The translations under genes were made by a program, and so were the position numbers. Shown here piece by piece: positions 1-64,000 of a stretch of 64,000 nucleotides of DNA; positions within the stretch are counted from its first letter, which is position 1, and every line of letters starts with the position of its first letter. The notes beneath the pieces are model-generated. The model was not told where the DNA came from, made no database searches, and saw nothing but the letters and a program-made list of their open reading frames with translations. Source of the stretch: Deltaproteobacteria bacterium (GTDB taxonomy: Bacteria; Myxococcota_A; Polyangia; Polyangiales; Houyiibacteriaceae); assembly GCA_034670305.1 (NCBI GenBank), contig JAXMNT010000034.1:17439-81438 (forward strand). The letters are read 5' to 3'.

Positions 1-156
1 CACCCCCGAAGCGTTGCGCAAGCGAGACTTCGGCACCGTCGCCAACGACGCCGGCTAGAGCACCGAAAGAAAGCGCGACCGGAACCGGCGCCACCCGCCA
101 CCCGCCCGCACCGCGTCCCTCGGACCCCACGCGCAGCGCTGCGGTAGCATCGCGCG

Positions 157-1230
157 ATGCAACGATGCGCCCGGCTCCTCTCCGTCTTCTGGTTGTCTGC
201 ATGTGGCGCGGCGAACGCTGCCCCGGCTGCCGTTCCCGAGCCCGCGGAAGTGACGCCGACCCCTGCGCCCGACCCGTCTTCGCCAGGCACGCGCGTGATG
301 GTCAGCACGGCGGGCGAGAACGCCGCCGGGACGTTTGTCATCGACGTGGATGCGCCCGCAAACCGTGTGGTGTTCGGGGAAGGCAACCTCGTCTTGGCAC
401 GTGCACCGGACGGCGACGCGTTCGTCGCCCTCCCCGTTCGCGAAGGTCGACCGCGCTCGCAAGACGGATACCGTGTGCTGAACCAGACGGGGCAACCGCT
501 GGGTGCGTATCCGTCGGACTGTGTGCCGCTGTTGCTCGATGCCGAACGCCTCGTGCTTTGCGAACAGACCCCCGAAGCGGATCCCCCACAGGTCGCGGTC
601 GTCTTGGTCAACACGCGGTCCGGCGCACGCACGACGCTCGGCGAAGAAGAGGGGCGGGTCTGGGACGATGTTCCTCTGAGCCTCACCCCGGAGGGCGACT
701 CGGTGTGCTTCCACCTGCGCCGCTCCGACACGCGCGGTCTCTACTGCGTGGCTCTGGCCGGCGGACCGGTCGCGGAGTTCGTGCGCGATGGCTTCTTCGC
801 GGTCTTCCACGATGCGCAGACGGCCTTCGTGCTCACCAACACGGATCACCAACGACTGCTTCAACGCTTCGACTATGCGGCGAGCGGGGTCTCGAACCCG
901 CGGCCGATCCCGGTGGTGGGGGCGCTCCTCGCGATGCCGGTCGACGCCGGACGGGCGCTCGTGTTCGCACGGGAAGAAGAGCACTCCTGGCCCCTGCACC
1001 TGCTCTCGCTCGAGTCCGGGGAGACCCAAGTGCTCGATCCGTCCGCGTCGGTGACCGACGGAACCCCGTTCGGCCCATTCGTTCGCATCGCCGGCGATCG
1101 CATCGTGTACGTGGGTCGCGGAGACGAGGGATCGGAGCTGCGGGTGGTCTCTCTCGACGGCGCAGAACCGCCGCGGCGAACCGGCGACCAAACGTTCCGG
1201 CAAGGCTTCGTCGTCGGCCTCGCTCCCTGA
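157..1230 (+). CDS. Hypothetical lipoprotein, possibly TolB-like beta-propeller
   Basis: Lipobox (WLSAC), Pro-rich linker, repeated beta-strand pattern (LSLTPEGDSVCF, DRIVYVG). Confidence 0.6.
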   Translation: MQRCARLLSVFWLSACGAANAAPAAVPEPAEVTPTPAPDPSSPGTRVMVSTAGENAAGTFVIDVDAPANRVVFGEGNLVLARAPDGDAFVALPVREGRPRSQDGYRVLNQTGQPLGAYPSDCVPLLLDAERLVLCEQTPEADPPQVAVVLVNTRSGARTTLGEEEGRVWDDVPLSLTPEGDSVCFHLRRSDTRGLYCVALAGGPVAEFVRDGFFAVFHDAQTAFVLTNTDHQRLLQRFDYAASGVSNPRPIPVVGALLAMPVDAGRALVFAREEEHSWPLHLLSLESGETQVLDPSASVTDGTPFGPFVRIAGDRIVYVGRGDEGSELRVVSLDGAEPPRRTGDQTFRQGFVVGLAP

Positions 1231-1320
1231 CGCCCACGCTGCTGAGTTCGTCTAAACCGCCCAAACAGCGCCCAGAGACATTCTGCCGGTACTGCGATAC
1301 AGTAGTCCCGGGGGTGGGAC

Positions 1321-2463
1321 ATGAAGTTTGTTGATTTGGCGGTGCGTCTGGCGCTGATCGCATTGGTTGTCGGGTCGCAAGGGTGTCGTGAATGCCGGTA
1401 TGACTCCGACTGTCCTGGCGACACGGTTTGTGATTTCGATCGTTGCGTCGCATGCGATTCGGACGGGGACTGCGGGGCCGGTCGCGTCTGCACGACGGAC
1501 AACCACTGTGTCGAATGCGAATACTCATTCGACTGCGCCGCTGGAGAACGGTGCACGGCGAACGTGTGCACCGGGGGCTGTCTCGACGGTTGCGCTCCGG
1601 GCCTGACCTGTGTGGCCGACCGTTGCATCGGCGGGTGTGGCGATGGGGTCTGCAGTGAAGAGAACTGCTCGACCTGCCCAGCCGACTGCGGGCCCTGCGG
1701 CGGATGCGGCGACGGCATCTGCAGTGGCGAGGACTGCACCTCCTGCCCGGCCGACTGTGGGGCGTGTGGTGGATGCGGCGACGGCACGTGCACCCCGCCA
1801 GAGACGTGTGGCAGTTGTGCCCCGGACTGTGGCGCATGCTCCTCCTGCATGTCCTTCCCACCGATGCGGTTCTCGGGTTCGGTTCCGTGTGAAGGGCTGA
1901 CCCCGACCGCACTGGGAGTCGTCAACGACTTGGCCACGGTTTGGGGCACTCAGCCGCGAATCATCTGCCGATTCTCCCCCGCGACATACGGGCTTCGCGA
2001 CCCATGTGGGGGCTTCTTGGATGGCAATACAAGGGCCCGATACTGCGGGTTCGACGACTCCATCGCCTACGATGCGTCGTTCTTGGATCAGGAGGTCAGT
2101 CGCCACGGGCAGTTCGCGGCGGTCGCGATCTTGGCCCACGAGTGGGGCCACGCCCACCAGGCGCGGGCGGGTCTCTTCAACCCTGGTCGGACGACGTTCC
2201 AGAACGAGCAGCACGCCGACTGTCAGGCCGGCGTGTTCGCCGCGGTGGCGCGCATGGCGGGCGTGCTCGACGAGTCCGATCCCATGGCGGCCTTCGGGTC
2301 CCTCTGCGCAGCCTCCGACCCCGCCTACCATCCGGCCGGTCACGGCACGTGCGAACAACGCATCAACGCCTTCCGCCACGGGTTCGAGATGGGCCTCGCG
2401 CGCATGGACCGGCTCTGCTCGGAGGGCACCTTGTCCCAAGCCCTCGACATCTGCGTGAACTGA
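1321..2463 (+). CDS. Cys-rich lipoprotein with C-terminal neutral zinc metallopeptidase (YpfJ-like)
   Basis: Signal ending SQGC; CGDGxC..E.C..CP.DCG repeats; ILAHEWGH and EQHADCQAG motifs. Confidence 0.8.
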   Translation: MKFVDLAVRLALIALVVGSQGCRECRYDSDCPGDTVCDFDRCVACDSDGDCGAGRVCTTDNHCVECEYSFDCAAGERCTANVCTGGCLDGCAPGLTCVADRCIGGCGDGVCSEENCSTCPADCGPCGGCGDGICSGEDCTSCPADCGACGGCGDGTCTPPETCGSCAPDCGACSSCMSFPPMRFSGSVPCEGLTPTALGVVNDLATVWGTQPRIICRFSPATYGLRDPCGGFLDGNTRARYCGFDDSIAYDASFLDQEVSRHGQFAAVAILAHEWGHAHQARAGLFNPGRTTFQNEQHADCQAGVFAAVARMAGVLDESDPMAAFGSLCAASDPAYHPAGHGTCEQRINAFRHGFEMGLARMDRLCSEGTLSQALDICVN

Positions 2464-2560
2464 CGCCGACACCGAGCGACCCTGCGATCTGATTCGCGGT
2501 TTCGAAGCGGGCATGGCGCCTCGAAACCCCGGGTCGGACAGCAGGCGAACGGCCAGCGGG

Positions 2561-2722
2561 TCAGTCGGTTTCGATCACACCGCTGCCGCCGCAGCAGCGG
2601 CAAGGTTTGAACTTGTCCTCGGGTGCTCCGCAGTCTTCGCACCCGAGCTTGTCGGTGTAGTAGCTCTCACAGACCGTGCACTGCGCGCCACGGCCTTGGC
2701 ACTCCTCGCATGTCTCTTCCAT
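2561..2722 (-). CDS. Small Cys-rich protein resembling a DnaJ-type zinc finger (53 aa)
   Basis: MEETCEECQGRG...CTVC...CEDC...CRCCGGSG; two CxxCxGxG motifs; start uncertain. Confidence 0.5.
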   Translation of the reverse strand: MEETCEECQGRGAQCTVCESYYTDKLGCEDCGAPEDKFKPCRCCGGSGVIETD

Positions 2723-2819
2723 CGAACGAGTATCTTCGAATCGCGACCGAACAACCACAGCAACGCGTGCCCTGTTTGGGCGAGGGGTGGTCGACCTACG
2801 GCACACCCGTTCGGCGCGT

Positions 2820-2890
2820 GAGACGGTCGGCCCGAGACGGTTCGGCCCGAGCCGGATCAGCCCAAGACGGATCAGCCCAAGACGGATCGG
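2820..2890. repeat. Degenerate ~15-bp tandem repeat overlapping the map stop codon
   Basis: gacggatcagcccaa-like unit about 4-5 times. Confidence 0.6.
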
Positions 2891-3633
2891 GTCATGACGT
2901 CGGCGCCGGTGCGGGTGACCACGAGGGTGTGCTCGAACTGGGCAGAGGGGGCGCCGCTGGCTGTCCGCATGGTCCAGCCGTCGTCGTCGGTCACGATGGC
3001 GGACGTGCCGAGCACGACGATGGGTTCGATCGTGAGGGCCATGCCGGCACGGAGTCTGCGGCCGGTTCCAGGGCGACCGAAGAAGGGGACATGCGGTTCG
3101 AGATGCATGGCGCGACCGATGCCGTGACCACCGACTTCGCGGACCACGGAGCAGCCTTCGGAGCGGGCCAGGGCTTCGACCGCCGCACCGATGTCGCCAA
3201 GTCGGACCTGGTCGCGCACCTGCGCGATGCCGATCTCGCAGCATCGCTCTGCGACCGACAACACGTGCGCGCGCTCGGGGCTCAACGGGCCGAGCGCGAA
3301 CGTCCGGCACGTGTCGCCATGCCAACCGTCGAGGTTGGAGGTCACGTCGACGGACACGATGTCGCCTGGTTCGAGCACGTCCCGCTCGCTCGGAACGCCG
3401 TGGCAGACGATGTCGTTTCGGCTGGTGCAGACGGCCCCCGGAAAGCCGTGGTAGCCGAGTTGGCTCGGCGCCGCACCGCGGGCTCGGGTGTCCTCTCGGA
3501 CCAGTCGGTCGATCGCCGCGGTGCTCATGCCGGGGGCGAGCGCGGCGCCGATGTGCGCGAGGGTCTGTGCCGCGACCTCGCCAGCGCGGCGCAACTTCGC
3601 GATGTGTTTCGGGAGCAGACGTTCGATGCCCAT
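2872..3633 (-). CDS. map: Methionine aminopeptidase type I
   Basis: CTSRNDIVCHGVP, DVT, GWHGDT, GHGIG, HLEP, TIEP and SAQFEHT motifs; start set at MGIERLL. Confidence 0.95.
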   Translation of the reverse strand: MGIERLLPKHIAKLRRAGEVAAQTLAHIGAALAPGMSTAAIDRLVREDTRARGAAPSQLGYHGFPGAVCTSRNDIVCHGVPSERDVLEPGDIVSVDVTSNLDGWHGDTCRTFALGPLSPERAHVLSVAERCCEIGIAQVRDQVRLGDIGAAVEALARSEGCSVVREVGGHGIGRAMHLEPHVPFFGRPGTGRRLRAGMALTIEPIVVLGTSAIVTDDDGWTMRTASGAPSAQFEHTLVVTRTGADVMTRSVLG

Positions 3634-3668
3634 GTCTGCTCTATGTCGGCGTCCGCAGCGCCCGACCA

Positions 3669-3683
3669 ATACCGATTGGGTAT
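3669..3683. promoter_or_regulatory. LysR-type T-N11-A operator
   Basis: ATACC-GATTG-GGTAT perfect dyad between divergent map and the LysR gene. Confidence 0.65.
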
Positions 3684-3719
3684 GCCTGCGCCGGCACCCT
3701 TCTGCGCTATGCTCGCTGG

Positions 3720-3992
3720 GTGAGTTTGTCGCAGCTCGAGGGCTTCGTCGCCATCGTCGAAGAAGGCAGCGTGGGACGCGCCGCCAAGCGGTTGCATGTC
3801 TCGCAGCCGCCGCTCAGCCGGCGACTCCGCAGCCTGGAAGAAGAGCTCGGCGTCTTGCTCCTCGAACGCCACGCACGGGGCGTGCGCCTGCTTCCAGCGG
3901 GCGAGCGGCTGTTGCCCTACGCCCGACAGGTGCTCGCGACCATCGATGCGGCGCGCCACGTCGTGGGCGACGACGTGGGCGACGACGGCTAG
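3720..3992 (+). CDS. Short LysR-family regulator (HTH plus linker only, 90 aa)
   Basis: LSQLEGFVAIVEEGSVGRAAKRLHVSQPPLSRRLRSLEEELGVLLLER; GTG start; stop before any effector domain. Confidence 0.85.
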   Translation: MSLSQLEGFVAIVEEGSVGRAAKRLHVSQPPLSRRLRSLEEELGVLLLERHARGVRLLPAGERLLPYARQVLATIDAARHVVGDDVGDDG

Positions 3993-4274
3993 CTTCCAAT
4001 CCGGCGAGAGGCGTGGTGCGGTGGTGGTGCGGTGTGGGCCGGCGCCGCCACACGACGCCGCCACACGAGGCGCCAAGTTCGGGGATCCGGTTGCCGACGA
4101 CGTGGACCGCCTGGCTCGCCGCCCCTGGCGCAGTTCGTCGCCGGCTGTCCGCCCGGCCACGCGTGTCGCGGGATGGGGCTTTTGCGCTGGTGTGCGTGCG
4201 CACCGCCGATTCGCGCCAACGGGGTAAGAGCCCTGGGAGGCGCCGGTGGGCCAGTGTGTTGTCAGGAGGACGAC

Positions 4275-5771
4275 ATGCACATCAACCAGAACCAAGCGCC
4301 CACGACCATCACCCACCCGACCCAGAAGGGGCTCGTGCTCTTGGTCACCATCGTCTGCATGACGGGCCTGGGCTGCGCGGCGACGCCGTACGAGGGCGAC
4401 GACCCGGATCTGCTCACCGACTACGCGGGCGAGGACGTCGACCGGCTGCCCGATGCGGTCAGCGACGACGAAGGCGAGGCCATGGAGCCAACGCTGGAGG
4501 ATCGCATCGCGGCCGCCGACATGGACGACGACGACCTCGCGGCCGAGTACAACGACCGCGAGACGCTGGCCGACGTTCTGGCGATCGCCAACGTCGACAC
4601 CTTTCACATCGACCCCGAAGAGGAAGCGCTGATCGCCACGTGGGACCGGGAACACGAGGCGACGGACCACGCGACGGAGGAGCCGCTCGACCGCGGCGAA
4701 GGTCCGTTGGCGAAAGCCGACTACGCCCGCGGGCACATCCTGCGAGTCGACAACGATGGGACCGTGGTCGGCTGGGCCTGCGACCGGCGCAACCCTGGGC
4801 GTCCGGTCGTGGCGTTGGTCACCGTGCTCAACGACCACGGCGTGCGCATGCGCGCGGCAGTGCTCGCCGACGAGATGCCGGTCATGACGTGGCAGCGTCG
4901 CTGGATCCGCGAACGCTGCGGTGACGAACCGGCGCACCTCTTCCGCATCCAGTTCGATCGCGAGATCGGGTGCGAGAACCGCGTCGCGCTGACGGTCGTC
5001 GGTCACCGGGACCGGCAGCGCTACATGGTTCGGCGCCGGCGGCTTCGCTGCGGCCCGATCGGAGACGTCCTGGGCTTCAACGTGAACCAGCGGAGGCTCC
5101 GAGCGATCCGAGGTTGGGCGTGTGACCAGGAGCGCCCCAGCGGACAGGTCCGGATCACGGTGGAGAGCTCCCGCTCCGGCGAACTCCGAGACCGCCGCAC
5201 CAACACCGCACACGGCCGCGAAGTGCACGTCCGGTGTCTCGGGGGTCAGCGCCACCGCTTCGAGCTCGACTTCGACCGGAGCCCGCCCCCATGCGGCACG
5301 ACGGAGACCATCCGGGTGTATGCCCACAACCTCGGTGAACGCGGTCCGAACCGAGTGCTGATTGGCAAACGCCGGATCGAAGGCAACTCGTGTGGCCCAG
5401 TCGGCTACGGCAACGACTACTCCGCGGGCGCGCCGACGTGGGGTGGCTGCCGCTACGTGACCGACGAGGTCGTGCGCATCGTCGCCTCCAACGGCGGCTA
5501 CCCGGTCACGTCGCGCAAGCGCACCGAGACGTTCGGCAACCCGTCGTCCGACCACCACGTCTCCAACAGCCGCGCGGACGCCGTCGACTTTGGCACTGCC
5601 AACAACTACGGCCTCGCGCAGACCATCCGCTCCCGCCTGTCCGGCGGCACCCACCGCGAGTACGAGACGTTCACCATCCGGCGCGACGGACACACCTTCC
5701 GAGGACAGCTGATCGCCGGAACCCACGGCACCGGGCCGCACCTGCACTTCGGCTGTCAGCGGGTCGACTGA
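4275..5771 (+). CDS. Lipoprotein with two GWACD repeat domains and a possible LAS-type Zn peptidase C-terminus
   Basis: AGGAGG RBS; lipobox GLGC; acidic linker; two GWACD motifs; SDHH...AVDFG and terminal PHLHFG. Confidence 0.7.
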   Translation: MHINQNQAPTTITHPTQKGLVLLVTIVCMTGLGCAATPYEGDDPDLLTDYAGEDVDRLPDAVSDDEGEAMEPTLEDRIAAADMDDDDLAAEYNDRETLADVLAIANVDTFHIDPEEEALIATWDREHEATDHATEEPLDRGEGPLAKADYARGHILRVDNDGTVVGWACDRRNPGRPVVALVTVLNDHGVRMRAAVLADEMPVMTWQRRWIRERCGDEPAHLFRIQFDREIGCENRVALTVVGHRDRQRYMVRRRRLRCGPIGDVLGFNVNQRRLRAIRGWACDQERPSGQVRITVESSRSGELRDRRTNTAHGREVHVRCLGGQRHRFELDFDRSPPPCGTTETIRVYAHNLGERGPNRVLIGKRRIEGNSCGPVGYGNDYSAGAPTWGGCRYVTDEVVRIVASNGGYPVTSRKRTETFGNPSSDHHVSNSRADAVDFGTANNYGLAQTIRSRLSGGTHREYETFTIRRDGHTFRGQLIAGTHGTGPHLHFGCQRVD

Positions 5772-5891
5772 CCGACTCGGCGGGCCGCAGCGCAGGTCGC
5801 GCATTCCTCGATGCCGTTGCACGGCGTCGAGGGGTGCGCGGCGCGCGTCGTGGGCCGGACGGGAGCCCTGCGAAACTTCTACTTCTTCGCC

Positions 5892-6302
5892 ATGGGGACC
5901 TTGCCGACGGGGATCAACCGCCTGACACTGCGGGCTGTGAAACCGGTCCTGACATGGCTCCTCTGGGGACTCCTCAGCGCCGGCGCGCTGTTCGGGCTCG
6001 CCGGCGAGGGTCCGGCGCCGGTCGACGAGGCACAGACGTGGCTGACCCAGAGTCGGCCCGATGTCTCGGTCGCGTCGCCGGCCGAGGTCACCGGCCTGCT
6101 GGTGCGGGCACCGGAACCGGCGCGACAACCGCACGACCTCCGCAAGGTCTCGGTTCGCGCGTCCCGCTTGCTGCCGAACCCGCGCCGCTCCGTGGTCTGT
6201 CGCGCCGGTGCGAAGGCGCGACGCGGGCGGCCTTGGGCGCGCCACGGCACACACATCCCACGCATGAACGACGAACCTCCCCCAGGCCGCGCGCCGCGTT
6301 AG
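5892..6302 (+). CDS. Hypothetical protein
   Basis: ORF with a hydrophobic N-terminal segment filling the gap; start uncertain. Confidence 0.3.
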   Translation: MGTLPTGINRLTLRAVKPVLTWLLWGLLSAGALFGLAGEGPAPVDEAQTWLTQSRPDVSVASPAEVTGLLVRAPEPARQPHDLRKVSVRASRLLPNPRRSVVCRAGAKARRGRPWARHGTHIPRMNDEPPPGRAPR

Positions 6303-6378
6303 ACACCTCTCTCGCGGCGCCCCCTTGGTTCGAACCATTCATGCAACCGCCGCCTCGGCGGCATGGGAGTGATCCATC

Positions 6379-6648
6379 ATGCGACCCGCAAAAACACGTG
6401 CCACCTCGGGCACGAAAGAAACGATCCATCTGTTCGCGGACCCCACGTTCGTTCCCCAGGACGACGAAGGGTTGGCGGCCGACGCACGGCGCGAACGACG
6501 CGCCGCGCGGCGGCGAGAGCGCGAGACCGAAGTCGAGAACCCGTTCCCGTCCATCGAGAACGAGGTGAGCGCGATCTACCCGATCCTCTGGCTCGGCGTA
6601 CCGCTCGTCCTGGTCATCGTCTGGGCCCTGGTCGGAGGCGGGACCTAG
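6379..6648 (+). CDS. Small hypothetical protein with a C-terminal TM helix
   Basis: IYPILWLGVPLVLVIVWALV; GGGAG upstream. Confidence 0.6.
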   Translation: MRPAKTRATSGTKETIHLFADPTFVPQDDEGLAADARRERRAARRRERETEVENPFPSIENEVSAIYPILWLGVPLVLVIVWALVGGGT

Positions 6649-6824
6649 CCCACCTCGCTGTCCGAGGCCGGCTGTCGGCGGGTACTTCCGAGTGCCCGTC
6701 GGCAGCCGACCTGCGGCCCGTCGGGCCGTCTTGACGCGGTTCTTCGCGAACGCCCGTCCAACGGTCGCTTGCGGCCTCGAGGCGCGGGACCTCGGCGGCG
6801 ATGAGGTCGAGTACACTTCCGCCC

Positions 6825-7928
6825 ATGACGTCCCGCTCGTGGGTACTGGTCGCGTGCGCGGTCTGTGCCGCCGCTTGCAGCGACGGGACCGAGACCTCGA
6901 GCTCGACCGCCGAACCCGCTTCGGTTCCCCAAGACGAGCCGGCCGAACGCTCGACGGTGGCGACGGGCCCGGCCGCGGAGGAGAACCCGGAGGGTTCCGA
7001 AGGCGACCGCCACGCAGAGTTGTGTCCATCGATCGTGCTCGACGAGTCGCCCCCGCTGCGGGTGCGGGCAGCCCCAAACGGCACGGCCGAAGTCGTCGGC
7101 GAGCTGGTCAACGGTTCGCTGGTCGAAGTGACACGCACCGTGCGCGGCTGGGCACGCATCGAAGCGCCGCACGCGGGCTGGGTGTATCGGCGGCCGCTCT
7201 ACGATACGTGCGACAACACAGCCGCCGCGCCCGCGCTCGTGCTCGGCTCGAGAACCTACGTCCTGCTCGAGTCTTGGCGTGAGGTCAGCGATGTTCGCGG
7301 ACCAGTTCTGGAAGGTGGGGTCGGGGTGTTCGGCGCGATGGAGTTCCGCATGCGCAGGAGCCAACCTCTGCCACCGACCCCGGTGACGCTCTTGTCCGCA
7401 CTGGGCGCTTGCGCGGGCTTCGGGGACGAGCGGGTGGAGATCGGTGCGCACTGCCCGGAGTTCGGCCACGCGGCGTTTGCCCTCGTGGTGCATAGGTGCC
7501 CGTTGTTGCAGGCTGAACACTTTGGGGAGGAGGAGCGCGCCCCGTTTGCGGTCGCGGTCTTCGGTCGACACCCGGACGCCCGACTCGAGGACTGGCCAAG
7601 CACCGAGGCCTCGGTGAGCGATGGACAACGACAGGTGCTCGCGTCGCGCGACGACGCGCGAGACACCACACCCGAGGCGCGTCAACTCGGCTCGGATCTC
7701 TTCTGGGTCCAATCCGAACTGCAGGCTTGGCTCTTCCACCGCGACACCCTGCTCGCGCCGCTCGCGGTGGCCGACCCACCGCGCCATGTCGTATCGAACG
7801 GTCGGCACCTGGTCGCCGTCGGGCGCTCCGGCTTTCACAGCTATGGGCTGTTCATGATCCCCCGCCGTCCCCTACCGGGCAACGTCCGAACCGTCCACTA
7901 CCCAAACGCAACCTGCGGCGCGTTCTGA
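6825..7928 (+). CDS. Lipoprotein with bacterial SH3 domain
   Basis: Lipobox AAAC; LRVRAAPNGTAEVVGELVNGSLVEV..RGWARI...GWV. Confidence 0.75.
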   Translation: MTSRSWVLVACAVCAAACSDGTETSSSTAEPASVPQDEPAERSTVATGPAAEENPEGSEGDRHAELCPSIVLDESPPLRVRAAPNGTAEVVGELVNGSLVEVTRTVRGWARIEAPHAGWVYRRPLYDTCDNTAAAPALVLGSRTYVLLESWREVSDVRGPVLEGGVGVFGAMEFRMRRSQPLPPTPVTLLSALGACAGFGDERVEIGAHCPEFGHAAFALVVHRCPLLQAEHFGEEERAPFAVAVFGRHPDARLEDWPSTEASVSDGQRQVLASRDDARDTTPEARQLGSDLFWVQSELQAWLFHRDTLLAPLAVADPPRHVVSNGRHLVAVGRSGFHSYGLFMIPRRPLPGNVRTVHYPNATCGAF

Positions 7929-7984
7929 TTCGCCGAGCGATCGGTGTCAGGCGTTCAAACGTCCACCGGTTCGAGTCATGTGCG

Positions 7985-8374
7985 TCAACCCGGGCGGCGC
8001 ACCACGCTCAGCCGGATCAGCCGACCGGTCTCGATCCCGTAGATCCACGTGGTGCGACCCGAGCCACAGATGCGCAGTCCCTCCCGGGCGTCGTCGTGGC
8101 AGGTCGTCCCGTCCGCGGGTGCGGGAGGATGGGCCGGATCGATGCGGACCCCATCGCGCCAGAGGGCGCCCATGAAGTACTGGCGAGGGCGCCCGGCATC
8201 TCCGAGCATGCGGAGCACGGGATCCTGCGCGAAGTAGATCGTGAGCCCAGAGCCATGTTCGCAAGTACGCGGACCGCCCTCCAGACCTTCCGAACGATCG
8301 CTGTGGGGGTGCGCACGGTCAGCGCGACAGTCGGTCGAGCACGGCCGCGACGGCGTCGAGCTGGGCGCGCCCAA
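7985..8374 (-). CDS. Hypothetical protein or gene fragment
   Basis: C-terminal part reads as globular protein; start uncertain and overlaps the upstream gene. Confidence 0.3.
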   Translation of the reverse strand: MGAPSSTPSRPCSTDCRADRAHPHSDRSEGLEGGPRTCEHGSGLTIYFAQDPVLRMLGDAGRPRQYFMGALWRDGVRIDPAHPPAPADGTTCHDDAREGLRICGSGRTTWIYGIETGRLIRLSVVRRPG

Positions 8375-9434
8375 GTCGTTTGCAGCGGCGCGGGGACCAG
8401 CCTTCGGGCATCGGCGCGTCGGCGTTGTCCTTGAAGGGTTGCTCGAGCGTCATCGCCACCGCGCCGAATGCGTGGGCGATCTGGTTCGTGCACATCGTCA
8501 GGTTCGCTTTGCCGACCGGCGATCGGGGGTATCCATGCTTCGTCTGAAAGTCTGGGCACGCGCGCACGAGCGCCTCGCAGTACACATCCCGTAGCTGCAG
8601 CACGTGGTCGGGCAGACCCGCGACTCCGTCCGGGCCTGCGATGAAGTTGTAGGGGAGCGCCTCGTCCCCGTGCACGTCCAGACAGAGCGCGACCCCGGCT
8701 TCTTCCATGCGCGCCTTCACCAGCGCGACCTCGGGCTCGGTGTCCATCTGAGGTTCGTGCCAGACCCGGTTCAGGTTCTTGCCGGCCGCGTTCGTCCGGA
8801 GATGACCGCGGCGGCTTCCGTCGGGGTTCATGTTCGGGACCACGTAGAAGGTCGCGTCGCTCAGCAGCCGCCGTGAGAGCGACTCGGCCGGATCGGTCAG
8901 GCGGTCGAGCAGCCCTTCGATGAGCCACTCTGCCATGCTCTCGCCCGGATGCTGGCGGCCGATGATCCAGATCGGCGCGGGCCCGTCCCCGACCACGAGC
9001 AGGTCCATCGAGTGACCGTCCAGCGTCTCCCCGAGCACTTCGAGCCGTCCGTGCTGCTGCATCTGCCCGACGACGCGCTGATGCCGTTCCCAGGCGTAGG
9101 GCGCGAAGTAGGCGAACCAGATCGTGTCGTGCGCGACCTCGTGTTCGACGATCAGTTCACCCTCGTCGTAGCGTGTGTCGACTCGAAACCACGTCCTGCG
9201 ATCGTACGACGCGCAGGCTCGGTAACCCGGCCAGCCCTTCTCGTAGCTCGCGCCCGCCGCGTTGAGAATCCGCCAGCAGAGCCGTTGCCCCTTGGCGCCA
9301 CTGACCCGGAAATGAAACCACTGGTAGTGCTCGTCGCCGACGTCGGGACGGATCTGGAGCCGAACGTCGTCGGCCTTCGAAGCGTCGACGACGATGATGT
9401 TGCCGGAGTCGAAGCGATCACTGACGCGAAGCAT
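8319..9434 (-). CDS. M14 zinc carboxypeptidase, cytosolic carboxypeptidase (Nna1/CCP-like) type
   Basis: FDSGNI, QWFHF, FAPY, RQHPGE, NMNPDG, NLNR and DVHGDE motifs. Confidence 0.92.
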   Translation of the reverse strand: MLRVSDRFDSGNIIVVDASKADDVRLQIRPDVGDEHYQWFHFRVSGAKGQRLCWRILNAAGASYEKGWPGYRACASYDRRTWFRVDTRYDEGELIVEHEVAHDTIWFAYFAPYAWERHQRVVGQMQQHGRLEVLGETLDGHSMDLLVVGDGPAPIWIIGRQHPGESMAEWLIEGLLDRLTDPAESLSRRLLSDATFYVVPNMNPDGSRRGHLRTNAAGKNLNRVWHEPQMDTEPEVALVKARMEEAGVALCLDVHGDEALPYNFIAGPDGVAGLPDHVLQLRDVYCEALVRACPDFQTKHGYPRSPVGKANLTMCTNQIAHAFGAVAMTLEQPFKDNADAPMPEGWSPRRCKRLGRAQLDAVAAVLDRLSR

Positions 9435-9517
9435 GCGCCACCGCTACCAGGTTGAACCTGCGCTGCCCAGCCAAACCGATCCTTCTGCCATACCCGTGGT
9501 CCCCAGTGCTGCCCACG

Positions 9518-11308
9518 CTACAGCGGGGTCGCTTCGATGGCGTGGACGGCGGTGCCGGAGGCGGCGACTTCGAGGAGCACGTTCACGCCGGGGACCGCGG
9601 CTTGGTAGTCGTGGCGGATCGCGGGATCGAGTTCGAAGGTGGTGCGCATCCAGCGCACGACTCCGTCTTCGTCGGCGGTGCGGGGGAGCGTGGCGCGCAG
9701 GTGGTACGCGGCCCCGTCCCACTCCCGGATCGTGGTCGCCGCACTGCTCCGATACGTCAGGCTCACGACGACGCGTCCGGTGTGCGTGCTCGGTAGGTCG
9801 ACGAGCAGGTTCGCGTTGAGCGCCGAGGAGGTGCGGGCCGGGAGCGTGAGTCCCGCGGCGAGGTTCGCGGGCGGGTTCCAGTCCACCGTGTAGAAGCGGG
9901 TGCCGCCGGTCTCGTCGGTCGGCAACGCGTCGTCGTCCGGCCCTGCCATCTGCCGCCACCGGGTGCCTTCGGCGAACGCTGCGGGCCGGCGCGCAAGCAG
10001 CATGGCGAGCGCGAGGGTGCGCGCGGAGTCGAGCGTAGCGCCGCTGAGTGCCCGTTCGAAGCGGCTGAGGTAGCTGGAGAAGAGGATCGAACACGCGGTG
10101 TCGAAGACCTCCGGGTCGGCACCAGGGATGTCCCCGTGGGCGCCGAATCCGATGACCGAGGCACGCGTCCAAGTCCACTCGCTCTCGCCGCCGCTCGTGC
10201 CGTCGACCCGCCCGTTGAGGCGCGCTGGGTTGCCGGCGAAGAGGTTGCCGAGGAGGGTTCGGGAGACCCCTTGGATCCGGTTCTCCGGCCACCAGCCGCG
10301 TCGGCCCGCGAGCGCCATGGCTTGGAGCGTGACCAGTGCGTGGGACGCGTCTTCCGCGCGCCGTGATCCGGCTGGGTAGCCGTCGTCCGCGTAGTTCCAT
10401 GCGTAGCCCGTCGTCGGGTTGCCGCGGAGCCGCGCCCACAAGAAGTCTGTGCTGCGCTCTGCTTGTTCTGCGTGCGCGCTCTCGCCGGTCGCCTCGGCGA
10501 GCGCGTCGTGCGCCATCGCGAGCAGCGCGCTCGTGTTGTGCACGGCGATCGCGTCGGCCGGCGCGGACGAGTACCACCAGTAGTCTCCGTCCGGCGTGCT
10601 CGTGAGGTGCGCGTCCCAGCGTCCGATGAGCGCGCGCGCGAAGGCGATCGTGTCGGCGGCGCGGGGGTCGCCGAGCGCTTGCAGTTCCCGCGCGACGGCT
10701 GCGACGCCGTACGCGACCATGCCCGACTGCCACACGTACGCAGTGAACGCGGGGTTGGTGCTGCCGTCGCCGAACGCGTCCCAGGCGGTGTCGAGACCGA
10801 AGGCCGGCGCCGCGCCCGTGGTGCGATCGGCCGCGCCTTCGAGCTCTGCGATCTCACCGAGCGCCAGATCCAGCAGCTCCGCGCGTTCGGGCAGCGTGTA
10901 CGCCCGAGCGGCCCGAAGCAGCTCCGCGATGGCTTGCAACAGGTAGCCCTGCGCCGCGCTGTGACCGTACGTCGCGCCGGTGTCGAGCGCGACGGCGTTG
11001 CTGCGCATGCTCGCGATCAACATCGGCAACGTGGACTCGTAAGGGCCGATCGCGAGGTCGGGAAACGGTGGCACTGGCGGCCCGGCGTCGCTTCCTGCAT
11101 CGACCTCGGCGTCCTCGACAGCGGCGTCGGTCACGCCGGCGTCGGGGGCGGCATCGTCGTTTGCGTCGATGACCGCAGCGTCGGCGAATGGTGCGTCGGC
11201 GAATGGTGCGTCGGGTGAGGCGTCGCGTGTGCTGGCGTCGCGCACGCCGATCGGATCGGAGCCGCACGCGACGAGAAGGACGAGGAGCAGACGCCGGAAG
11301 AACCGCAC
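9518..11308 (-). CDS. Lipoprotein with probable alpha/alpha-toroid (glycoside hydrolase/epimerase-like) domain
   Basis: Lipobox LVAC; DA-rich linker; helical repeats with WWYS, HNTSA and WNY aromatic motifs. Confidence 0.65.
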   Translation of the reverse strand: MRFFRRLLLVLLVACGSDPIGVRDASTRDASPDAPFADAPFADAAVIDANDDAAPDAGVTDAAVEDAEVDAGSDAGPPVPPFPDLAIGPYESTLPMLIASMRSNAVALDTGATYGHSAAQGYLLQAIAELLRAARAYTLPERAELLDLALGEIAELEGAADRTTGAAPAFGLDTAWDAFGDGSTNPAFTAYVWQSGMVAYGVAAVARELQALGDPRAADTIAFARALIGRWDAHLTSTPDGDYWWYSSAPADAIAVHNTSALLAMAHDALAEATGESAHAEQAERSTDFLWARLRGNPTTGYAWNYADDGYPAGSRRAEDASHALVTLQAMALAGRRGWWPENRIQGVSRTLLGNLFAGNPARLNGRVDGTSGGESEWTWTRASVIGFGAHGDIPGADPEVFDTACSILFSSYLSRFERALSGATLDSARTLALAMLLARRPAAFAEGTRWRQMAGPDDDALPTDETGGTRFYTVDWNPPANLAAGLTLPARTSSALNANLLVDLPSTHTGRVVVSLTYRSSAATTIREWDGAAYHLRATLPRTADEDGVVRWMRTTFELDPAIRHDYQAAVPGVNVLLEVAASGTAVHAIEATPL

Positions 11309-11363
11309 CGGCGAAGTGTACTGCGTTGAAGACGGCGCCGCCGCCGCCAGCGCGGGGAACCCG

Positions 11364-12050
11364 TCAACGCGGGACCGTCAACACGTAGGTCGTCAGCACC
11401 GTGGTCTCGGCGTCCGGCCCCGGGTTGAAGCGGAACCGACGCAGCTGGTTCCGCACACACTCGGCGAGGCCGGCGTTGCCCGATGTGTTCTCCACAACGT
11501 TCGACGACGCGACCCTACCGGTGGGCTCGAGGATCCATCGGACCACGAGCCGCCCCTCCACCCGTGGGTCCTGCCGCAGCTCTCGCTCGTGGCAGCGGCG
11601 CACCATGGCGATGCGCCGCCGGACCATTCGCTCCACGACGACGCGGTCGAAGGAGCTGCCGGAGAGGACCGAGTGCGCCTGCACCCGGGAGCGAAGCGCC
11701 ACGACATGTTGGTCGGCCGAGTTGCCGGGGTCAAAGGTCTGCCTGGCCGAGATGTCGACCGCGACGCCCGTCGCGTCGACGTCCAATACGCTGAGGGCGC
11801 CTTCCCGTTCGGTTCGTCGCTCGGGCCCCGCCGCGAGGACGTCGTCCTCGACCGGGTCCTCGGCTGGCGCCGCGGCGACTTCGGTCTCGTCCTCGGGCTC
11901 CGCCTGGACGTCGCGCGGCTCGACGTTCGGCTCGTCGCTGGGCGGCGGCTCGGGTTCGACCTCGGCGACGGGCGGCGCTTGCTGTGGGAGCGAAGCGGTC
12001 TCTCCGCAGGCGAGAAGCAGAAGGATGAAGAAGGGTACGCGCGACGCCAT
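11364..12050 (-). CDS. AgmX/PglI C-terminal (TonB-C-like) domain lipoprotein
   Basis: Lipobox LLAC; VRRCHERELRQDPRVEGRLVVRWILEPTGRV...LAECV..LRRFRF. Confidence 0.8.
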   Translation of the reverse strand: MASRVPFFILLLLACGETASLPQQAPPVAEVEPEPPPSDEPNVEPRDVQAEPEDETEVAAAPAEDPVEDDVLAAGPERRTEREGALSVLDVDATGVAVDISARQTFDPGNSADQHVVALRSRVQAHSVLSGSSFDRVVVERMVRRRIAMVRRCHERELRQDPRVEGRLVVRWILEPTGRVASSNVVENTSGNAGLAECVRNQLRRFRFNPGPDAETTVLTTYVLTVPR

Positions 12051-12130
12051 GACGAAGCGTCGCACGAACGGAGCGGGGTACGAACACACCTTCCGCGAGG
12101 GTCGACATCAGATCGCAGGCGACCTACCGG

Positions 12131-12305
12131 GTGCTGGCTTCGGGCATCGCAGTGCTGGCTTCGGGCATCGCAGTGCTGGCTTCGGGCATCGCAGTGCTGG
12201 CTTCGGGCATCGCAGTGCTGGCTTCGGGCATCGCAGTGCTGGCTGTGGGAATCGCAGTGCTGGCCTCCAGAACCGCAGGCGCTGGCCTCGGGAAACGCAG
12301 CGCTG
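12131..12305. repeat. 21-bp tandem repeat GTGCTGGCTTCGGGCATCGCA
   Basis: Five identical units followed by about three degenerate units. Confidence 0.9.
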
Positions 12306-12388
12306 CTTCTTGCTCAGCTCATCCAACGTCGTGGGTCGGGGTTCGATGGTCTGAGGCGCGGCCCAACGCAGCGCCGGCCGACAACAGC

Positions 12389-12622
12389 TCACCCGTGATC
12401 CGTTGGGTCCGCCCGGCGCGCTTGTTGATACGAGCGGCCGGAGAACCAAGCCGCGCTCAGCCAAGCTGCGGCACCCAGAATGCTTGTTGCGTACAAGGGA
12501 CCAGCCCACATCCTCGGGCTGAAGAACAAGCCGCGAATGAGGACGAGCACGCACGCCACTGCGACGAACGCTGACCTCATTGTGCAACGCTTCAGCCAGG
12601 CTTGCTCCTCCACCTCGTTCAT
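12389..12622 (-). CDS. Small membrane protein
   Basis: Two hydrophobic segments; GTG start. Confidence 0.45.
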   Translation of the reverse strand: MNEVEEQAWLKRCTMRSAFVAVACVLVLIRGLFFSPRMWAGPLYATSILGAAAWLSAAWFSGRSYQQARRADPTDHG

Positions 12623-12705
12623 CCACGAAGGCTACAAGAGCGCATCCTGTTCTCAAACCGTGTGAGACGGGCCGTGCGAGACAGGCGGACGCGACGCCGC
12701 GGTCC

Positions 12706-13674
12706 TCACCGCCAGTCCAGGCTCGACAGCGGCACTGCCTCCTCACCGAAGTGTTGGTTGATCGCTTCGGCGGGCGGGAGGTCGGGGTCGAGCCGCAGGG
12801 TGGCCAGGTTGTGGATGGCGCACGGAGGGGACTGGGTTCGGTCCTCGTGCCGAAGCGAGATCACCAGCACCGCGGACGACGCGCTCGAGTCCAGCGTCTG
12901 AATGCGCGCGTTCACACACGAGAGCCCGTCGCTGGTGACCCGGCACGGATGGGGCTCGGGCGGGTCCCCCGCCGTGCCGTGCGGATCGCGCACGAGCTGC
13001 TGCAGGGCGGCGCGGGCGGCGTTCTCGGCCGCGCTTGACGAGCCGTCCGAATCGGCCTCGGCCGGTGTCGTGGACGGGGGATGGCACTCGGGAGATGGAC
13101 GAAACAACTCACTCGGTCGTCCAGGTTCTCGGGGGTTGACCAAGCCGGTCGTTAAGCCCGCGACAATGTCCAAAAGGATGCCACGGAGTGAGATGCCCTG
13201 GCGGCAGTAGTCCGGGGGCGGAGGGGCTGGGCGCGGGCGCGACGGCGCGGGTGCAGGCTCGATCTCCAGCAGGTCGAACCACTCCTGGTCGTCGCAGCAA
13301 GAGCTCGACGCGTGCGTGGTCGGGCCGTGTTGGATGCGGCTCTCGATGTCGATCCGGTCGTAGGGCACTCGATCAACACGCATCGTTGTCACGACGACCA
13401 GCGCGTTCTCGTGGTCGAGGGCGGGCGGCAGGTAGGGCAGCGCTTGCTGGAGCTCGGCCCGCGTGAACGCGTGCATCCGGAACACGCCACCGGTCTCTTC
13501 GAGCAACGCCTCGCCGAGCAGCCCACGCTCTGCCTGTGACACCACGCGGCAGGCCGCCCGCGTGTCTCCCGCAGCCAGCAGACCCGCGATCGACGGAGAG
13601 GGTTCGGTCGCCGGCACCTGCGCGGCGGCACAGCCGCAGCACATGATCAAGACGAGGGAGCGCATCCGCGGCAT
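12706..13674 (-). CDS. Hypothetical exported protein
   Basis: Signal/lipobox-like N-terminus; starts 1 nt after the upstream gene's stop. Confidence 0.6.
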   Translation of the reverse strand: MPRMRSLVLIMCCGCAAAQVPATEPSPSIAGLLAAGDTRAACRVVSQAERGLLGEALLEETGGVFRMHAFTRAELQQALPYLPPALDHENALVVVTTMRVDRVPYDRIDIESRIQHGPTTHASSSCCDDQEWFDLLEIEPAPAPSRPRPAPPPPDYCRQGISLRGILLDIVAGLTTGLVNPREPGRPSELFRPSPECHPPSTTPAEADSDGSSSAAENAARAALQQLVRDPHGTAGDPPEPHPCRVTSDGLSCVNARIQTLDSSASSAVLVISLRHEDRTQSPPCAIHNLATLRLDPDLPPAEAINQHFGEEAVPLSSLDWR

Positions 13675-13675
13675 C

Positions 13676-14167
13676 CTAGTGCGCGAGTTCCACGGCGTAG
13701 CAATGCGTCAACTGCGCTTCGCGCACCGGGCCGTCGTCGGCGATCGCGTAGCCATCCCAGATCGACTCCCGCCGCGCGCGTAGGAGGGCCTCTCGGTCGA
13801 TGCTCGGAACATGGTCTGCGAAATGCTCTAGATCCTGCAGCCACATCTTCTTGATCAGCGCGAGGAGCCAGAGGCCCCCAGCCCACTCGTCGCCAGCGAT
13901 GTCTTCGGTGGCATGAACGCGGCCATGCATCTGGGCGAGTGCTTCTCGGATCGCTGGGTCGAATGCGGTGTCGGGAACGGCGTAGAAGGCCGGCTCGAGC
14001 CATTGGTCATGGTCGTGGTAGACGACCACCGACACCGGTACGCCGGCGTTGCGTACCTCGTCGCTGTGCGGCAGCCCCAGCTCGCCGAGCCAGTCGAGGA
14101 TCACCGCGTGCGATGTGGGATTCTGCGGCGGGTTCTGCAGCAATTCTCGTAGCGTCTCACTGTCCAC
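13676..14167 (-). CDS. Hypothetical protein
   Basis: GGAGG RBS before GTG; globular composition. Confidence 0.65.
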   Translation of the reverse strand: MDSETLRELLQNPPQNPTSHAVILDWLGELGLPHSDEVRNAGVPVSVVVYHDHDQWLEPAFYAVPDTAFDPAIREALAQMHGRVHATEDIAGDEWAGGLWLLALIKKMWLQDLEHFADHVPSIDREALLRARRESIWDGYAIADDGPVREAQLTHCYAVELAH

Positions 14168-14218
14168 CTGTCCTCCAATTCGTCACCTCTCGTCGCACGT
14201 TCAGCCTGCCGCACCAGA

Positions 14219-14875
14219 TCAGGGCCCGAAGATCGCGCACTCGATCTGCGCGTCCGGAGCGGCGGCTGCGATCGCGCAGAGCTCCGCGCGGACCTCGTCG
14301 TCGAAGTCGCCGTCCGTGACCCCGCAAAGGTAGTCGCAAGAATCCGCGCGACGACACTCGATGCGGCGCGCGAAGGACGCGATCGCGGCCGCGTCCCGGT
14401 CGCTGCCGGCCCCCTGGAGACAGATGCGTACGTCGTCGCAGTACATGGTCTCCGGCGGGCTCTCGCCCAGGCATCCAGGCAGCCCGGTGCACACGACCCG
14501 GCTCAGGTCGCATGCAGCCGCTTCACAGAGACATCCGCGCAACTCTTCCGGCTCGAAGGGCTCGATGCCCATCGGGGGCGGGGGCGCATCCGGAAAGATC
14601 GAGAACCCATCGCGCGGGTGCCGATGACAGACCGCACAGTCCGCACTCGCGAGGCCCAGGCACTCGGCTTCCGCCTCGCTGATTCGGAACGGCATGGGGC
14701 GCTCGAGCGAACACACACCGGTGTCGAGGAAGCCCCCGCCGTCCGGCGGGCCGCTGTCTTCTCGCGAGCCGGTGTCGCGACCGGACGCGTCCAACGCTTC
14801 CGCGTCGAACGTGCGCCCCACCACGTGATGCTCGGCACACGCGAGCGGGAGCAAGAGCAACACCAACCAGCGCAT
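14219..14875 (-). CDS. Cys-rich lipoprotein with one CxxCH motif
   Basis: Lipobox PLAC; DCAVCH. Confidence 0.65.
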   Translation of the reverse strand: MRWLVLLLLPLACAEHHVVGRTFDAEALDASGRDTGSREDSGPPDGGGFLDTGVCSLERPMPFRISEAEAECLGLASADCAVCHRHPRDGFSIFPDAPPPPMGIEPFEPEELRGCLCEAAACDLSRVVCTGLPGCLGESPPETMYCDDVRICLQGAGSDRDAAAIASFARRIECRRADSCDYLCGVTDGDFDDEVRAELCAIAAAAPDAQIECAIFGP

Positions 14876-15087
14876 CGACCGAAGCTAGCAGACCGACGTA
14901 CAGGCGGTGCGCTCTATCGGTGTGCGTTCCCCGCCGATGGTTGTGCGGCTTTGGCGACGACTGCGACGTGAAGGATGCGCAGATGGACGACGATTCGGGG
15001 TGAGGGCTCGGCGCCTCGTTCTGGACGGAGACCCAGCCGCGCTGAATACCGATCCATCGCGACGGCGAGTTCGCTACCCTGGGAAGC

Positions 15088-15978
15088 ATGGACGGTGGTG
15101 GCGAAGTAGATCCTGCGGAGTCGAAACGGTCGAAGTCGACCGAGTCGATGGAGCCAACCGAACCGGACTTGGGTGACGCGGAGACCGAGTCCATGCAGGA
15201 CCGACTCGAGGATCTCGGCGAGACGATCGACGAACTCGGCGACCGGGCGGGGGACGCGCTCGAGGTTGCAGGGACGAAGTCGCTCGCGGCCATGAAGGTG
15301 GCCCGCGCCAAGGCCAGCGACGCGCTCCAAGCCGGCGGGACCAAAGTCGCCGCAGCGGCCCAGAAGAGCGGCGACGCGATCGGAGAGGCCGCCAAGCGCG
15401 GCGCCGACGCTGCCAAGCGTGGGGCTCGGGCCGCCCAGGCGACGGCCGCCCGGACCAAAGCGCAGATCGAAGACGCGCTCGACGACGAAGAACTCTCCGC
15501 GCTCGAGCGCTCGCTCCGCGAAGGCGCCGACCTCCCGGAGCTCGGTGGCTCGAAGAGTCTGCTGACGCTCGCCGTCCGCCTCGACCGCGAAGGCGACTTC
15601 TGGCGCACGTGGGCGCTCGACCAGCGCCGCCGCGCCACCAACACCGACCGCGCGGTGATGACCTTCTTCTTCGGCGCCGGCCTGGCCGTGCTCGCGCTCG
15701 TCGGAGCCGGCTTCGTGGGCGTGCTCTTCGGCGGCACCACGCTCGTCCCGCGCACGTGGCTCGTGCTCGGATGCGGCGGCGCCCTCGCGCTGATCTCCGC
15801 CTTCGCAGCCCACGCCGGACGCCACATCCGTGCGGGTTACGAAGCAGGGGTCGACCGTGGCCTCGCCCGCGCAGCGCGGGCCGAAGCAGCGCTGCACCGC
15901 ATCGGCCTGCTGCTCGCACTCGCCGAGACCGACGAAGCCGCCTTCGCAGATCAGCTCCGCCGCGAACTCGATCGATAG
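15088..15978 (+). CDS. Membrane protein with Ala/Lys-rich helical N-terminus and two TM helices
   Basis: Strong GC3 codon bias; two hydrophobic segments. Confidence 0.7.
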   Translation: MDGGGEVDPAESKRSKSTESMEPTEPDLGDAETESMQDRLEDLGETIDELGDRAGDALEVAGTKSLAAMKVARAKASDALQAGGTKVAAAAQKSGDAIGEAAKRGADAAKRGARAAQATAARTKAQIEDALDDEELSALERSLREGADLPELGGSKSLLTLAVRLDREGDFWRTWALDQRRRATNTDRAVMTFFFGAGLAVLALVGAGFVGVLFGGTTLVPRTWLVLGCGGALALISAFAAHAGRHIRAGYEAGVDRGLARAARAEAALHRIGLLLALAETDEAAFADQLRRELDR

Positions 15979-16039
15979 ACCGAGACCGAGAAGCCTCGTA
16001 GCCCGGGCAACTGTGGGGCACCGCGCGATCAACCTTCCG

Positions 16040-16175
16040 ACGCTTGCGCGGTTGCACCCGTGCGCGCTTCGCCTGCGGTGGACACGGAACCTTCGAACTC
16101 CCAGCGGTGGATGGGCACGCACCCGCATGTGCTGTTCATGGATGGACGCGAGGCGCCGAAGATCTTTTGCAAGGG
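16040..16175 (+). pseudogene. Degenerate fragment of the RAYT transposase
   Basis: MGTHPHVLFMDGREAPKIFCKG at 16111 matches MGTHPHVLLTDVRGRAPRIFCRA at 38283, with nucleotide similarity. Confidence 0.7.
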
Positions 16176-16232
16176 TCCGGCGAGCGCTGCGTTGTTGCAT
16201 CTGGCGCTGAGCGTTTGCTGGCATGATGGGTC

Positions 16233-16799
16233 GTGGTTTTCAGGATTCTGTTTCCCTCGGTTCTGGTCGCCGTCTGGCTCGCACTCACGGTGCTGGTCCG
16301 ACATGAGGCGCTGGACGTGGGGGTCGCCTGTTTCGGGCTCCTCTACCTGCCGCTCCTGGTGCCTGCCCTCGTGGTCGTTCAGATGCGCGCCGACCGTCCC
16401 GACGCCAACGGCTTGGCCATGTGTGCACAGGCGCCGATGGCCCTCGTCCCGCTCTGGGCCGATCTCTCCACTGGCAACGTGGCGCTGCGCGGCTTGCTGG
16501 ACGCGCTGGCCGAGACGTTTGAACCGAAGCTGTTCGTGGGTGGCTTGTGCTTGATCGCGTGCGCGGTCGTTCCCGTCCTGCTGGCGCTCGCCACCGTGCG
16601 GCGTGCAAGCCGCGGCCATCGACTCGCGTGGCTCGGCCTCTACGTCGTGGTGTGGGTACCGGCGGTGGTGATCTTCGACGCGCGCATGTTCTTGGGCGGG
16701 GCGCTGACGTGCTGCGGCCTGTGGTGGTTCTCCACCGGCGCCCTTCTCCGCCTCATGGTCCTCGTCGCCATGATCCCGCTTGCGGTGAAGAAGGCGTAA
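16233..16799 (+). CDS. Polytopic membrane protein
   Basis: About 5-6 hydrophobic segments. Confidence 0.65.
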   Translation: MVFRILFPSVLVAVWLALTVLVRHEALDVGVACFGLLYLPLLVPALVVVQMRADRPDANGLAMCAQAPMALVPLWADLSTGNVALRGLLDALAETFEPKLFVGGLCLIACAVVPVLLALATVRRASRGHRLAWLGLYVVVWVPAVVIFDARMFLGGALTCCGLWWFSTGALLRLMVLVAMIPLAVKKA

Positions 16800-17029
16800 C
16801 CGACCCAGGCCTCGGCCAACGCCGATGGCCTTCTCGAACGGCAGCCGCACCCCCTGCTCCGCAACGACCTCGGCAACTGAAGTGGCGATCCGATCCCGTT
16901 CGAGGAATCGCCCAACGAGCCCAATGCTGAGTTGCAACGGAGCGTCGAAGGGGTCGACGGAGCGCGCCGGTGCTGTGGGAGTCGCAGTGCTGGCCGTGCG
17001 ATGCTCCCATCGTGACGACCGGGAACACC

Positions 17030-17542
17030 ATGGTGCGCAACGCGCTGATCTTGAGCATGTTCGCGGTCTCGACCGCGTCGGCAGACGCGATGTCGCTTCC
17101 GTCGCGCTGCGAAGAGCCTGGGTGGATCGTCGCGCACCACCAGCACGACGCGTGGTGTGAACCGGTGTCGTGCCGCACCGATGGCGACTGTCCGCACGGC
17201 GGGACCTGCGCACAAGTCGCTCGGTGCTGGCAACAAGCCGTCCCCGCGACGGGCGGGGACGGAGCGCGGCCAGGTGAACCGACCACGGTGTGGAGGGCTG
17301 TGCCGGGGCGCTGCTCGACGTCGTGTCCGGGCTCGCAGCGATGCCTTCGACAGAACGAGTGCGTCTACGAGGCACCAGGGCCTCATCCTGAGTTCCGCCA
17401 CGACGGCCCCCGGTTTCCAGTGGACCTGAGCAGCGAGGTGGAGAGCAGCGACGGTGGGAGTTGTTCTGCGGGTGGCCAAGGTGCCGGTGGAGTGGCTCTG
17501 TTCCTTCTGCACTGGCTGAACCGAAGACGCCGACGCCCCTGA
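17030..17542 (+). CDS. Cys-rich secreted protein with MYXO-CTERM-like tail
   Basis: Signal ending ASA-D; C-terminal GGSCSAG...ALFLLHWLNRRRRRP. Confidence 0.7.
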   Translation: MVRNALILSMFAVSTASADAMSLPSRCEEPGWIVAHHQHDAWCEPVSCRTDGDCPHGGTCAQVARCWQQAVPATGGDGARPGEPTTVWRAVPGRCSTSCPGSQRCLRQNECVYEAPGPHPEFRHDGPRFPVDLSSEVESSDGGSCSAGGQGAGGVALFLLHWLNRRRRRP

Positions 17543-17616
17543 ACGACCGCGCGCCTCAAAGCGAGCAACCGGCCCCGCACTCGACCGAAGAGGGCGCTCT
17601 CACTGGAGGCTCTCTC

Positions 17617-18351
17617 ATGTCTGTTCGCTTCTCGCTGGTTGTTGTCCTGTTCGTTTCCGCCTGCGCCGCGGACATCCCGCCTGGGGTCGAAGGGTTCCTC
17701 GACACCCAACGCGCCGCAGCGGACCAAGTTTGCCAATGCGCTTCCACGCTCGGCATGAGCGTATCCAGTTGCCTCGACCGGTTCGACTCCGCGACCTTCG
17801 AAGAAGCGTCCATGCACGACGCGGGCGCCCTCGATTGTTTGACCGAAGCGCTGGCAGTGGATCCCGACGCCGAGGCCGTGCTCGAATGCTACGCCGAAGC
17901 GTCTGCCCGACTCGCCGACTGCGCGGCTGGTAGCGGATGCGACGCGGTGGGACTGCAACGGTGCCTCGACCGCCAGGACCTCGACCGCGCCCGCTGTCCA
18001 GTCGTCAGCGCCGCGTTTCACGACACGCACCGGCGGTGCAGCCTTGGGCTCGAAGTCATGGCCGATCCCCTCTCCCCCTACCTCACGTCGGTGACCCACT
18101 ACTTGCGCGTGGTAAGCGACAATCTGACGATCGGCCTCGACTGGCAAGGGTGCGTGCGCCCGTATCTGGAAACGAACGTGCACGGCTTCGATCAACATGC
18201 GGCGTGCGCGGTGCCACTCTACCGGGACCTGAGCGACTGCATTCGAGAGGACCATCCGACGTGCTCGGTCTCGATTGAAGACATCGATGCGTGCCCTCCG
18301 ATGCACCCGGACTTGGAGGCGGCGATCGCACACTGCTGGCCGGCGCTCTGA
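17617..18351 (+). CDS. Cys-rich helical lipoprotein
   Basis: GGAGG RBS; lipobox VSAC. Confidence 0.7.
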   Translation: MSVRFSLVVVLFVSACAADIPPGVEGFLDTQRAAADQVCQCASTLGMSVSSCLDRFDSATFEEASMHDAGALDCLTEALAVDPDAEAVLECYAEASARLADCAAGSGCDAVGLQRCLDRQDLDRARCPVVSAAFHDTHRRCSLGLEVMADPLSPYLTSVTHYLRVVSDNLTIGLDWQGCVRPYLETNVHGFDQHAACAVPLYRDLSDCIREDHPTCSVSIEDIDACPPMHPDLEAAIAHCWPAL

Positions 18352-18418
18352 CCCTCAGCAAGGTCGAGGTCCCGACGACGAGTTCGTGCGCATCAGGCAC
18401 CTGTGACGAAGAGCTGGG

Positions 18419-18447
18419 TTGGCGGTGTACTATGAATCTAGTAATGT
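18419..18447 (+). promoter_or_regulatory. Putative sigma70 promoter with overlapping palindromic operator for parDE
   Basis: TTGGCG-N17-TAATGT; TACTA-N6-TAGTA dyad at 18428-18443; ATG 7 nt after the -10 suggests a leaderless mRNA. Confidence 0.5.
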
Positions 18448-18454
18448 GGGCTTG

Positions 18455-18700
18455 ATGGCCAAGACGACGAGCTTCGTGCTGGGTGACGACCTCAGTGAGT
18501 TCATCCAGGAACGGATCGAACAGGGCGAGTTCGCCTCCGTCAGCGAGGTCGTGCGGACTGCGCTCGAGGCGTTCGCCGAGCAGAGCCGCAGGGAAGCGGA
18601 ACTCTACGCGGCGCTGGACCAAGGACTCGCAAGCAAACGCGCCAAACCCGGCGTCTTCGCGCGGGTGCGTCGCCGGCACGGCATCCCCAAGACGAAGTGA
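18455..18700 (+). CDS. parD: ParD-family antitoxin (RHH)
   Basis: TSFVLGDDLSEFIQERIEQGEFASVSEVVRTAL; 4-nt overlap with the toxin gene. Confidence 0.9.
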   Translation: MAKTTSFVLGDDLSEFIQERIEQGEFASVSEVVRTALEAFAEQSRREAELYAALDQGLASKRAKPGVFARVRRRHGIPKTK

Positions 18701-18984
18701 AGGTTCACTACACGGTCCTGGCCGAGCGCGATCTCGACGAGGTGGCCGAGTACACCCGCGTGATGTGGGGCGAAGCGCAGCGCGACGCGTACATCGACAT
18801 GCTGCAGCACACGTGCGAATCGATCATCCCAGCGCATCGTCGGATCGCCAAACCCGTGCCCAAAAGACCAGGGCTCTGGCGGTGGCGCGCGGAACACCAC
18901 TACGTCTACTTCCGAGAAGTGGAAGACGGCATTGAAGTCGTCCGTGTGCTGCACGAACGACAAGACCCGCCACGACACCTGTAG
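18697..18984 (+). CDS. parE: ParE/RelE-family toxin
   Basis: AERDLDEVAEYT..WGEAQ...HYVYFR....IEVVRVLHERQD. Confidence 0.9.
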   Translation: MKVHYTVLAERDLDEVAEYTRVMWGEAQRDAYIDMLQHTCESIIPAHRRIAKPVPKRPGLWRWRAEHHYVYFREVEDGIEVVRVLHERQDPPRHL

Positions 18985-19120
18985 AGGACGACGTGAGCAC
19001 GGCCGGAAGATGCTCACCCATCACGACGGCAACCACGAGTACCCGGACGGAGCGCGCCAGAGATGCTGCGGCCTCTGGTGGTTCTCCACCAACGACCGTC
19101 ACCAGCCCCAGAAGATGTCG

Positions 19121-19169
19121 AAACCCCGTCCCGGTGACACCGCTGGCTCGCTTCGCGAGGCTGCACGCT
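19121..19169 (+). repeat. 49-bp dispersed REP-like repeat, copy 1
   Basis: Identical to 33719-33767. Confidence 0.9.
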
Positions 19170-19296
19170 CTCTCGCGCGCGAGGCTTCGGGCCCGCGCAG
19201 GAGCGAAGCGACGAGCAGGTCCGGAGCCGTTCCCGGCGGGTTCCAGGACGGCCGAAGGCGTCCGCACCCGTCGGGACGCCGCGAGAGACCAGACAA

Positions 19297-19542
19297 TATC
19301 GAGGCAGACGCAAGACACAGTTCGCCGCCTACCTGGCCGGCGCCGCATACAACCTCCTACGCGTCGCGCGGCTGCGGAGCTGCGCCGCGTAGCACCGACC
19401 GATGCCCGGCGGCTTCGTCCGCTGGGCATCGGGCTCCGATTCACGGCCTCGCCGTCGCGAAACACACGGCGTCCACGACGCGGGCAAGGGCACGGGCAAG
19501 GGCAACGGCAAGGGAGCAGGTCGCTTTTCAGCGACCTGCTAG
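19297..19542 (+). mobile_element. IS5-family remnant (transposase C-terminus plus terminal repeat)
   Basis: YRGRRKTQFAAYLAGAAYNLLRVARL..* at 19297-19392, then TTTTCAGCGACCTG-CTAG at 19525-19542. Confidence 0.7.
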
Positions 19543-21590
19543 GCGCCGATCTCTTTGAACTCTTCGTCGGCCGGTCCCTCTTCGGCATCGAGGAGCGCGA
19601 GGTGGTGCCCGCGGAAGACCTTCTTGAGGTACATGCGGATGGGGACCAGCATCGCTACGAAGAAGGGAAAGAGGATGCCGATGAAGCTGGTCTTGACGAC
19701 CCAGAGCACCGCGAGGCAGACGAACTGGATGCCAGTGTAGGCGTGGATGAAGCGCAGTGGGACCGCGCGAATGTAGTGGGTCGGCGGGTACAGGTTCGGG
19801 TCGGTGATCCAGAGCTTGAACCGGTCCACGAACTGGTTTCCGCCGAGCGTGCCGATGCCCATGAAGAGGAAGAGCCCGAAGAGGACCGCCATCGGGATGA
19901 GCGCGAGGTACGGAAGAAAGAAGAGCACGGCCGCGCCGATGAGCACATGGATCATCAGGTTGGAGATGCGGTTCTCGACCACGCCCACGGTGCGTCCACG
20001 CCCGTCGACGACGACCAGGCTCTTCACGTGGTTGAGCGAACGGACGACGGCGCCGACGACCCAGGGCAGGCCGAACATGCTCATCGTGCCTACGAGCATG
20101 CCCATCACCGCCATGTCCCAGTGAAACGAGGGGCCGTTCTTCAGCTTGTAGTCCGGGCTGTTGGTCAGCCGCGCGGTGATGTTCTGGTTCACCCAGATGA
20201 GGATGGTGAGGAGCAGCGCCGGGATGGCAGCCGCGCCCCACACCCACGTCGGGACCTCCATCGGATTCACCAGCCAGTCGCGGTCGATCGACGGCGCGAG
20301 GTGGTCCGGGGCGTCGAGCTTGGGCAGCTCGATCTCCGGCCACGCATGCGCGAGCAGCGTCATGGCGAAGATGGCGATGGCCGGTCCGAAGTCGCTGAGA
20401 AACTCGCGGAACTTCGCGCGTAGGTAGGGCTGTCGGCGGAAGCGGGCGAGCGCCATCGCGACCACCGTGGTGCCCAGGGCGAGCAGGAGCTCGAACAGGG
20501 CGGTGGCTTCGGAGACCTCCGGATCTTGAAACGAGCCGGCCAGATCGTTGGCCGCTTCGCTGATGAAGATCAGGCCGATCAGCGCTGCGAAGACCTCGTC
20601 GGTGAATCGGGTGAAGTAGCGGATGAGCGCGCTGGCGTCTGTCGCGGCGAGCACGACGAGGAAGAAGCCAGCCCACAGCCCCACGACCGCTGCGGTGGGG
20701 AGGAAGGGAATCTCGAACTGCTGGCAGAGGCCATAGAGGATGCCGGTGAAGATCACGTTGGGACCGGTCGCGCCCACGATGGGGAGCGGCTGCCCAGCGC
20801 AGAGCGACCACGCCACACCACAGAATGCCGACGCGAGAAGCGCCTCGACGGCGCCGATCTGCCCGCCGGTCAACGTGGAGAGCAAGCCGCCGAACGCCAC
20901 CGCCGCCGCGAGGCAGGCGACGAACATGAAGAGCACACTCCCCACGACCTTGAGCTTGAAGCCCTCCCGGAAGTCGGCGAAATAGTGCGGGAGGTGGCGC
21001 TTGATGTCGCGGGCCACGCCGCCGAAGAGTTTCCCGGTGCGCTCGAGCTCCGGCGGGATCCGCTTGAGGTCGATCTCCTGTTTGAGCGCTTGCTCGAACG
21101 CGGCGGCGAGCTCTTCCGGCGTCTCGGCTGCAGCGGCGGTGTCCGAGAGATCCTGATGGTGCATCAGGTGGGCGAACTCGGCGGCGGCGCCCACGTGCGG
21201 ATGCGTCTTCTCGCTCGTGATCAACACCCACACGAAGCGGACCGCCTCGCCCTCCTCGTCGCGGAGCGCGAGCGGTTTGGTCAGTCGCACGAGCACGTCC
21301 ACGTTCACGGGGAGACCGTCGGTCGCGGGGACCGAGTCGTGAATGATCGCCACGCCGCCATCGAGCACTTCCGGACCCGAGTCGCCGTGCCGGCGCAAAC
21401 TCTCCCGAACCGACTCGCGGTCGCTCGTGGGATCCTTCGTGAGCGCGTCACCGACCGCGTCGAGGACGTCGTCGAGGTGTTCGGCCTCGACGTCCATGAG
21501 GATCAGCGTGTGTCCGTGGACCAATGCGCGACGCGCCATCTTCGTGGAGCGCTCGATCTCGAGACCCTCGGGCTTGGACGGTTCAGTCAT
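19539..21590 (-). CDS. SLC4/Band-3-like bicarbonate (HCO3_cotransp) transporter with N-terminal PTS EIIA-like domain
   Basis: GGVARDIKRHLPHYFADF, AVAFGGLL, GQPLPIVGATGP, FTRFTDEVFAALI, LSDFG, VVENRIS and VLFGLFLFMG motifs; N-terminal GVAIIH..VRLTKP. Confidence 0.88.
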   Translation of the reverse strand: MTEPSKPEGLEIERSTKMARRALVHGHTLILMDVEAEHLDDVLDAVGDALTKDPTSDRESVRESLRRHGDSGPEVLDGGVAIIHDSVPATDGLPVNVDVLVRLTKPLALRDEEGEAVRFVWVLITSEKTHPHVGAAAEFAHLMHHQDLSDTAAAAETPEELAAAFEQALKQEIDLKRIPPELERTGKLFGGVARDIKRHLPHYFADFREGFKLKVVGSVLFMFVACLAAAVAFGGLLSTLTGGQIGAVEALLASAFCGVAWSLCAGQPLPIVGATGPNVIFTGILYGLCQQFEIPFLPTAAVVGLWAGFFLVVLAATDASALIRYFTRFTDEVFAALIGLIFISEAANDLAGSFQDPEVSEATALFELLLALGTTVVAMALARFRRQPYLRAKFREFLSDFGPAIAIFAMTLLAHAWPEIELPKLDAPDHLAPSIDRDWLVNPMEVPTWVWGAAAIPALLLTILIWVNQNITARLTNSPDYKLKNGPSFHWDMAVMGMLVGTMSMFGLPWVVGAVVRSLNHVKSLVVVDGRGRTVGVVENRISNLMIHVLIGAAVLFFLPYLALIPMAVLFGLFLFMGIGTLGGNQFVDRFKLWITDPNLYPPTHYIRAVPLRFIHAYTGIQFVCLAVLWVVKTSFIGILFPFFVAMLVPIRMYLKKVFRGHHLALLDAEEGPADEEFKEIGA

Positions 21591-22085
21591 CCGGTGGGCC
21601 TACTCGATTGCAGGGTCGATGTCCGCACGGCGATGGAGAGATGCGTGGGTCGCATCCTGTGTGTGATCCTGTGCGCGATCCTGTGCGCGAACCTGGGCCT
21701 GTTCTGGGGGGTGACTGCGGCGCCGACAGGCTTCCGCGCTTGGTCGGGCTCGTGGCTCGCGGCATCGAGTGGGATGGTGGGCGGATCGAGGTGCGTCATC
21801 CGCAACCCACGGAGCGCGGGCAGGCGGTGGGCATGGTGAAGGGGCCGTCGAGCATGGCCGTCGCTTCGCAAGTTGCAGGCCAACGGGCACGTCGCGCTTT
21901 TGAGCCTGGGCGGGTGCGAGTCGAAAGATTCTTTCGACCGCACCCTCAAGTTTGTTGAGGGCGTCCTCTTCGCCAAGCTCGACCATGTCGGACGGTGGGA
22001 GGGCCGCCGAGCGAGTGTTTCTGACCCGACCAGCCGAAGCTCCGTCAGACGCTTCATGCCCCACAACCGCGCCCGTCAGGGACGG

Positions 22086-23600
<1,515 letters not shown>

Positions 23601-23854
23601 AGCAGGCCTGTCGTCAGGGCAGGCAACACCTGCCGAAGTGGCTCCCCAAGCCGAGGTGTCTGCGGGTGAGCGGTTCGGTCAGCTCCGCGCCCGAAGACAT
23701 CAGGCGATAGTCTGCCACACAAGACCCGCGTGCTGCCGGCGTGCGATCATCGAGAGGACGCACGCTTTGGATGAAGCGCCGGGCTGGACTCGGGCGGCAT
23801 CGCACGTGAACATCCCAACGTTGGCCAGCGTCCGGGTCTCGGAAGGGGAAGCGC

Positions 23855-24466
23855 ATGAGGGTGATTCGTAGGAAGATGTTTGGTTTCGGAGCAGTCACGA
23901 CGTTGGCGCTTGCCGCAAGCGTCATGGCGTTCGCGCAGGACGATCCAGACCAAGTGACGGACGGGGAGCAGCGGGTGAACATCTCCGGACGCTTGACGGC
24001 CGAGCAGCTCACGGTCGCGCGACGGGCGCTCAGCCGCGTGGACGGGGTGCAGGAAGTCTCGGGCCAGCGCGAAGTGATCTTCCGCCCCGCGGCGGGTTCC
24101 GCGCTCGCGTGGTCCGCGGTTCAGCGGGCCGTCGACGCCGGCCACGACTCGCCGATCGTCGGGGCGCCGACCCTCGGCTTTGCCTTGACGGTGGACGTCG
24201 TCTTCAAACCTGAGCAGGTGCCCGCGGATCGGGTCCAGGCTGTCATCGACGCCATGCCGACCTTCGACACGCTCGCCGAAGTCACGTACGTCTCGGGAAC
24301 CACGATCCGCCTCAGGTCGGCTCCTTGGAGCCCGCGCAACCAGCGCGGCTTCAACGTGACGAGCCTGCTCAGCCCGGCGGCGCGCGCGACCGGGTACCGC
24401 GGCCCCGGCGCCCCAAGCTACGACCGGTTCATCCAGGATGTGACCTTCGAGCCGGGCGGGACCTGA
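23855..24466 (+). CDS. Exported hypothetical protein, possibly with HMA/ferredoxin-like repeats
   Basis: Signal ending AFA-Q; ALSRVDGVQEV. Confidence 0.6.
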   Translation: MRVIRRKMFGFGAVTTLALAASVMAFAQDDPDQVTDGEQRVNISGRLTAEQLTVARRALSRVDGVQEVSGQREVIFRPAAGSALAWSAVQRAVDAGHDSPIVGAPTLGFALTVDVVFKPEQVPADRVQAVIDAMPTFDTLAEVTYVSGTTIRLRSAPWSPRNQRGFNVTSLLSPAARATGYRGPGAPSYDRFIQDVTFEPGGT

Positions 24467-24495
24467 CAGAGCCGGTCCACGGGTAGACTCCGACG

Positions 24496-26094
24496 ATGGA
24501 CTTGCGAACGACCGTAGCCTTCGTGGCGATGTGGGTGGCCGTACTCGGGCTCGGGTGCGACGACGGAGGCGGAGAGCACGTCGATGCCGGTGGCGGTGTC
24601 GACGCGCGCGTCGACGCCGCGGGAGACAGCGGTGGCGACGAAGTCGATGGGGGCGGGGTGGACTCCGGTGCGACCGATGGGGGCGTGGATGCCGGTGCGC
24701 CGGCGGCCACGTCCGTCACGATCCAGGTGCAGCCGGGCAGCGCGGCCGCTGGAACCGAGCGTGTGAACTTCGGTCTCCCGCTCGCACTCGGCGCGTTGAC
24801 GGACGCGTCGCTCATCATCGTGCGGCATGAGGGCAGTGAAGTCGCGGCCTCGCGGCGAGGGCTCGCGTCGTGGCCCGATGGCAGCCTGCGCAGCGTGCAG
24901 CTCCAGATCGATCTGCCGGCCGAGGCGACTGAGGTCGTCGTCGACATCGGCACCGCCCCGACCGCGGCGCCGCTCTCGGAAGTCCCCGTCGCCGACACGC
25001 TCGCGGACGGCGAGCCACGGATGTGGGCGCTCATCCCAGCGAGCTGGCTCGCGGGGAGCGGCTTCGCCGGACCGCTCGTCGACGACGCGGCCATCGCCGG
25101 GACCCCGCTGGACGCGTGGGGCTCCGTCTGTGACTACGACCGCCACGACACCGACGCGTTCCTCGAGGGCAGCGCGTCGCGGGGCGTGTGGCTCTTCGAC
25201 CGGGTCACCGCGATGGTGCGCGGCTACGCGCGCAGCGGAGAACGCTCGCCGCTGCGCTCGGCCTACCGGGAGGCGACGCTCTACCGAGAGGGACTCACGG
25301 GCAGCCCCACCGACATCCGCATCGGCGTGCCCGGCGCCAGCGACGATCTCAAGTACCACTACACCCAGGGCCTCGCGCTGCACTACCTGCTCACCGGCGA
25401 CGATCGTTTCCGCGAGGCGGCCGAGGCGGTCGGCGCCCGGGCGGCGAGCCTCTGGACGAGCCCAGGTTGGGCTGGCGGCGCGGACTTCTGGACCGAACGC
25501 CACGCCGGCTTTGGCCTCCTCGCGTACGTGTGGGCCGCGGCGGTCTCCGACGACCGGGCGGGTGAGTTCGAGACGCTGGCCGATGACGCGGTGACGGCCT
25601 ACCTCGACATTCAGGCGACCTATCCGATTGGCTACGAAGACGCCGACGCGCGCTGTTTTGCGCACCACGCAGACGCACACGGCGAGGACTACGGCTACGT
25701 CGGATGCAGCCCGTGGATGAGCGCCATCCTCGCGGACGGCTTGTTGGCCTACGCCGAGCTGCGTGGGGGCGCGAACGCCGACCGCGCGCACGCCTCGTTG
25801 ATCCAGCTCGGCCGAATCCTCGCCCGAGATGGTCGCGACGGATCCGGCAAGCCGTTCTACTTCATGGGCGTCGGCACCGCCGACGACGAGCCCGACGCGT
25901 ACGACGAGCACTGGGGCGAGAGCGCCTACATCGTCGCCATGGCGTGGCACCTCGACGGACGCCGCGACGCCGCGCTTCGGACCGCAGCGGAGGCGCTGCT
26001 CGCTGGACTCTCCACCAACGGCTCCGCGCCGCACGTGCGCAGCTTCAACTGGCAATGCCGCAGCGCTGTGATGACACCCGCGTTCCTGCGGTGA
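24496..26094 (+). CDS. Lipoprotein resembling the PcRGLX/YetA family (N-terminal barrel plus alpha-toroid)
   Basis: Lipobox GLGC; VNFGLPL...WPDGSLRSV; HYLLTGDDRFREAA. Confidence 0.65.
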   Translation: MDLRTTVAFVAMWVAVLGLGCDDGGGEHVDAGGGVDARVDAAGDSGGDEVDGGGVDSGATDGGVDAGAPAATSVTIQVQPGSAAAGTERVNFGLPLALGALTDASLIIVRHEGSEVAASRRGLASWPDGSLRSVQLQIDLPAEATEVVVDIGTAPTAAPLSEVPVADTLADGEPRMWALIPASWLAGSGFAGPLVDDAAIAGTPLDAWGSVCDYDRHDTDAFLEGSASRGVWLFDRVTAMVRGYARSGERSPLRSAYREATLYREGLTGSPTDIRIGVPGASDDLKYHYTQGLALHYLLTGDDRFREAAEAVGARAASLWTSPGWAGGADFWTERHAGFGLLAYVWAAAVSDDRAGEFETLADDAVTAYLDIQATYPIGYEDADARCFAHHADAHGEDYGYVGCSPWMSAILADGLLAYAELRGGANADRAHASLIQLGRILARDGRDGSGKPFYFMGVGTADDEPDAYDEHWGESAYIVAMAWHLDGRRDAALRTAAEALLAGLSTNGSAPHVRSFNWQCRSAVMTPAFLR

Positions 26095-26234
26095 ACTCGA
26101 CATCGTAGACGTTCGTGCCGGCCAACCACGAAGACGCGACGTTCGAGACCACCAGAAACCGCCCGTTGGAGACCGAGCGCCTGGCTTATGACTTCACCAA
26201 CCCCAGAGGTGTCGGTGAAGTCGAGGCCGAGAAA

Positions 26235-29159
26235 TCAGCGGCACGCCGCCCCATCCAGCATGACGTATTCGAAGTTGGCCCCGCCGAACCAATCATAGAA
26301 GGTCAGTTCGAGCCGATAGGTCGCTCCGGTGTCGCTGCGAAGGATGACGGTGTCCTCGTGCGCCGTGAAGTCGATGTTGCGATCGGTCAGCGTGAGCGCC
26401 CGGGCGTGGCAGGAGCTGACGAACTCAAATTCGGGCGACGAGACGACACCCCCCACGGCCGAGGCCTCCGGTAGGACCCGGAACCTCCGCGCCCCAAAAT
26501 CCACAACCTCAAGCATGAAATCGGAGACGCCTTCCTCCGGGGTTCCCTCTTCCAGATCGACGTGTCGCCTATACGGCGTCCCACTCTCTCGCACCGTGCC
26601 CCCCCGCGAGCAATCGACGCGGAGTTGGGCCACGTCCATCCGAAGGTAGGTCTCGGTGCGGAGATTGCCCAGCTTGAAGACCTCTCCGGTCGCGAGCTTC
26701 ACGAGCACGACCCGGGTGTCGTCCAGCGGCACTCGATGCAAACGATCGTCGAAGGTCGCAGAGGCCACGTCGCAGCCCGTCACGTCGTCGAAGGTCGCAC
26801 CAGAGAGGTGGGCGACCTCGACGCCGAGCGCGCGGTTCTGAAAGATGAAGTACCCGGTGCGGGCGTCGTTCTGGACGACCTCGAAATCCCACTCTTGCCA
26901 TGGGTCTCGCGGGAGATCGTACTGGAACGAGTTCCAACGCTCGTACAACAGGTTGTAGCCACGAGACGACGACACGCGCACGTCTGTCACGGGATCGGCG
27001 CTGCAGTGCTCGAAGCACCCGCATGGGCCTGCGCCCATGGGGTCGATGTCGCAGTCGCCTCCACATCCCGGGGTGTCCGCGACGCCGCAGCCGCAGGTGC
27101 CTGGTTCGCTCTTGTCACCGTCGAGCGGACATCCATCGACGCAATCGGCCAGGGTGTCCTCGTCGCGGTCTGCGTCGGGCGTTCCGCAGCCGCAGACGCC
27201 GGGTTCCTCCTTCTCGATGTCCGCGGGGCACCCGTCGTCGCAATCGAGCACCCCGTCCATGTCCGCATCGGTGTCGGGCGAGCCACATCCACAGCCACCG
27301 GGCGATCGTTTCGCCGGGTCGTCCGGGCACTCGTCCACGCAGTCCGGCGCGCCGTCTCCATCTCGGTCCGTCTCCGGCGTTCCGCAGCCGCAGATCCCCG
27401 GCGCGTCCTTCTCATGCTCCGGGCAAGCGTCCACATCTTCGGCGGGGAGGCAGCCGAGCATCGCCGCGCCGTAACCAGCCGCTCCGACCGCTCCGGGTGG
27501 GCACGCGCGACCGCCGCAGACATCGTTTCCCGCGCCGCCCACCCCGAACGAGAGGTTCACGCGCGAGACATCCAAGGGGTCAGGGGTCGTACACGCGAGC
27601 GCGACGGAGTTCCCCCCGCCACCCGCGGCGCCAACGCCGCCGACGCCGCCGACGCCGCCGACGCCGCCACGGCTCGCATCTGGGTACCTGAAGACTACGC
27701 CCAGACTCTCCAGTCCGTCGGGCCCGCCTGCGCCTCCCAAGCCGCCGGAGCCGCCCGCGCCGCTTACGCCGCCCGCGCCTGAGACGACGTTGACTCCATG
27801 CAGGACAAGACCGGATGAGTCCGAGACCAGGATGCCGACCGCGCTGCCGCCCGCCTGTCCGCCGCCGCCGCCGAGCCCGCCGCGGCCCGGGGCGCCGCCT
27901 GCGGCGCCCGCTTGGGGCGGGGCGCCGAACCGGTTGTAGGTGCACGCGCCGCCGCCGGCACCGAACGTCCCAGGCGCGCCCGGCTCGCCTGCTCCGCCGG
28001 GCGCCGCGAGCCAGGCGTCGCTCGGTAGGGCTGCGGCCCCTGCTGCCCCTGCTGTCCCCGGCTCACCAACACGGCCGTCCCGGGCGGCGGATTCGAAGTC
28101 GCAGTGCTCGAACGCCCCGCCCTGGACCCGCAGATCGTCCCGTGTACCCGGAATGCCGATCCACGGGTATCGATTCGGGACGCCCTCCCCACTGGAGCCG
28201 CCGCCCGCGCCGCATGAGTGCCTCTGCGGTCGGGGGTCCTCGTGTTCACAGCTGAGGTCCGAGCAGTTCAGCTCGCAGCCGGCCAGATGCGCTGCGCGGT
28301 AGGCACTGTAGCTGGCGAAGTCGCGCGGACCGGGGCTGCCGGTCTCTCCGTCTTCGCCCGCCGCACCGTCGCGCGCGTCGGCGGCTTGGACTTCCACGTC
28401 GATGACCTGAAGCGCCGGTGAGCCGGCGACGCGCAGGGCCACCGAGCCGAGCCCGTCCGGCTCGCCCGCGCCCGCCACGGTGGCGATCGTCAAGTGGGAC
28501 AAGTAGGCCGCCGTCGTCGCGCCTTCGACCGACACGGCGACCGCTGCGTTCACGTCCGGGTGCCGGTTCTCTTGGCGCACCGCGACCTCCCACCGGGGGC
28601 GCTCTGCGGGGTCGGGGGTGAACTCGGGGTACGTCCCGAAGCCGCCGTAGACACCCACGCCGTCGCCGATTCGAAGCGGTGTCGCGAACACCGGAGAGCC
28701 ACCCACGAGGATGGCTTCCCGGCGGCTCCCATCCGCGTTCACCACCGCGAGCGCGGGCTCCATCGCGTCGAAGGGGCGCTCCCGGCTCCCGTCGCCGTCG
28801 CCCTCACTGTAGCTGGGGTCGACGAAGACGAACGGGAAGCTCCGCGAGGTGGGGTCGCACTCGACGGTCATCAGCCGAAGGGGAGGCTCCACACAGCGTG
28901 TGCCGTCGTCCTCGGGCACGCAGGCCCCGAGGTCGCACGTGCCACACGGACGACCGAGCTCGCAGGTGCCACAGCCCGTGCACGCGTCGGTGGTCGCGTC
29001 GGAACCGGGCTCCGCATCTCCGCCGGCAGGCCCCGCGTCCTCGACGGGGGCGCCGTCGCGTGCCCCGGCGTCGCGCGTGCCGCCGTCTTCGTCTCCACCG
29101 TCGTCGCCGCCGCCGCACGCGCACGCCACGGCCACCATCACAATCAAGCAAGAACGCAT
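26235..29159 (-). CDS. Large lipoprotein: beta-helix-like domain, Gly-rich linker, TSP3-like repeats, C-terminal beta domains
   Basis: Lipobox ACAC; FVDP...GDGSRERPF, GVYGGF; repeated DxDxDGxxDCxDxCP..K..PGxCGCG. Confidence 0.8.
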   Translation of the reverse strand: MRSCLIVMVAVACACGGGDDGGDEDGGTRDAGARDGAPVEDAGPAGGDAEPGSDATTDACTGCGTCELGRPCGTCDLGACVPEDDGTRCVEPPLRLMTVECDPTSRSFPFVFVDPSYSEGDGDGSRERPFDAMEPALAVVNADGSRREAILVGGSPVFATPLRIGDGVGVYGGFGTYPEFTPDPAERPRWEVAVRQENRHPDVNAAVAVSVEGATTAAYLSHLTIATVAGAGEPDGLGSVALRVAGSPALQVIDVEVQAADARDGAAGEDGETGSPGPRDFASYSAYRAAHLAGCELNCSDLSCEHEDPRPQRHSCGAGGGSSGEGVPNRYPWIGIPGTRDDLRVQGGAFEHCDFESAARDGRVGEPGTAGAAGAAALPSDAWLAAPGGAGEPGAPGTFGAGGGACTYNRFGAPPQAGAAGGAPGRGGLGGGGGQAGGSAVGILVSDSSGLVLHGVNVVSGAGGVSGAGGSGGLGGAGGPDGLESLGVVFRYPDASRGGVGGVGGVGGVGAAGGGGNSVALACTTPDPLDVSRVNLSFGVGGAGNDVCGGRACPPGAVGAAGYGAAMLGCLPAEDVDACPEHEKDAPGICGCGTPETDRDGDGAPDCVDECPDDPAKRSPGGCGCGSPDTDADMDGVLDCDDGCPADIEKEEPGVCGCGTPDADRDEDTLADCVDGCPLDGDKSEPGTCGCGVADTPGCGGDCDIDPMGAGPCGCFEHCSADPVTDVRVSSSRGYNLLYERWNSFQYDLPRDPWQEWDFEVVQNDARTGYFIFQNRALGVEVAHLSGATFDDVTGCDVASATFDDRLHRVPLDDTRVVLVKLATGEVFKLGNLRTETYLRMDVAQLRVDCSRGGTVRESGTPYRRHVDLEEGTPEEGVSDFMLEVVDFGARRFRVLPEASAVGGVVSSPEFEFVSSCHARALTLTDRNIDFTAHEDTVILRSDTGATYRLELTFYDWFGGANFEYVMLDGAACR

Positions 29160-29270
29160 TTCTGTTGATACCACGCGCGAGCGAAACTTATGCGATTGAT
29201 TCATGCGCGAAGCGTCTGAATACGTGTTAGTACCGACGGTTCGGAGGTGCAGGTGGGTCGCGAACAGTTG

Positions 29271-32200
29271 ATGGTTGTGGCATTGATGTCCCTATTTGGT
29301 GGGTGTGGAGATCCCACTCCGGAACCGACAGAACCACTGTGTGTCGTGGTGCCTGATGTACTCGCCGGTGGGCTCGGTGAGCAGTGCGCGCACGACGACG
29401 ACTGCCCCTGCGGCGCATGGTGCGAGCGGAGCGTCTGTGCGAGCGAATGCAGCGAAGACACCCCCTGTCCTGGCACAGCAGAATGCGACCTCGGGAGCGG
29501 GCGCTGCCAGGAGACGGGGGCCGCTCTGGTTCGCGGTCCCCGAAACCAGGTCCTGCGAACGAGCAGCTCCGAGGTCATCGTCCGGCCTTCCGGCCGTCTC
29601 ACGGTGAGCGCGGAAGGGGACGAACCCGTCGCGTTCCGAGTTCGGGCGACGCCGGGCTTCGAGGTGAACTGTGGTGGCGACTTCGACGAGCAGTGTGACG
29701 CGAACGCGTCCGCCTCGGCTCCCGCGATCCTCGAGCTGCGGGCCTCCGAGGCCGCACCGGATGGCTGCGCGCCTCTGACCGCGACGCCCTGTCCGAGCGG
29801 GACGTTGACCTTGACTTCGGACTTCGACCGGCTCGATGTCGCGCTCGTGGTGTCGCCGGGGGCGGCGGCGCCCGCTCCCCTGACGGGTACCTATGAAGCC
29901 ACGCTCACGGCGGTCGGCGCGGGGCTGTCAACGAGGCCGAGTACGGACGACCTCCTCGAGGGCGCCCGCGGCATTCGCGTCCAGGCCACGATCGAGGTGT
30001 TCGCAGACGACACGATCCGCCTTCGCGACGAGCTGGGGGTGTTCGGCGACGGCGCCGTTGGCACACTCACCGCGGGCGGGGCGGGCGAAGTCGTCCTCTC
30101 GATCCCTCGGTTCGCCTGGCTGACGGGTACCCGCGGGGACTCCCTCGACCCACAGATCGTGACGAGCTTCGACGACGCGCTCCTTGCGCACGCGGACGGT
30201 GCCATCACCGGAGAGCTGTTCCAGCGCTTCCATGGGATGACCGATGCCGCCGAGACCGCGACGCTCCGCTGGGCACTGGCGGCGGGCCGCCTCGAGCAGC
30301 AGCCGGAGCTGGGCACGCCGCCTGCGGTCCCAGCGCCCGCGGAGCTTCCCCCGGCCGACCGACCGGTGGCGGAGGACGAGAGCGCGCCTGCGGGCAGCGC
30401 CCTTGAGCTCGCGTGTGCTTCCGGCGCGCTCAGCGACAGCGAGCTCGACGCCGAGGGCGACCTGCGTTGTTCGGATGGGGCGACGCAGGCGGTCCTGCCT
30501 CGTTTCGGCGACACGGTCGACCCCGTCGATGGGTCCGCGCTGCTCGCGTCCTGCTACGGAGATCTTGAGGGCGCGGGGAGTGAGTGTGTCGATCGAGAGC
30601 TCGCGGTCGCTGCGCTCGTGCGCGCGCTGGATGGGCCCGCGGCCAGTGCGGAGCGGGCGCTCGGCCTTCGACTGCTCCAGCGCTGGATCACCCTGCACGG
30701 GTTCATCGCGCGGGAAGGCTTGGCCATCGAGCGTCTGCACGCCTGGTTCGCCGACGGAGACCCGCCCCCGATCGCGGATCCCGATGGACCGGGACCCCGA
30801 GAGTGGGTCGAGCCGGCGCTGGCCCGCTCGCTCGACGGCTGGGATCTGTTGTTCCATCCCCGCGTCGGCTCCGCACTGGTGGCGAGCGAGGAGGGGAGCC
30901 TGGCGTCGCCCGACTACCGGACCCGCTTCGGGTACGAGCCACCGGTGGCGACCGAGCTCGCGGACGCCGATCTCGGGATCTCCGTGACGCTCCTCGACGT
31001 CCTGCGTGATCAGCTGCGCGCGGCCGAGGTGGTGGTCCGGCGCCGCATGGGCGCCGACGGCCTCACCGAGGCGATGGCGCTCGGCCGCGCCGCGCTGCGC
31101 CGCGCCGTGGTCGCCCTCGCGTGGGCCCACGGGCTTCTCCACGACGCCACGGCAGGGTCCGATCCTGTCTGGGCCGAACAAGCCGACGCGGCAGCGCAAG
31201 GCGTAGGCTCCGCGATGCGCTCGCTGTTGGCGGCCATCCGCGCTGCGGAGAGCGGGGCGAACGCGCTGGGGATCGAGGACATCGACCTGCCCCTCTATCG
31301 CATCGGAGACGAGGTCGGCAGCGCCGAGCGGTTCGCAGCGGCGAGCGACTACCTGCTGGGGGCAGGCGGGGTGCCCGGCGTTGCGCCGAGCCTGGTGGAG
31401 GCGGCCCGCACCGCGTGGGACGACGTCCGGAGCAGCTGGCGCGACAAGCTCACCCGGGACTTTCGAACGTTCTCGGTGGAGAACCGAGTCGAGGATCTGC
31501 AGCGAGAGTATGGGGCGCAGATCGCCGAGCTCTGCGGCAACCCAGCCTGGGCGGAGCTTGGCGTGCTCGAGTTGTCGGCCGACGAACTCAACCCGAACCA
31601 CTGCTACATCGTCGACCGCGACGGGTGTCCCACGCCCGACCGTCTCGAGGCGCTGATCACACCGACCGACGTCGCTCAAGACGTGTGTGTGATGTTGGCG
31701 TTGAACCGCTCGTTTCGACCACTCGATGTGGACGACATGGAGATTGGAGAGGCGCTCGACCGTCTGAACACCACACTCGAAAACGATCGGCGCTCGCGTT
31801 CGCCCGATCGCGCGCTCCTCACGTTTCTTCACCGGACGCGCCGGGAGCTCCCCCAGTTGCTCGAGGACTACCGCGACCAGTTCCCCGTGCCGGGTCCGCT
31901 GGCGTACGAGAACGCACGCACGCGATGCGGGGCGTTGGTGCACGAGCTCGGCGGAGAGATGAGCGCGGACGAGGAAGGGCGGGCGTGCACGTCGGCGCGC
32001 GAGTGCCACCCAGCGATGCTGTGTCGCATGGGGAGCTGCACGGCCGTCGAGCCGCCCGCGCCAGATGCCACTTGCTATCAAGGGACGCTCGGAGAGCTGA
32101 GGCTCGCGCTCCAGGCGAGCGCCCGAGAGGTGGACATCGCGCGCTCGGAGTTTGCGGATCGGTCGGACGCCTACGACATCGCCGTGCGCAGCTGTCTCAT

Positions 32201-33629
32201 CCAGCAGACGGGCGGCGAAGACTTGCTCTCGGCGCTGAGCGAACACACCGACACGATGGTCGGAATGCGTCAGGCCAAGGGAGCCGCGGACGGTATCGCC
32301 GCGATCGCGGCCGCCACCGCAGACGCCTCGGACAGCACCGATGCGTTCTTCTCCGGCGGGGTGGCGCCGGCGGCGCGGCTCGTCCAGGGCGCAGCGGAGC
32401 TCGCGTCGACCATCATCGACAGCGAGATGGACGTGGCGCAGCTGCGGTTCGAAGAGATGTCGGCGCGGCTCGAGGCGAGCATCGAGAACGCGACCTGCTT
32501 CAACGACGCGCGCGCGGAGATGGTCGGTATGCGGACGGCCCAGTTGCGCATCGAGCAGGCGGGCATCGAGAACGCGCGCCAGGCGCTGGAGTTCGCGAAC
32601 GCTCAAGCGACCGTCCTCGCGCTCGTCGGCGATGGTCAAGCGGTGGTTCAGAGCACGCGCGATCGCGCCCCCTCGGGGTTGCGTGTCGACTTCGCGTTCG
32701 ACACCGAAGTGGCCGAGCTGGAAGCCCGGATGCATCTGGCCCGGCGCGCCGCCTACCTGGCCGTGCGCGCGGTCGAGTACGAGTTCCAGACCACGTCGGC
32801 GGAGCGCGGACGAGTCCTCGCGGCGCGAACCCCGGCCGCGCTCGAGTCGGCCCTCGGGCGCCTCACGGCGTTCACCGCCACCGGGGCCCCGACCGGAGGC
32901 GGACAGCCGCAGACCCTGCACGCTGTCGTGAGCCTGCGCGATCACCTCCTTCAACTCGGAGACCGCACCGGGGGCGCACCGGGCTGGCGCAACCTCTCGC
33001 CGGCGCAGCGCTTTGCCATGGTGCTCGGCTCGGACCGCTACGCGGTCTACGAAGCTGGGGACTACATCGGCCAGGAGATCCCCTTCACGATCTCTCCGGA
33101 CGGAGCCGCCAACCCAGAAGGGATCACGATCCTCACCGGTACCGATTGCGCGGAACGCGTCTGGTCGGTCAACGCGTCGGTGCTCGGCGAGGACCTGGTG
33201 CCCGGGAGCGAGACGACCTTCACCCGTGTCGTCATTCGCAAGCGCAACACCTTCCACAGCCAGTGGTGCGCCGACCCCGGATCGGAGGGTCCGGCCTATC
33301 AGTTCGGGAGCGTCCGACCGGAACGCAACCTGTTCCTCGACCCACTCGTTCATTCGATGGTCGAGACGGATGTGATCTCGGTTGGGCCGAACACCGCCGC
33401 GATGGACCCGGCCCGGAGCTTCACGAACGCCCGCATCTCAGCGTTCTTCAACATCTCGCGGGCTGAGCTCGAGGACGAGAGCTACTTCAACGGGGACTCG
33501 ACCGAGCTCGCAGGTCGCGGACTGTACGGGGACTACGCACTCTTCATCCCCGCGGAGTCGCCCTTGGCGCTCGGGAACGTTGACGACCTGCTCCTCCGCA
33601 TCGACTACGTGTCCGCCGCGACGATGTAG
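29271..33629 (+). CDS. Large Cys-containing lipoprotein with Tc-toxin A (TcA)-like C-terminal region
   Basis: Lipobox FGGC; long helices around an Ala/Gly hairpin; LARRAAYLAVRAVEYEF, VVSLRD, RVWSVNASV, GRGLYGDYAL and VDDLLLRIDYVS; the CDS is secure, the TcA call is inference. Confidence 0.75.
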   Translation: MVVALMSLFGGCGDPTPEPTEPLCVVVPDVLAGGLGEQCAHDDDCPCGAWCERSVCASECSEDTPCPGTAECDLGSGRCQETGAALVRGPRNQVLRTSSSEVIVRPSGRLTVSAEGDEPVAFRVRATPGFEVNCGGDFDEQCDANASASAPAILELRASEAAPDGCAPLTATPCPSGTLTLTSDFDRLDVALVVSPGAAAPAPLTGTYEATLTAVGAGLSTRPSTDDLLEGARGIRVQATIEVFADDTIRLRDELGVFGDGAVGTLTAGGAGEVVLSIPRFAWLTGTRGDSLDPQIVTSFDDALLAHADGAITGELFQRFHGMTDAAETATLRWALAAGRLEQQPELGTPPAVPAPAELPPADRPVAEDESAPAGSALELACASGALSDSELDAEGDLRCSDGATQAVLPRFGDTVDPVDGSALLASCYGDLEGAGSECVDRELAVAALVRALDGPAASAERALGLRLLQRWITLHGFIAREGLAIERLHAWFADGDPPPIADPDGPGPREWVEPALARSLDGWDLLFHPRVGSALVASEEGSLASPDYRTRFGYEPPVATELADADLGISVTLLDVLRDQLRAAEVVVRRRMGADGLTEAMALGRAALRRAVVALAWAHGLLHDATAGSDPVWAEQADAAAQGVGSAMRSLLAAIRAAESGANALGIEDIDLPLYRIGDEVGSAERFAAASDYLLGAGGVPGVAPSLVEAARTAWDDVRSSWRDKLTRDFRTFSVENRVEDLQREYGAQIAELCGNPAWAELGVLELSADELNPNHCYIVDRDGCPTPDRLEALITPTDVAQDVCVMLALNRSFRPLDVDDMEIGEALDRLNTTLENDRRSRSPDRALLTFLHRTRRELPQLLEDYRDQFPVPGPLAYENARTRCGALVHELGGEMSADEEGRACTSARECHPAMLCRMGSCTAVEPPAPDATCYQGTLGELRLALQASAREVDIARSEFADRSDAYDIAVRSCLIQQTGGEDLLSALSEHTDTMVGMRQAKGAADGIAAIAAATADASDSTDAFFSGGVAPAARLVQGAAELASTIIDSEMDVAQLRFEEMSARLEASIENATCFNDARAEMVGMRTAQLRIEQAGIENARQALEFANAQATVLALVGDGQAVVQSTRDRAPSGLRVDFAFDTEVAELEARMHLARRAAYLAVRAVEYEFQTTSAERGRVLAARTPAALESALGRLTAFTATGAPTGGGQPQTLHAVVSLRDHLLQLGDRTGGAPGWRNLSPAQRFAMVLGSDRYAVYEAGDYIGQEIPFTISPDGAANPEGITILTGTDCAERVWSVNASVLGEDLVPGSETTFTRVVIRKRNTFHSQWCADPGSEGPAYQFGSVRPERNLFLDPLVHSMVETDVISVGPNTAAMDPARSFTNARISAFFNISRAELEDESYFNGDSTELAGRGLYGDYALFIPAESPLALGNVDDLLLRIDYVSAATM

Positions 33630-33703
33630 AAGAACGGCGCGGCATCTTGGCCGCTTGATCGACGACCAGTGCATTCCGGACGCGAGAGACCAGCAATATT
33701 CTT

Positions 33704-33767
33704 GGGGGCACGGCCCCCAAACCCCGTCCCGGTGACACCGCTGGCTCGCTTCGCGAGGCTGCACGCT
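33704..33767 (+). repeat. REP-like repeat, copy 2, with GGGGGC-ACG-GCCCCC hairpin
   Basis: 33719-33767 is identical to 19121-19169; lies between convergent genes. Confidence 0.9.
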
Positions 33768-33896
33768 GTCGAATATTCGTCTCTTCTGCAACGCGTCGAA
33801 CGTGGTGCGACGAGGTCTATCTGATCCAATGGACCACGCGAAGCGCTGCGGCATGCGCTGAGTTCGTGGAGCGCACACCCGGCCATAGGGATAGGC

Positions 33897-36218
33897 TCAG
33901 CGGCAGCGGAGCCGGCTGCTTCGGGTGGTGCTCGTACAACCCATCCCGGTGGGCGTCCCGATGCCTCCACACGCGCAGTCTTGGTGCGTGGTCGATTCGC
34001 CGCATTCGGCGGTGTGCGAGAGCGGACCAGCGCCGGCGCAGCGGCTCGTACACATGCTGCCCGACGTGGAGAAGCAGGTGACCGCGAGTGGCTGCTTCGT
34101 CTCGCCCGTCGAGCAGTCGTAGTCGAAACTCGCCGCCGTGCCCCCCATCCCACCACAGATGGTGGGGCAGTCCAACCCGTGGCTGGTGTAGCACCAGAAG
34201 CCTTCCCGAGCCGTGCGGGTGCAGTCACAGATGAGCGCGCCTGGGCTGTCGCAGTAGGGGGTGTCGAAGAAGCTGGTCTGATTGGGTCGCACGTCTTCGA
34301 GAAAGTCCCGGCAGTCCGTCTTGGGCAACGGCCCGCCCGCGCACGCGGCCCCCATGGGCGCGAACCCGTCGTTGTCGAAGTCTTCACTCACCAGGACCCC
34401 GCCACCGCTGCTGCAGTCGTTGTCGATGCGGTCGCAGATCTCGGTGGCCCCTGGGTTGACCGCGGACGCCCCGTCGTCGCAATCGGTGGTGTCGGTGTCG
34501 ACCGGTGCAGTCAGCGTGAAGTTGTCGCCGCACGCGCCGCAGATGCTCATGCCCATCGCGCCGCTCGGTGCGTAGCCATCGTCGTCCGCGTCCGCGTAGC
34601 AGGTCGTCGTGACCGTCTCGTCTACGGCGCCGTCGCAGTCGTCGTCGGCGCTGTTGCAGCTCTCGGCGACCGGCGAGATGGAGCACGCACCCCATGTCGC
34701 GCCTGGCCCACACGTTTCGGTGCCCGCCGCACAAGCGCCGGGCAACAGACAACCGCGTGACATGCCCGGCGTGCAGTCGCAGTCCTCGTTGACGGCGCCG
34801 TTGCAGTTCTCGTCCACACTCCCCGCGTCGCAGATCTCGGGCGCGCCGGGGTTGATCGCGAACACGCCGTCTTCGCAATCGGTCGCACCGGCTCCGGGTG
34901 GCCGGTTGGTCGTCGTCACGGGGCAGTTGCCCACCTCGGGTCGGCTCGCGTCGATGCAGCGCGACGCCCCGGTGGCTCCGCTGCCCGCGTAGGAGTCGCC
35001 GTCTCCATCTGGGTAGCAGGTGGCGCGAAGCATCTCGTCGACCGCGCCGTCGCAGTCGTCGTCGATGGAGACGCCTTCCAGGCAGACCTCCGAGGCACCC
35101 GGGCGCGACGCCGAACGATCGTCGTCGCAGTCGATGTCGGCCCCGGTCGGCGCACGGTTGGTCGAGTCGGTCGGGCAGCCCCCCACCGACTCGCGCCCCA
35201 CCTGCGGACACTCTGCGCGCGCGGTGGCTGCGGCGGGCGCGAAGCCGTCGTTGTCGAGGTCGTCGTAGCAAGTCACCGTCATGCCTTCGTCGGTCGCGCC
35301 ATCGCAGTCGTCGTCGACCTCGTTGCAGGTCTCGAGCTCCGGTTCGATCGTGCACGTCGCGCTCCAGGTCCCGCTGTCGCAGACCTCCACGCCCGCCGCG
35401 CAGGCGCCGCCGAGCGTACAGCCACGGGTCTCGCCCTCTTCACAGTCGCAGTAGCCTTCGGGGTTGGCCTCGCCATCGCAGTTCTCGTCCACCGGTGGCT
35501 CGGCGCTGTCGCAACGCTCCATCGCGCCGGGGTTGATCATGCTCTCGAGATCGTCGCAGTCGCCGTCGTTCTCCGCGAACCCTTCGGGTGCGCTGCATGC
35601 ATCGGTGGTCGTGCCGTCGATGTCTCCAAAGCCGTCGCCGTCGCCATCCGGCCAGTACGTGACCAGCACCTCTTCATCGACCAAACCATCGCAGTCGTCG
35701 TCGCGGCCATTGCAGCTCTCCGTGGCGTCGGGGTTGGTCCCCCGACGGGCGTCGTCGCAGTCGGAGCCGCAGACCAGCCCGCTGCCGTCTTCGTTGCAAC
35801 AGAGCGCGTCTGGGCTGTCGTCGCCGTCCACGTCGCGGAAACCAAACGTGCGCGGGTCGCAATCTTCGTCGACGTTCTCCAGATCGCAGACCTCAGCGTT
35901 GCCAGGGAAGCGACCGGGGTCCATGTCGTCGCAGTCGGCGCCGCCGCAGTCGGTACCGTCCACGCCATCGCCGTCGAGGTCGCACTCCGTTTCGTCGCAC
36001 GCATCGGCGACCTCATCGCAGACTCCATCGCAAGGCGCGCTCCCGGCTACACACGCGCCGTCGTTGCAGGTCTCGGTGCCATTGCAGAACCGGCCGTCGT
36101 CGCAGTCTGCCGCGGAGGTGCACAAACCACCGTCTCCCCCGGCGTCCGAAGTCATGGTGTCGTCGTCTCCGCAGGCAAGTGCCGCGCAGAGCAATACATA
36201 CAATGAAAGCCGTCCCAT
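33897..36218 (-). CDS. Lipoprotein with MopE-like putative metal-binding repeats (paralogue of 22086-23600)
   Basis: Lipobox ALAC; same repeat; shared DEDCDPRTFG block and terminal RCR. Confidence 0.85.
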   Translation of the reverse strand: MGRLSLYVLLCAALACGDDDTMTSDAGGDGGLCTSAADCDDGRFCNGTETCNDGACVAGSAPCDGVCDEVADACDETECDLDGDGVDGTDCGGADCDDMDPGRFPGNAEVCDLENVDEDCDPRTFGFRDVDGDDSPDALCCNEDGSGLVCGSDCDDARRGTNPDATESCNGRDDDCDGLVDEEVLVTYWPDGDGDGFGDIDGTTTDACSAPEGFAENDGDCDDLESMINPGAMERCDSAEPPVDENCDGEANPEGYCDCEEGETRGCTLGGACAAGVEVCDSGTWSATCTIEPELETCNEVDDDCDGATDEGMTVTCYDDLDNDGFAPAAATARAECPQVGRESVGGCPTDSTNRAPTGADIDCDDDRSASRPGASEVCLEGVSIDDDCDGAVDEMLRATCYPDGDGDSYAGSGATGASRCIDASRPEVGNCPVTTTNRPPGAGATDCEDGVFAINPGAPEICDAGSVDENCNGAVNEDCDCTPGMSRGCLLPGACAAGTETCGPGATWGACSISPVAESCNSADDDCDGAVDETVTTTCYADADDDGYAPSGAMGMSICGACGDNFTLTAPVDTDTTDCDDGASAVNPGATEICDRIDNDCSSGGGVLVSEDFDNDGFAPMGAACAGGPLPKTDCRDFLEDVRPNQTSFFDTPYCDSPGALICDCTRTAREGFWCYTSHGLDCPTICGGMGGTAASFDYDCSTGETKQPLAVTCFSTSGSMCTSRCAGAGPLSHTAECGESTTHQDCACGGIGTPTGMGCTSTTRSSRLRCR

Positions 36219-36324
36219 CCCGCCATGGTGCCGGGTTCTTGGCCGACAGACAAACCAGGTGGTGCTCGGTTCGGCAGCTCCGCATCAGCGGCTGGGCGGT
36301 GTGCTGCGAGCAACTGGATCCGCG

Positions 36325-37662
36325 TCAGGTCGAGGGGCAGCCGAACGTGAAGTCGAGGCCGTCGTCCACCTCGGCCCCCTGTACGGCTTCGCAGGTGGCC
36401 GGACAGAGCGCGATCCCATCGTCGTCGTCGTACGCCCAGCCCCCGGCGGCGTCGCAGTCGTCGAGCGCCGCGACCGGCACCAGCAGTCCGCTGCCTTCCT
36501 CGTCCCGCACCGCGACGCTCAAGTGTTCGGGCTCGAACGTGCCGCCATCGGGAACCGGCGGGATCGGCGCGCTGCACTGGACGCGGCGGTTGCTCACGGT
36601 GGACTCCGTGAATGCCGTGGCGAACGGTGCCCACAGAGAGTCGCCGTCGCAGATCGAAACGCGAACGCCACCGGTGCGCGCGACCAGCTCGGTGTAGGTC
36701 AAGCCGCTGGCGCGCACATTGCTCCCGTCCCCGAAGCGGCACCGCACCGTCGCATCGTCCTCGTCTCCAAAGCCGTAGATGCCACTGACCACGTAGCCGT
36801 CCATGAGTCCGCCCCAGCGGGCATGGAGGATCCCCTCGGGTAGGGTCCGTGTGTTGAACGGGTTGGTGCCGCCCGGGCTCGACTCGAACCAATCGGCGGT
36901 GGCTGAGGGATCGCTCCCAGGAACGAAGCCCGCGTCGGTGGCGTCGACCATGCGCGCGTTGTTGTGGGTGACAAAGACCAGCGCCTTCGCGGCGTCGGGA
37001 CGCAAATGGTCCACCCACGCCGGGCCTCCTTGCGAGTCGCCTTCTCGGTAGCCATCGGTCTGCCCGAGCGTGCCGAGGAACTGCTCGAGCGGGCTCGCGC
37101 CTCCCATGTCGATGGAGACGTGGAAGAAGCGCGTGCCGTTTGAACAACTGCTGTCCGCACTCAGCGGCGGAGGCACACAGATCGCTTCGGTCCGCATGGG
37201 TCCCACCGAGGACTGTCGCAGGCTCAGGACGACCAAGCGGTGGTCGAGCCCACGTGCCGACAACGCAATGGCGATCATGTTCAGCTGGCGCTCGAACGCG
37301 CGCAGCGTGGGTGCCAGTGAGGACGAGTTCTCGACCACGAAGATCACGTCGACCGCATCGTGGTGCTCGAAGGTCGCGGCGACCGTCTCGGCGACGCATT
37401 CGTCGGGCGCGTCTCGCCCCACATCGGCGCTCCCATCCGGGCCCACGTCGGCGCTCCCATCCGGCCCGACATCGACGTGCCCCACATCGACGCGTGCATC
37501 CAGCCCGACATCCGCACCGGTCGCATCGACCGGCCCGACATCGACGGCCGTCGCATCCGGGGACGCGTCGGCAAGGCCCGCATCATCGAGGGGCGCGGGG
37601 TCCTCACCACACGCAAGAAGCAGAAGCACCAGGGACGCGAATACCCATTGAACACGAAGCAT
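36325..37662 (-). CDS. Myxobacterial vWA-like lipoprotein
   Basis: Lipobox LLAC; VDVIFVVENSSS (degenerate MIDAS); LRPDAAKALVFVT; C-terminal GWAYD...IALCPATC. Confidence 0.75.
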   Translation of the reverse strand: MLRVQWVFASLVLLLLACGEDPAPLDDAGLADASPDATAVDVGPVDATGADVGLDARVDVGHVDVGPDGSADVGPDGSADVGRDAPDECVAETVAATFEHHDAVDVIFVVENSSSLAPTLRAFERQLNMIAIALSARGLDHRLVVLSLRQSSVGPMRTEAICVPPPLSADSSCSNGTRFFHVSIDMGGASPLEQFLGTLGQTDGYREGDSQGGPAWVDHLRPDAAKALVFVTHNNARMVDATDAGFVPGSDPSATADWFESSPGGTNPFNTRTLPEGILHARWGGLMDGYVVSGIYGFGDEDDATVRCRFGDGSNVRASGLTYTELVARTGGVRVSICDGDSLWAPFATAFTESTVSNRRVQCSAPIPPVPDGGTFEPEHLSVAVRDEEGSGLLVPVAALDDCDAAGGWAYDDDDGIALCPATCEAVQGAEVDDGLDFTFGCPST

Positions 37663-38084
37663 GGGGTCGAGCATATCAGCAGCTCTTTGGTCGCCGACCG
37701 CTCGAGGTCGAACGGGATGGCGACCGACCCAGCGATCTCGTCGTGCGCCTCGGCCCACCCCACTTCCCCTTCTACGGGAGCCTCGGAACGCGGAGGAGCG
37801 TGGCTTCCGGTGAACGTCGGCGAAATGACCACCCACGGCGCAGCGGGCGAGTTCGCCGCCGTCGAGATGGTGCCCGGCGTGGACCCCGAATCGCTCGGAC
37901 CTGCTCTACCGGCTCTTCATTGAAGACCACGCTTCGCGTTGTCGGAGCGATTGCTTGGCATGCCAACGACTCATCCCCGGACCGAAGCGCGAAGCGCCCC
38001 GCAAGACCCAATGGCGGCAGCGCGCGAATCGCCCCGCGTCTGGGCTCCCGCAACTGTCGACCGGCTGTGTCGATGAGGGGCTTC

Positions 38085-39719
38085 GTGACCGCGCCGCGAG
38101 CGAGAGTGCATGGAGAGACGCTGGCGATGACGCGGCGGACGAACCTGCGGAAGTTCGTGCTCGGCAACTGGGACCCGCAGGTCTCGCAGATCTACCTGTA
38201 CTCACTTGGGGCGGCAGCGCTTGGTGCCGACGATGGGATGGGGGAGCGGCTGTCGGAGGCGGTGTTTCATCAGATCTGTTTGATGGGTACGCACCCGCAT
38301 GTGTTGTTGACCGATGTGCGCGGGCGGGCGCCGAGGATCTTTTGTCGGGCGCACTCGTGGAGCGCGAAGGCGATCAACGTGCTGCTTGCGAAGCGCGGCT
38401 ATCAGCGGCTTGGGCAGGTATACGACGGGCGGCAGATCTCGTTCGTCCGAACCATGGACTGGTCGGCGGAGTTGAAGCAGGTGCTGTATCAGTTCTTGAA
38501 CCCGGTGGCGGCGGGGTTGTGCGAGAAGGCGGCGGACTACGACGGGGTGTGCACGCCTTTGGAATGGATCGGTGGGTACCGGTTGCGGGTGAAGCGTCCG
38601 GATGTGTTCTTCGACCCGTCGTTTCCGGCCGAGGTCATTCTCGTGTTCGGTCCGCCGCCGGCGGCGTACATCGCGTATGGCGGGGATACGAAGCGGATGG
38701 TGGCGGACCTGCGAAGTGACGCGCGCAAGCAGGAGAAGGCGATCGCTGCGATGCGACCGTTTCCGGTGCTCGGCGAGCGGAAGATGCATCCGTGGGATGA
38801 ACCGAACACCTTGGTGGAACGGTGGAGTCCCAACCGGCCGCTTGTGACGATCGGTGTCGGTGGGGCCTGGGAACGCAAGCGGCTGCGGGAGCTCGTGCGG
38901 GCCGAAGTGGAGCAGTTCTGCGTTGGGCACGAGAAGGTGCGGCAGGAAGAGAAGGCGCAGATCGCGCGGCGGGTGAAGAAGGCAAAGGAGCGGAGACGCG
39001 CGGAGGCGCTGGAACGAGAACGTCCTGCACAGGAGTTGGAGTGCGGCTCCGAGGGCTCTCAGGAGCCTGCGCGCGAACAGGAGCCGGACACCGCCGCTCG
39101 TGAACAGGAACCGCAACCGGACACCGCTCGTGAACAGGAAGAGCCTGGAGGCGACGCGGTGCCTGGAGAAGAAGGCGACGAGGCACCCAAAGAGGAACGC
39201 GACATCGTGTACCCGTACGGCACCTACAAAGCGGCGCGCGAGCGACGCCACGAAGTGAAGCCGCCGAGTGGCGAGGCGTACTTCCTCGCGCCGGGTGTGT
39301 TCGACGAAGGCTGGGCCAGCCGGTACGTCGAGTGCGAGTTGCCGAAAGAGGTCGTGTTGGTGACCGGACGTGCGGTCGCGGACGAAGAGCGACGCAGCGA
39401 ACGAGAAGAGTCCGCCCAAGACGTCTCCGACTTCTACGGCACCATGTACGACAAGCTCGTCGAGCGTGAGAAGGAAGCCTCCTCGAGAGCCTCGAGTGCG
39501 GAGGTCGAAGACCAGGCGGATGAACCCACCGCCGCCACCGACCGCAACCAGCAGAAGAGCGCCACCAAGCGACCGAGCATCCAACCACCGATGGCACCGC
39601 ACCCAGTTCGCGAGCGCTACGAAAAGCGCCCCGACTTGTCCGACACCAACCGAGTCACCGTCCGCCGAGACCTCCTCCGACCAGGCGGAGCTCCTCGGTC
39701 CGACGAAGACCCCGACTGA
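38085..39719 (+). mobile_element. rayT: REP-associated tyrosine (HUH/Y1) transposase, RAYT, with acidic C-terminal extension
   Basis: MTRRT, LMGTHPHVL (HUH), Y..LNPVAAGL and YPYGTY motifs; flanked by palindromic repeats; start uncertain (38073 or 38085). Confidence 0.82.
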
Positions 39720-40446
39720 ACACCCTCAGCCGGCTGAAAGAGCCCAAGCGCGGCCCGGCAACAGCCCGAGCCGCGCACACCTGCGTCCGAAGCAAGACGC
39801 CAAGACCCAGAACCGCTCCAACAACCCCTCACAGCACCCATCCGGCTCCCAAGTGAACTGAGTTGCAGCGCATCCAGCGCAACAGCCCACCTCACGGAGC
39901 CGTCAAACGAAGTTCAAAAGCGTGCCAACGTCTCTCCCCCCGGACGGAGCGCGCGAAGCGCCCGTCCTCGAGAGCCTCGAGTGCGGAGGTCGAAGACGCG
40001 GATGAACCCACCGCCGCCACCGACCGCAACCAGCAGAAGAGCGCCACCAAACGACCAAGCATCCAACCACCGATGGCACCGCACCCAGTTCGCGAGCGCT
40101 ACGAAAAGCGCCCCGACTTGTCCGACACCAACCGAGTCACCGTCCGCCGAGACCTCCTCCGACCAGGCGGAGCTCCTCGGTCCGACGAAGACCCCGACTG
40201 AACACCCTCAGCCGGCTGAAAGAGCCCAAGCGCGGCCCGGCCACAGCCCGAGCCGCGCACACCTGCGTCCGAAGCAAGACGCCAAGACCCAGAACCGCTC
40301 CAACAGACCCTCACAGCACCCATTCGGCTCCCGAGTGAACCGAGCTGCAGCGCATCCAGCGCAACAGCCCACCTCACGGAGCCGTCAAACGAAGTTCAAA
40401 AGCGTGCCAACGTCTCTCCCCCCGGACGGAGCGCGCGAAGCGCCCG
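39480..40446 (+). repeat. Tandem duplication of about 485 bp (RAYT 3' end plus downstream REP)
   Basis: 39480-39964 versus 39965-40446; near-identical, with a 3-bp indel and a few substitutions. Confidence 0.95.
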
Positions 40447-40719
40447 ACCCAACAGCCCACCTCCCGGAGCCGTCAAACGAAGTTCAAAAGCGTGCCAACG
40501 TCTCTCCCCCCGGACGGAGCGCGCGAAGCGTCCCACCTCACGGAGCCGTCAAACGAAGTTCAAAAGCGTGCCAACGTCTCTCCCCCCGGACGGAGCGCGC
40601 GAAGCGCCCATCCTCTCCCCCCGGACGGAGCGCGCGAAGCGCCCTCGGAGCGCGCAAAGCGCCGCTCCGGGACGGAGTGCGCGAAGCGCCCCCCACGCGA
40701 ACGGAGCGCGTCCGCGCGG
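39886..40719 (+). repeat. REP cluster: 78-bp units ending in CCGGACGGAGCGCGCGAAGCGCCC
   Basis: Units at 39886, 40368, 40456 and 40532; shorter cores at about 40613, 40645, 40670 and 40697. Confidence 0.9.
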
Positions 40720-40779
40720 CTAGAGCGAATTGACTGTTGGGAAGGATTTGGCGGAAGCTGCCTCAGAAAGGTCTAAGGG

Positions 40780-41538
40780 ATGGAAAGAAGATACTGGAGC
40801 CAGTTCGTTGACGCCAAGACTGTGCTCGGATGGAGGTGTCCACGCTGCAACGTGGGGCACCTTGAAGCGGAAGCTGAAGGGTGGAGGGAGGAAGATGTGA
40901 AGGAGAGCGGGGGAGCGGACTGCGACTGGGAACCGGACTGGGTGCGAAACCTATGGACCGGCAGTTTGAGATGTAGGTCCTCGTCATGCGGCGATGTGGT
41001 GGTTGGTATGGGATACACGAGTCTGGATCAGGAGGTGGATGAGGAAGTCGGCCTCATTTGGGTATCCAGGTATCATCCGCTGCTGTTCGAGCCCCCACTG
41101 CACATCGTCGCTCTGCCCAAGTCGATTCCGGCTCTTTTGGAGACCGACCTGATCGAGGTTTTTCGACTGTACTGGGCATCGCCGTCAGCGGCAGCAAACC
41201 GACTCCGAGTAGCGATAGAGCACTACTTATCCTTGCAGAAGGTGCCGCGGTCACGGAGGACAAAGAAGGGGAAGCTTGTGACGCTGCCACTCCACACTCG
41301 CATTGAACGTTTCAAGCAGGCTCGCCGGACCAATGCGGACGTTGCCGACCATCTCCTGGCACTAAAGTGGCTCGGTAATGAGGGTACTCATGATGGAACG
41401 CTGACCCACGACGACGTCCTGGATGGGCTGGTGATTCTGGAGGAGGCCCTTCGGCACATTTCTGGAAACGCTTCGGCATCGAAGGCACTGACAATGTCGG
41501 TCAACAAGAACCGAGGGACCGGGAGGAAGAAGCGGTAG
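40780..41538 (+). CDS. DUF4145 (HEPN-like) domain protein with N-terminal Cys motif
   Basis: CPRC; AAANRLRVAIE, LHTRIERF and ALKWLGNEGTH; lower GC than flanks. Confidence 0.78.
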   Translation: MERRYWSQFVDAKTVLGWRCPRCNVGHLEAEAEGWREEDVKESGGADCDWEPDWVRNLWTGSLRCRSSSCGDVVVGMGYTSLDQEVDEEVGLIWVSRYHPLLFEPPLHIVALPKSIPALLETDLIEVFRLYWASPSAAANRLRVAIEHYLSLQKVPRSRRTKKGKLVTLPLHTRIERFKQARRTNADVADHLLALKWLGNEGTHDGTLTHDDVLDGLVILEEALRHISGNASASKALTMSVNKNRGTGRKKR

Positions 41539-41571
41539 AGACGGCGGGGCAACGCGAGGCTAAGGCCAGTA

Positions 41572-41692
41572 CCCCGGACGGAGCCGCCGAAGGCGTCGTC
41601 TCCCCGGACGAAGCGCGCGAAGCGCTTTAGACCGAGCGCGCGAGCGCTGCAAACGTCTCTCCCCTCGGACGGAGCGCGCGAAGGCGCGCGCG
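41572..41692 (+). repeat. Second REP cluster (four degenerate GGACGGAGCGCGCGAAG cores)
   Basis: Between the convergent DUF4145 and NTPase genes; same orientation as the first cluster. Confidence 0.85.
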
Positions 41693-41699
41693 TCGGCAT

Positions 41700-44600
41700 T
41701 TAGGTGAAGTCGATACCCACGACCGATATCGCTGCAACCGCTGGGTTGGTCGCTACAATCTTGGAGGCATAGTTTTGTAGGAGGATGAGGAGTCGATCGT
41801 ACTGAACCACGGAGCCCGTCGTGGGCTCCACCCACCCTTGCGAACGCCGCTCGGTCTGCGCAAGAACGAAGATGCCGTGCTTGGCCTGCCCATCTCGCAT
41901 ATAGCGACCAACGAGTTGATCTTCTATTGCGTGTTCTAAAGCAGGGATAGTGTATTGGTTCTTGGCGAGCCGCTTTAGCTCGATAGTTACGCGAGGAATC
42001 CCAGGAATATGAACGGAAATATCGGTCCTCTTGCTATCAAGAACCTCTGCTTCGCGAACCACAGAGTAGACGGTCCCCCAGCGAAAGTCGAGTTGGTCCG
42101 CCATCCACTCTGCAACTGCAGACTCCTCGGCGTGTGGGTGAACTAGACTACGATAAGAGTGATCGCCGGATTGCACCCGGTCAACTATTAGTGCGATGTG
42201 CCGCGTCAATAGGGTAAAGAGTTCGCGATCATCACTTGGTAGGCGCACATCGCAGCGTTCGATTGACAGGATATCGTCCGGGGTTAGGGTCAAAGACTCA
42301 AGGGACGCGCGCGAACGCAACTGGGCCGCTCGATAGAATGACAACTCTTCATGCCACGAAGAGAGAGAGGAAGATTGCATGAGGTGGTCGAAGAGCTGAG
42401 TTGCCGTCTCCGTACCGTTCTTGGATATGGAGTTCAAGATGTGAGTTCGATAGTACTCAGCTTCATCAGCATCTGTGGATGAGTATACAGTGTTGGCAGG
42501 ACGGTTCGGTGCTGTAATGCGAGAGAGTAGCAGTCGTACAAAGGGCAACAGTCGTGAGATATGGGAGAAGCTCCTGGCCTCCCTAGAGTCGAGAGTGCCA
42601 CGCAATAGATCGTTGGACATTCGAGCGGCGACTCCGGTGGCAAGCTCTGAGGGACAGCTACCGGGGCGCGAATCTATCCACGATGATGTGGCTTCAGGAT
42701 CCGTAATGAGACATCCCGTCAGAACAGGTATGAGTGCGCCAATATCGTCGGGGAGATCGTATCGGTCGCAGACTGTGGCCAGTGCGTCAGCGATGCATTC
42801 ATTCGAGCGCTCGGAGGCGAGTAGTATCGATGCCGCGTGGGCGCTCACCTCGGGTGAGCTTGGATTGGCGGTGCGGATCAACTCTATGATCTCGTCCGAC
42901 GCCATCTCTATGAGCCTAGGCCCAGCACCGGATAGCAGTCGTATGGACTGAGGAGTAGTGGTCCAATCGCGGCTAATCTCTCGTCTAATCCACTTGCGCG
43001 CGACCGAAGGGTGAATGGTGGCCAAGTGTGACACCCAGGACGGATAGCGATTGAGAGAGTGGGCGGCATGCCTGAACAGCAGCGCGGCTTCGCTGGGACT
43101 GACGTCCTCGGGTCGACCTCCTTCTGCGAACCACACTTGAGCGCTGAGAAGCCCTACTACGCCGAGGGGATTGACTTTTGTTGGGGTGGGTCCCAGCGGG
43201 GCGAAGGTGGACCATACATCCCGGATTCCACGGAGGAGTAGCTCGGCGACCGTGTTCCCGAGGTACGCTACAACACGCTCACGCGAATACTCAAATCGGT
43301 CTGATGAGAACCCCAGCTGGGCAAACCAAGGCTGGTTCGCCAGTTGACACAGCAGCCCGAGGTGGCCGTTCTCCAGAGCGTGGGCATTGCATGCTAGGCA
43401 GCGAATACGTCGGATCTTCGCCAACCTGTCTTTTGCAGCCTGTCGTCGGGCAGACCGGCCAGCCGAAGTCGGTGGATTCATGGTTGCTAGTGCTGCGGGA
43501 AACGATGCAAGGATGGCGGCACGGTGTGACGAATCGCTGCCCCCTTCTAGATACAGTCGACACAGCAGATGGACGGCGACGAACTCCTCCGCATTCGGAA
43601 TGTGTTTTTTGAGAAATGGGCTTAGCCACGGAGTATCCGCAGGCTTGAAGCGCCAGGATCGGCTACTTTGGACCCACGCGAAGAGGCGTTTTTTATTGCG
43701 GACTATGGCGTCCGTGAGCAGGATTTCACGCAAGTTTATGGTGGCTTGGCTCAGAGCTGTCGCGAGTGAATCTAGCGGTAGATCGTATCGGTGCTCCGCG
43801 CTCCGCTCCAGGAAACTAAGTGCATCCAGTAGGATTGGCATCAATCTCGGCGGAATTGGCTGTCGTCGGATGACCAATCTCGATACGACTTCTTCTAGGA
43901 GTCTTGCAACCCACAGATGCTTCTTGTTGCAGATTCGACCTCCACGTGATCGTGTGCGGGAGTAGAAGTGGGCAATAGTGTGGAGTCCACGCGCAAGTCT
44001 CCAAAGCGAACGCTCCGGCGCGCGGTTGCTGACGGCGCTGACTAGAGAAGCATCTGCTGCGAGGTCGGCACCAACCATCTGCGCAACTAGTGCCAGAACT
44101 TGGTTGGTAGACAGTTGGTCTGGGAACGCAACTCGGACTAGCGAAGAAATGAGTTCGGGGGGCGGAGTGGGGAGTATGCGTTCCGCAATCTTGCGCACGA
44201 TGTGCGGAGGGGCAGAGGCAGTTGCCTCGATGGCGGAGGCTCGGGTTTCTAGTGACCGCGTGGGGTCGATCGCAATGGCAACGAGCTCGCTACTTGCCTG
44301 GGTGAGCAAGCCACTCTCAGCAAGACCAAGTAGGAGCTGGAATACTAGTTCGCTTGTTCCTGGAGTAGAGCAAGCGGTGCGAAGGACAATCGCTATTTCT
44401 TGTTCGATTGGCGCATGTGCGAGACTGGCGATGGCAGTAGGTGTGAGCCAGTTGTCTGGTCGAAGCTGAGAGTCGTGCTGGTGGATCCAGTTGGTGAGGC
44501 ACTTGGAGAGGGTCGACCTGGGAAGCAGGTAGGGTGCACCGTGAAACAGCAGGGCACCTGGGTCATGCTCGGTCAGACGCTGACGAACCGCGGTATTCTC

Positions 44601-45710
44601 AATGGCAACCCAAGCCGCAATAGCCCGTCGACCAGGAGGCACCTGGACGCAATCCGGGAGGGGAACGAACAGTAGATCAGCTGGATCAAGCGAAGCACTT
44701 CGGGTTCTTCGATCGAGCCATTTTGCCGCAAGATAGTCGACGGATTCGAGTCTCTGAAAGCGAACCGCGTCTACGGAAGCCGAACCGAACAACGCAGATC
44801 CCAGGAGCCATGGGATTAGCTCCGGGCGCCACGTCGGCAATACGACGTGCGGGTCAATCATCTGCGGGTGACTAGCACTGGAGGTTGCGATGGAGGGGCT
44901 CACCCCGAAGGCGATGCAGGCAGCCAGAGTCTGTAGGGCAGAGTACGCGTCCTCGCGGCTGGGCATGGCTGGAGCGGGATGGTGGTCGCCGCATCCATCC
45001 AGGATTGATCTGTGGAGTCGCTCGTGTGGTAGCCCCAGTTTTCCTGTGTCGCGCCATTCACGGGCAGCTTGCACCGCCTGAAGTGGCCAGAGAACTACAC
45101 TTGCGCCACCGACCGACCGAAGCCGGTGGAGGAACTGGTCGACGTCGGCTATTCCATTGTCCTCCGCGATACGTCGGACATCCGAGTTGCTCAGTGGGTT
45201 GAGCCTGTAGTACAGGATCTGCTGGTTCGGTTGGAGATCCAAAGCGGCTCGAAGCCGTTCTGGATCTGTCAGGACATCCCAGTCGCGATTGCGCGATGTG
45301 ATGATATATCGTGCGGGTCCGTGCACGGACTGAAAGGCTCGAAGTCGGGCCAATGCAATCGTCAGGCCCTTCGGGTTATGGCGAACTGATTGGTCCGCAC
45401 CGTCCAGTAGGTAGAGTGGGTTGGAGTCTAGACCTATCGTAGTCTTGAGAAGTACGCCGGGGTCAAGGTGCACCATTTCCTCGATATCAAGAAAATGGTG
45501 ATTCTCAAGTTTGGAGAGCTGCTGAAGCTCCGTGGTCTTACCGCTCCCAGCTGGACCTAGGATAACCACGCAGAACGCGTTGGAGGTGAGTCTGGTCTGG
45601 ATATCAACCCAGCTAGCCCTCGCGCCGTCCACATGAGAGGTAGCACGAGGATCTTGAAGCTGATGGAAGCGTCGCTCTAGTGAGCTCAGCTTCCCTGGAG
45701 TTGGCATCAC
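41700..45710 (-). CDS. NACHT/STAND-like NTPase with C-terminal PD-(D/E)XK nuclease-like domain; putative defence protein
   Basis: GPAGSGKTTEL, YLLDGAD, YIITSR; helical middle region; REAEVLDSKRTDI...IELK...QLVGRY; atypically low GC. Confidence 0.78.
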   Translation of the reverse strand: MMPTPGKLSSLERRFHQLQDPRATSHVDGARASWVDIQTRLTSNAFCVVILGPAGSGKTTELQQLSKLENHHFLDIEEMVHLDPGVLLKTTIGLDSNPLYLLDGADQSVRHNPKGLTIALARLRAFQSVHGPARYIITSRNRDWDVLTDPERLRAALDLQPNQQILYYRLNPLSNSDVRRIAEDNGIADVDQFLHRLRSVGGASVVLWPLQAVQAAREWRDTGKLGLPHERLHRSILDGCGDHHPAPAMPSREDAYSALQTLAACIAFGVSPSIATSSASHPQMIDPHVVLPTWRPELIPWLLGSALFGSASVDAVRFQRLESVDYLAAKWLDRRTRSASLDPADLLFVPLPDCVQVPPGRRAIAAWVAIENTAVRQRLTEHDPGALLFHGAPYLLPRSTLSKCLTNWIHQHDSQLRPDNWLTPTAIASLAHAPIEQEIAIVLRTACSTPGTSELVFQLLLGLAESGLLTQASSELVAIAIDPTRSLETRASAIEATASAPPHIVRKIAERILPTPPPELISSLVRVAFPDQLSTNQVLALVAQMVGADLAADASLVSAVSNRAPERSLWRLARGLHTIAHFYSRTRSRGGRICNKKHLWVARLLEEVVSRLVIRRQPIPPRLMPILLDALSFLERSAEHRYDLPLDSLATALSQATINLREILLTDAIVRNKKRLFAWVQSSRSWRFKPADTPWLSPFLKKHIPNAEEFVAVHLLCRLYLEGGSDSSHRAAILASFPAALATMNPPTSAGRSARRQAAKDRLAKIRRIRCLACNAHALENGHLGLLCQLANQPWFAQLGFSSDRFEYSRERVVAYLGNTVAELLLRGIRDVWSTFAPLGPTPTKVNPLGVVGLLSAQVWFAEGGRPEDVSPSEAALLFRHAAHSLNRYPSWVSHLATIHPSVARKWIRREISRDWTTTPQSIRLLSGAGPRLIEMASDEIIELIRTANPSSPEVSAHAASILLASERSNECIADALATVCDRYDLPDDIGALIPVLTGCLITDPEATSSWIDSRPGSCPSELATGVAARMSNDLLRGTLDSREARSFSHISRLLPFVRLLLSRITAPNRPANTVYSSTDADEAEYYRTHILNSISKNGTETATQLFDHLMQSSSLSSWHEELSFYRAAQLRSRASLESLTLTPDDILSIERCDVRLPSDDRELFTLLTRHIALIVDRVQSGDHSYRSLVHPHAEESAVAEWMADQLDFRWGTVYSVVREAEVLDSKRTDISVHIPGIPRVTIELKRLAKNQYTIPALEHAIEDQLVGRYMRDGQAKHGIFVLAQTERRSQGWVEPTTGSVVQYDRLLILLQNYASKIVATNPAVAAISVVGIDFT

Positions 45711-45715
45711 CTACC

Positions 45716-48700
45716 TCACGAACACCCCATCGAGTTCCCGCAGTTCAGGCACTTATAACAAGCCCCATTCCGAACCGTAATGTTCCCACACTTCTCGCAC
45801 ATGGGCGCATCCCCCATCATCTCCCCAAGCTGCTGACTCAGCGCATTCTTCGGCCCACCAGCCACAGCCGGCTTCGCCCCCTCAGTCGCCGCGTCCGCCG
45901 AAGCAGAGTCATCAAACCCAAACGTCGCCTGCTCGGCCTTCTTGAACTCAGCCGGCGGAGGCGTGGAATGCCCGGCCGTCCCCTCGGCCCGCTGCGCCGC
46001 CGACACATCGGTCGCGCTCAGAAGCTCTTCCTGCTCCTCCTTCGGAGGCACCTGGGCAAAGTCGTACCGCTTCAAGTACTCGACGCCCAACACCCTAAAG
46101 ACGTAGTCGATGATGCTCGTGGAGAACTTGATGTTCGGGTGGCCTTCGACGATGCCGCCGGGCTCGAACCGCGTGAACGTGAACTGGTTGATGTAGTTCT
46201 CGAGCGGGACGCCGTGCTGCAGGCCCATGGAGATCGAGATGGCGAAGCAGTTCATCAGGCTGCGGAAGCTGGCGCCTTCTTTGTGCATGTCGATGAAGAG
46301 CTCGCCGAGGGAGCCGTCGTCGTACTCGCCGGTGCGGAGGAACACTTTGTGTCCGCCGATGCGGGCTTCTTGGGTGAAGCCGCTGCGCTTCTTCGGCAGG
46401 CGGTGCCGCACGCTGTCGGGCGGGCGCAGGCCTTCTTGGGAGGCGTTGGCGACGCGCGGGCGCGCGGGCGCGGTGATGTCTCCGTTCGAGGTGATCTTCG
46501 TGACCTTGGCGGCGAGCGTCTCGGTCTCTTCTTCGTCCTCGTTGTCCTCGTCGGACTGGGCGCTGAGCGGCTGGCTCATCTTGCAGCCGTCGCGGTAGAG
46601 GGCGATGGCCTTGAGGCCGAGCTTCCAGCCCTCCATGTAGATCTCTTCGATCTCTTCGACGGTGGCCTCGTTGGGGAGGTTGACGGTCTTGCTGATCGCG
46701 CCGGAGAGGAACGGCTGGGCGGCCGCCATCATGCGGATGTGCGACATGGCGGCGAGGAAACGTTCGCCCTTCTTGCCGCAGCGGTTGGCGCAGTCGAAGA
46801 CCGGCAGGTGCTCGGGGCGAAGGTGCGGGGCGCCTTCGATGGTCATGCGGCCGATGACGACCTCGTTGAGCTCTTCGATCTGCTTTCCGTCGAGGCCCCA
46901 GTGGCGGAGGATGGAGAAGCCGGGCGCGTTCATCTCTTCGGGCGTGATGCCGAGGCGCTCGTAGGCTTCCGGTCCGATGATCCACGGCGCGAGCGCGAAG
47001 CTCACGTCGAAGACGCCGCGCAGTTCGACTTCGGCCTTCTCGACTTCGCGTTCGGTGAGGCCCTTCTCGAGGAGCGCTTTGCGGCCGAGGTGCGGCGCGC
47101 CGGTGAAGGTGTTGGTGCCGGTGACGTAGCTGACGATCTCGGCGGCCTGGCCTTCGGTGTAGCCGAGCTTCTTGAGGGCGCCGGGCACGCTCTGGTTGAC
47201 GATCTTGAAGTACCCGCCGCCGGCGAGCTTCTTGAACTTCACGAGGGCGAAGTCCGGCTCGATGCCGGTGGTGTCGCAGTCCATGAGCAGACCGATCGTG
47301 CCGGTGGGCGCGAGCACGGTCGCCTGCGAGTTGCGGTAGCCGTAGAGCTCACCGAGGCGGACGGCGAGGTCCCAGTCCTGGCGCGCCGCGCGCACGAGGT
47401 AGTCCGGGCAACCCGCGGGTTTGTCCTCGGCGATGCCGGGGCCGCCGGGCTCGTCGATCTGGTAGGCGGCGTCGCGGTGTTTGTTCATCACGCGGAGGAA
47501 GGGCTGCCGGTTCTTGGTGTAGCCGGGGAACGGGCCCTTGCTCGAGGCGATCTCGGCGCTGGTCGCGAAGGCGTGACCGCACATGATGCTCGTGAGGGAG
47601 CTGGCGATCGAGCGGCCGAGGTCGCTGTCGTAGGGGATGCCGAGGCGCATCAGCATGGTGCCGAGGTTGGCGTAGCCGAGGCCGAGCGGGCGGTAGTCGT
47701 GGCTGTTCTTCGCGATGTCGCGGGTGGGGTAGCTCGCGAGGTCGACGAGGATCTCCATCGCGAGGATGAGGACGCGGATCGCCTGGCGGTAGCCGTCGAC
47801 GTCGAAGCGGCCCTCTTCGTCGACGAACTTCACCAGGTTGATCGACGCGAGGTTACAGGCCGAGTCGTCGAGGAACATGTACTCGGAGCACGGGTTCGAC
47901 GCGTTGATGCGGTCCGTGTTCGGGCACGTGTGCCAGTCGTTGATGGTGGTGTCGTACTGGACGCCGGGATCGGCGCACTCCCAGGCGGCTTCGGCGACCA
48001 TGCGCCACAGCTCGCGGGCCTTGTAGGTGTTCACCACGTCGCCGGTGGTGCGCATCTTCGTCTGGTGGTCGCCGTTGGTCTCGACCGCCTTCATGAACTC
48101 GTCCGTGACGCGCACGGAGTTGTTCGAGTTCTGGCCGCTGACGGTGTGGTAGGCCTCGCCGTTGAAGTCGCTGTCGTAGCCGGCGGCGATGAGGGCGCGT
48201 GCTTTGCGCTCTTCGCGGCTCTTCCACTGGATGAAGTCGCTGATCTCCGGGTGGTCCATGTCGAGGCAGACCATCTTGGCGGCGCGGCGGGTGGTGCCAC
48301 CGCTCTTGGTCGCGCCGGCCGCACGGTCGAGCACTTCGAGGAAGCTCATCAGGCCGCTCGAGGTGCCGCCGCCGGAGAGCTTCTCCTGGCGACCGCGGAT
48401 GTGGCTGAAGTTGGAGCCGGTGCCGGAGCCGAACTTGAAGAGGCGCGCTTCGTTCTGGACGAGCTGGTAGATGGCCATCAGGTCGTCGTCGACGCCCTGG
48501 ATGAAGCAGGCGGAGCACTGGGGCTGCGCGTAGGCGTTGTCGGTCTGGATGATCGCGTCCTTGCGGGGATCCCAGAACCAGTTGCCCTCGGCGCCGACGA
48601 TCTCGTACTCGTGCCAGAGGCCGCAGTTGAACCAGACCGGCGAGTTGAAGGCGGCCTTCTGGAGGAGGAGCAGGTGGACGAGCTCGTTCTCGAAGTTCTC

Positions 48701-49099
48701 GGCGGCGGCTTCGTCGGCGAAGTACCCGCCGAGCTCTTCGCCGGTGCGGCGAATGGTGTGGGCGACGCGGTGCACGAGCTGCTTGGCGCTGCGCTCGCCT
48801 TTGTTCTTGTCGCCGTGCAGGCCGGCTTTGCGGAAGTACTTGGAGACCGCGATGTCGGTGGCGAGCTGAGACCAGCCGACCGGGACTTCGACGCCCTTGA
48901 GCTCGAAGACGACCGAGCCGTCGGAACCGGTGATGATGCTGTTGCGAAGCTCGAACTCGACCGTGTCGTACGGGTTCTCGCCCGCACGGGTGAGCTTGCG
49001 ATCGATGTGCAGGCCCCCCGACTGCTGCGTCACCTCCGCGCGACGAAGCGCTCCGTCCACCATTTGCTCGCCATCCATCTTCCGGGTCTCTAGTGCCAC
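45716..49099 (-). CDS. nrdJ: Vitamin B12-dependent (class II) ribonucleotide reductase
   Basis: FNSPVWFN, QCSACFI, NPCSEY, ACNLAS, APTGTIG, GAISKTVN, YRDG; C-terminal Cys cluster; GTG start chosen from a GGAGG RBS. Confidence 0.96.
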   Translation of the reverse strand: MALETRKMDGEQMVDGALRRAEVTQQSGGLHIDRKLTRAGENPYDTVEFELRNSIITGSDGSVVFELKGVEVPVGWSQLATDIAVSKYFRKAGLHGDKNKGERSAKQLVHRVAHTIRRTGEELGGYFADEAAAENFENELVHLLLLQKAAFNSPVWFNCGLWHEYEIVGAEGNWFWDPRKDAIIQTDNAYAQPQCSACFIQGVDDDLMAIYQLVQNEARLFKFGSGTGSNFSHIRGRQEKLSGGGTSSGLMSFLEVLDRAAGATKSGGTTRRAAKMVCLDMDHPEISDFIQWKSREERKARALIAAGYDSDFNGEAYHTVSGQNSNNSVRVTDEFMKAVETNGDHQTKMRTTGDVVNTYKARELWRMVAEAAWECADPGVQYDTTINDWHTCPNTDRINASNPCSEYMFLDDSACNLASINLVKFVDEEGRFDVDGYRQAIRVLILAMEILVDLASYPTRDIAKNSHDYRPLGLGYANLGTMLMRLGIPYDSDLGRSIASSLTSIMCGHAFATSAEIASSKGPFPGYTKNRQPFLRVMNKHRDAAYQIDEPGGPGIAEDKPAGCPDYLVRAARQDWDLAVRLGELYGYRNSQATVLAPTGTIGLLMDCDTTGIEPDFALVKFKKLAGGGYFKIVNQSVPGALKKLGYTEGQAAEIVSYVTGTNTFTGAPHLGRKALLEKGLTEREVEKAEVELRGVFDVSFALAPWIIGPEAYERLGITPEEMNAPGFSILRHWGLDGKQIEELNEVVIGRMTIEGAPHLRPEHLPVFDCANRCGKKGERFLAAMSHIRMMAAAQPFLSGAISKTVNLPNEATVEEIEEIYMEGWKLGLKAIALYRDGCKMSQPLSAQSDEDNEDEEETETLAAKVTKITSNGDITAPARPRVANASQEGLRPPDSVRHRLPKKRSGFTQEARIGGHKVFLRTGEYDDGSLGELFIDMHKEGASFRSLMNCFAISISMGLQHGVPLENYINQFTFTRFEPGGIVEGHPNIKFSTSIIDYVFRVLGVEYLKRYDFAQVPPKEEQEELLSATDVSAAQRAEGTAGHSTPPPAEFKKAEQATFGFDDSASADAATEGAKPAVAGGPKNALSQQLGEMMGDAPMCEKCGNITVRNGACYKCLNCGNSMGCS

Positions 49100-49756
49100 A
49101 CTTGCCTCCAACCTGCGTCCCATCGGGACATCACTCAACGTTTCTCGCTCGCTCACAACCACTCACTCGTACTCAACAACACACGGCTTCCGACCGACGG
49201 GGACGAACTGGGTTGGATCGTTGCTGGAGCGCGTCACTCCGATCTTCTGCGTACAGTCTGGCCGATCCGGGGGATCCAGGGGATCCGGGAGCGGTTGTGC
49301 GGAGGGCCGAGCGCTGACGTCTTCTGCGTCGAGCGATGCGGATGCCTCGTTGCACTCTTCTTGCACTCTTGATGCGCGCTTCATGCGATCCGACCTCGTG
49401 CGGACCGATCTTCACTTCCTTCGTCACACAGCGGTGCCCTCGGAATGAGTCCCCAACTCATCCACTTCCAACTCACAGGCACAGCCCCGTTTTCCACCGT
49501 GTACCCACAAGGGGTTGGGCTGGTCCGTAGGCGACCTCCACAACCCCTAGGGGAAGACCCGTTGCTACGCTGTCCTGGCGAGAGGGTCAAGCGACGAATC
49601 GAACGCTCTCTGACGACTGGGTTCAAGCAGCTGAAATCATGATGATTTCCGCGTTCGCCGACATCGTCGCCGGATGTGCACCACGCGTACACATTTGGGG
49701 TGTCAAAGGAGCTACGAACATGCGGTGTGTGGCCACGTAGTGTCACGACGTGAACC

Positions 49757-49772
49757 CTACTAGATGTAGTGG
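49757..49772 (-). promoter_or_regulatory. NrdR box
   Basis: CCACTACATCTAGTAG on the minus strand fits the acaCwAtATaTwGtg consensus, upstream of nrdJ. Confidence 0.7.
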
Positions 49773-50272
49773 TGTCGCCCCAAAAAAAGCGCAAGAGGCA
49801 GGGGTGGATGCACAGGTCTCGAAGGATGTGGGGGAGGTAGCAAGCGTGGATCGCTCGGGTGACCACTGGGTGTCATCTGAGGCTCGGGGACGGATCGAAT
49901 TCGGGAGATCGTCTCGGTAAAGACGGGGTGTTCTGGGATCTCGGAGGGCGGTGGACACGGGATTCGAATTGGATCGGCCGCTCGAGGCGGGTTTGGGGGA
50001 GGCCGAATGTCTCAACTACGGTGCCATCCCGGTGTGACATGGAAAGCGGAGATCGTGTAAGTGGCTGGGATGGTTGGGTTTTTTGTGGGTTGTGGATGCG
50101 GGCGGGGTTTTGGGGTGGAGAGGTTCGAAACGGTCGTTTTTCGGGATCCGGCGTTTGGCGGAGGGGGCACAAAGTGAGGGGTCAGTGGGCCAATGTTGTC
50201 GGGGTGGGGCGGTGGGGGTGGGGAAATGGGGTGGGGGTGGAATTTGGGGGCGCGGGAGGTCGGGACGGGACC

Positions 50273-50330
50273 GAGGGCAAGGGCCCGCAGGACCGAGGGC
50301 AAGGGCACGGGCAAGGGCACGGGCAAGGGT
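50273..50330 (+). repeat. GGGCAA/GGGCAC hexamer array
   Basis: Same motif at 19481, 51523 (reverse), 52320, 58554 and 63922 (reverse). Confidence 0.8.
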
Positions 50331-50346
50331 CCTCCGCCTCTCCGCC

Positions 50347-51309
50347 CTAGCGGACGGTTTGGCGGAGGAAGCGGTGGGAGGAGGCCTCTTGGAACCTGGG
50401 GTGCCAGACCATGGTGATGGCGTGGGTGGGGAGGTCGAAGGGTTGGGGGATCTGCACGACGCCTTGGAAGGGGACCTGGGCGAGCGCGGCGGGGGCGGTG
50501 AGGACGAGGTCGGTGGCGGCGACGATGGGGAGGCAGGTGGCGAAGTTCGGGACGCGCAGCGCGATGCGGCGGGTGTGGCCGAGGGCGGCGAGGATGGGGT
50601 CGACGATGCCGTCGCCTCGGCCGGTGGGGGAGACGAGGAGGTGGTCGGCGGCGAGGTACTTCTTCTTCTTGATCCGGCCCCGTTTGCTGAGGGCGTCGAG
50701 GGCGGGGTGGCCTTCCCGTACGAAACAGGCGAACTCGTCGTCGAAGAGCACGGTGCGGCGGAGGGCGTCGGAGAGGCCAGGCACGAGCGGGCGAGGGTTC
50801 GGACCGCGGAGGACGGGGACGATGGCGAGGTCGAGGTCGCCGGACTCGAGGGCGGACGCGATCTTTGGGTGAAGCGGGGTGATCGCGAGGCGGGCGCCGG
50901 GGGCGGCGGCGGTGAGGCGCCTCGAGAGGCCAGGGAGCGCGACCATGTCGAAGAGGTCCGGGGTGGCGAGGCGGAAGGTGCGGGTGGTGGTCGCGGGGTC
51001 GAAGTCGCGGGTGCCGAGGGCTTGCCTGAGATGCTGGAGGCTGCCGGCGATGGGGGCGGCGAGCTGCTGGGCGCGGGGGGTCAGGACCCAGCCACCGGCG
51101 CCGCGGACGAGGAGGGGATCGGCGAGCAGCTCGCGCAGGCGGTTGAGCGTGTGGCTCATCGCGGGCTGGGTGACGCCGAGCGCCCGGGCGGCGGAGGTCA
51201 CGCCGCCGGTCCGGATGAGCACGTCGAAGGCGACGAGCAGGTTCAGATCGATCTGGCGGAGGTCGATGTCGCGGGGCGGCTCGGTCTCGGGCGTCTTTCT
51301 AGGGGTCAC
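50347..51309 (-). CDS. LysR-family transcriptional regulator (NodD/LeuO-like)
   Basis: IDLNLLVAF...GVTQPAMSHTLNRLRELLADPLLVR; full effector domain. Confidence 0.93.
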   Translation of the reverse strand: MTPRKTPETEPPRDIDLRQIDLNLLVAFDVLIRTGGVTSAARALGVTQPAMSHTLNRLRELLADPLLVRGAGGWVLTPRAQQLAAPIAGSLQHLRQALGTRDFDPATTTRTFRLATPDLFDMVALPGLSRRLTAAAPGARLAITPLHPKIASALESGDLDLAIVPVLRGPNPRPLVPGLSDALRRTVLFDDEFACFVREGHPALDALSKRGRIKKKKYLAADHLLVSPTGRGDGIVDPILAALGHTRRIALRVPNFATCLPIVAATDLVLTAPAALAQVPFQGVVQIPQPFDLPTHAITMVWHPRFQEASSHRFLRQTVR

Positions 51310-51453
51310 AAGCGGACATTAGCTGTGTTGATGGTGGGATGAATAGCATCGATTGGGGGAATGTGTTCGCTGGAGGCAGATTGATTCTCGTCGGAGGGCG
51401 AGGCGGAATCGGCCGCAGCGGACTCCACGAAGCACGAGACCAAGGACCCCACG

Positions 51454-52279
51454 ATGACCATCACCTCCTCCGCATCCCTCGCACTCACCGCATCCGAATC
51501 CAAAGGAGAGGATGCCGCGGCTCCCTTGCCCTTGCCCCTGCCCTTGCCCTCAGTGTCCGAATCCGAATCCGAATCCGAAGGAGAGGATGCCGCCGAAGCC
51601 ACCGGATCCCGCACGCCCGACCGGCTGCTCGGCCGCGGCACGCCGAAGACGCTGGCCATCCTCGGTGCGACCCGCGGGGTGGGCTTGCGGCTCACCGAGT
51701 TGGCACTGGCCCAGGGGCACCATGTCCGGGCGCTGGTCCGGGACCCGAGCCGGCTGACGCTGAGTCACGACCGGCTCGAGGTGGTGGTCGGCGACGCGAC
51801 CTCGGCCGAAGACGTGGCTCGGGTGGCGATGGGCTGCGATGCGGTGTGTTGCGCGGTCGGCGCGCCGGCCTTGAGCAGGTCGAAAGTGCGGTCTGAGAGT
51901 GCCCACGCGCTGAAGGCCGGTATGGCGGCGGCTGGCGTGAGGCGGCTGGTTGTTCTGTCCATCTTCGGGATCGGCGACAGCGCGCCTGGGCTGACGTTCG
52001 TCCTGCGGTGGCTCATCTTCCCGACCTACCTCCGGCGACCAGCGGCCGAACACAAGCTGCAGGAAGACGTGCTTCGGGGGAGCGATCTCGATACCACCTT
52101 CATCCGCCCGCCGAACCTCACCGATGGGCCGCGCACGGGTGGGTACCGCAGTGATTTCCCAGCCGAAGAGCGGGATGAGCCTGACCATCGCGCGAGCCGA
52201 CGTAGCAGAGTTGATGCTTCGGTCGGTGTTCGACGATCGCTCGATCGGCCGGAGTCGGCTGATCTCGGATGTTGCCTAG
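51454..52279 (+). pseudogene. NAD(P)-binding atypical SDR (BVR-B/flavin reductase-like), frameshifted at about 52172
   Basis: ILGATRGVG...VRALVRDPSRL...TFIRPPNLTDGP; C-terminus MSLTIARADVAELML...* is in the +1 frame; could be a sequencing indel. Confidence 0.75.
51486..51593 (+). repeat. Left arm of a ~108-bp inverted repeat
   Basis: Approximate reverse complement of 52282-52390. Confidence 0.9.
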
Positions 52280-52281
52280 CC

Positions 52282-52390
52282 GCGGCATCCTCTCCTTCGG
52301 ATTCGGATTCGGAGCCCCGAGGGCAAGGGCACGGGCAAGGGCACGGGCAAGGGAACTGCGGCATCCTCTCCTTCGGATTCGGATGCGGTG
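52282..52390 (-). repeat. Right arm of a ~108-bp inverted repeat
   Basis: GCGGCATCCTCTCCTTCGGATTCGGA twice around a GGGCAA/GGGCAC array. Confidence 0.9.
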
Positions 52391-52602
52391 TGCGGGGAGA
52401 GGTGAAGGTCCGCCGCTCACCCATGTCCCCGGTTTGCGTTCGCGCTGCGATGTTTCTGATCGGGGGCTTGGAAATTCTGGAGACCGCTGGCGACTGCATC
52501 AGGCACACACCGGCAGGGTATTTGCTCTGTTGGGAGGCGGTTGGCACTTATGGCTCTGGTTGGCACACGATGCGTCACTCAGAGCGTCGAGGGAGACAGC
52601 GA

Positions 52603-54126
52603 ATGCGACGGTTGTTGATGTTGGGGTTGGTCATGACGGTGGGACTTGGGTGCAACCGCACCCACACGATGGGACCGGATCCGGATCCCGATCCGGATCC
52701 CGATCCCGACATCGTGCTGCCGGACATCGGTGAGGTCGGCACCGCCATGATCGACCGCACGGGCGGTACGGTCTCGGTGGGTGAGCTCGAGATCGAGGTT
52801 CCTGCCGGCGCGCTCTCGGCGCCGACCGAGATCCGCATCGTGGTGGAAGAAGCCGCGGTCCCGGACAGCTTCACGGCGTACTCGCCCATCTACCGCTTCG
52901 AGCCGGATGGCCTGGTCTTCGAGCGCCCGGTGCGGGTGTCGTTGCCCTTCCGCGGGGCGGGATCGCTCGCGACCGTGTTCTGGACCCGCGAAGGCGGCGA
53001 GGAATACGTGGCGCTCGAGACTTCGACCGAAGCCGGTCATGCGTTCGCGAACATCACGCACTTCTCACAGGCGTTCGTGGGCACGGCCTGTCAGTCGGAC
53101 GACTGCTGCCGGCGGGCGCGCGGTTCGCTCGACGTGTTGCTCATGGTCGACAGCAGCAACTCGATGTCTCAGGAGCAGGCGGCACTCAGCGCGCAGTTGC
53201 CACGCATCGTGCGGGCGCTGGCGACCGGCGACGTGGACGGCGACGGGGTGCAGGACTTTCCGGCGGTCGGTTCGCTCCAAGTGGGCAGCGTGAGTGCGGA
53301 CATGGGCACTGGCGGATTCCTCGTGCCGACCTGCAACGAGCCGAACTTTGGCGATGACGGCGTGCTGCGCACGTCGGGCAACACGGCGATCCCCTTTTGC
53401 CGTACGACCTACCCGACCTTCCTGTCGTTCGAGGCGGCGAGCGGCGCGGATCCCGACGAGTTCACGAGCGATGTGTCGTGCGTGGCGAACATGGGCACGA
53501 ACGGCTGCGGCTTCGAACAGCAGCTGGACGCGACCCTCAAGGCGGTGACCCCGTCCACGAGTACGACGGTGTTCCACGCGGGCACTTCGGGTCATGCCGA
53601 TGGCGCCAACGCGGGTCTGCTGCGCCCCGACGCGGTGCTCGCGATCATCAACCTGACCGACGAGGACGACTGTTCGGCGCTCGACCCGGAACTCTTCAAC
53701 CCGTCGTCGCCGCGCTACCCCGGCGACTTGAACCTGCGCTGCTTCCAGCACCCCGAAGCGGTGCATCCGGTGGACCGTTACGTCGAAGGGCTCCTGTCGA
53801 CGAAGGCGGATGCGGCCGACCTCGTCTACGCGGTCATCGCGGGCATCCCGCTCGGGACCGACGGCACCGCGTTCGACGACATCCTCGCGCACCCGGACAT
53901 GGTCGAGCGGATCGATCCCGGCATGTCGACGCGGCTGCGCGCAAGCTGCGACCGACCGGGCACTGGCCTCGCGTTCCCGCCGCGCCGCATGGTCCAGACG
54001 GCCCAGGGCATCAGCGAAGCGGGCGGCCATGGCGTGGCCGCGTCCATCTGCCAGGAGGACTTCAGCGAGCCGATCCGGCTCATCCTGGAGCAGGTCTCGC
54101 GGAGTGTCTCCGGCACCTGCGGCTGA
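52603..54126 (+). CDS. Lipoprotein with ZU5-like and vWA domains
   Basis: Lipobox GLGC; PD repeat; IEVPAGAL...FEPDGLVFERPV...ITHFS; LDVLLMVDSSNSM; LTDEDDCS. Confidence 0.85.
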   Translation: MRRLLMLGLVMTVGLGCNRTHTMGPDPDPDPDPDPDIVLPDIGEVGTAMIDRTGGTVSVGELEIEVPAGALSAPTEIRIVVEEAAVPDSFTAYSPIYRFEPDGLVFERPVRVSLPFRGAGSLATVFWTREGGEEYVALETSTEAGHAFANITHFSQAFVGTACQSDDCCRRARGSLDVLLMVDSSNSMSQEQAALSAQLPRIVRALATGDVDGDGVQDFPAVGSLQVGSVSADMGTGGFLVPTCNEPNFGDDGVLRTSGNTAIPFCRTTYPTFLSFEAASGADPDEFTSDVSCVANMGTNGCGFEQQLDATLKAVTPSTSTTVFHAGTSGHADGANAGLLRPDAVLAIINLTDEDDCSALDPELFNPSSPRYPGDLNLRCFQHPEAVHPVDRYVEGLLSTKADAADLVYAVIAGIPLGTDGTAFDDILAHPDMVERIDPGMSTRLRASCDRPGTGLAFPPRRMVQTAQGISEAGGHGVAASICQEDFSEPIRLILEQVSRSVSGTCG

Positions 54127-54158
54127 CCTTGAACTGAGGACGCTTCGGCGCTCGAGTG

Positions 54159-54190
54159 AACCCGCCTTCTTTTTGGGAGGCGGGTTTTCT
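54159..54190 (+). terminator. Intrinsic terminator
   Basis: AACCCGCCTTC-loop-GGAGGCGGGTT-TTCT after the stop. Confidence 0.75.
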
Positions 54191-54344
54191 CGTGGCGCCT
54201 TCCTGCCACCACGGCCCTGGCTCGCCTTTGCGACACTGGCGGCCCCGTCGGGAGAAAGCGCACAGACGTTTGGGGGCGCTGGCACCAGACAAGGGGGGCA
54301 TCTGCGTCGACTGTCTCGGCGCCTACTCTCGTAAGGAAACACCC

Positions 54345-54983
54345 ATGAGCCTCAAACTCGGCACCGCCGCCCCCGACTTCAAGACCGACTCCACCAAGGG
54401 TCCCATCTCGTTCTACGAGTGGGCCGGCGACAGCTGGGTCGTCTTCTTCTCGCACCCCGCCGACTTCACCCCGGTGTGCACCACGGAGCTCGGCGCAGCG
54501 GCGCGGCTGCAGCCGGAGTTCGAGAAACGGAACACCAAGATCGTCGCCATCAGCGTCGACTCGGTCGAGAGCCACAACAAGTGGGTCGGCGACATCGAAG
54601 AGACCCAAGACGTGAAGCTCGGCTACCCGATCCTCGCGGACGAGAGCAAAGCCGTCGCCACCGCGTACGGCATGATCCACCCGGACGCAGCGGCCAACGT
54701 CACGGTGCGCAGCGTGTTCTTCATCGACCCGAAGAAGAAGGTCCGCGCGACCCTCACCTACCCGCCCGCGACCGGCCGCAACTTCGCGGAGATCCTGCGG
54801 GTGCTCGACGGTCTGCAGCTCACGGACTCGCACCAGGTCGCGACGCCGGCCAACTGGCAGGACGGCGACGACGTGGTGATCGTTCCGTCGATCCAGGACG
54901 CGGACGAGATCGCGAGGAAGTTCCCCAAGGGCCACAAGGTCATCAAGCCCTACCTCCGCACGACGCCGCAGCCGAACAAGTAG
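54345..54983 (+). CDS. 1-Cys peroxiredoxin (Prx6 family)
   Basis: FSHPADFTPVCTTE, YPPATGRNFAEILRV and VATPANW motifs; AAGGA RBS. Confidence 0.95.
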   Translation: MSLKLGTAAPDFKTDSTKGPISFYEWAGDSWVVFFSHPADFTPVCTTELGAAARLQPEFEKRNTKIVAISVDSVESHNKWVGDIEETQDVKLGYPILADESKAVATAYGMIHPDAAANVTVRSVFFIDPKKKVRATLTYPPATGRNFAEILRVLDGLQLTDSHQVATPANWQDGDDVVIVPSIQDADEIARKFPKGHKVIKPYLRTTPQPNK

Positions 54984-55060
54984 CGTTGGGCACGGTCGGC
55001 GGTCGCTTGGGTGACCGCCGACACGACCGGGTCGACCGCGCGCCGCGTCGAGTGCCGACG

Positions 55061-55256
55061 ACGCGGTGTCAGCGGCAGCGGCGGTGTCACCGGCAGCGTC
55101 AGCGTCAGTGTCAGCGTCAGCGGCAGCGGCAGCGTCAGCGGCAGTGTCAGCGGCAGCGGCAGTGTCAGCGGCAGTGTCAGCGGCAGTGTCAGCGGCAGTG
55201 TCAGCGGCAGTGTCAGCGGCAGCGGCAGCGGCAGGCGCGCGTGCGCCGACACCGCG
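55061..55256. repeat. Mixed hexamer array (CAGCGG/CAGTGT/CAGCGT) bounded by a 10-bp inverted repeat
   Basis: ACGCGGTGTC at 55061 and GACACCGCGT at 55247. Confidence 0.85.
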
Positions 55257-55367
55257 TGCCGACACCACGTACGCCGTGCGCCGCCTCCACCGACTGCCAG
55301 GTGCCCGCCGTGAGGGAAGCGCAGGGCGCGGGGTGCCGGGCGGCGGTTCGTGCTTTACGTTCCACCC

Positions 55368-55991
55368 ATGTTCCGCACTGGACTCTGGACGATTGCGCGC
55401 TGGCGGGGGATCCCGATCCGGCTGCACTGGTCGATTCCGGTCGGCGCGTTCTTCCTCGGCCGCATGGAGTTCGTGCCTGGCTTCTGGGTCGGTTTCGTAT
55501 TGCTCGTGCTGGTGCACGAGCTCGGCCACGCGTTCCTGGCGCAGCGCCGCCGGCTCGCGGTCTACGAAGTGCAGGTCCACGGCCTCGGCGGGGTGTGTGC
55601 CCATCGGTCCGGTTCGCCCTTCGACAACTCGATCGTGGCGTGGGGCGGGGTGCTCGCGCAGCTGCTGGTGCTCTTCGTGCCCGCGTTCGTCACCATGCAG
55701 TTCGTCGCGATGCCGAACGCGTTCCTCCGCGAGATGATGTGGGCGTTGACCGAGACCAACCTCTTCATCGCCGGCATCAACCTCATCCCGATCGAGCCGC
55801 TCGACGGCGCCAAGGCCTGGCAGCTCCCGAAGCTCTGGTGGCAGCGGCGCAAACGGTTGAAGAAGTCGTACCCGAAACAGTCCTCGGCCGCGCGCACGAA
55901 AGCGCTGCAGCCGATCGACGGAGTGGCCGCCGAACGGACCGCGCAGCAGCTGGCCCAAGCGGCGCTCGACGACGCGAAACGCAAACACTGA
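55368..55991 (+). CDS. Site-2 (M50) intramembrane metalloprotease
   Basis: IPIRLHWS, LVHELGHA and NLIPIEPLDG motifs. Confidence 0.9.
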   Translation: MFRTGLWTIARWRGIPIRLHWSIPVGAFFLGRMEFVPGFWVGFVLLVLVHELGHAFLAQRRRLAVYEVQVHGLGGVCAHRSGSPFDNSIVAWGGVLAQLLVLFVPAFVTMQFVAMPNAFLREMMWALTETNLFIAGINLIPIEPLDGAKAWQLPKLWWQRRKRLKKSYPKQSSAARTKALQPIDGVAAERTAQQLAQAALDDAKRKH

Positions 55992-56050
55992 CGTCCTCCG
56001 GCGCCCGCGCAGGTGCGCTCTTCGGCGACATCGTTCATGGTTGCTCCCCC

Positions 56051-56446
56051 GTGACGGATGCGAGCGAGGTTGGCGAAACCGCCATTCGGAGGATGGTCTT
56101 CGAGTTCGGCTCGTCGTCCGTGAGCCTACGGCTCGATGTGCGGTGGCCGTCCGGCGAGGCGCGGCTCCGCAACCGCTACCGGCGGCAGGACCTCGAAGAA
56201 GAACGCACGCTCACGGCCGCCGAACTCGAGTCCCTGCTTGCGATCGCAGAACGGGTGCGGCCCGAAGATCAGGCGGCCGCGGTGGTCGGGTTCGACGACT
56301 TCTTTTCCGAGACGGTCGTCGTGGTGCGTGGGGAAGAGACCCTCCGGATCCACAACCCACGCGGGCGACTCGGCGACTCCCCGGCCGGCGAACTCGCGCG
56401 CGCAGCGGGCGCACTTCTCCACCGCCATCTGCCGATCGAACGCTGA
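56051..56446 (+). CDS. Hypothetical protein
   Basis: Last ~130 aa of the long ORF read as globular protein; start uncertain. Confidence 0.5.
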   Translation: MTDASEVGETAIRRMVFEFGSSSVSLRLDVRWPSGEARLRNRYRRQDLEEERTLTAAELESLLAIAERVRPEDQAAAVVGFDDFFSETVVVVRGEETLRIHNPRGRLGDSPAGELARAAGALLHRHLPIER

Positions 56447-56470
56447 GCACCGGCCGCAAAGACCGGGGTT

Positions 56471-56776
56471 CTACTCTTCGGCTTCTTCTTCTTCTTCGGC
56501 CGGCTCGCCCTCGGGCGCGGCTTCAGGCGCCGGCGCGGGGGCGGGGGCAGGCGCGGCATGGTGCGCGCTGCTGGCGGCTTCGCGAAGCGCCCGCACCTCG
56601 TCGCGGATCTCGCGGATCTGCGCGAGCTCCACTCGGGCCGAGGTCAGCTCCGCGCGGACGTTGCCGAGCTCGCTCCGAATGTCGAGATGGGTCCACGCGA
56701 GCACGACCACCACGAGGAGGACGAGGAGCACGGGGACGATGGACGACGACGAGCCGCCTGATTTTTCTTCGGTCAC
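56471..56776 (-). CDS. Small TM plus coiled-coil protein
   Basis: N-terminal TM helix, heptad region, acidic tail. Confidence 0.65.
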   Translation of the reverse strand: MTEEKSGGSSSSIVPVLLVLLVVVVLAWTHLDIRSELGNVRAELTSARVELAQIREIRDEVRALREAASSAHHAAPAPAPAPAPEAAPEGEPAEEEEEAEE

Positions 56777-56881
56777 CCCAGAGGACGTACTTGGATTCGG
56801 CCGTCGCGGTCAAGCCCGCACGGGCTCGACCCCAGCCTCGAGCCCAGCCGAGCCAGCCAGGGCACGTCGCGGGAAAGAAGC

Positions 56882-57703
56882 TCAGGGGGCGCCGACGATG
56901 GCGATGCCGATCGTGACGCCGTGCGCTTCGGTGCCGACGAGGCCGCGCCGGTAGGCGACGAAGAAGCTCGCCGGTTCGCGGACCCGTGGCTTGGAGATGC
57001 GGACGGCGAGGCCGAGCTCCAGGCCGAGCCCGACGCTTCCCTGACGGATCCGTTGGTTGCCGAGCGAGCCGAGTTCGGCGTTCCGGATCTCCGCCGCGCC
57101 GAAGTGGCCGGTGGCGTGGGCGAAGGCGCGGGCGAACGGGGTGATCATGCCGAACTCGTGTTCGAGGCCCGCGAGCACTTCGAAACGCAGCATGAAGTGT
57201 CGGACGACGCGCGCCTGCAAACCATCCTGTTCGGCCTCGATGTCGGTGAAGGGGCCATCGAGGTCGCCGCCGCCGAAGGAGAGGCGGATCTCAGGCAGAC
57301 GGAGCCAGTCGCCGAGCAGCAGCCCGGTACCGAAGGTGAAGCCGCCGGCGCGGGCATGGGGGTCGAAGACGGGGAGTTCGGCGTTGGCGAGCGCCTCGAT
57401 GCCTACGGCGCCGAAGCGCCAGGCACGGTCGCCGAAGTCGAGGCCGGTGCCGAAGAAGCCGAGGGTGGCCAACTGCCGGCGGGAGGGGCGGGTGCGGGTG
57501 GTGCCCTCGGGGACTTCGGGGGGCGGCGGTGTGAGGGCGACCTGCTCGATCGCGATCCCCCGTTGGAGATCCACATCGGGTTGTTGGATGTGGACTTGCT
57601 GGCCAGTGGTAGGCGGCCCCTGCACGACCTCGACGACGACTTGCGCCTGAACTGCGACGGAGAAGCTCATTAGAAAGACGACGGCGAGGAACGTGCGGGC
57701 CAT
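56882..57703 (-). CDS. Probable outer-membrane beta-barrel protein
   Basis: Signal ending VQA-Q; alternating hydrophobic beta-strands. Confidence 0.65.
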   Translation of the reverse strand: MARTFLAVVFLMSFSVAVQAQVVVEVVQGPPTTGQQVHIQQPDVDLQRGIAIEQVALTPPPPEVPEGTTRTRPSRRQLATLGFFGTGLDFGDRAWRFGAVGIEALANAELPVFDPHARAGGFTFGTGLLLGDWLRLPEIRLSFGGGDLDGPFTDIEAEQDGLQARVVRHFMLRFEVLAGLEHEFGMITPFARAFAHATGHFGAAEIRNAELGSLGNQRIRQGSVGLGLELGLAVRISKPRVREPASFFVAYRRGLVGTEAHGVTIGIAIVGAP

Positions 57704-57780
57704 GCACACCCAACGGGCTCTGGGTCCGCGGGCTTACACCTCGGCGATCCACGAGAAGCGATCGGTCGTACACTGCACAC

Positions 57781-58545
57781 GTGAAGTTCTGCTTTGGCAT
57801 GCTCGGTGCGCTCTTGCTGGGTGGCGCGTTTCCAGTGACGGCGTCGGCGCACCTCGGGCTCACGGAACCTTCGTCTCGTTACGGGCCCGACGTCTTGAAA
57901 GACGGGCCGTGCGGCATGGAGGGCGGCACCCGGTCGCGTTTCGTGGTCACGGCCGAGGCGGGCTCCACGCTGACGGTGCGGTTCGAGGAGTACATCGACC
58001 ACCCAGGGCACTACCGGGTGGCGTTCGATCCCGATGGGGACGACGACTTTCGCGATCCGGTGTGCGTCAGTCATTGCGACGAGCGCACCGATCCGGAAGA
58101 CCCGACCTGGGCGCCGGACGACACGGGAACCGTGCTGATGGACTTGATCCCGGACGGCGCGCGCGAGGTCACGCTCGAGGTCCCGCTGCCGGACGTCGAG
58201 TGCGACAACTGCACGCTGCAGATCATCCAGGTGATGTACGACAAGCGGCCGTACGTCAGCGGCACCAACGACATCTACTACCAGTGCGTCGATCTGGTGC
58301 TCGAGCGGAGTGGACCGCCGCCCGACGCGGGGCCGCCGGTGGATGCCGGACCGCGGCCCGATGCGGGCGCGGTGGCGGATGCGGGGACCGATGCGGGCGG
58401 TGTCGCGCGCGATGGTGGCGGCGGGGGTCGCGATGGGGGTGCGGGCGAGGACGCGGGCGGGTGCTCGGCGGGGGGTGCCGGCGGGGCAGCCGGGGCGTGG
58501 GCGGTCTGGGTTGGACTGGTGGCGTTCCGTCAACGGTGGCGTTGA
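57781..58545 (+). CDS. SCE4755-family polysaccharide monooxygenase-like protein with MYXO-CTERM-like tail
   Basis: ASA|H mature N-terminal His; GPCG, HPGHYR, CDNCTLQIIQVM and YYQCVD motifs. Confidence 0.85.
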   Translation: MKFCFGMLGALLLGGAFPVTASAHLGLTEPSSRYGPDVLKDGPCGMEGGTRSRFVVTAEAGSTLTVRFEEYIDHPGHYRVAFDPDGDDDFRDPVCVSHCDERTDPEDPTWAPDDTGTVLMDLIPDGAREVTLEVPLPDVECDNCTLQIIQVMYDKRPYVSGTNDIYYQCVDLVLERSGPPPDAGPPVDAGPRPDAGAVADAGTDAGGVARDGGGGGRDGGAGEDAGGCSAGGAGGAAGAWAVWVGLVAFRQRWR

Positions 58546-58595
58546 GTCGAATCGGGCACGGGCACGGGCACGGGTCGCACAGGGCATCCTGACGG

Positions 58596-58780
58596 CGATC
58601 GCGATCCCGTAGGCGAAGCCGATCCCGACGCGGATCCCGACGATCCCCGACGCCGATCCCGAAGCCGATCCCGAAGCCGACGCCGAAGCCGATCCCGAAG
58701 CCGATCCCGATCCCGACGCCGAAGCCGATCCCGAAGCCGATCCCGATCCCGAAGCCGATCCCGAAGCCGATCCCGACGCT
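58596..58780. repeat. Mixed hexamer array (CCGATC/CCGAAG/CCGACG)
   Basis: About 30 units between convergent genes. Confidence 0.9.
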
Positions 58781-58800
58781 GAACACTGACTGGGCTGGCT

Positions 58801-59889
58801 TCAGCCGCGGAGGGATTCGACGACGCGGAGGAAGTTCTCGCCGAGGATCTTTTGGATGCGGGTGTCGGACCAGCCGCGGTCGAGCATGATCTGGACGAGG
58901 CGGGGGAGCTCGAACGGGGTGGGGATCTCGGGCGGCGGGACGATCGCGCCGTCGTAGTCGGAGCCGAGGCTGGGCACGTCTTCGCCGACGAGATCGACGA
59001 TGTGTTCGATGTGGTCGACGACGGTCTCGGCGGTGGCGTTCTTGGCGGCCAAGAAGTCGTTCTGGAACATGATGCCGACGGTGCCGCCCGAGTCGGCGAC
59101 GGCGCGGACCTGGCGGTCGGTGAGGTTGCGCCAGTGTTCGTAGACGCCCGCGACGCCGGTGTGGGTGACCATCAAAGGTTTGGTCCGGTCGTGCACTTCG
59201 ACCGCGTCGAAGAACGCCGGCCGGCTGATGTGCGCGAGGTCGACGAAGATGTCGGCGTCGTCGAGGCGCCGGATGAATTCGCGGCCGCGGTCGGTCAGGC
59301 CATCCGCGAACCCGAACGCGCCGGTGAGCTTGCGTGGACCGGGCGCGCTGGTCTGGCCGAGTGAGCTGGTGGTGAGGTGTACGACGGTGCAGCGGAGGAT
59401 GTCGCCGCGCGGAATGCGGCCGACGTCGTCCAGATCGTAGTCGAGCGCGTTGCCGCCTTGGATGCCGAGGAACGCGCCGTGTTTGCCGCGGGCGCGGGCC
59501 GCGCGGAAGTCCGCGGTGGTGCGGACGAGCTCGACGTCTTCGACCGACGCGAAGAGGCCCTTGATGCGTTCGAGGTTCTGGAAGAACGCGCGCCGACGAA
59601 GCCGCGACGGTTTGGCCGGGTTGGTGGTGAGGATCCAGGTCGCGCCGGTGAGCCCCGCTTCGAGCGCGCGCGGCAGATCCGTCTGGCTGTAGAAGTTGCC
59701 GCCGAAGATGCCCTTGCCGTGTTTCTTCGTGAGGTCGTAGCCGAACACGCGCGTCCAGATGAACGAGTCGATGTGCAGATCGATGACCTCACTCGACGCG
59801 TACAGGGCGGTGGCTTCGGAGGAGACACCGAGCGCCTTGGCCCAGGCCTCGGGTTCGGAACGCCAGTCGCGGTAGGACAGCTGAATCAT
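58801..59889 (-). CDS. Membrane dipeptidase family (M19) amidohydrolase
   Basis: IDLHID, VDLAH, THTG, RNLTD and LGSDYDG motifs. Confidence 0.9.
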
Positions 59890-60005
59890 GACGGGCCCGA
59901 CGGTAGTACACCGCGTGCCGCAGGTCGCGGGTGGATGCATGCGGTCTGAGCGTGGCGACGCAAAAGCGCTGGGCCGGCGACGGACGCACGCCGTAGGATC
60001 CGGCC

Positions 60006-60500
60006 ATGGAGTACACCGACTATTTCGTCGTGCGGGAAGACGCCGAAACGCTCGCGAAGAAGCTCGCGCCGCTGGCCGACGGCGCGCTCTTGATGGACGA
60101 CGGGGACGGACCGCTCCTGCCCTTCGCGGCGCTCTGGAAACCGAAGGCGCGCAAGACCTACGTCGCCGAGTTCAACTGGTTGCTCTCGGTGTTCGACGCC
60201 GAGTCCGCCGCGTGGGGGTTCACGATCTGCGTCGGCGGCGACGAGATCGGAAGCGCGGTCTACGGCGACAACTCGGAGTGGGGCATCGCGAAAAAGGACA
60301 ACGGCCTGACCGGTGACCTCGACGCCATCGCCGAGGCGCTCGGGGTACCTGCCGCGAAGCTCTCCGAATGTTTGCACGACGGCGGCGTGGAAACGTTCTG
60401 CACCCTCGTCGGGTTCGAACATGCGTACATGCTCTACCCACACGAGCGGGAGCTGAAGGGCCAAGGCATCCAGCGGATCTCGCAGCACCAAGACCTGTGA
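60006..60500 (+). CDS. Hypothetical protein
   Basis: AGGA RBS; GC3 bias. Confidence 0.65.
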   Translation: MEYTDYFVVREDAETLAKKLAPLADGALLMDDGDGPLLPFAALWKPKARKTYVAEFNWLLSVFDAESAAWGFTICVGGDEIGSAVYGDNSEWGIAKKDNGLTGDLDAIAEALGVPAAKLSECLHDGGVETFCTLVGFEHAYMLYPHERELKGQGIQRISQHQDL

Positions 60501-60613
60501 AGGCGACTGGAGAGGAGTGGTGGCACTCGACGGCGACCGCGGCGTGCACTGAAACCAGAACCGCGGAAGGACTGCGTCAGGGAACCTTTCGCGGTTCCAA
60601 GACTCCAAGCCGC

Positions 60614-61561
60614 ATGCACCGTCTCGCATGGGCCGCCTGTTTGTTGTCTGCCAGCTGGGCCCATGCCCAGTCCGACGCGGACCTGCCCATGCCCGACGGA
60701 GCCGTGATCTTCGTGCCGGAACGCGGCGCGCTGGTGGCGGACGCGGACGCCACGCTGAGGCGCACCGATCTGACATGGCTTCGGCGCGCCCAAGTGCTGC
60801 TCCAACGTGCGGAGCTGGCGGAGGCGCGGCGGTTCGAGATGCTGGACCGGCGGGTGCGCGGCGAGGGCGTGGATCGGACCGAGGCCGAGGCACTCGCGGC
60901 ACAGGCGGCCTCCGACTTCCAGCAGGCGTCGAACGTGCTGCGCGATGGACTGCGGGTGCGGCCGCGGCCCTACACCCGAGAGGTCGGGGTCGGGGTGTGG
61001 ACGTGGGTGCTCTTGCTCGACCGGCTGGAAACTCGAGCGACCGCACGCCGAAGAACAGCCCCAACTGCCTCAGCAACAGGCTCGGCGACAGACGCGGAGG
61101 GCGCAGACTTGGACGCCGAGGCGGTCGCCGCCCTCCTCGCCACCGAGTGTCCGGACTGTCCGCTCGCGGCGGACGCACACGTGTACTTGGGCGACCACGC
61201 GTACGCGCGCGCCGACCTGGACGCCGCGCGCGCCCACTTCGACGCGGCGGTGTCGGTGGCGCGCAGCACCGACTCCATTCGTGCCTACGCGTTCTACAAG
61301 CTCGGGTGGTTGGCGATCACCACCGGAGACACGGACGCCGGCCTCGACGCGTTCCGCAACGCACGCCGGCTCGGCAACCCCTACCTGGGCCGCACCGTAG
61401 CCCGCGACGCGGTCGGTCTTCTGCTCGCCCAGTCGCTCCCACCCGAGGCGGTGGTCGAGCAACTGCGCGGCCTGGTAGAGGACGAAGCCGAAGCGCGCGC
61501 GTTGATCGAGCGCGAAGCGGAACGGAACCGGCGGCCGCGGGTGATGGAGCGGCAGCCCTAG
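60614..61561 (+). CDS. Exported TPR-repeat protein
   Basis: Signal ending [14 protein letters not shown] and [11 protein letters not shown] motifs. Confidence 0.7.
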
Positions 61562-61566
61562 CCCGT

Positions 61567-61800
61567 CATCGGCATCGGCTTCGGCGTCGGCTTCGGCTTC
61601 GGCTTCAGCATCGGCATCGGCTTCGGCTTCGGCTTCGGCATCGGCTTCGGCATCGGCTTCGGCATCGGCTTCGGCTTCGGCTTCGGCTTCGGCTTCGGCT
61701 TCGGCAGCGGCTTCGGCTTCGGAAGCGGCTTCGGCTTCGGCTTCGGCTTCGGCTTCGGCTTCGGCTTCGGCTTCGTGGTCGGCTTCGGCTTCGGCATCGG
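61567..61800. repeat. Mixed hexamer array (TTCGGC/ATCGGC)
   Basis: About 39 units; CTAG at 61558 and 61828. Confidence 0.92.
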
Positions 61801-61863
61801 TCGTCGCGGCGGAGACGCGGGGGCCGCCTAGGTCGCGCGCGCCTGGGCAGGTACCCTGCCCGG

Positions 61864-63768
61864 ATGCGTCTCTTGCCCGCCCGCTCCGCGCCCCTCGCCG
61901 GATTCCTGGTCCTCGCCGCTTCCCTCTCCGCCTGCGGGGGCGACGACGACGGAAGCGTCGACGCGGCGCGGCCCGACACCGGCACGGTGGACGCGCCAGG
62001 TGCCGACGTGGTCACGCCCGACGCACCGGTCGTCGATTGCACCGGCCTCACGGTGCCGGCGCTCGAGCTCGCGCGCATCGAAGAGAACCCGGGCGCCGAC
62101 ACCTACAGCGTCTCGCTCTCGTGGGCGGCCAGCCCCGATGCGGTGATGGCCGAAGTCGGCACCTCAGTGACCGAAGGGTTCGCACCCGCGATGGATCCGG
62201 TGGCCGCGGGCACGTCGACGGGCGTCGCGCAGGTGGACAAGACGCTGCCGGATCTCTTCGTGCGGCTTGTCGGCGTCCGGGGCGCGTGCCGCGAAGAAGG
62301 CGACGCGGTGCGGCTGGCCAAACCCGACTACTCGGATCCGGCGCGCTGGAACGAAGGCTGGATCAAAGTGGTCAGCCACACCCACACGATCGCGGACATC
62401 AAAGCGAACGTCGGTGGCCCGGTGTACGCGAACCGCATCAACTGGTTCAACGGATGCTTCGAGGAGCTCGGCGACGACGAGGCGTGCCACGAACTCTACC
62501 TGCGCAGCTTCGCCGAGAGCGGCGTGCAGTGGCTGGTCGACGCGGCCACCGACCAGGACATCGGCGCGGTGATCATCACCGACCACGACAACGTGGGCAT
62601 CTGGTTCACCGAGGTCTTCCGCCGATACAACCGAGCCGACCCGGACGGCGCGTCGGTGGTGCACGGCATGGAGTGGACGAGCGCGCTCGGGCACCTGACG
62701 GTCGTCGGCAACTTCCTCCCGGAGATCGACCGCGACGCGAGCAGCTACGACCTCGAGTTGGCGCGCCGCATCCACACGAGCACGCCGCTGCCGCCCGACA
62801 CCTGCGACGACTCGGACGAGAACCACGACGTGAACGACCCGGACTTCGACGGACCGGACGCGCCGTGCGCACGCGCCGATCACCGAGGCCACGGCGACGA
62901 TCCGATCACCATGATGGAAGCGACCGACAGCATCGAGGCGCTCCACGCGCGCGGCGCGCTCGTGTTCATCAACCACCCGACGAACGACGCGTTCATCGAG
63001 CCGCCGATGCGGTGGGGGCTCGGCAACCTCGACCGGGTGGACGGCGTCGAAGCGAACACGCCCGACCCGACGGCCACCAACCGGAACGCGCCGGAGTACT
63101 GGCGCGACATGGGGCTGCGGCAGGGGCGGCGCTGGGTGGGCATCGCGGGCACCGACTGCCACGTCAACGGACCCGTCTACGACGGCGACACCGGCTGCAA
63201 TGCGTTTCATGGCTTGACCGACCTGACCCACCTGGACGCGCCGTACATGTGGGTGCGCACCCTGCGCAGCACCTCGGCGGCCGCGAACAACGATCCGGAT
63301 CTCGTCGTCGCGGCGTTGCGCGAAGGCCGCGTGACGGTGGTGCAGGACACCGATCCGGCCGTGGTCGTCGACCTCGGCATCGACGCGAACGGCGACGGGC
63401 TCATCGACTACTGGAGCGGCTCGACCGTGCCTGCCTGCGAGCAGCCAGGGCGCGACCTCTTCACGGTGCAGGTGCGGGTCCGCGCGGTGCAGACCCACAA
63501 CTACAACGTGAACATCTGGCTGCGCGACGACGAACAACGCATCTTGGACCGCACCGAGCTGACCGAAGGCACCGTCTGGGAGGGCTCGTTCGAGTTCTCC
63601 CGCGACAGCGACATCGAACCGGGCAACGACCTCGGCTTCGCGATGGCGTGGGTGCGCGAAGACCAGCGGTTCTCACCCGACAACGACGCCGGGTTCAGCA
63701 ACCCGATCTTCTTCGAAGCGGGCACCGGCACCCTCGACTGCAGCACCCGCGACCGCGACGGACGTTAG
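61864..63768 (+). CDS. PHP-fold (CehA/McbA-like) metallohydrolase lipoprotein
   Basis: Lipobox LSAC; HTHT, ITDHD, GMEWT..GH, INHP, GTDCH and FSNPI motifs. Confidence 0.85.
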   Translation: MRLLPARSAPLAGFLVLAASLSACGGDDDGSVDAARPDTGTVDAPGADVVTPDAPVVDCTGLTVPALELARIEENPGADTYSVSLSWAASPDAVMAEVGTSVTEGFAPAMDPVAAGTSTGVAQVDKTLPDLFVRLVGVRGACREEGDAVRLAKPDYSDPARWNEGWIKVVSHTHTIADIKANVGGPVYANRINWFNGCFEELGDDEACHELYLRSFAESGVQWLVDAATDQDIGAVIITDHDNVGIWFTEVFRRYNRADPDGASVVHGMEWTSALGHLTVVGNFLPEIDRDASSYDLELARRIHTSTPLPPDTCDDSDENHDVNDPDFDGPDAPCARADHRGHGDDPITMMEATDSIEALHARGALVFINHPTNDAFIEPPMRWGLGNLDRVDGVEANTPDPTATNRNAPEYWRDMGLRQGRRWVGIAGTDCHVNGPVYDGDTGCNAFHGLTDLTHLDAPYMWVRTLRSTSAAANNDPDLVVAALREGRVTVVQDTDPAVVVDLGIDANGDGLIDYWSGSTVPACEQPGRDLFTVQVRVRAVQTHNYNVNIWLRDDEQRILDRTELTEGTVWEGSFEFSRDSDIEPGNDLGFAMAWVREDQRFSPDNDAGFSNPIFFEAGTGTLDCSTRDRDGR

Positions 63769-63876
63769 GGCGGCGAGGTCAGACCCGGGCGTCTCAGAGC
63801 AGCAGGGCTTCCCAGAGGGCGCCGCGGAGGGCGCTCTCCTGCTCCGAGGTGATCGTCGCGTTGATCAGGAGCAGCG

Positions 63877-63956
63877 CTAGCAGGTTGCTGAAGAACGCCC
63901 GCAGGGCGTTCTCGCAGCCTGCCCCTTGCCCCTGCCCTTGCCTTTGCCCTTGCCCG
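63877..63956 (-). mobile_element. IS5-like terminal repeat followed by a CCCTTG array
   Basis: CTAG-CAGGTTGCTGAAGAA resembles the reverse complement of 19525-19542. Confidence 0.55.
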
Positions 63957-63960
63957 CGGA

Positions 63961-63999
63961 TCAGCGGTCAGATCGCTTGATCAGCGCGACGAGCATCGC
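63961..63999 (-). CDS. 3' end of a gene running off the window, possibly a four-helix-bundle (IVP-like) protein
   Basis: Only AMLVALIKRSDR* is visible. Confidence 0.25.
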   Translation of the reverse strand, partial: AMLVALIKRSDR

Positions 64000-64000
64000 G

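Follow-up and report, generated by a model that had tools for sequence, protein, structure and literature searches.

Does the array of short hairpin repeats that lies beside an HUH/Y1 transposase gene and two low-GC genes act as a landing site for foreign defence genes? A sequence-only reading of the window, the 64-kb stretch of DNA analysed here, had proposed that it does, with a RAYT transposase, its REP repeats and defence-like cargo forming a cassette-like platform. All features of that reading were recovered in the order and at the positions described (Table 1), and motif GGACGGAGCGCGCGAAGCGC (up to three mismatches) occurs eight times in the window, at 39,942-41,686 and always on the + strand as the reading held, against 0.15 expected from shuffles (0/100 shuffles reach eight). 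With a probability of roughly 0.6, however, we consider the locus to consist of two independent neighbours: a multi-copy IS-like Y1 element and a defence islet acquired horizontally after nrdJ.

Table 1 Features of the transposase-nrdJ locus, in window coordinates.
Feature	Position	Strand	Details and evidence
Solo degenerate right-end copy (formerly 'REP core'), ~50 nt upstream of full element	37,961..38,000	+	69% identity to 36-nt right-end reference, same orientation
Full type A IS-like element, 1.9 kb (Y1 gene, 240-nt 3' untranslated stretch, right-end hairpin)	38,050..39,967	+	blastn against C44 and C3 copies
HUH/Y1 transposase-like gene	38,085 (GTG, 544 aa) or 38,073 (ATG, 548 aa) to 39,719	+	
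Right-end hairpin of full copy, GGACGG-A-GCGC-GCGAA-GCGC-CCGTCC	39,941..39,967	+	ssDNA fold
Tandem duplicate, 482 nt, of the final 485 nt of the element (39,477-39,961)	39,962..40,443	+	Repeat search (300 nt, 99%), tblastn
Nested right-end fragments, successively shorter: 88, 76, 35, 47 nt, then degenerate tail	40,444..40,719	+	Repeat search, nhmmer, direct reading
DUF4145 gene, 252 aa, 57.6% GC	40,780..41,538	+	Pfam PF13643, E=1.9e-14, 53.9 bits against cut-off 23.1
Second array, three or four degenerate right-end cores	41,572..41,692	+	Repeat search (94% in one repeat family), nhmmer E=2.6e-4 and 0.012
HyoA/EruA-family NACHT NTPase, 1,336 aa, 57.0% GC	41,700..45,710	-	NCBIfam
nrdJ, class II ribonucleotide reductase	45,716..49,162	-	Pfam Ribonuc_red_lgC E=4.9e-137, Ribonuc_red_2_N E=1.4e-21

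The 'REP clusters' consist of nested, head-to-tail repeats of the element's right end, truncated on the left and all finishing at the same nucleotide. Homology among all aligned element copies ends at the foot of the right-end hairpin, and left-truncated copies have this fixed right end in common. The single-stranded fold of 39,900-39,969 reaches -14.9 kcal/mol (z=-2.65; 2/200 shuffles equally good); the GCGC-GAA-GCGC core described earlier is present, but the hairpin is longer in the sister copies, where GGAGCGC-GCGAA-GCGCTCC forms a 7-bp stem. Core GCGCGAAGCGC is found eight times in the window against 0.51 expected, once at 37,987-37,997 as the exact hairpin core of the solo copy, whose nhmmer score is weak (E=0.54). 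An unrelated copy of the same core lies at 13,714 on the - strand. The first cluster does hold short repeats, each nested unit carrying the common hairpin terminus, but also the 482-nt duplicate of the gene's 3' end, which includes codons for the last ~80 residues (a second tblastn match, residues 450-535, 94%) and whose duplication junction adjoins a right-end-like site, GAGCGTGAGAAGGAAGCCTCC, at 39,462. The second array fills the spacer of the convergent DUF4145 and NACHT genes, stopping 8 nt short of the NACHT stop codon, and its last unit has the window copy's own sub-terminal variant. Such arrays could arise through a nick by the enzyme at the foot of the hairpin, after which the released 3' end slips back on its template and is re-extended, or alternatively through repeated production of right-end-anchored partial copies; a few units may have been copied 0.85 kb away into the spacer of the two convergent genes.

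Elsewhere in the genome, tblastn revealed full-length copies of the Y1 gene on contigs C44 (78%) and C3 (77.5%), three paralogues at 32% identity (two on C3, one on C6) and fragments, which with the window copy makes six full copies, three at ~78-100% and three at 32%. The window's type A element is 80% identical to the C44 and C3 copies from 38,050/38,062 to 39,961 (blastn), and these two sister copies are 94% identical to one another, their similarity beginning only 4 nt before the ATG. End comparison among copies found no recognisable left end or inverted repeat for type A, which is therefore not a textbook IS; a left-end hairpin and a fixed target sequence were also looked for and not found. 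The three paralogues (type B) are 96-98% identical among themselves in DNA, are bounded by a 23-bp terminal inverted repeat (21/23 matching; score 38 against a shuffle maximum of 30-34) and likewise have duplicated ends. A right-end motif (up to two mismatches) has 11 matches genome-wide, seven in the window locus and four at the ends of sister copies or fragments, and an nhmmer profile detects about 15 units in five loci (C34, C44, C6, C3 and C25 only), all of them at right ends of the element. The family profile matches 22 of 30 related genomes (up to 16 matches per genome, several at contig ends) and 4,778 cluster representatives (E<=0.001). Three homologous elements in genus G012 each carry tandem end duplicates (675 nt, 99.9%; 146 nt, 99.3%; 68 nt, 100%); arrays at the ends are characteristic of this element family.

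The encoded protein comprises a catalytic domain (residues ~1-260), a low-complexity insert and a C-terminal extension, and its AlphaFold2 model (pLDDT 91.2) recovered only Y1 transposases among the best 27 Foldseek matches listed, headed by E. coli TnpA-REP (4er8, E=1.5e-5). Residues H70, H72, Y135 and N139 are conserved in an alignment of 61 sequences, and a Pfam search gave no match, Y1_Tnp included. The enzyme is a long ssDNA transposase and, within the TnpA-Y1 superfamily, falls in a large, as yet uncurated branch that carries a Y-x3-NP signature.

The two genes beyond the first array are lower in GC, as had been noted, than the genome mean of 68.1% (sd 1.6%, 4-kb windows), and only 0.04% of 4-kb genome windows fall below the NACHT gene. 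The DUF4145 protein has an N-terminal four-Cys zinc ribbon and a C-terminal HEPN-like helical domain (AlphaFold2 pLDDT 89.9) whose residues 113-230 align best with HEPN domains in VIA-align (2hsb, Z 10.3; sacsin HEPN, 9.3); its nearest homologue is 42% identical, and the protein is present in 1/300 other genomes. The NACHT protein matches the NCBIfam model 'NACHT antiphage protein HyoA' over residues 11-1336 (E=7.4e-137; 458 bits, short of the 1,200-bit cut-off) and EruA (E=1.1e-53), a family name taken from NCBIfam only, since the literature searched held no publication on either antiphage protein. Its Walker A motif (GPAGSGKT) lies at residue 52, and it carries a C-terminal D...ELK nuclease-like (PD-(D/E)xK-like) motif at 1230-1246 with a sub-threshold match to Pfam HSDR_N (E=0.0076). 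The HyoA family is present in 9/301 genomes of the phylum, with homologues adjoining IS66, SNF2/Hypoth_Ymh and type I R-M genes. Both genes are foreign and defence-like, as the sequence-only reading had supposed.

The single-copy nrdJ is 68-85% identical in relatives, and we compared the DNA downstream of it in ten of them from related genera; none of seven non-nrdJ window proteins tested is encoded there. Foreign DNA follows nrdJ in 4/10 genera: G004 (56.5% GC against 74.5% at two other loci of G004), G006 (53% against 66%), G007 (49-60% against 62-72% further along the same locus) and G012, where an EruA-like NACHT-patatin gene has 57.5% GC against about 60%. The position after nrdJ is variable among relatives, without the window repeat in the sequence available. 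The NACHT gene begins 5 nt from the nrdJ stop codon and, together with the foreign DNA at this position in other genera, this points to the conserved nrdJ as the anchor. A patchy low-GC NACHT gene beside a conserved core gene resembles core-gene-flanked defence hotspots and bacterial NACHT (NLR-like) antiphage proteins, and a literature search whose queries did not name nrdJ found no account of it as a defence-hotspot anchor in this bacterial family. A 5-kb low-GC islet (~40,740-45,715), consisting of the DUF4145/HEPN-like gene and the HyoA-family NACHT gene with its nuclease-like tail, would have been acquired horizontally at the nrdJ 3' end.

Enrichment of the repeat beside low-GC DNA, which the landing-site proposal implied, was borne out. 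In 4/5 loci the 1 kb beyond the right end falls into the bottom 0.5% of genome 1-kb GC windows (the fifth at 5.5%), left flanks have normal GC in 3/4, and a low-GC patch lies within 1.5 kb at 7/9 loci carrying the gene family or the end repeat. The element family adjoins foreign low-GC DNA far beyond chance, a real association; we caution that association alone is not proof of a landing site. Simple co-location does not explain the polarity of right ends toward low-GC DNA, which favours the earlier model: the Y1 enzyme would nick and join DNA at the right-end hairpin and integrate foreign ssDNA there, so that the array grows as a cassette platform. Also consistent with that model are the differing low-GC sequences between loci, the position of DUF4145 between co-oriented arrays (61 nt past the first), the window copy's variant in the distal array, and, on C25, a low-GC ORF of 310 aa that lies ~64 nt past a solo 75-nt right end in the same orientation. 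The 26 window ORFs scanned gave no match to an integrase or recombinase family, in agreement with the sequence-only reading, and three right ends (the C3 full copy, a second C6 unit and metagenome contig L099) are broken within the hairpin and joined to unrelated DNA, which suggests that the hairpin itself is where DNA is broken and joined. We nonetheless consider capture unlikely because no segment other than DUF4145 is flanked by the repeat on either side, the NACHT gene meeting nrdJ with no right-end repeat there, and because the neighbouring gene is convergent, not cassette-like, in three other loci. Beside the repeat outside the window locus we found a lipoprotein-like ORF, small ORFs downstream of an Rhs-like gene, an IS630-like fragment and a bpMoxR gene, none recognisably defence-related. 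Furthermore, 58/66 low-GC patches in the genome have no element of this family nearby, GC around family members in relatives is not generally asymmetric (downstream lower in 23/42, P=0.43), and no alternative joints at the locus were seen in four runs (contigs only).

Foreign DNA on the right-end side only would also fit 3' transduction, in which the element sometimes overruns its right end in a one-ended or rolling-circle-like manner and carries downstream DNA, the low-GC DNA having arrived with it. Just outside their inverted repeat, the type B copies on C3 and C6 both have the same stretch of type A coding sequence, 40-60 nt long, and left-truncated copies with a fixed right end are likewise as expected. 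IS91 and Helitrons, however, have a Y2 Rep fold, and the protein here has the single-tyrosine Y1 fold; copies have no downstream segment in common; and the evidence for nrdJ as the anchor runs against this explanation, which we regard as distinctly unlikely.

We give still less credence to the array at 39.8-40.7 kb being partly an artefact of short-read metagenome assembly, although the exact unit count at 39.8-40.6 kb is uncertain, this tandem array being assembled from short reads in small unitigs. Unitigs break at 38,188, 38,594, 39,509 and 39,775, depth is zero in one bin each in runs X3 and X4, and no record among the matches listed spans the 482-nt duplication. Against this, one unitig spans 40,615-46,500 with zero differences in four runs of one study, holding the last repeat units, DUF4145, the second array, the NACHT gene and the nrdJ region in 4/4 runs, and comparable terminal arrays are present in the complete, one-contig genome of another genus.

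That the locus is a REPtron, in which a domesticated RAYT is accompanied by its REPs, is scarcely credible: a fold nearest E. coli TnpA-REP among the matches listed, weak NCBIfam REP_Tyr_transpos matches in 55/61 family members (best E=9.4e-19), a Y1 enzyme adjoining short GC-rich hairpin repeats, and slightly REP-like solo end fragments on C25/C6 and units in the 41.6-kb spacer are outweighed by six full gene copies instead of one, units confined to element ends in five loci instead of a dispersed high-copy family, and co-orientation of every unit instead of inversion. The REP label fails on this distribution, and RAYT in its usual meaning does not suit the gene, which is present in several copies and reaches 18.3 bits against a REP_Tyr_transpos cut-off of 80. 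Among IS200/IS605 elements, for which single-strand circle intermediates and sub-terminal hairpin recognition are described in PMC6006769, IS608 and ISDra2 share the Y1 HUH fold, an element-end hairpin and multi-copy state, but the window protein is 3-4 times longer, has Y-x3-NP rather than Y-x3-Q and lacks a Y1_Tnp match, and its element lacks a left-end hairpin, fixed target and tnpB. The same paper (Quentin et al. 2018) states that TnpA-Y1 subclasses outside 1.1 lack an association with typical IS features; class 2 as described there resembles our family in its NH-x-H type HUH motif (family consensus), Y-x3-NP tyrosine motif, long proteins with additional C-terminal regions and, on our side, 4er8 as nearest solved structure among the matches listed, but the elements here are multi-copy, up to 98% identical and have defined ends, and the window protein has H-P-H, outside the motifs listed there. 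TIRYT/TIRtrons (Di Nocera et al. 2013, PMC3733652), in which long terminal inverted repeats flank a RAYT-like gene, recall the type B inverted repeat; the window's type A element has none, neither end fits the GGGG[AT][CG]A[CG] consensus quoted in PMC6006769, and the HTH tails of subclass 2.1 are absent from the proteins (no Pfam match).

Of the cassette-like landing site, the bracketing of DUF4145 and the low-GC association stand; capture of foreign DNA by the array is unlikely. On the preferred reading of two neighbouring but separate units, the element would sit at the outer edge of an islet anchored by nrdJ, and in this genome the family may insert, or persist, beside foreign low-GC DNA with its right end facing it.

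The locus is real and well bounded but is not a REP/RAYT system: the window holds an insertion sequence (IS)-like Y1 element whose right end is a hairpin and which piles up copies of itself. It lies at the edge of a horizontally acquired islet made of a NACHT gene and a DUF4145 gene, and the islet occupies a position after nrdJ whose content changes from genus to genus. The gene and repeat order given by the sequence-only reading (REP core, long gene, array, DUF4145 gene, array, NACHT gene, nrdJ) is correct as stated, and its remark that the cargo is lower in GC was confirmed: both islet genes have 57% GC against 68.1% for the genome (7.93 Mb, 105 contigs), and 0.04% of 4-kb genome windows lie lower than the NACHT gene. 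The window corresponds to 17,439-81,438 of contig C34. The 20-nt sequence GGACGGAGCGCGCGAAGCGC occurs in eight copies in the window with up to three mismatches, all on the + strand, where 0.15 are expected from shuffles. Rfam searches of 36,000-51,500 returned no family reaching its gathering score, and a promoter and terminator scan of 37,800-46,000 gave a site count not above that of shuffles. Upstream lies a 503-aa gene (36,325-37,836, - strand) of a multi-copy family with eight matches in the genome and none in Pfam; its 5' part holds four imperfect 37-nt direct repeats (37,416-37,572; 65-100% identity).

Features of the Y1 element, the islet and nrdJ, in window positions
Feature	Position	Strand	Remark
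Degenerate repeat core	37,961-38,000		~50 nt upstream of full element
Long Y1 gene	end 39,719	+	
Repeat-rich stretch	to 40,719		
DUF4145 gene	40,780-41,538	+	
Second repeat stretch	41,572-41,692		
NACHT gene	41,700-45,710	-	1,336 aa
nrdJ	45,716-49,162	-	

The start of the Y1 gene is placed at ATG 38,073 or GTG 38,085 because the conserved first strand, G-x-x-L-A-M-TRR, persists in the translation upstream of the first ATG. An AlphaFold2 model of the 544-aa protein (pLDDT 91.2) has E. coli TnpA-REP (4er8_A, E = 1.5e-5) as its best PDB match in Foldseek, followed by the ISDra2, IS608 and IS200 transposases, and the best 27 matches listed are all Y1 transposases. Residues H70, H72, Y135 and N139 are invariant or nearly so in a 61-sequence alignment, and the tyrosine motif, YQFLNP, carries a single conserved Tyr. 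Together, the fold matches and the conserved catalytic residues point to a protein of the HUH/Y1 single-strand nuclease-transposase type. Its motif has the Y-x3-NP signature of TnpA-Y1 class 2 as described by Quentin et al. (2018, PMC6006769); by its length, YQFLNP motif and lack of a Pfam Y1_Tnp match it differs from the IS200/IS605 TnpA of subclass 1.1, which is short (~150 aa) and has a Y-x3-Q motif (Quentin et al., Table 1, PMC6006769). Pfam gave no match of any kind to the window protein, and the NCBIfam model REP_Tyr_transpos (NF047646) reached 18.3 bits (E = 0.0016) against a cut-off of 80; among the 61 aligned members, Y1_Tnp weakly matches 22 (best E = 2.3e-6) and REP_Tyr_transpos matches 55 (best E = 9.4e-19). 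A profile of the N-terminal 258 residues retrieved 4,778 cluster representatives at E <= 0.001, of which 364 reach E <= 1e-30; the members listed are mostly 290-450 aa long. A search of genome contigs found no close relatives of the protein. Rolling-circle elements such as IS91, ISCR and Helitron use a Y2-type Rep-like HUH transposase, from which the window protein is set apart by its one conserved Tyr and by matching only Y1 folds among those best 27.

Besides the window copy of this element (type A), tblastn found full-length type A copies on contigs C44 (78% identity) and C3 (77.5%), and three paralogues of 32% identity (type B; two on C3 and one on C6), as well as fragments. The C44 and C3 copies are 94% identical to each other and the type B copies 96-98% identical in DNA, and the family occurs in 22 of 30 related genomes, all of other genera, with up to 16 matches each, several at contig ends. 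Multiple copies of high identity, in this genome and in relatives, therefore mark the family as IS-like in behaviour, a property shared with IS200/IS605. RAYTs, which likewise have the Y1 transposase fold with its HUH motif and catalytic Tyr, are typically single copy per genome (Bertels et al. 2017, PMC5581495), and their cognate REPs lie scattered through the genome, usually in more than 100 copies (Nunvar 2010, PMC2817692). Neither name used by the sequence-only reading can be kept. For the protein, the score falls far short of the RAYT model's cut-off, and a gene with six full copies, three each of types A and B, and additional fragments is not single-copy. For the repeats, the 21-nt motif has 11 matches in the whole genome at up to two mismatches, seven in the window locus and one each on C44, C3, C6 and C25, and a profile of the 77-nt unit (nhmmer) found about 15 units at five loci, exclusively on those four contigs and on the window's own, C34; each unit is a type A 3' terminus, belonging either to a copy of the element or to a 3' fragment of it, with homology between copies ending at the foot of the hairpin, and these are not dispersed high-copy repeats. 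Moreover, a REPtron has its gene flanked by inverted REPs, whereas the window units all share the + strand.

The right-end hairpin reads GGAGCGC-GCGAA-GCGCTCC in the sister copies; the window copy has different outer pairs and folds instead into a bulged stem of 10 bp (-14.9 kcal/mol, z = -2.65). The d(GCGAAGC) mini-hairpin is known for its stability, and a cleavage geometry is known for IS608. IS200/IS605 elements have sub-terminal hairpins at both ends; in type A the hairpin on the right is clear, and on the left side similarity between copies starts 4-23 nt before the ATG, with no conserved hairpin seen there. Nor was an inverted repeat detectable in type A (alignment scores of 18-28, within the shuffle range), in contrast to the terminal inverted repeats of TIRYT/TIRtron elements and to type B, which is bounded by a 23-bp one (21/23 matches). 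CAAC stands at the left boundary of all three type A copies, either as a possible target or as a piece of the element itself; no common target sequence was found by eye beside the right ends at the five loci. The type B element is 1.7 kb long (C3:198,000-200,000, C3:210,500-212,600 and C6:109,000-110,700; stretches L002-L004), and at two loci its right end is followed by an identical 40-60 nt of type A coding sequence; type B either inserted into a type A copy and spread with this flank or targets that site.

Past the full element in the window, the array consists of a 482-nt duplicate of its last 485 nt followed by units of 88, 76, 35 and 47 nt, all with a common terminus and each starting progressively further right. 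The start of the 482-nt unit adjoins a right-end-like site (GAGCGTGAGAAGGAAGCCTCC) inside the gene at 39,462, and the 88-nt unit starts just past another GCGC...GCGC hairpin (39,869-39,881). The full copy on C3 is closely preceded by a right-end fragment of 360 nt, and the complete genome of a relative of another genus (G012) holds three homologous elements with tandem end duplicates of 675 nt (99.9%), 146 nt (99.3%) and 68 nt (100%). Arrays of terminal fragments thus characterize this Y1 element family; they may arise when the end is nicked again and again and then re-extended after slippage, or copied in part. In the window, the array at 39.8-40.6 kb comes from a short-read assembly and is split among unitigs; in four sequencing runs of one study a single unitig, the same in all, covers 40,615 to beyond 46,500. 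The contigs of these runs (all Logan contigs, possibly the source of this same DNA) contain no joints or alternative forms of the locus, the depth gaps at 39.85-40.49 kb not being interpretable.

Within the islet, the NACHT protein aligns end to end with the NCBIfam antiphage model HyoA (NF058534; protein 11-1336, model 1-1428 of 1,430; E = 7.4e-137) at 457.9 bits against a cut-off of 1,200, and is by this measure a distant relative of HyoA, not an equivalog; EruA matches at E = 1.1e-53. It has a Walker A motif (GPAGSGKT, residue 52) and, at its C-terminus, a D...ELK motif with a sub-threshold HSDR_N match. As with HyoA, the P-loop motif goes together with a patchy, island-associated spread: the HyoA-like family is present in 9 of 301 genomes of the phylum, beside IS66, type I R-M and SNF2/Hypoth_Ymh genes. 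No close relatives were found in a search of genome contigs, a word-based homologue search gave three matches (the record of the protein itself, another at 27% identity and a third that is weak and partial), and no publication on 'HyoA' or 'EruA' antiphage proteins was found in the literature searched. The DUF4145 protein (PF13643, 53.9 bits against a gathering score of 23.1) is present in one of 300 other genomes of the phylum, with the closest homologue at 42% identity, and none of four homologue contexts shows it as a fixed partner of HyoA-like genes. It combines a zinc ribbon with a helical domain; a Foldseek search with its model gave no match at E <= 0.001, and the best VIA-align matches of the helical domain are HEPN structures (2hsb, Z 10.3, r.m.s.d. 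3.4, 107 aligned; 3o10, Z 9.3); for helical bundles, Z scores under about 13 count as weak. This modelled likeness to HEPN is suggestive only. The HEPN catalytic motif is R-x4-6-H, whereas the conserved stretch here, K196-W-L-G-N-x-G-S-H204, has a K in place of the R, nearly invariant among 39 homologues.

The start of the NACHT gene lies 5 nt from the stop of nrdJ, with neither repeat nor terminator between them. A search of 20 relatives found one copy of nrdJ in 19, and in the 10 of these whose nrdJ-downstream DNA was compared, none of seven non-nrdJ window proteins is encoded there. Lower-GC DNA follows nrdJ in four of the 10: 56.5% GC in G004 (background 74.5%, from two other loci), 53% in G006 (66%, another locus), 49-60% in G007 (62-72%, further along the same locus) and 57.5% in G012 (about 60%, other loci). 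G005, G009 and G011 have 67-77% GC after nrdJ and no low-GC stretch, G002 matches its own background, and G008 and G010 offer no background sequence to set the flank against. The sequence after nrdJ encodes an AAA_22/nSTAND1-like ATPase in G007, ORFs of 371 and 444 aa without family match in G004 and G006, and an EruA-like NACHT-patatin protein of 1,501 aa in G012 (stretch L028, G012:C1:2303000-2317200). Past the NACHT-patatin gene, two 97%-identical Y1 genes of a different subfamily (L028 5696-9227; 338 and 388 aa) flank a TPR gene; their NHLH and YVDLNP motifs would fit Quentin's subclass 2.3, and a 20-nt repeat, AAATATGGGTGTCCTATTTT, has three 100% copies at their gene boundaries and a fourth, at 70%, at 5,024. 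Since the NACHT gene abuts nrdJ without a repeat and foreign DNA follows nrdJ in other genera, it is nrdJ, not the repeat, that defines the variable site, and the DNA after nrdJ looks like a defence hotspot anchored on that gene. A second low-GC patch (48,863-50,262; C34:66,301-67,700; 59.4%) covers the nrdJ start and the region upstream, with a 161-aa ORF without family and no riboswitch or other Rfam family found.

Right ends are nonetheless tied to foreign DNA on one side. GC of the 1 kb downstream is 59.3% and 54.1% at the first and second arrays of C34, 59.4% on C44, 56.7% on C6, 59.9% on C25 and 64.2% on C3; among 31,368 1-kb windows the C3 flank ranks at 5.5%, and every other one falls within the lowest 0.5%; left flanks are normal in GC in three of four cases, the downstream sequences are unrelated among themselves, and type B copies show the same low-GC tendency. 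Genome-wide there are 66 patches of up to 61% GC, totalling 117.6 kb, and of nine loci carrying the Y1 family or its end repeat, seven lie no more than 1.5 kb from such a patch (which marks 8 of the 66), against a chance of roughly 6-7% for a random locus by our own arithmetic; the enrichment of the end repeat beside low-GC DNA that the sequence-only reading had proposed to look for is thus present. A related metagenome contig (L099) repeats the pattern: its right end breaks off within the hairpin and continues into an IS630-like fragment of lower GC. The C3 full copy and a second C6 unit are also broken inside the hairpin. This one-sided link is strong.

Several features were noted around these sites. 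On C6 a 1,308-aa ORF without Pfam match (L004 1278-6018; C6:103,277-108,017) appears Rhs-like by eye, from YD-type repeats and a PxxxxDPxGL-like core end, and past it lie two short ORFs of very low GC (GC3 0.44-0.56), likely toxin-tip and immunity genes, which run towards the Y1 right end in convergent orientation. Genes for an ArdC-like anti-restriction/metallopeptidase and a bpMoxR AAA ATPase adjoin the C3 type A copy (L002 8601-12584; C3:215,600-219,583), and C3:195-222 kb, with three Y1 elements, has the look of a mobile region that has integrated. Microsatellites of hexanucleotide units (GGCATC-like and GACGCA-like runs) occur beside the solo right end on C25 (C25:33,995-34,100; L005 ~6,995-7,290) and on C6, some 2 kb before the type B copy (L004 10,500-11,500). 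The largest other low-GC patches (51.6-54.9% GC; C85:10,301-17,300, C46:22,401-26,300 and C35:57,501-61,400) are not near a Y1 element.

A capture or transduction role for the right end, two rival readings combined, draws on the polar link with foreign DNA, the bracketing of the DUF4145 gene and the junctions inside hairpins; we give it roughly one chance in four. One-ended transposition is known from IS91 and ISCR. Counting against a mechanistic reading of the low-GC association are the neighbours at other loci, which are not recognisably defence genes and three of which are convergent (a lipoprotein-like ORF, the ORFs downstream of the Rhs-like gene, and bpMoxR); the 58 of 66 patches without an element; and the lack of asymmetry between upstream and downstream GC among 42 family copies in five other genomes (23/42, p = 0.43; two partial ORFs dropped, two copies without upstream flank). 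It is improbable, in our estimate, that the hairpin right end is an active break-and-join site that both spawns end-fragment arrays and acquires or carries foreign genes on its 3' side, an outcome analogous to that of integrons or ISCR but achieved with a Y1 HUH enzyme; in the literature searched, no publication was found that links RAYT/REP to defence islands or cargo. The cassette-like landing site for defence genes that the sequence-only reading saw in the REP array is not demonstrated, and it fails for the NACHT gene, which has no repeat towards nrdJ. In an integron-like platform a recombination site bounds each cassette and close relatives differ in cassette content; here the DUF4145 gene alone has a repeat on both sides, the 30 relatives compared are all of other genera, and four contig sets show no alternative joints.

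Outside IS200, the usual picture of a Y1/HUH enzyme is that of a domesticated RAYT present once per genome; the IS-like element described here shows that a large uncurated branch (4,778 cluster representatives, without a Pfam model of its own) still acts like an insertion sequence, and that nested arrays of an element's own end can be mistaken for REPs. Should the low-GC association have a mechanism behind it, bacteria would have a previously undescribed means of collecting defence genes that needs no integrase, and a break-and-join right end, if true, would provide an integrase-free single-strand-DNA route to small islets of defence and toxin genes. In several genera of this bacterial family, foreign genes, NACHT/STAND genes among them, appear to have entered repeatedly at the 3' end of nrdJ, which makes this site useful for finding new defence systems.

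Follow-up and report, generated by a model that had tools for sequence, protein, structure and literature searches.

[quoted passage not shown] In some bacterial NACHT proteins, the effector has been described as lying at the very C-terminal end, beyond the repeats (Kibby et al., preprint, Supplementary Discussion). The name bNACHT64 does not occur in the text of that preprint. NCBIfam holds two relevant families, NF058534 ('NACHT domain-containing antiphage protein HyoA') and NF058535 (EruA). From the stems of these names, we take HyoA to be Hypnos and EruA to be Erebus. A literature search with the names HyoA/EruA, Hyo/Eru and 'Hyo system' returned nothing relevant; the 'Eru' of STEC papers is a phage replication unit and not this protein family.

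The gene considered here lies in a stretch of 64,000 nucleotides (the window) from a myxobacterium that is Polyangiales-like by its nearest nrdJ records. It is intact and encodes a large immune-receptor-like protein, a very distant member of this known antiphage family. Its 4-kb frame has no internal stop and a foreign base composition (GC 0.57, GC3 0.59). The ATG at 45707 is a likelier true start than the GTG at 45710: a Shine-Dalgarno-like word, GAGG, stands at 45717-45714, 6 nt ahead of the ATG, and a database protein of 1335 aa (P0003) is 100% identical to the product of the frame. The gene and the parts of its protein are as follows.

41700..45710, minus strand: whole open reading frame, 1336 codons from GTG 45710, stop codon at 41700-41702
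44511..45710, minus strand: NACHT module, residues ~1-400 (lead, P-loop NTPase, helical domain, winged helix, second helical domain)
45534..45557, minus strand: Walker A GPAGSGKT, residues 52-59, from the translation of the frame
45390..45404, minus strand: Walker B D103-G-A-D106-Q107, the NACHT signature D[GAS]hDE, ending in Gln (codon CAA) instead of Glu
45291..45293, minus strand: R140, the Arg of a T-S-R motif after the AF2-predicted strand 134-139, R in 82 of 82 relatives
42246..44510, minus strand: helical HEAT/TPR-like region, residues ~401-1155, presumed sensor, from AF2 helices, alphaRep/HEAT matches and column entropy
41703..42245, minus strand: predicted PD-(D/E)xK (restriction-endonuclease-like) domain, residues ~1156-1336, from AF2, VIA-align and the motif
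41901..42053, minus strand: catalytic-type motif E1220...D1230...E1244-x-K1246...Q1265-L-x-x-x-Y1270, kept in 86 of 86 relatives

An earlier note on this DNA had read the protein as a STAND/NACHT NTPase with a Walker A at about residue 50 and no room for an N-terminal effector, and the structural models bear this out. In the AF2 model of residues 1-560 (mean pLDDT 89.4), a P-loop NTPase is followed by helical and winged-helix domains in the NLR-like arrangement of the NACHT clade. The best Foldseek match of this model was NOD2 (E 6.4e-8, prob 1.00), with further matches to NLRP14, NLRC4, NLRP3 and Avs4 (8dgf, E 2.1e-5); NLRs led the 101 chains found at E<=1e-3. The 44 residues that precede the first P-loop strand are modelled as one short strand and one helix and form no domain. 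The Walker A is well conserved among 82 relatives (G55 in 74, G57 in 81 and K58 in 80). The Walker B holds the one-residue departure in an otherwise typical NACHT module. Its signature has been given as D[GAS]hDE (Kibby et al., preprint), of which the D[GAS]hD part is present as D103-G-A-D106 and the final Glu is absent. Position 107 is E in 81 of the 82 relatives and D in one, with Q found only here among the 83 sequences. Q107 could weaken or abolish ATP hydrolysis. R140 is presumably sensor 1.

The earlier note had made its reading depend on a restriction-endonuclease fold at the C-terminus, and AF2, VIA-align and the motif all point to such a fold. The string that it had described, E..(K)RTDI..IELK..QL..Y, is found as E1220, K1227-R-T-D1230-I, I-E1244-L-K1246 and Q1265-L..Y1270. 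At seven positions (E1196, E1220, D1230, E1244, K1246, Q1265 and Y1270), all 86 aligned relatives carry the same residue as this protein (alignment A2). The AF2 model of residues 1090-1336 (mean pLDDT 88.9) has the order alpha-beta-beta-beta-alpha-beta, with D1230 just before strand 2, E1244 and K1246 in strand 3, and Q1265 and Y1270 in the next helix. Both the order and the placing of D and ExK are those of the canonical PD-(D/E)xK core. VIA-align matched the model to CdiA-CT (Z 8.9, rmsd 2.9, 123 aligned), BamHI (7.8), LlaBIII (7.7), BstYI (7.5) and Can2 (7.5), and its best 25 rows held, by title, 13 restriction enzymes, 4 Can2/Card1 nucleases and 1 HamA. Z values of 7-9 are, according to the tool, in the range that unrelated models can reach, and Foldseek gave no match to the C-terminal model at E<=1e-3; the fold call thus leans on the motif as well. 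At the sequence level, no solved nuclease was matched (the PDB sequence search was empty) and Pfam HSDR_N stayed sub-threshold (E 0.0076). The C-terminal PD-(D/E)xK domain with D...ExK expected of an Avs10 protein is present here as a predicted fold with a conserved motif.

Between the two ends lies a long helical region, again as the earlier note had it. The model of residues 1-560 shows helices from about residue 359 to 560, and positions ~440-606 of a family profile give matches to HEAT-like alphaRep repeats (best E 5e-7). Residues 501-850 and 901-1050 are the most variable of the protein (highest column entropy). In residues 501-800 the entropy is about 3.0-3.15 bits, and relatives are 12-16% identical to this protein. 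A conserved island, residues 851-900, holds an invariant W892. A complex prediction that paired residues 400-1085 of the sensor with an HK97-type capsid protein of 312 aa, run without controls, gave no answer either way, scoring 0.00 against a mark of 0.32; the capsid was a stand-in taken from a prophage-like region of another host (related genome G004). The window's own genome was found to hold no PF05065 capsid gene.

The profile of HyoA covers the protein end to end (residues 11-1336 aligned to positions 1-1428 of the 1430 in the profile, E 7.4e-137). Its score of 457.9 bits does not reach the equivalog cut-off of 1200 bits, and the protein was thus filed as a distant superfamily relative and not as HyoA proper. 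The EruA match is partial (residues 296-1281 on profile positions 267-1267) and, at 182.8 bits, below the cut-off of 1000. An exhaustive search with residues 137-1336 against 1.8 billion representatives returned 1734 cluster representatives at E<=1e-3, of which 281 reached E<=1e-30; almost all are 1300-1480 aa long. The closest relative is 27% identical overall and none exceeds 29%. Given this identity and the gap between 458 and 1200 bits, function is not simply transferable. HyoA outscored EruA in all 34 of the best exhaustive-search matches scanned (455-1427 bits). Among 13 word-index matches, seven of the eight Hyo-like proteins pass the HyoA cut-off and one of the five Eru-like proteins passes that of EruA. 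In a FastTree tree built from 547 N-terminal columns only, the protein branches at the base of the Hypnos-like side, a placement that is unsure for so long a branch; its terminal branch is the longest of all (1.87 against a median of 0.71). A locus search with the single protein as query found no relative. PADLOC, a check that the earlier note had proposed, gave with its 2023 models only weak sub-threshold matches, as did Pfam, and neither yielded a usable assignment. The note had seen in it an anti-phage NLR-like protein of inverted architecture. The layout stands, and the antiphage role is likely by homology to the families named by NCBI; the idea of an undescribed architecture is not supported, given the Kibby et al. 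preprint, more than 1000 cluster representatives that have this layout from end to end, and the families HyoA/EruA and Avs10.

The reading that we favour, and consider probable, places the protein in the Avs10 superfamily (Hypnos/HyoA, Erebus/EruA and bNACHT64), as an NLR-like antiphage receptor that works as a single protein and belongs to a deep and rapidly evolved lineage on the Hypnos-like side. The N-terminal NACHT module would keep the receptor in its off state until the alpha-helical repeat region of ~750 residues binds a protein of the phage; going by the tested Avs10 proteins, this would most likely be an HK97-fold major capsid protein. Binding would lead to nucleotide-dependent oligomerisation, which would gather the C-terminal PD-(D/E)xK domains; DNA would be degraded, the phage stopped and the cell lost. 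The analysis shows the three-part build of the protein, its NACHT fold, a restriction-endonuclease-like fold whose catalytic motif is wholly conserved, homology from end to end to the named antiphage families, and a foreign composition. That this copy acts against phages, what triggers it, that it oligomerises and that its nuclease cuts DNA are inferred. With the sensor less conserved than any other part, the trigger of this copy may be another than in the tested Avs10 proteins.

The nearest rival, which we consider unlikely, keeps the same receptor and nuclease output and lets the diverged sensor read another phage protein, or a guarded host factor, in place of the capsid. The variability of the sensor region, down to 12-16% identity in residues 501-800, and the low identity to even the closest relative speak for it, as does the report that Avs families read differing phage proteins via similar helical sensors (Lee et al., PMC13581612). 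Against it, the same study places tested members of both the Erebus and the Hypnos branch under one trigger class, and describes Avs sensors as recognising folds across homologues despite little sequence similarity. The island at 851-900 with its invariant Trp also suggests a shared sensor scaffold.

A more elaborate proposal, which we regard as doubtful, would set the protein apart from both Hypnos and Erebus as a third deep lineage, combining Q107 as a non-resetting switch, a sensor retargeted to Polyangiales phages and expression coupled to nrdJ, the gene upstream. If true, the Q107 switch would bind ATP and barely hydrolyse it, giving a one-shot receptor without reset. Translational coupling to nrdJ would tie the receptor level to dNTP demand, and the nrdJ site would be a lineage-specific landing pad at which NACHT receptors with a nuclease or a patatin lipase swap.

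It is improbable that the gene is a decaying or altered relic, in which Q107 has disabled the ATPase cycle and the protein is inert or kept for some other nrdJ-linked role. Q107 stands where nearly all relatives have E, the terminal branch is the longest in the tree, and the protein falls short of typical members by about 100 residues and has several small deletions. These points are set against an open 4-kb frame in a gene of foreign composition, and against the retention of the seven nuclease residues, the Walker A, D103, D106, R140, W144 and P209, which argues for continuing selection. D106 is still acidic next to the altered site. Moreover, an active Avs8 has degenerate Walker motifs (Lee et al., PMC13581612, Extended Data Fig. 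11 legend), so that hydrolysis may be dispensable.

The features of the locus are as follows.

45716..49162, minus strand: nrdJ, class II (B12-dependent) ribonucleotide reductase, upstream on the same strand, of native composition
45705..45718, minus strand: junction of nrdJ and the NACHT gene, with the nrdJ stop TGA at 45718-45716, GAGG at 45717-45714, GTG at 45710 and ATG at 45707
41572..41686, no strand: GC-rich local repeat in 3-4 copies, core CCCCGGACGGAGCGCGCGAAG, in the 3' intergenic space before a convergent DUF4145 gene

The composition of nrdJ (GC 0.65, GC3 0.91) contrasts with that of the NACHT gene, and the latter is horizontally acquired. It is present as a single copy in the 7.9-Mb genome, and distant homologues occur in two of 40 related genomes. 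The NACHT gene starts 5-8 nt past the nrdJ stop and, lying directly behind nrdJ, is probably transcribed together with it; nrdJ itself is not part of the system. The DUF4145 neighbour was rejected as a second component, as tblastn placed it beside none of the family members at loci L004, L009 and L020-L022, and no known defence system was found beside the NACHT gene. The site behind nrdJ was also considered as a general defence hotspot and rejected, since 78 other nrdJ loci had no family member in their flanks, and among the nrdJ loci of 19 relatives, 7 of which end at a contig end, a NACHT gene occurs only in that of G012, where it carries a patatin lipase and not a nuclease. A role outside defence, in which a nuclease under NACHT control would serve DNA metabolism or repair along with the ribonucleotide reductase, is very improbable, since the tight junction, with its ribosome-binding word overlapping the nrdJ stop, and the other NACHT gene behind nrdJ in G012 are outweighed by the absence of family members at the 78 other loci and their rarity (1 of 19, 7 of these cut by contig ends) among relatives, by the lipase of the G012 neighbour, by the composition foreign to the host and by the naming of the whole family as antiphage by NCBI.

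The gene is otherwise an ordinary horizontally acquired immune gene, with an architecture that has already been described, and not a new kind of system. It extends the Avs10-type design of NACHT, sensor and nuclease to uncultured Polyangiales-like myxobacteria, where it takes a form overlooked by standard defence annotation. Its natural Walker B Gln variant could also help to find out if ATP hydrolysis is important in the Avs10-type family.

Several known systems can be compared with this protein. The PD-(D/E)xK nucleases (BamHI, BglII, Can2/Card1, CdiA-CT EC869 and HamA) share the core fold and the E..D..ExK..Q residues on canonical elements, and differ in that the solved ones give no sequence-level match. 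Avs1-5/AVAST and the classical NLRs share a STAND NTPase switch and a large helical sensor for phage proteins. Their classical tripartite layout has the effector N-terminal to the NTPase, whereas here only the 44-residue lead precedes the P-loop strand and the nuclease comes last. The bNACHT proteins with C-terminal effectors, as far as the preprint describes them, share the NACHT domain, the helical repeats and the effector in last place. Erebus/EruA has the same architecture and C-terminal motif, with a weaker, partial profile match and 16-17% identity (alignment A1). Hypnos/HyoA comes closest. The present protein differs from it in its shorter length and small deletions, in the lack of a ~36-residue insert that HyoA proteins carry after residue ~157 (alignment A1), in the Walker B Gln and in its host, the named Hypnos-like matches being from Pseudomonas and Brevundimonas. 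With Hypnos/HyoA it shares end-to-end collinearity, the order of NACHT, helical sensor and C-terminal PD-(D/E)xK domain, the same invariant nuclease and NTPase residues, and the form of a single-gene system.

The gene under study encodes a NACHT-nuclease protein whose anatomy, folds, motifs and homology are shown by its sequence and predicted structures. It is a single open frame directly downstream of a class II ribonucleotide reductase gene, nrdJ. Their positions in the window are as follows.

41700-45710, minus strand: NACHT gene, single open frame of 1336 codons
45716-49162, minus strand: nrdJ, class II B12-dependent ribonucleotide reductase (Ribonuc_red_lgC, E 4.9e-137; Ribonuc_red_2_N; TSCPD)

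The NACHT gene frame opens with GTG at 45710, directly followed by ATG at 45707. The ATG is the likelier start, since the identical database protein P0003 is 1335 residues long. The nrdJ stop codon (TGA, 45718-45716) is overlapped by a GAGG word (45717-45714) that lies 6 nt ahead of this ATG. The two genes abut, with no room between them for a promoter or terminator, and a consensus scan of window 41200-50200 returned no promoter-like site. The NACHT gene is of foreign origin. Its GC content is 0.57 (GC3 0.59) versus 0.65 (GC3 0.91) for nrdJ, and GC per 2 kb is 0.56-0.59 across 41-46 kb of the window and mostly 0.65-0.73 elsewhere in it.

The N-terminal part of the protein was modelled with AlphaFold2 (residues 1-560, 83 rows, mean pLDDT 89.4, pTM 0.88). 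In a Foldseek search against the PDB, this model matched 101 chains at E<=1e-3. NOD2 was the best (6.4e-8), followed by NLRP14, NLRP2, NLRC4 and NLRP3, with Avs4 at 2.1e-5. A Walker A motif had been placed near residue 50 in an earlier note, and GPAGSGKT is indeed present at residues 52-59. The same note saw no room for an N-terminal effector. The model agrees, as the first P-loop strand spans residues 45-51 and is preceded by a short strand and one helix only, with no effector domain ahead of it. When 82 relatives were aligned to the N-terminal 560 residues, D103, R140, W144 and P209 were identical in all 82, K58 in 80 and D106 in 81.

The NACHT signature is given as D[GAS]hDE in the part of the Kibby preprint that describes it. 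Walker B of the NACHT-nuclease protein reads D-G-A-D-Q, with the codon CAA at position 107, where the 82 relatives carry E in 81 cases and D in one. In AAA+ and STAND proteins, a Glu-to-Gln change in Walker B usually leaves ATP binding intact and severely impairs hydrolysis. Degenerate Walker motifs are mentioned for KpAvs8 in a figure legend of Lee et al. (PMC13581612).

The C-terminal part was modelled with similar means (AlphaFold2, residues 1090-1336, 87 rows, mean pLDDT 88.9). Foldseek returned no match at E<=1e-3 for this model; the best row was McrC (6.3e-3), and other weak rows include SfsA, PaqCI, EndoMS, BglII and OkrAI. VIA-align against 48,161 representative chains placed CdiA-CT first (4g6u, Z 8.9, rmsd 2.9, 123 residues), followed by BamHI (7.8), LlaBIII (7.7), BstYI (7.5), Can2 (7.5), BglII (7.4), OkrAI (7.3) and PaqCI (7.3). 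The best 25 rows hold 13 restriction enzymes by title, four Can2/Card1 nucleases and one HamA. Z values of 7-8 are possible without kinship, and Z alone therefore leaves the C-terminal fold unsettled.

The fold was decided by the motif residues. The C-terminal string reported earlier was found as E1220, KRTD1230I, IE1244LK1246 and Q1265L..Y1270. Across 86 relatives aligned to the C-terminal 247 residues, E1196, E1220, D1230, E1244, K1246, Q1265 and Y1270 were each identical in all 86. The PD-(D/E)xK fold has an established canon for the placement of its motif on the core elements. In the model, D1230 lies just ahead of strand 2 (model 142-146), E1244 and K1246 lie within strand 3 (model 149-159), Q1265 and Y1270 lie within the following helix (model 166-181), and E1196 starts the first core helix. 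Because the invariant residues sit exactly at the canonical places, their placement settles the domain as a PD-(D/E)xK restriction-endonuclease-like fold. The nuclease-like C-terminus proposed earlier stands, since the lack of such a fold, which the note named as refuting it, did not come true.

The two structure models cover residues 1-560 and 1090-1336. A long helical region had been expected after the NTPase, and it is seen as helices spanning residues 398-560 of the N-terminal model and as family-profile matches to HEAT-like alphaRep proteins (profile positions ~440-606, best E 5e-7). Column entropy peaks in residues 501-850 and 901-1050. Lower values are seen for the NACHT module, for the nuclease and for residues 851-900, an island in which W892 is invariant. 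The profile is consistent with a diversifying sensor flanked by two conserved modules.

Pfam gave sub-threshold matches only, to HSDR_N at residues 1215-1274 (E 0.0076) and to NACHT at residues 48-67 (E 0.014). A PADLOC search of the protein gave no usable assignment, and a sequence search of the PDB gave no match. The NCBIfam profile "NACHT domain-containing antiphage protein HyoA" aligned from end to end at E 7.4e-137, with 457.9 bits versus a cut-off of 1200, and NCBIfam EruA scored 182.8 bits versus a cut-off of 1000. From the name stems, HyoA is presumably Hypnos and EruA Erebus. A word-index search returned 13 relatives besides the protein itself, all sharing 27% identity or less; the HyoA cut-off was passed by seven of eight Hyo-like relatives and the EruA cut-off by one of five Eru-like. 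When residues 137-1336 were searched exhaustively, 1734 representatives scored E<=1e-3; 1168 of them reached E<=1e-10 and 281 reached E<=1e-30. Nearly all are 1300-1480 aa long. The best non-self match showed 27% identity at 255 bits, and identity stayed at or below 29% in all 150 matches listed. All 34 best matches, when scanned, scored higher with HyoA than with EruA (455-1427 bits; three above cut-off). In a FastTree phylogeny of 547 N-terminal columns, rooted on the Eru-like rows, the protein had the longest end branch (1.87 versus a median of 0.71). This branch leaves the Hypnos-like side at its base, from an unresolved fork, a placement flagged unsure by the tool. The protein is a singleton lineage. 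Its gene is present once in its own genome, and distant homologues occur in 2/40 related genomes (26-32% identity).

The nrdJ gene is present in 23/24 relatives. Two related genomes carry NACHT or STAND-like genes behind it.

L020:10289-14794, minus strand (genome G012), 257 nt downstream of nrdJ, same strand as nrdJ: 1501-aa protein, NACHT and patatin
L022:11176-13821, minus strand (genome G007), downstream of nrdJ: two STAND-like ORFs (202 aa, 651 aa)

The complete genome G012 has an nrdJ 85% identical to that of the window. In its 1501-aa protein, roughly the initial 750-790 residues correspond to the NACHT-plus-sensor half of the Erebus/Hypnos type: EruA profile positions 17-737 matched within residues 1-746 at 176 bits, and the family HMM matched residues 49-789 (E 1.1e-51). 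The protein ends in a patatin-like phospholipase (PF01734, E 1.6e-27) in place of the nuclease. Pairwise, it is barely alike to the NACHT-nuclease protein (BLASTP E 0.028). The arrangement suggests that effectors were swapped within the superfamily, at a chromosomal site shared with the window. An IS200-like Y1 transposase ORF follows the gene. In G007, the 202-aa ORF has AAA_22/AAA_16/nSTAND1 matches (E 1e-10 to 7e-5), and the STAND-like ORFs are unrelated to the NACHT-nuclease family. The nrdJ site as a general hotspot was ruled out, because no family member flanks nrdJ in 78 other nrdJ loci and only G012 carries one among the loci of 19 relatives, of which seven run off the contig end.

On the other side of the NACHT gene, the window holds the following features.

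40780-41538, plus strand: DUF4145 protein, 252 aa (E 1.9e-14), convergent with the NACHT gene
37140-39719, plus strand: 859-aa ORF without Pfam family, adjoining a repeat array
33897-36218, minus strand: protein of 773 aa carrying six putative metal-binding repeats of the MopE type (PF11617, E 1.8e-38)

The DUF4145 gene has a low GC (0.58) and a faint PD-Lambda-5_A match (E 0.0085). It is perhaps another gene of foreign origin, with a possible link to defence. None of the other NACHT-nuclease family members examined had it as a neighbour. The DUF4145 gene is flanked on both sides by a GC-rich local repeat (window 39516-40689 and 41572-41686) with the core CCCCGGACGGAGCGCGCGAAG in 36-93-nt units, in five exact and several near copies. 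A 300-nt duplication is also present (39516-39815 and 39998-40297, 99%). Genome-wide, the repeat has 11 matches at <=2 mismatches, seven of them in this region. ORFs called inside the repeats (39863-40733) are probably not genes. The 859-aa ORF, in high-GC DNA, may not be a real gene either; it weakly matches a REP-associated tyrosine transposase (NF047646, E 0.0066, residues 375-467). The MopE-type repeat protein fits a myxobacterial origin, as the nearest nrdJ records suggest.

An HK97-type major capsid protein of 312 aa was found in two related genomes.

L121:1435-2373 (genome G004): capsid gene
L118:1468-2406 (genome G017): capsid gene

This protein is 85-97% identical across >100 clusters (formed at 90% identity). 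A length of 312 aa is kept in nearly all, and some of the genes lie on 0.4-7.3 Mb contigs in MAGs of Myxococcales, Polyangiaceae and others. Conservation so unusually high for a phage capsid suggests a domesticated or GTA-like element. PF05065 had no match in the window's own genome.

For the activity, trigger, oligomerisation and substrate of the NACHT-nuclease protein, we infer most likely an Avs10-type one-protein receptor. The helical sensor would bind a phage protein, nucleotide-dependent assembly via the NACHT module would follow, and the C-terminal nuclease would be switched on last. Passages of the Kibby preprint place some bacterial NACHT effectors at the extreme C-terminus, past the repeats, and consider that folding probably brings these to the same location. 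Lee et al. state that "Avs10 (Erebus/Hypnos/bNACHT64) sensed MCPs" (Nature 2026, PMC13581612), with the names referenced to Kibby 2023 and van den Berg 2024. In the same text, Avs7, Avs8 and Avs10 are reported to bind the A-domain of the capsid protein at the interface that forms capsomers. The NACHT-nuclease protein is a very divergent new member of an already known kind of system.
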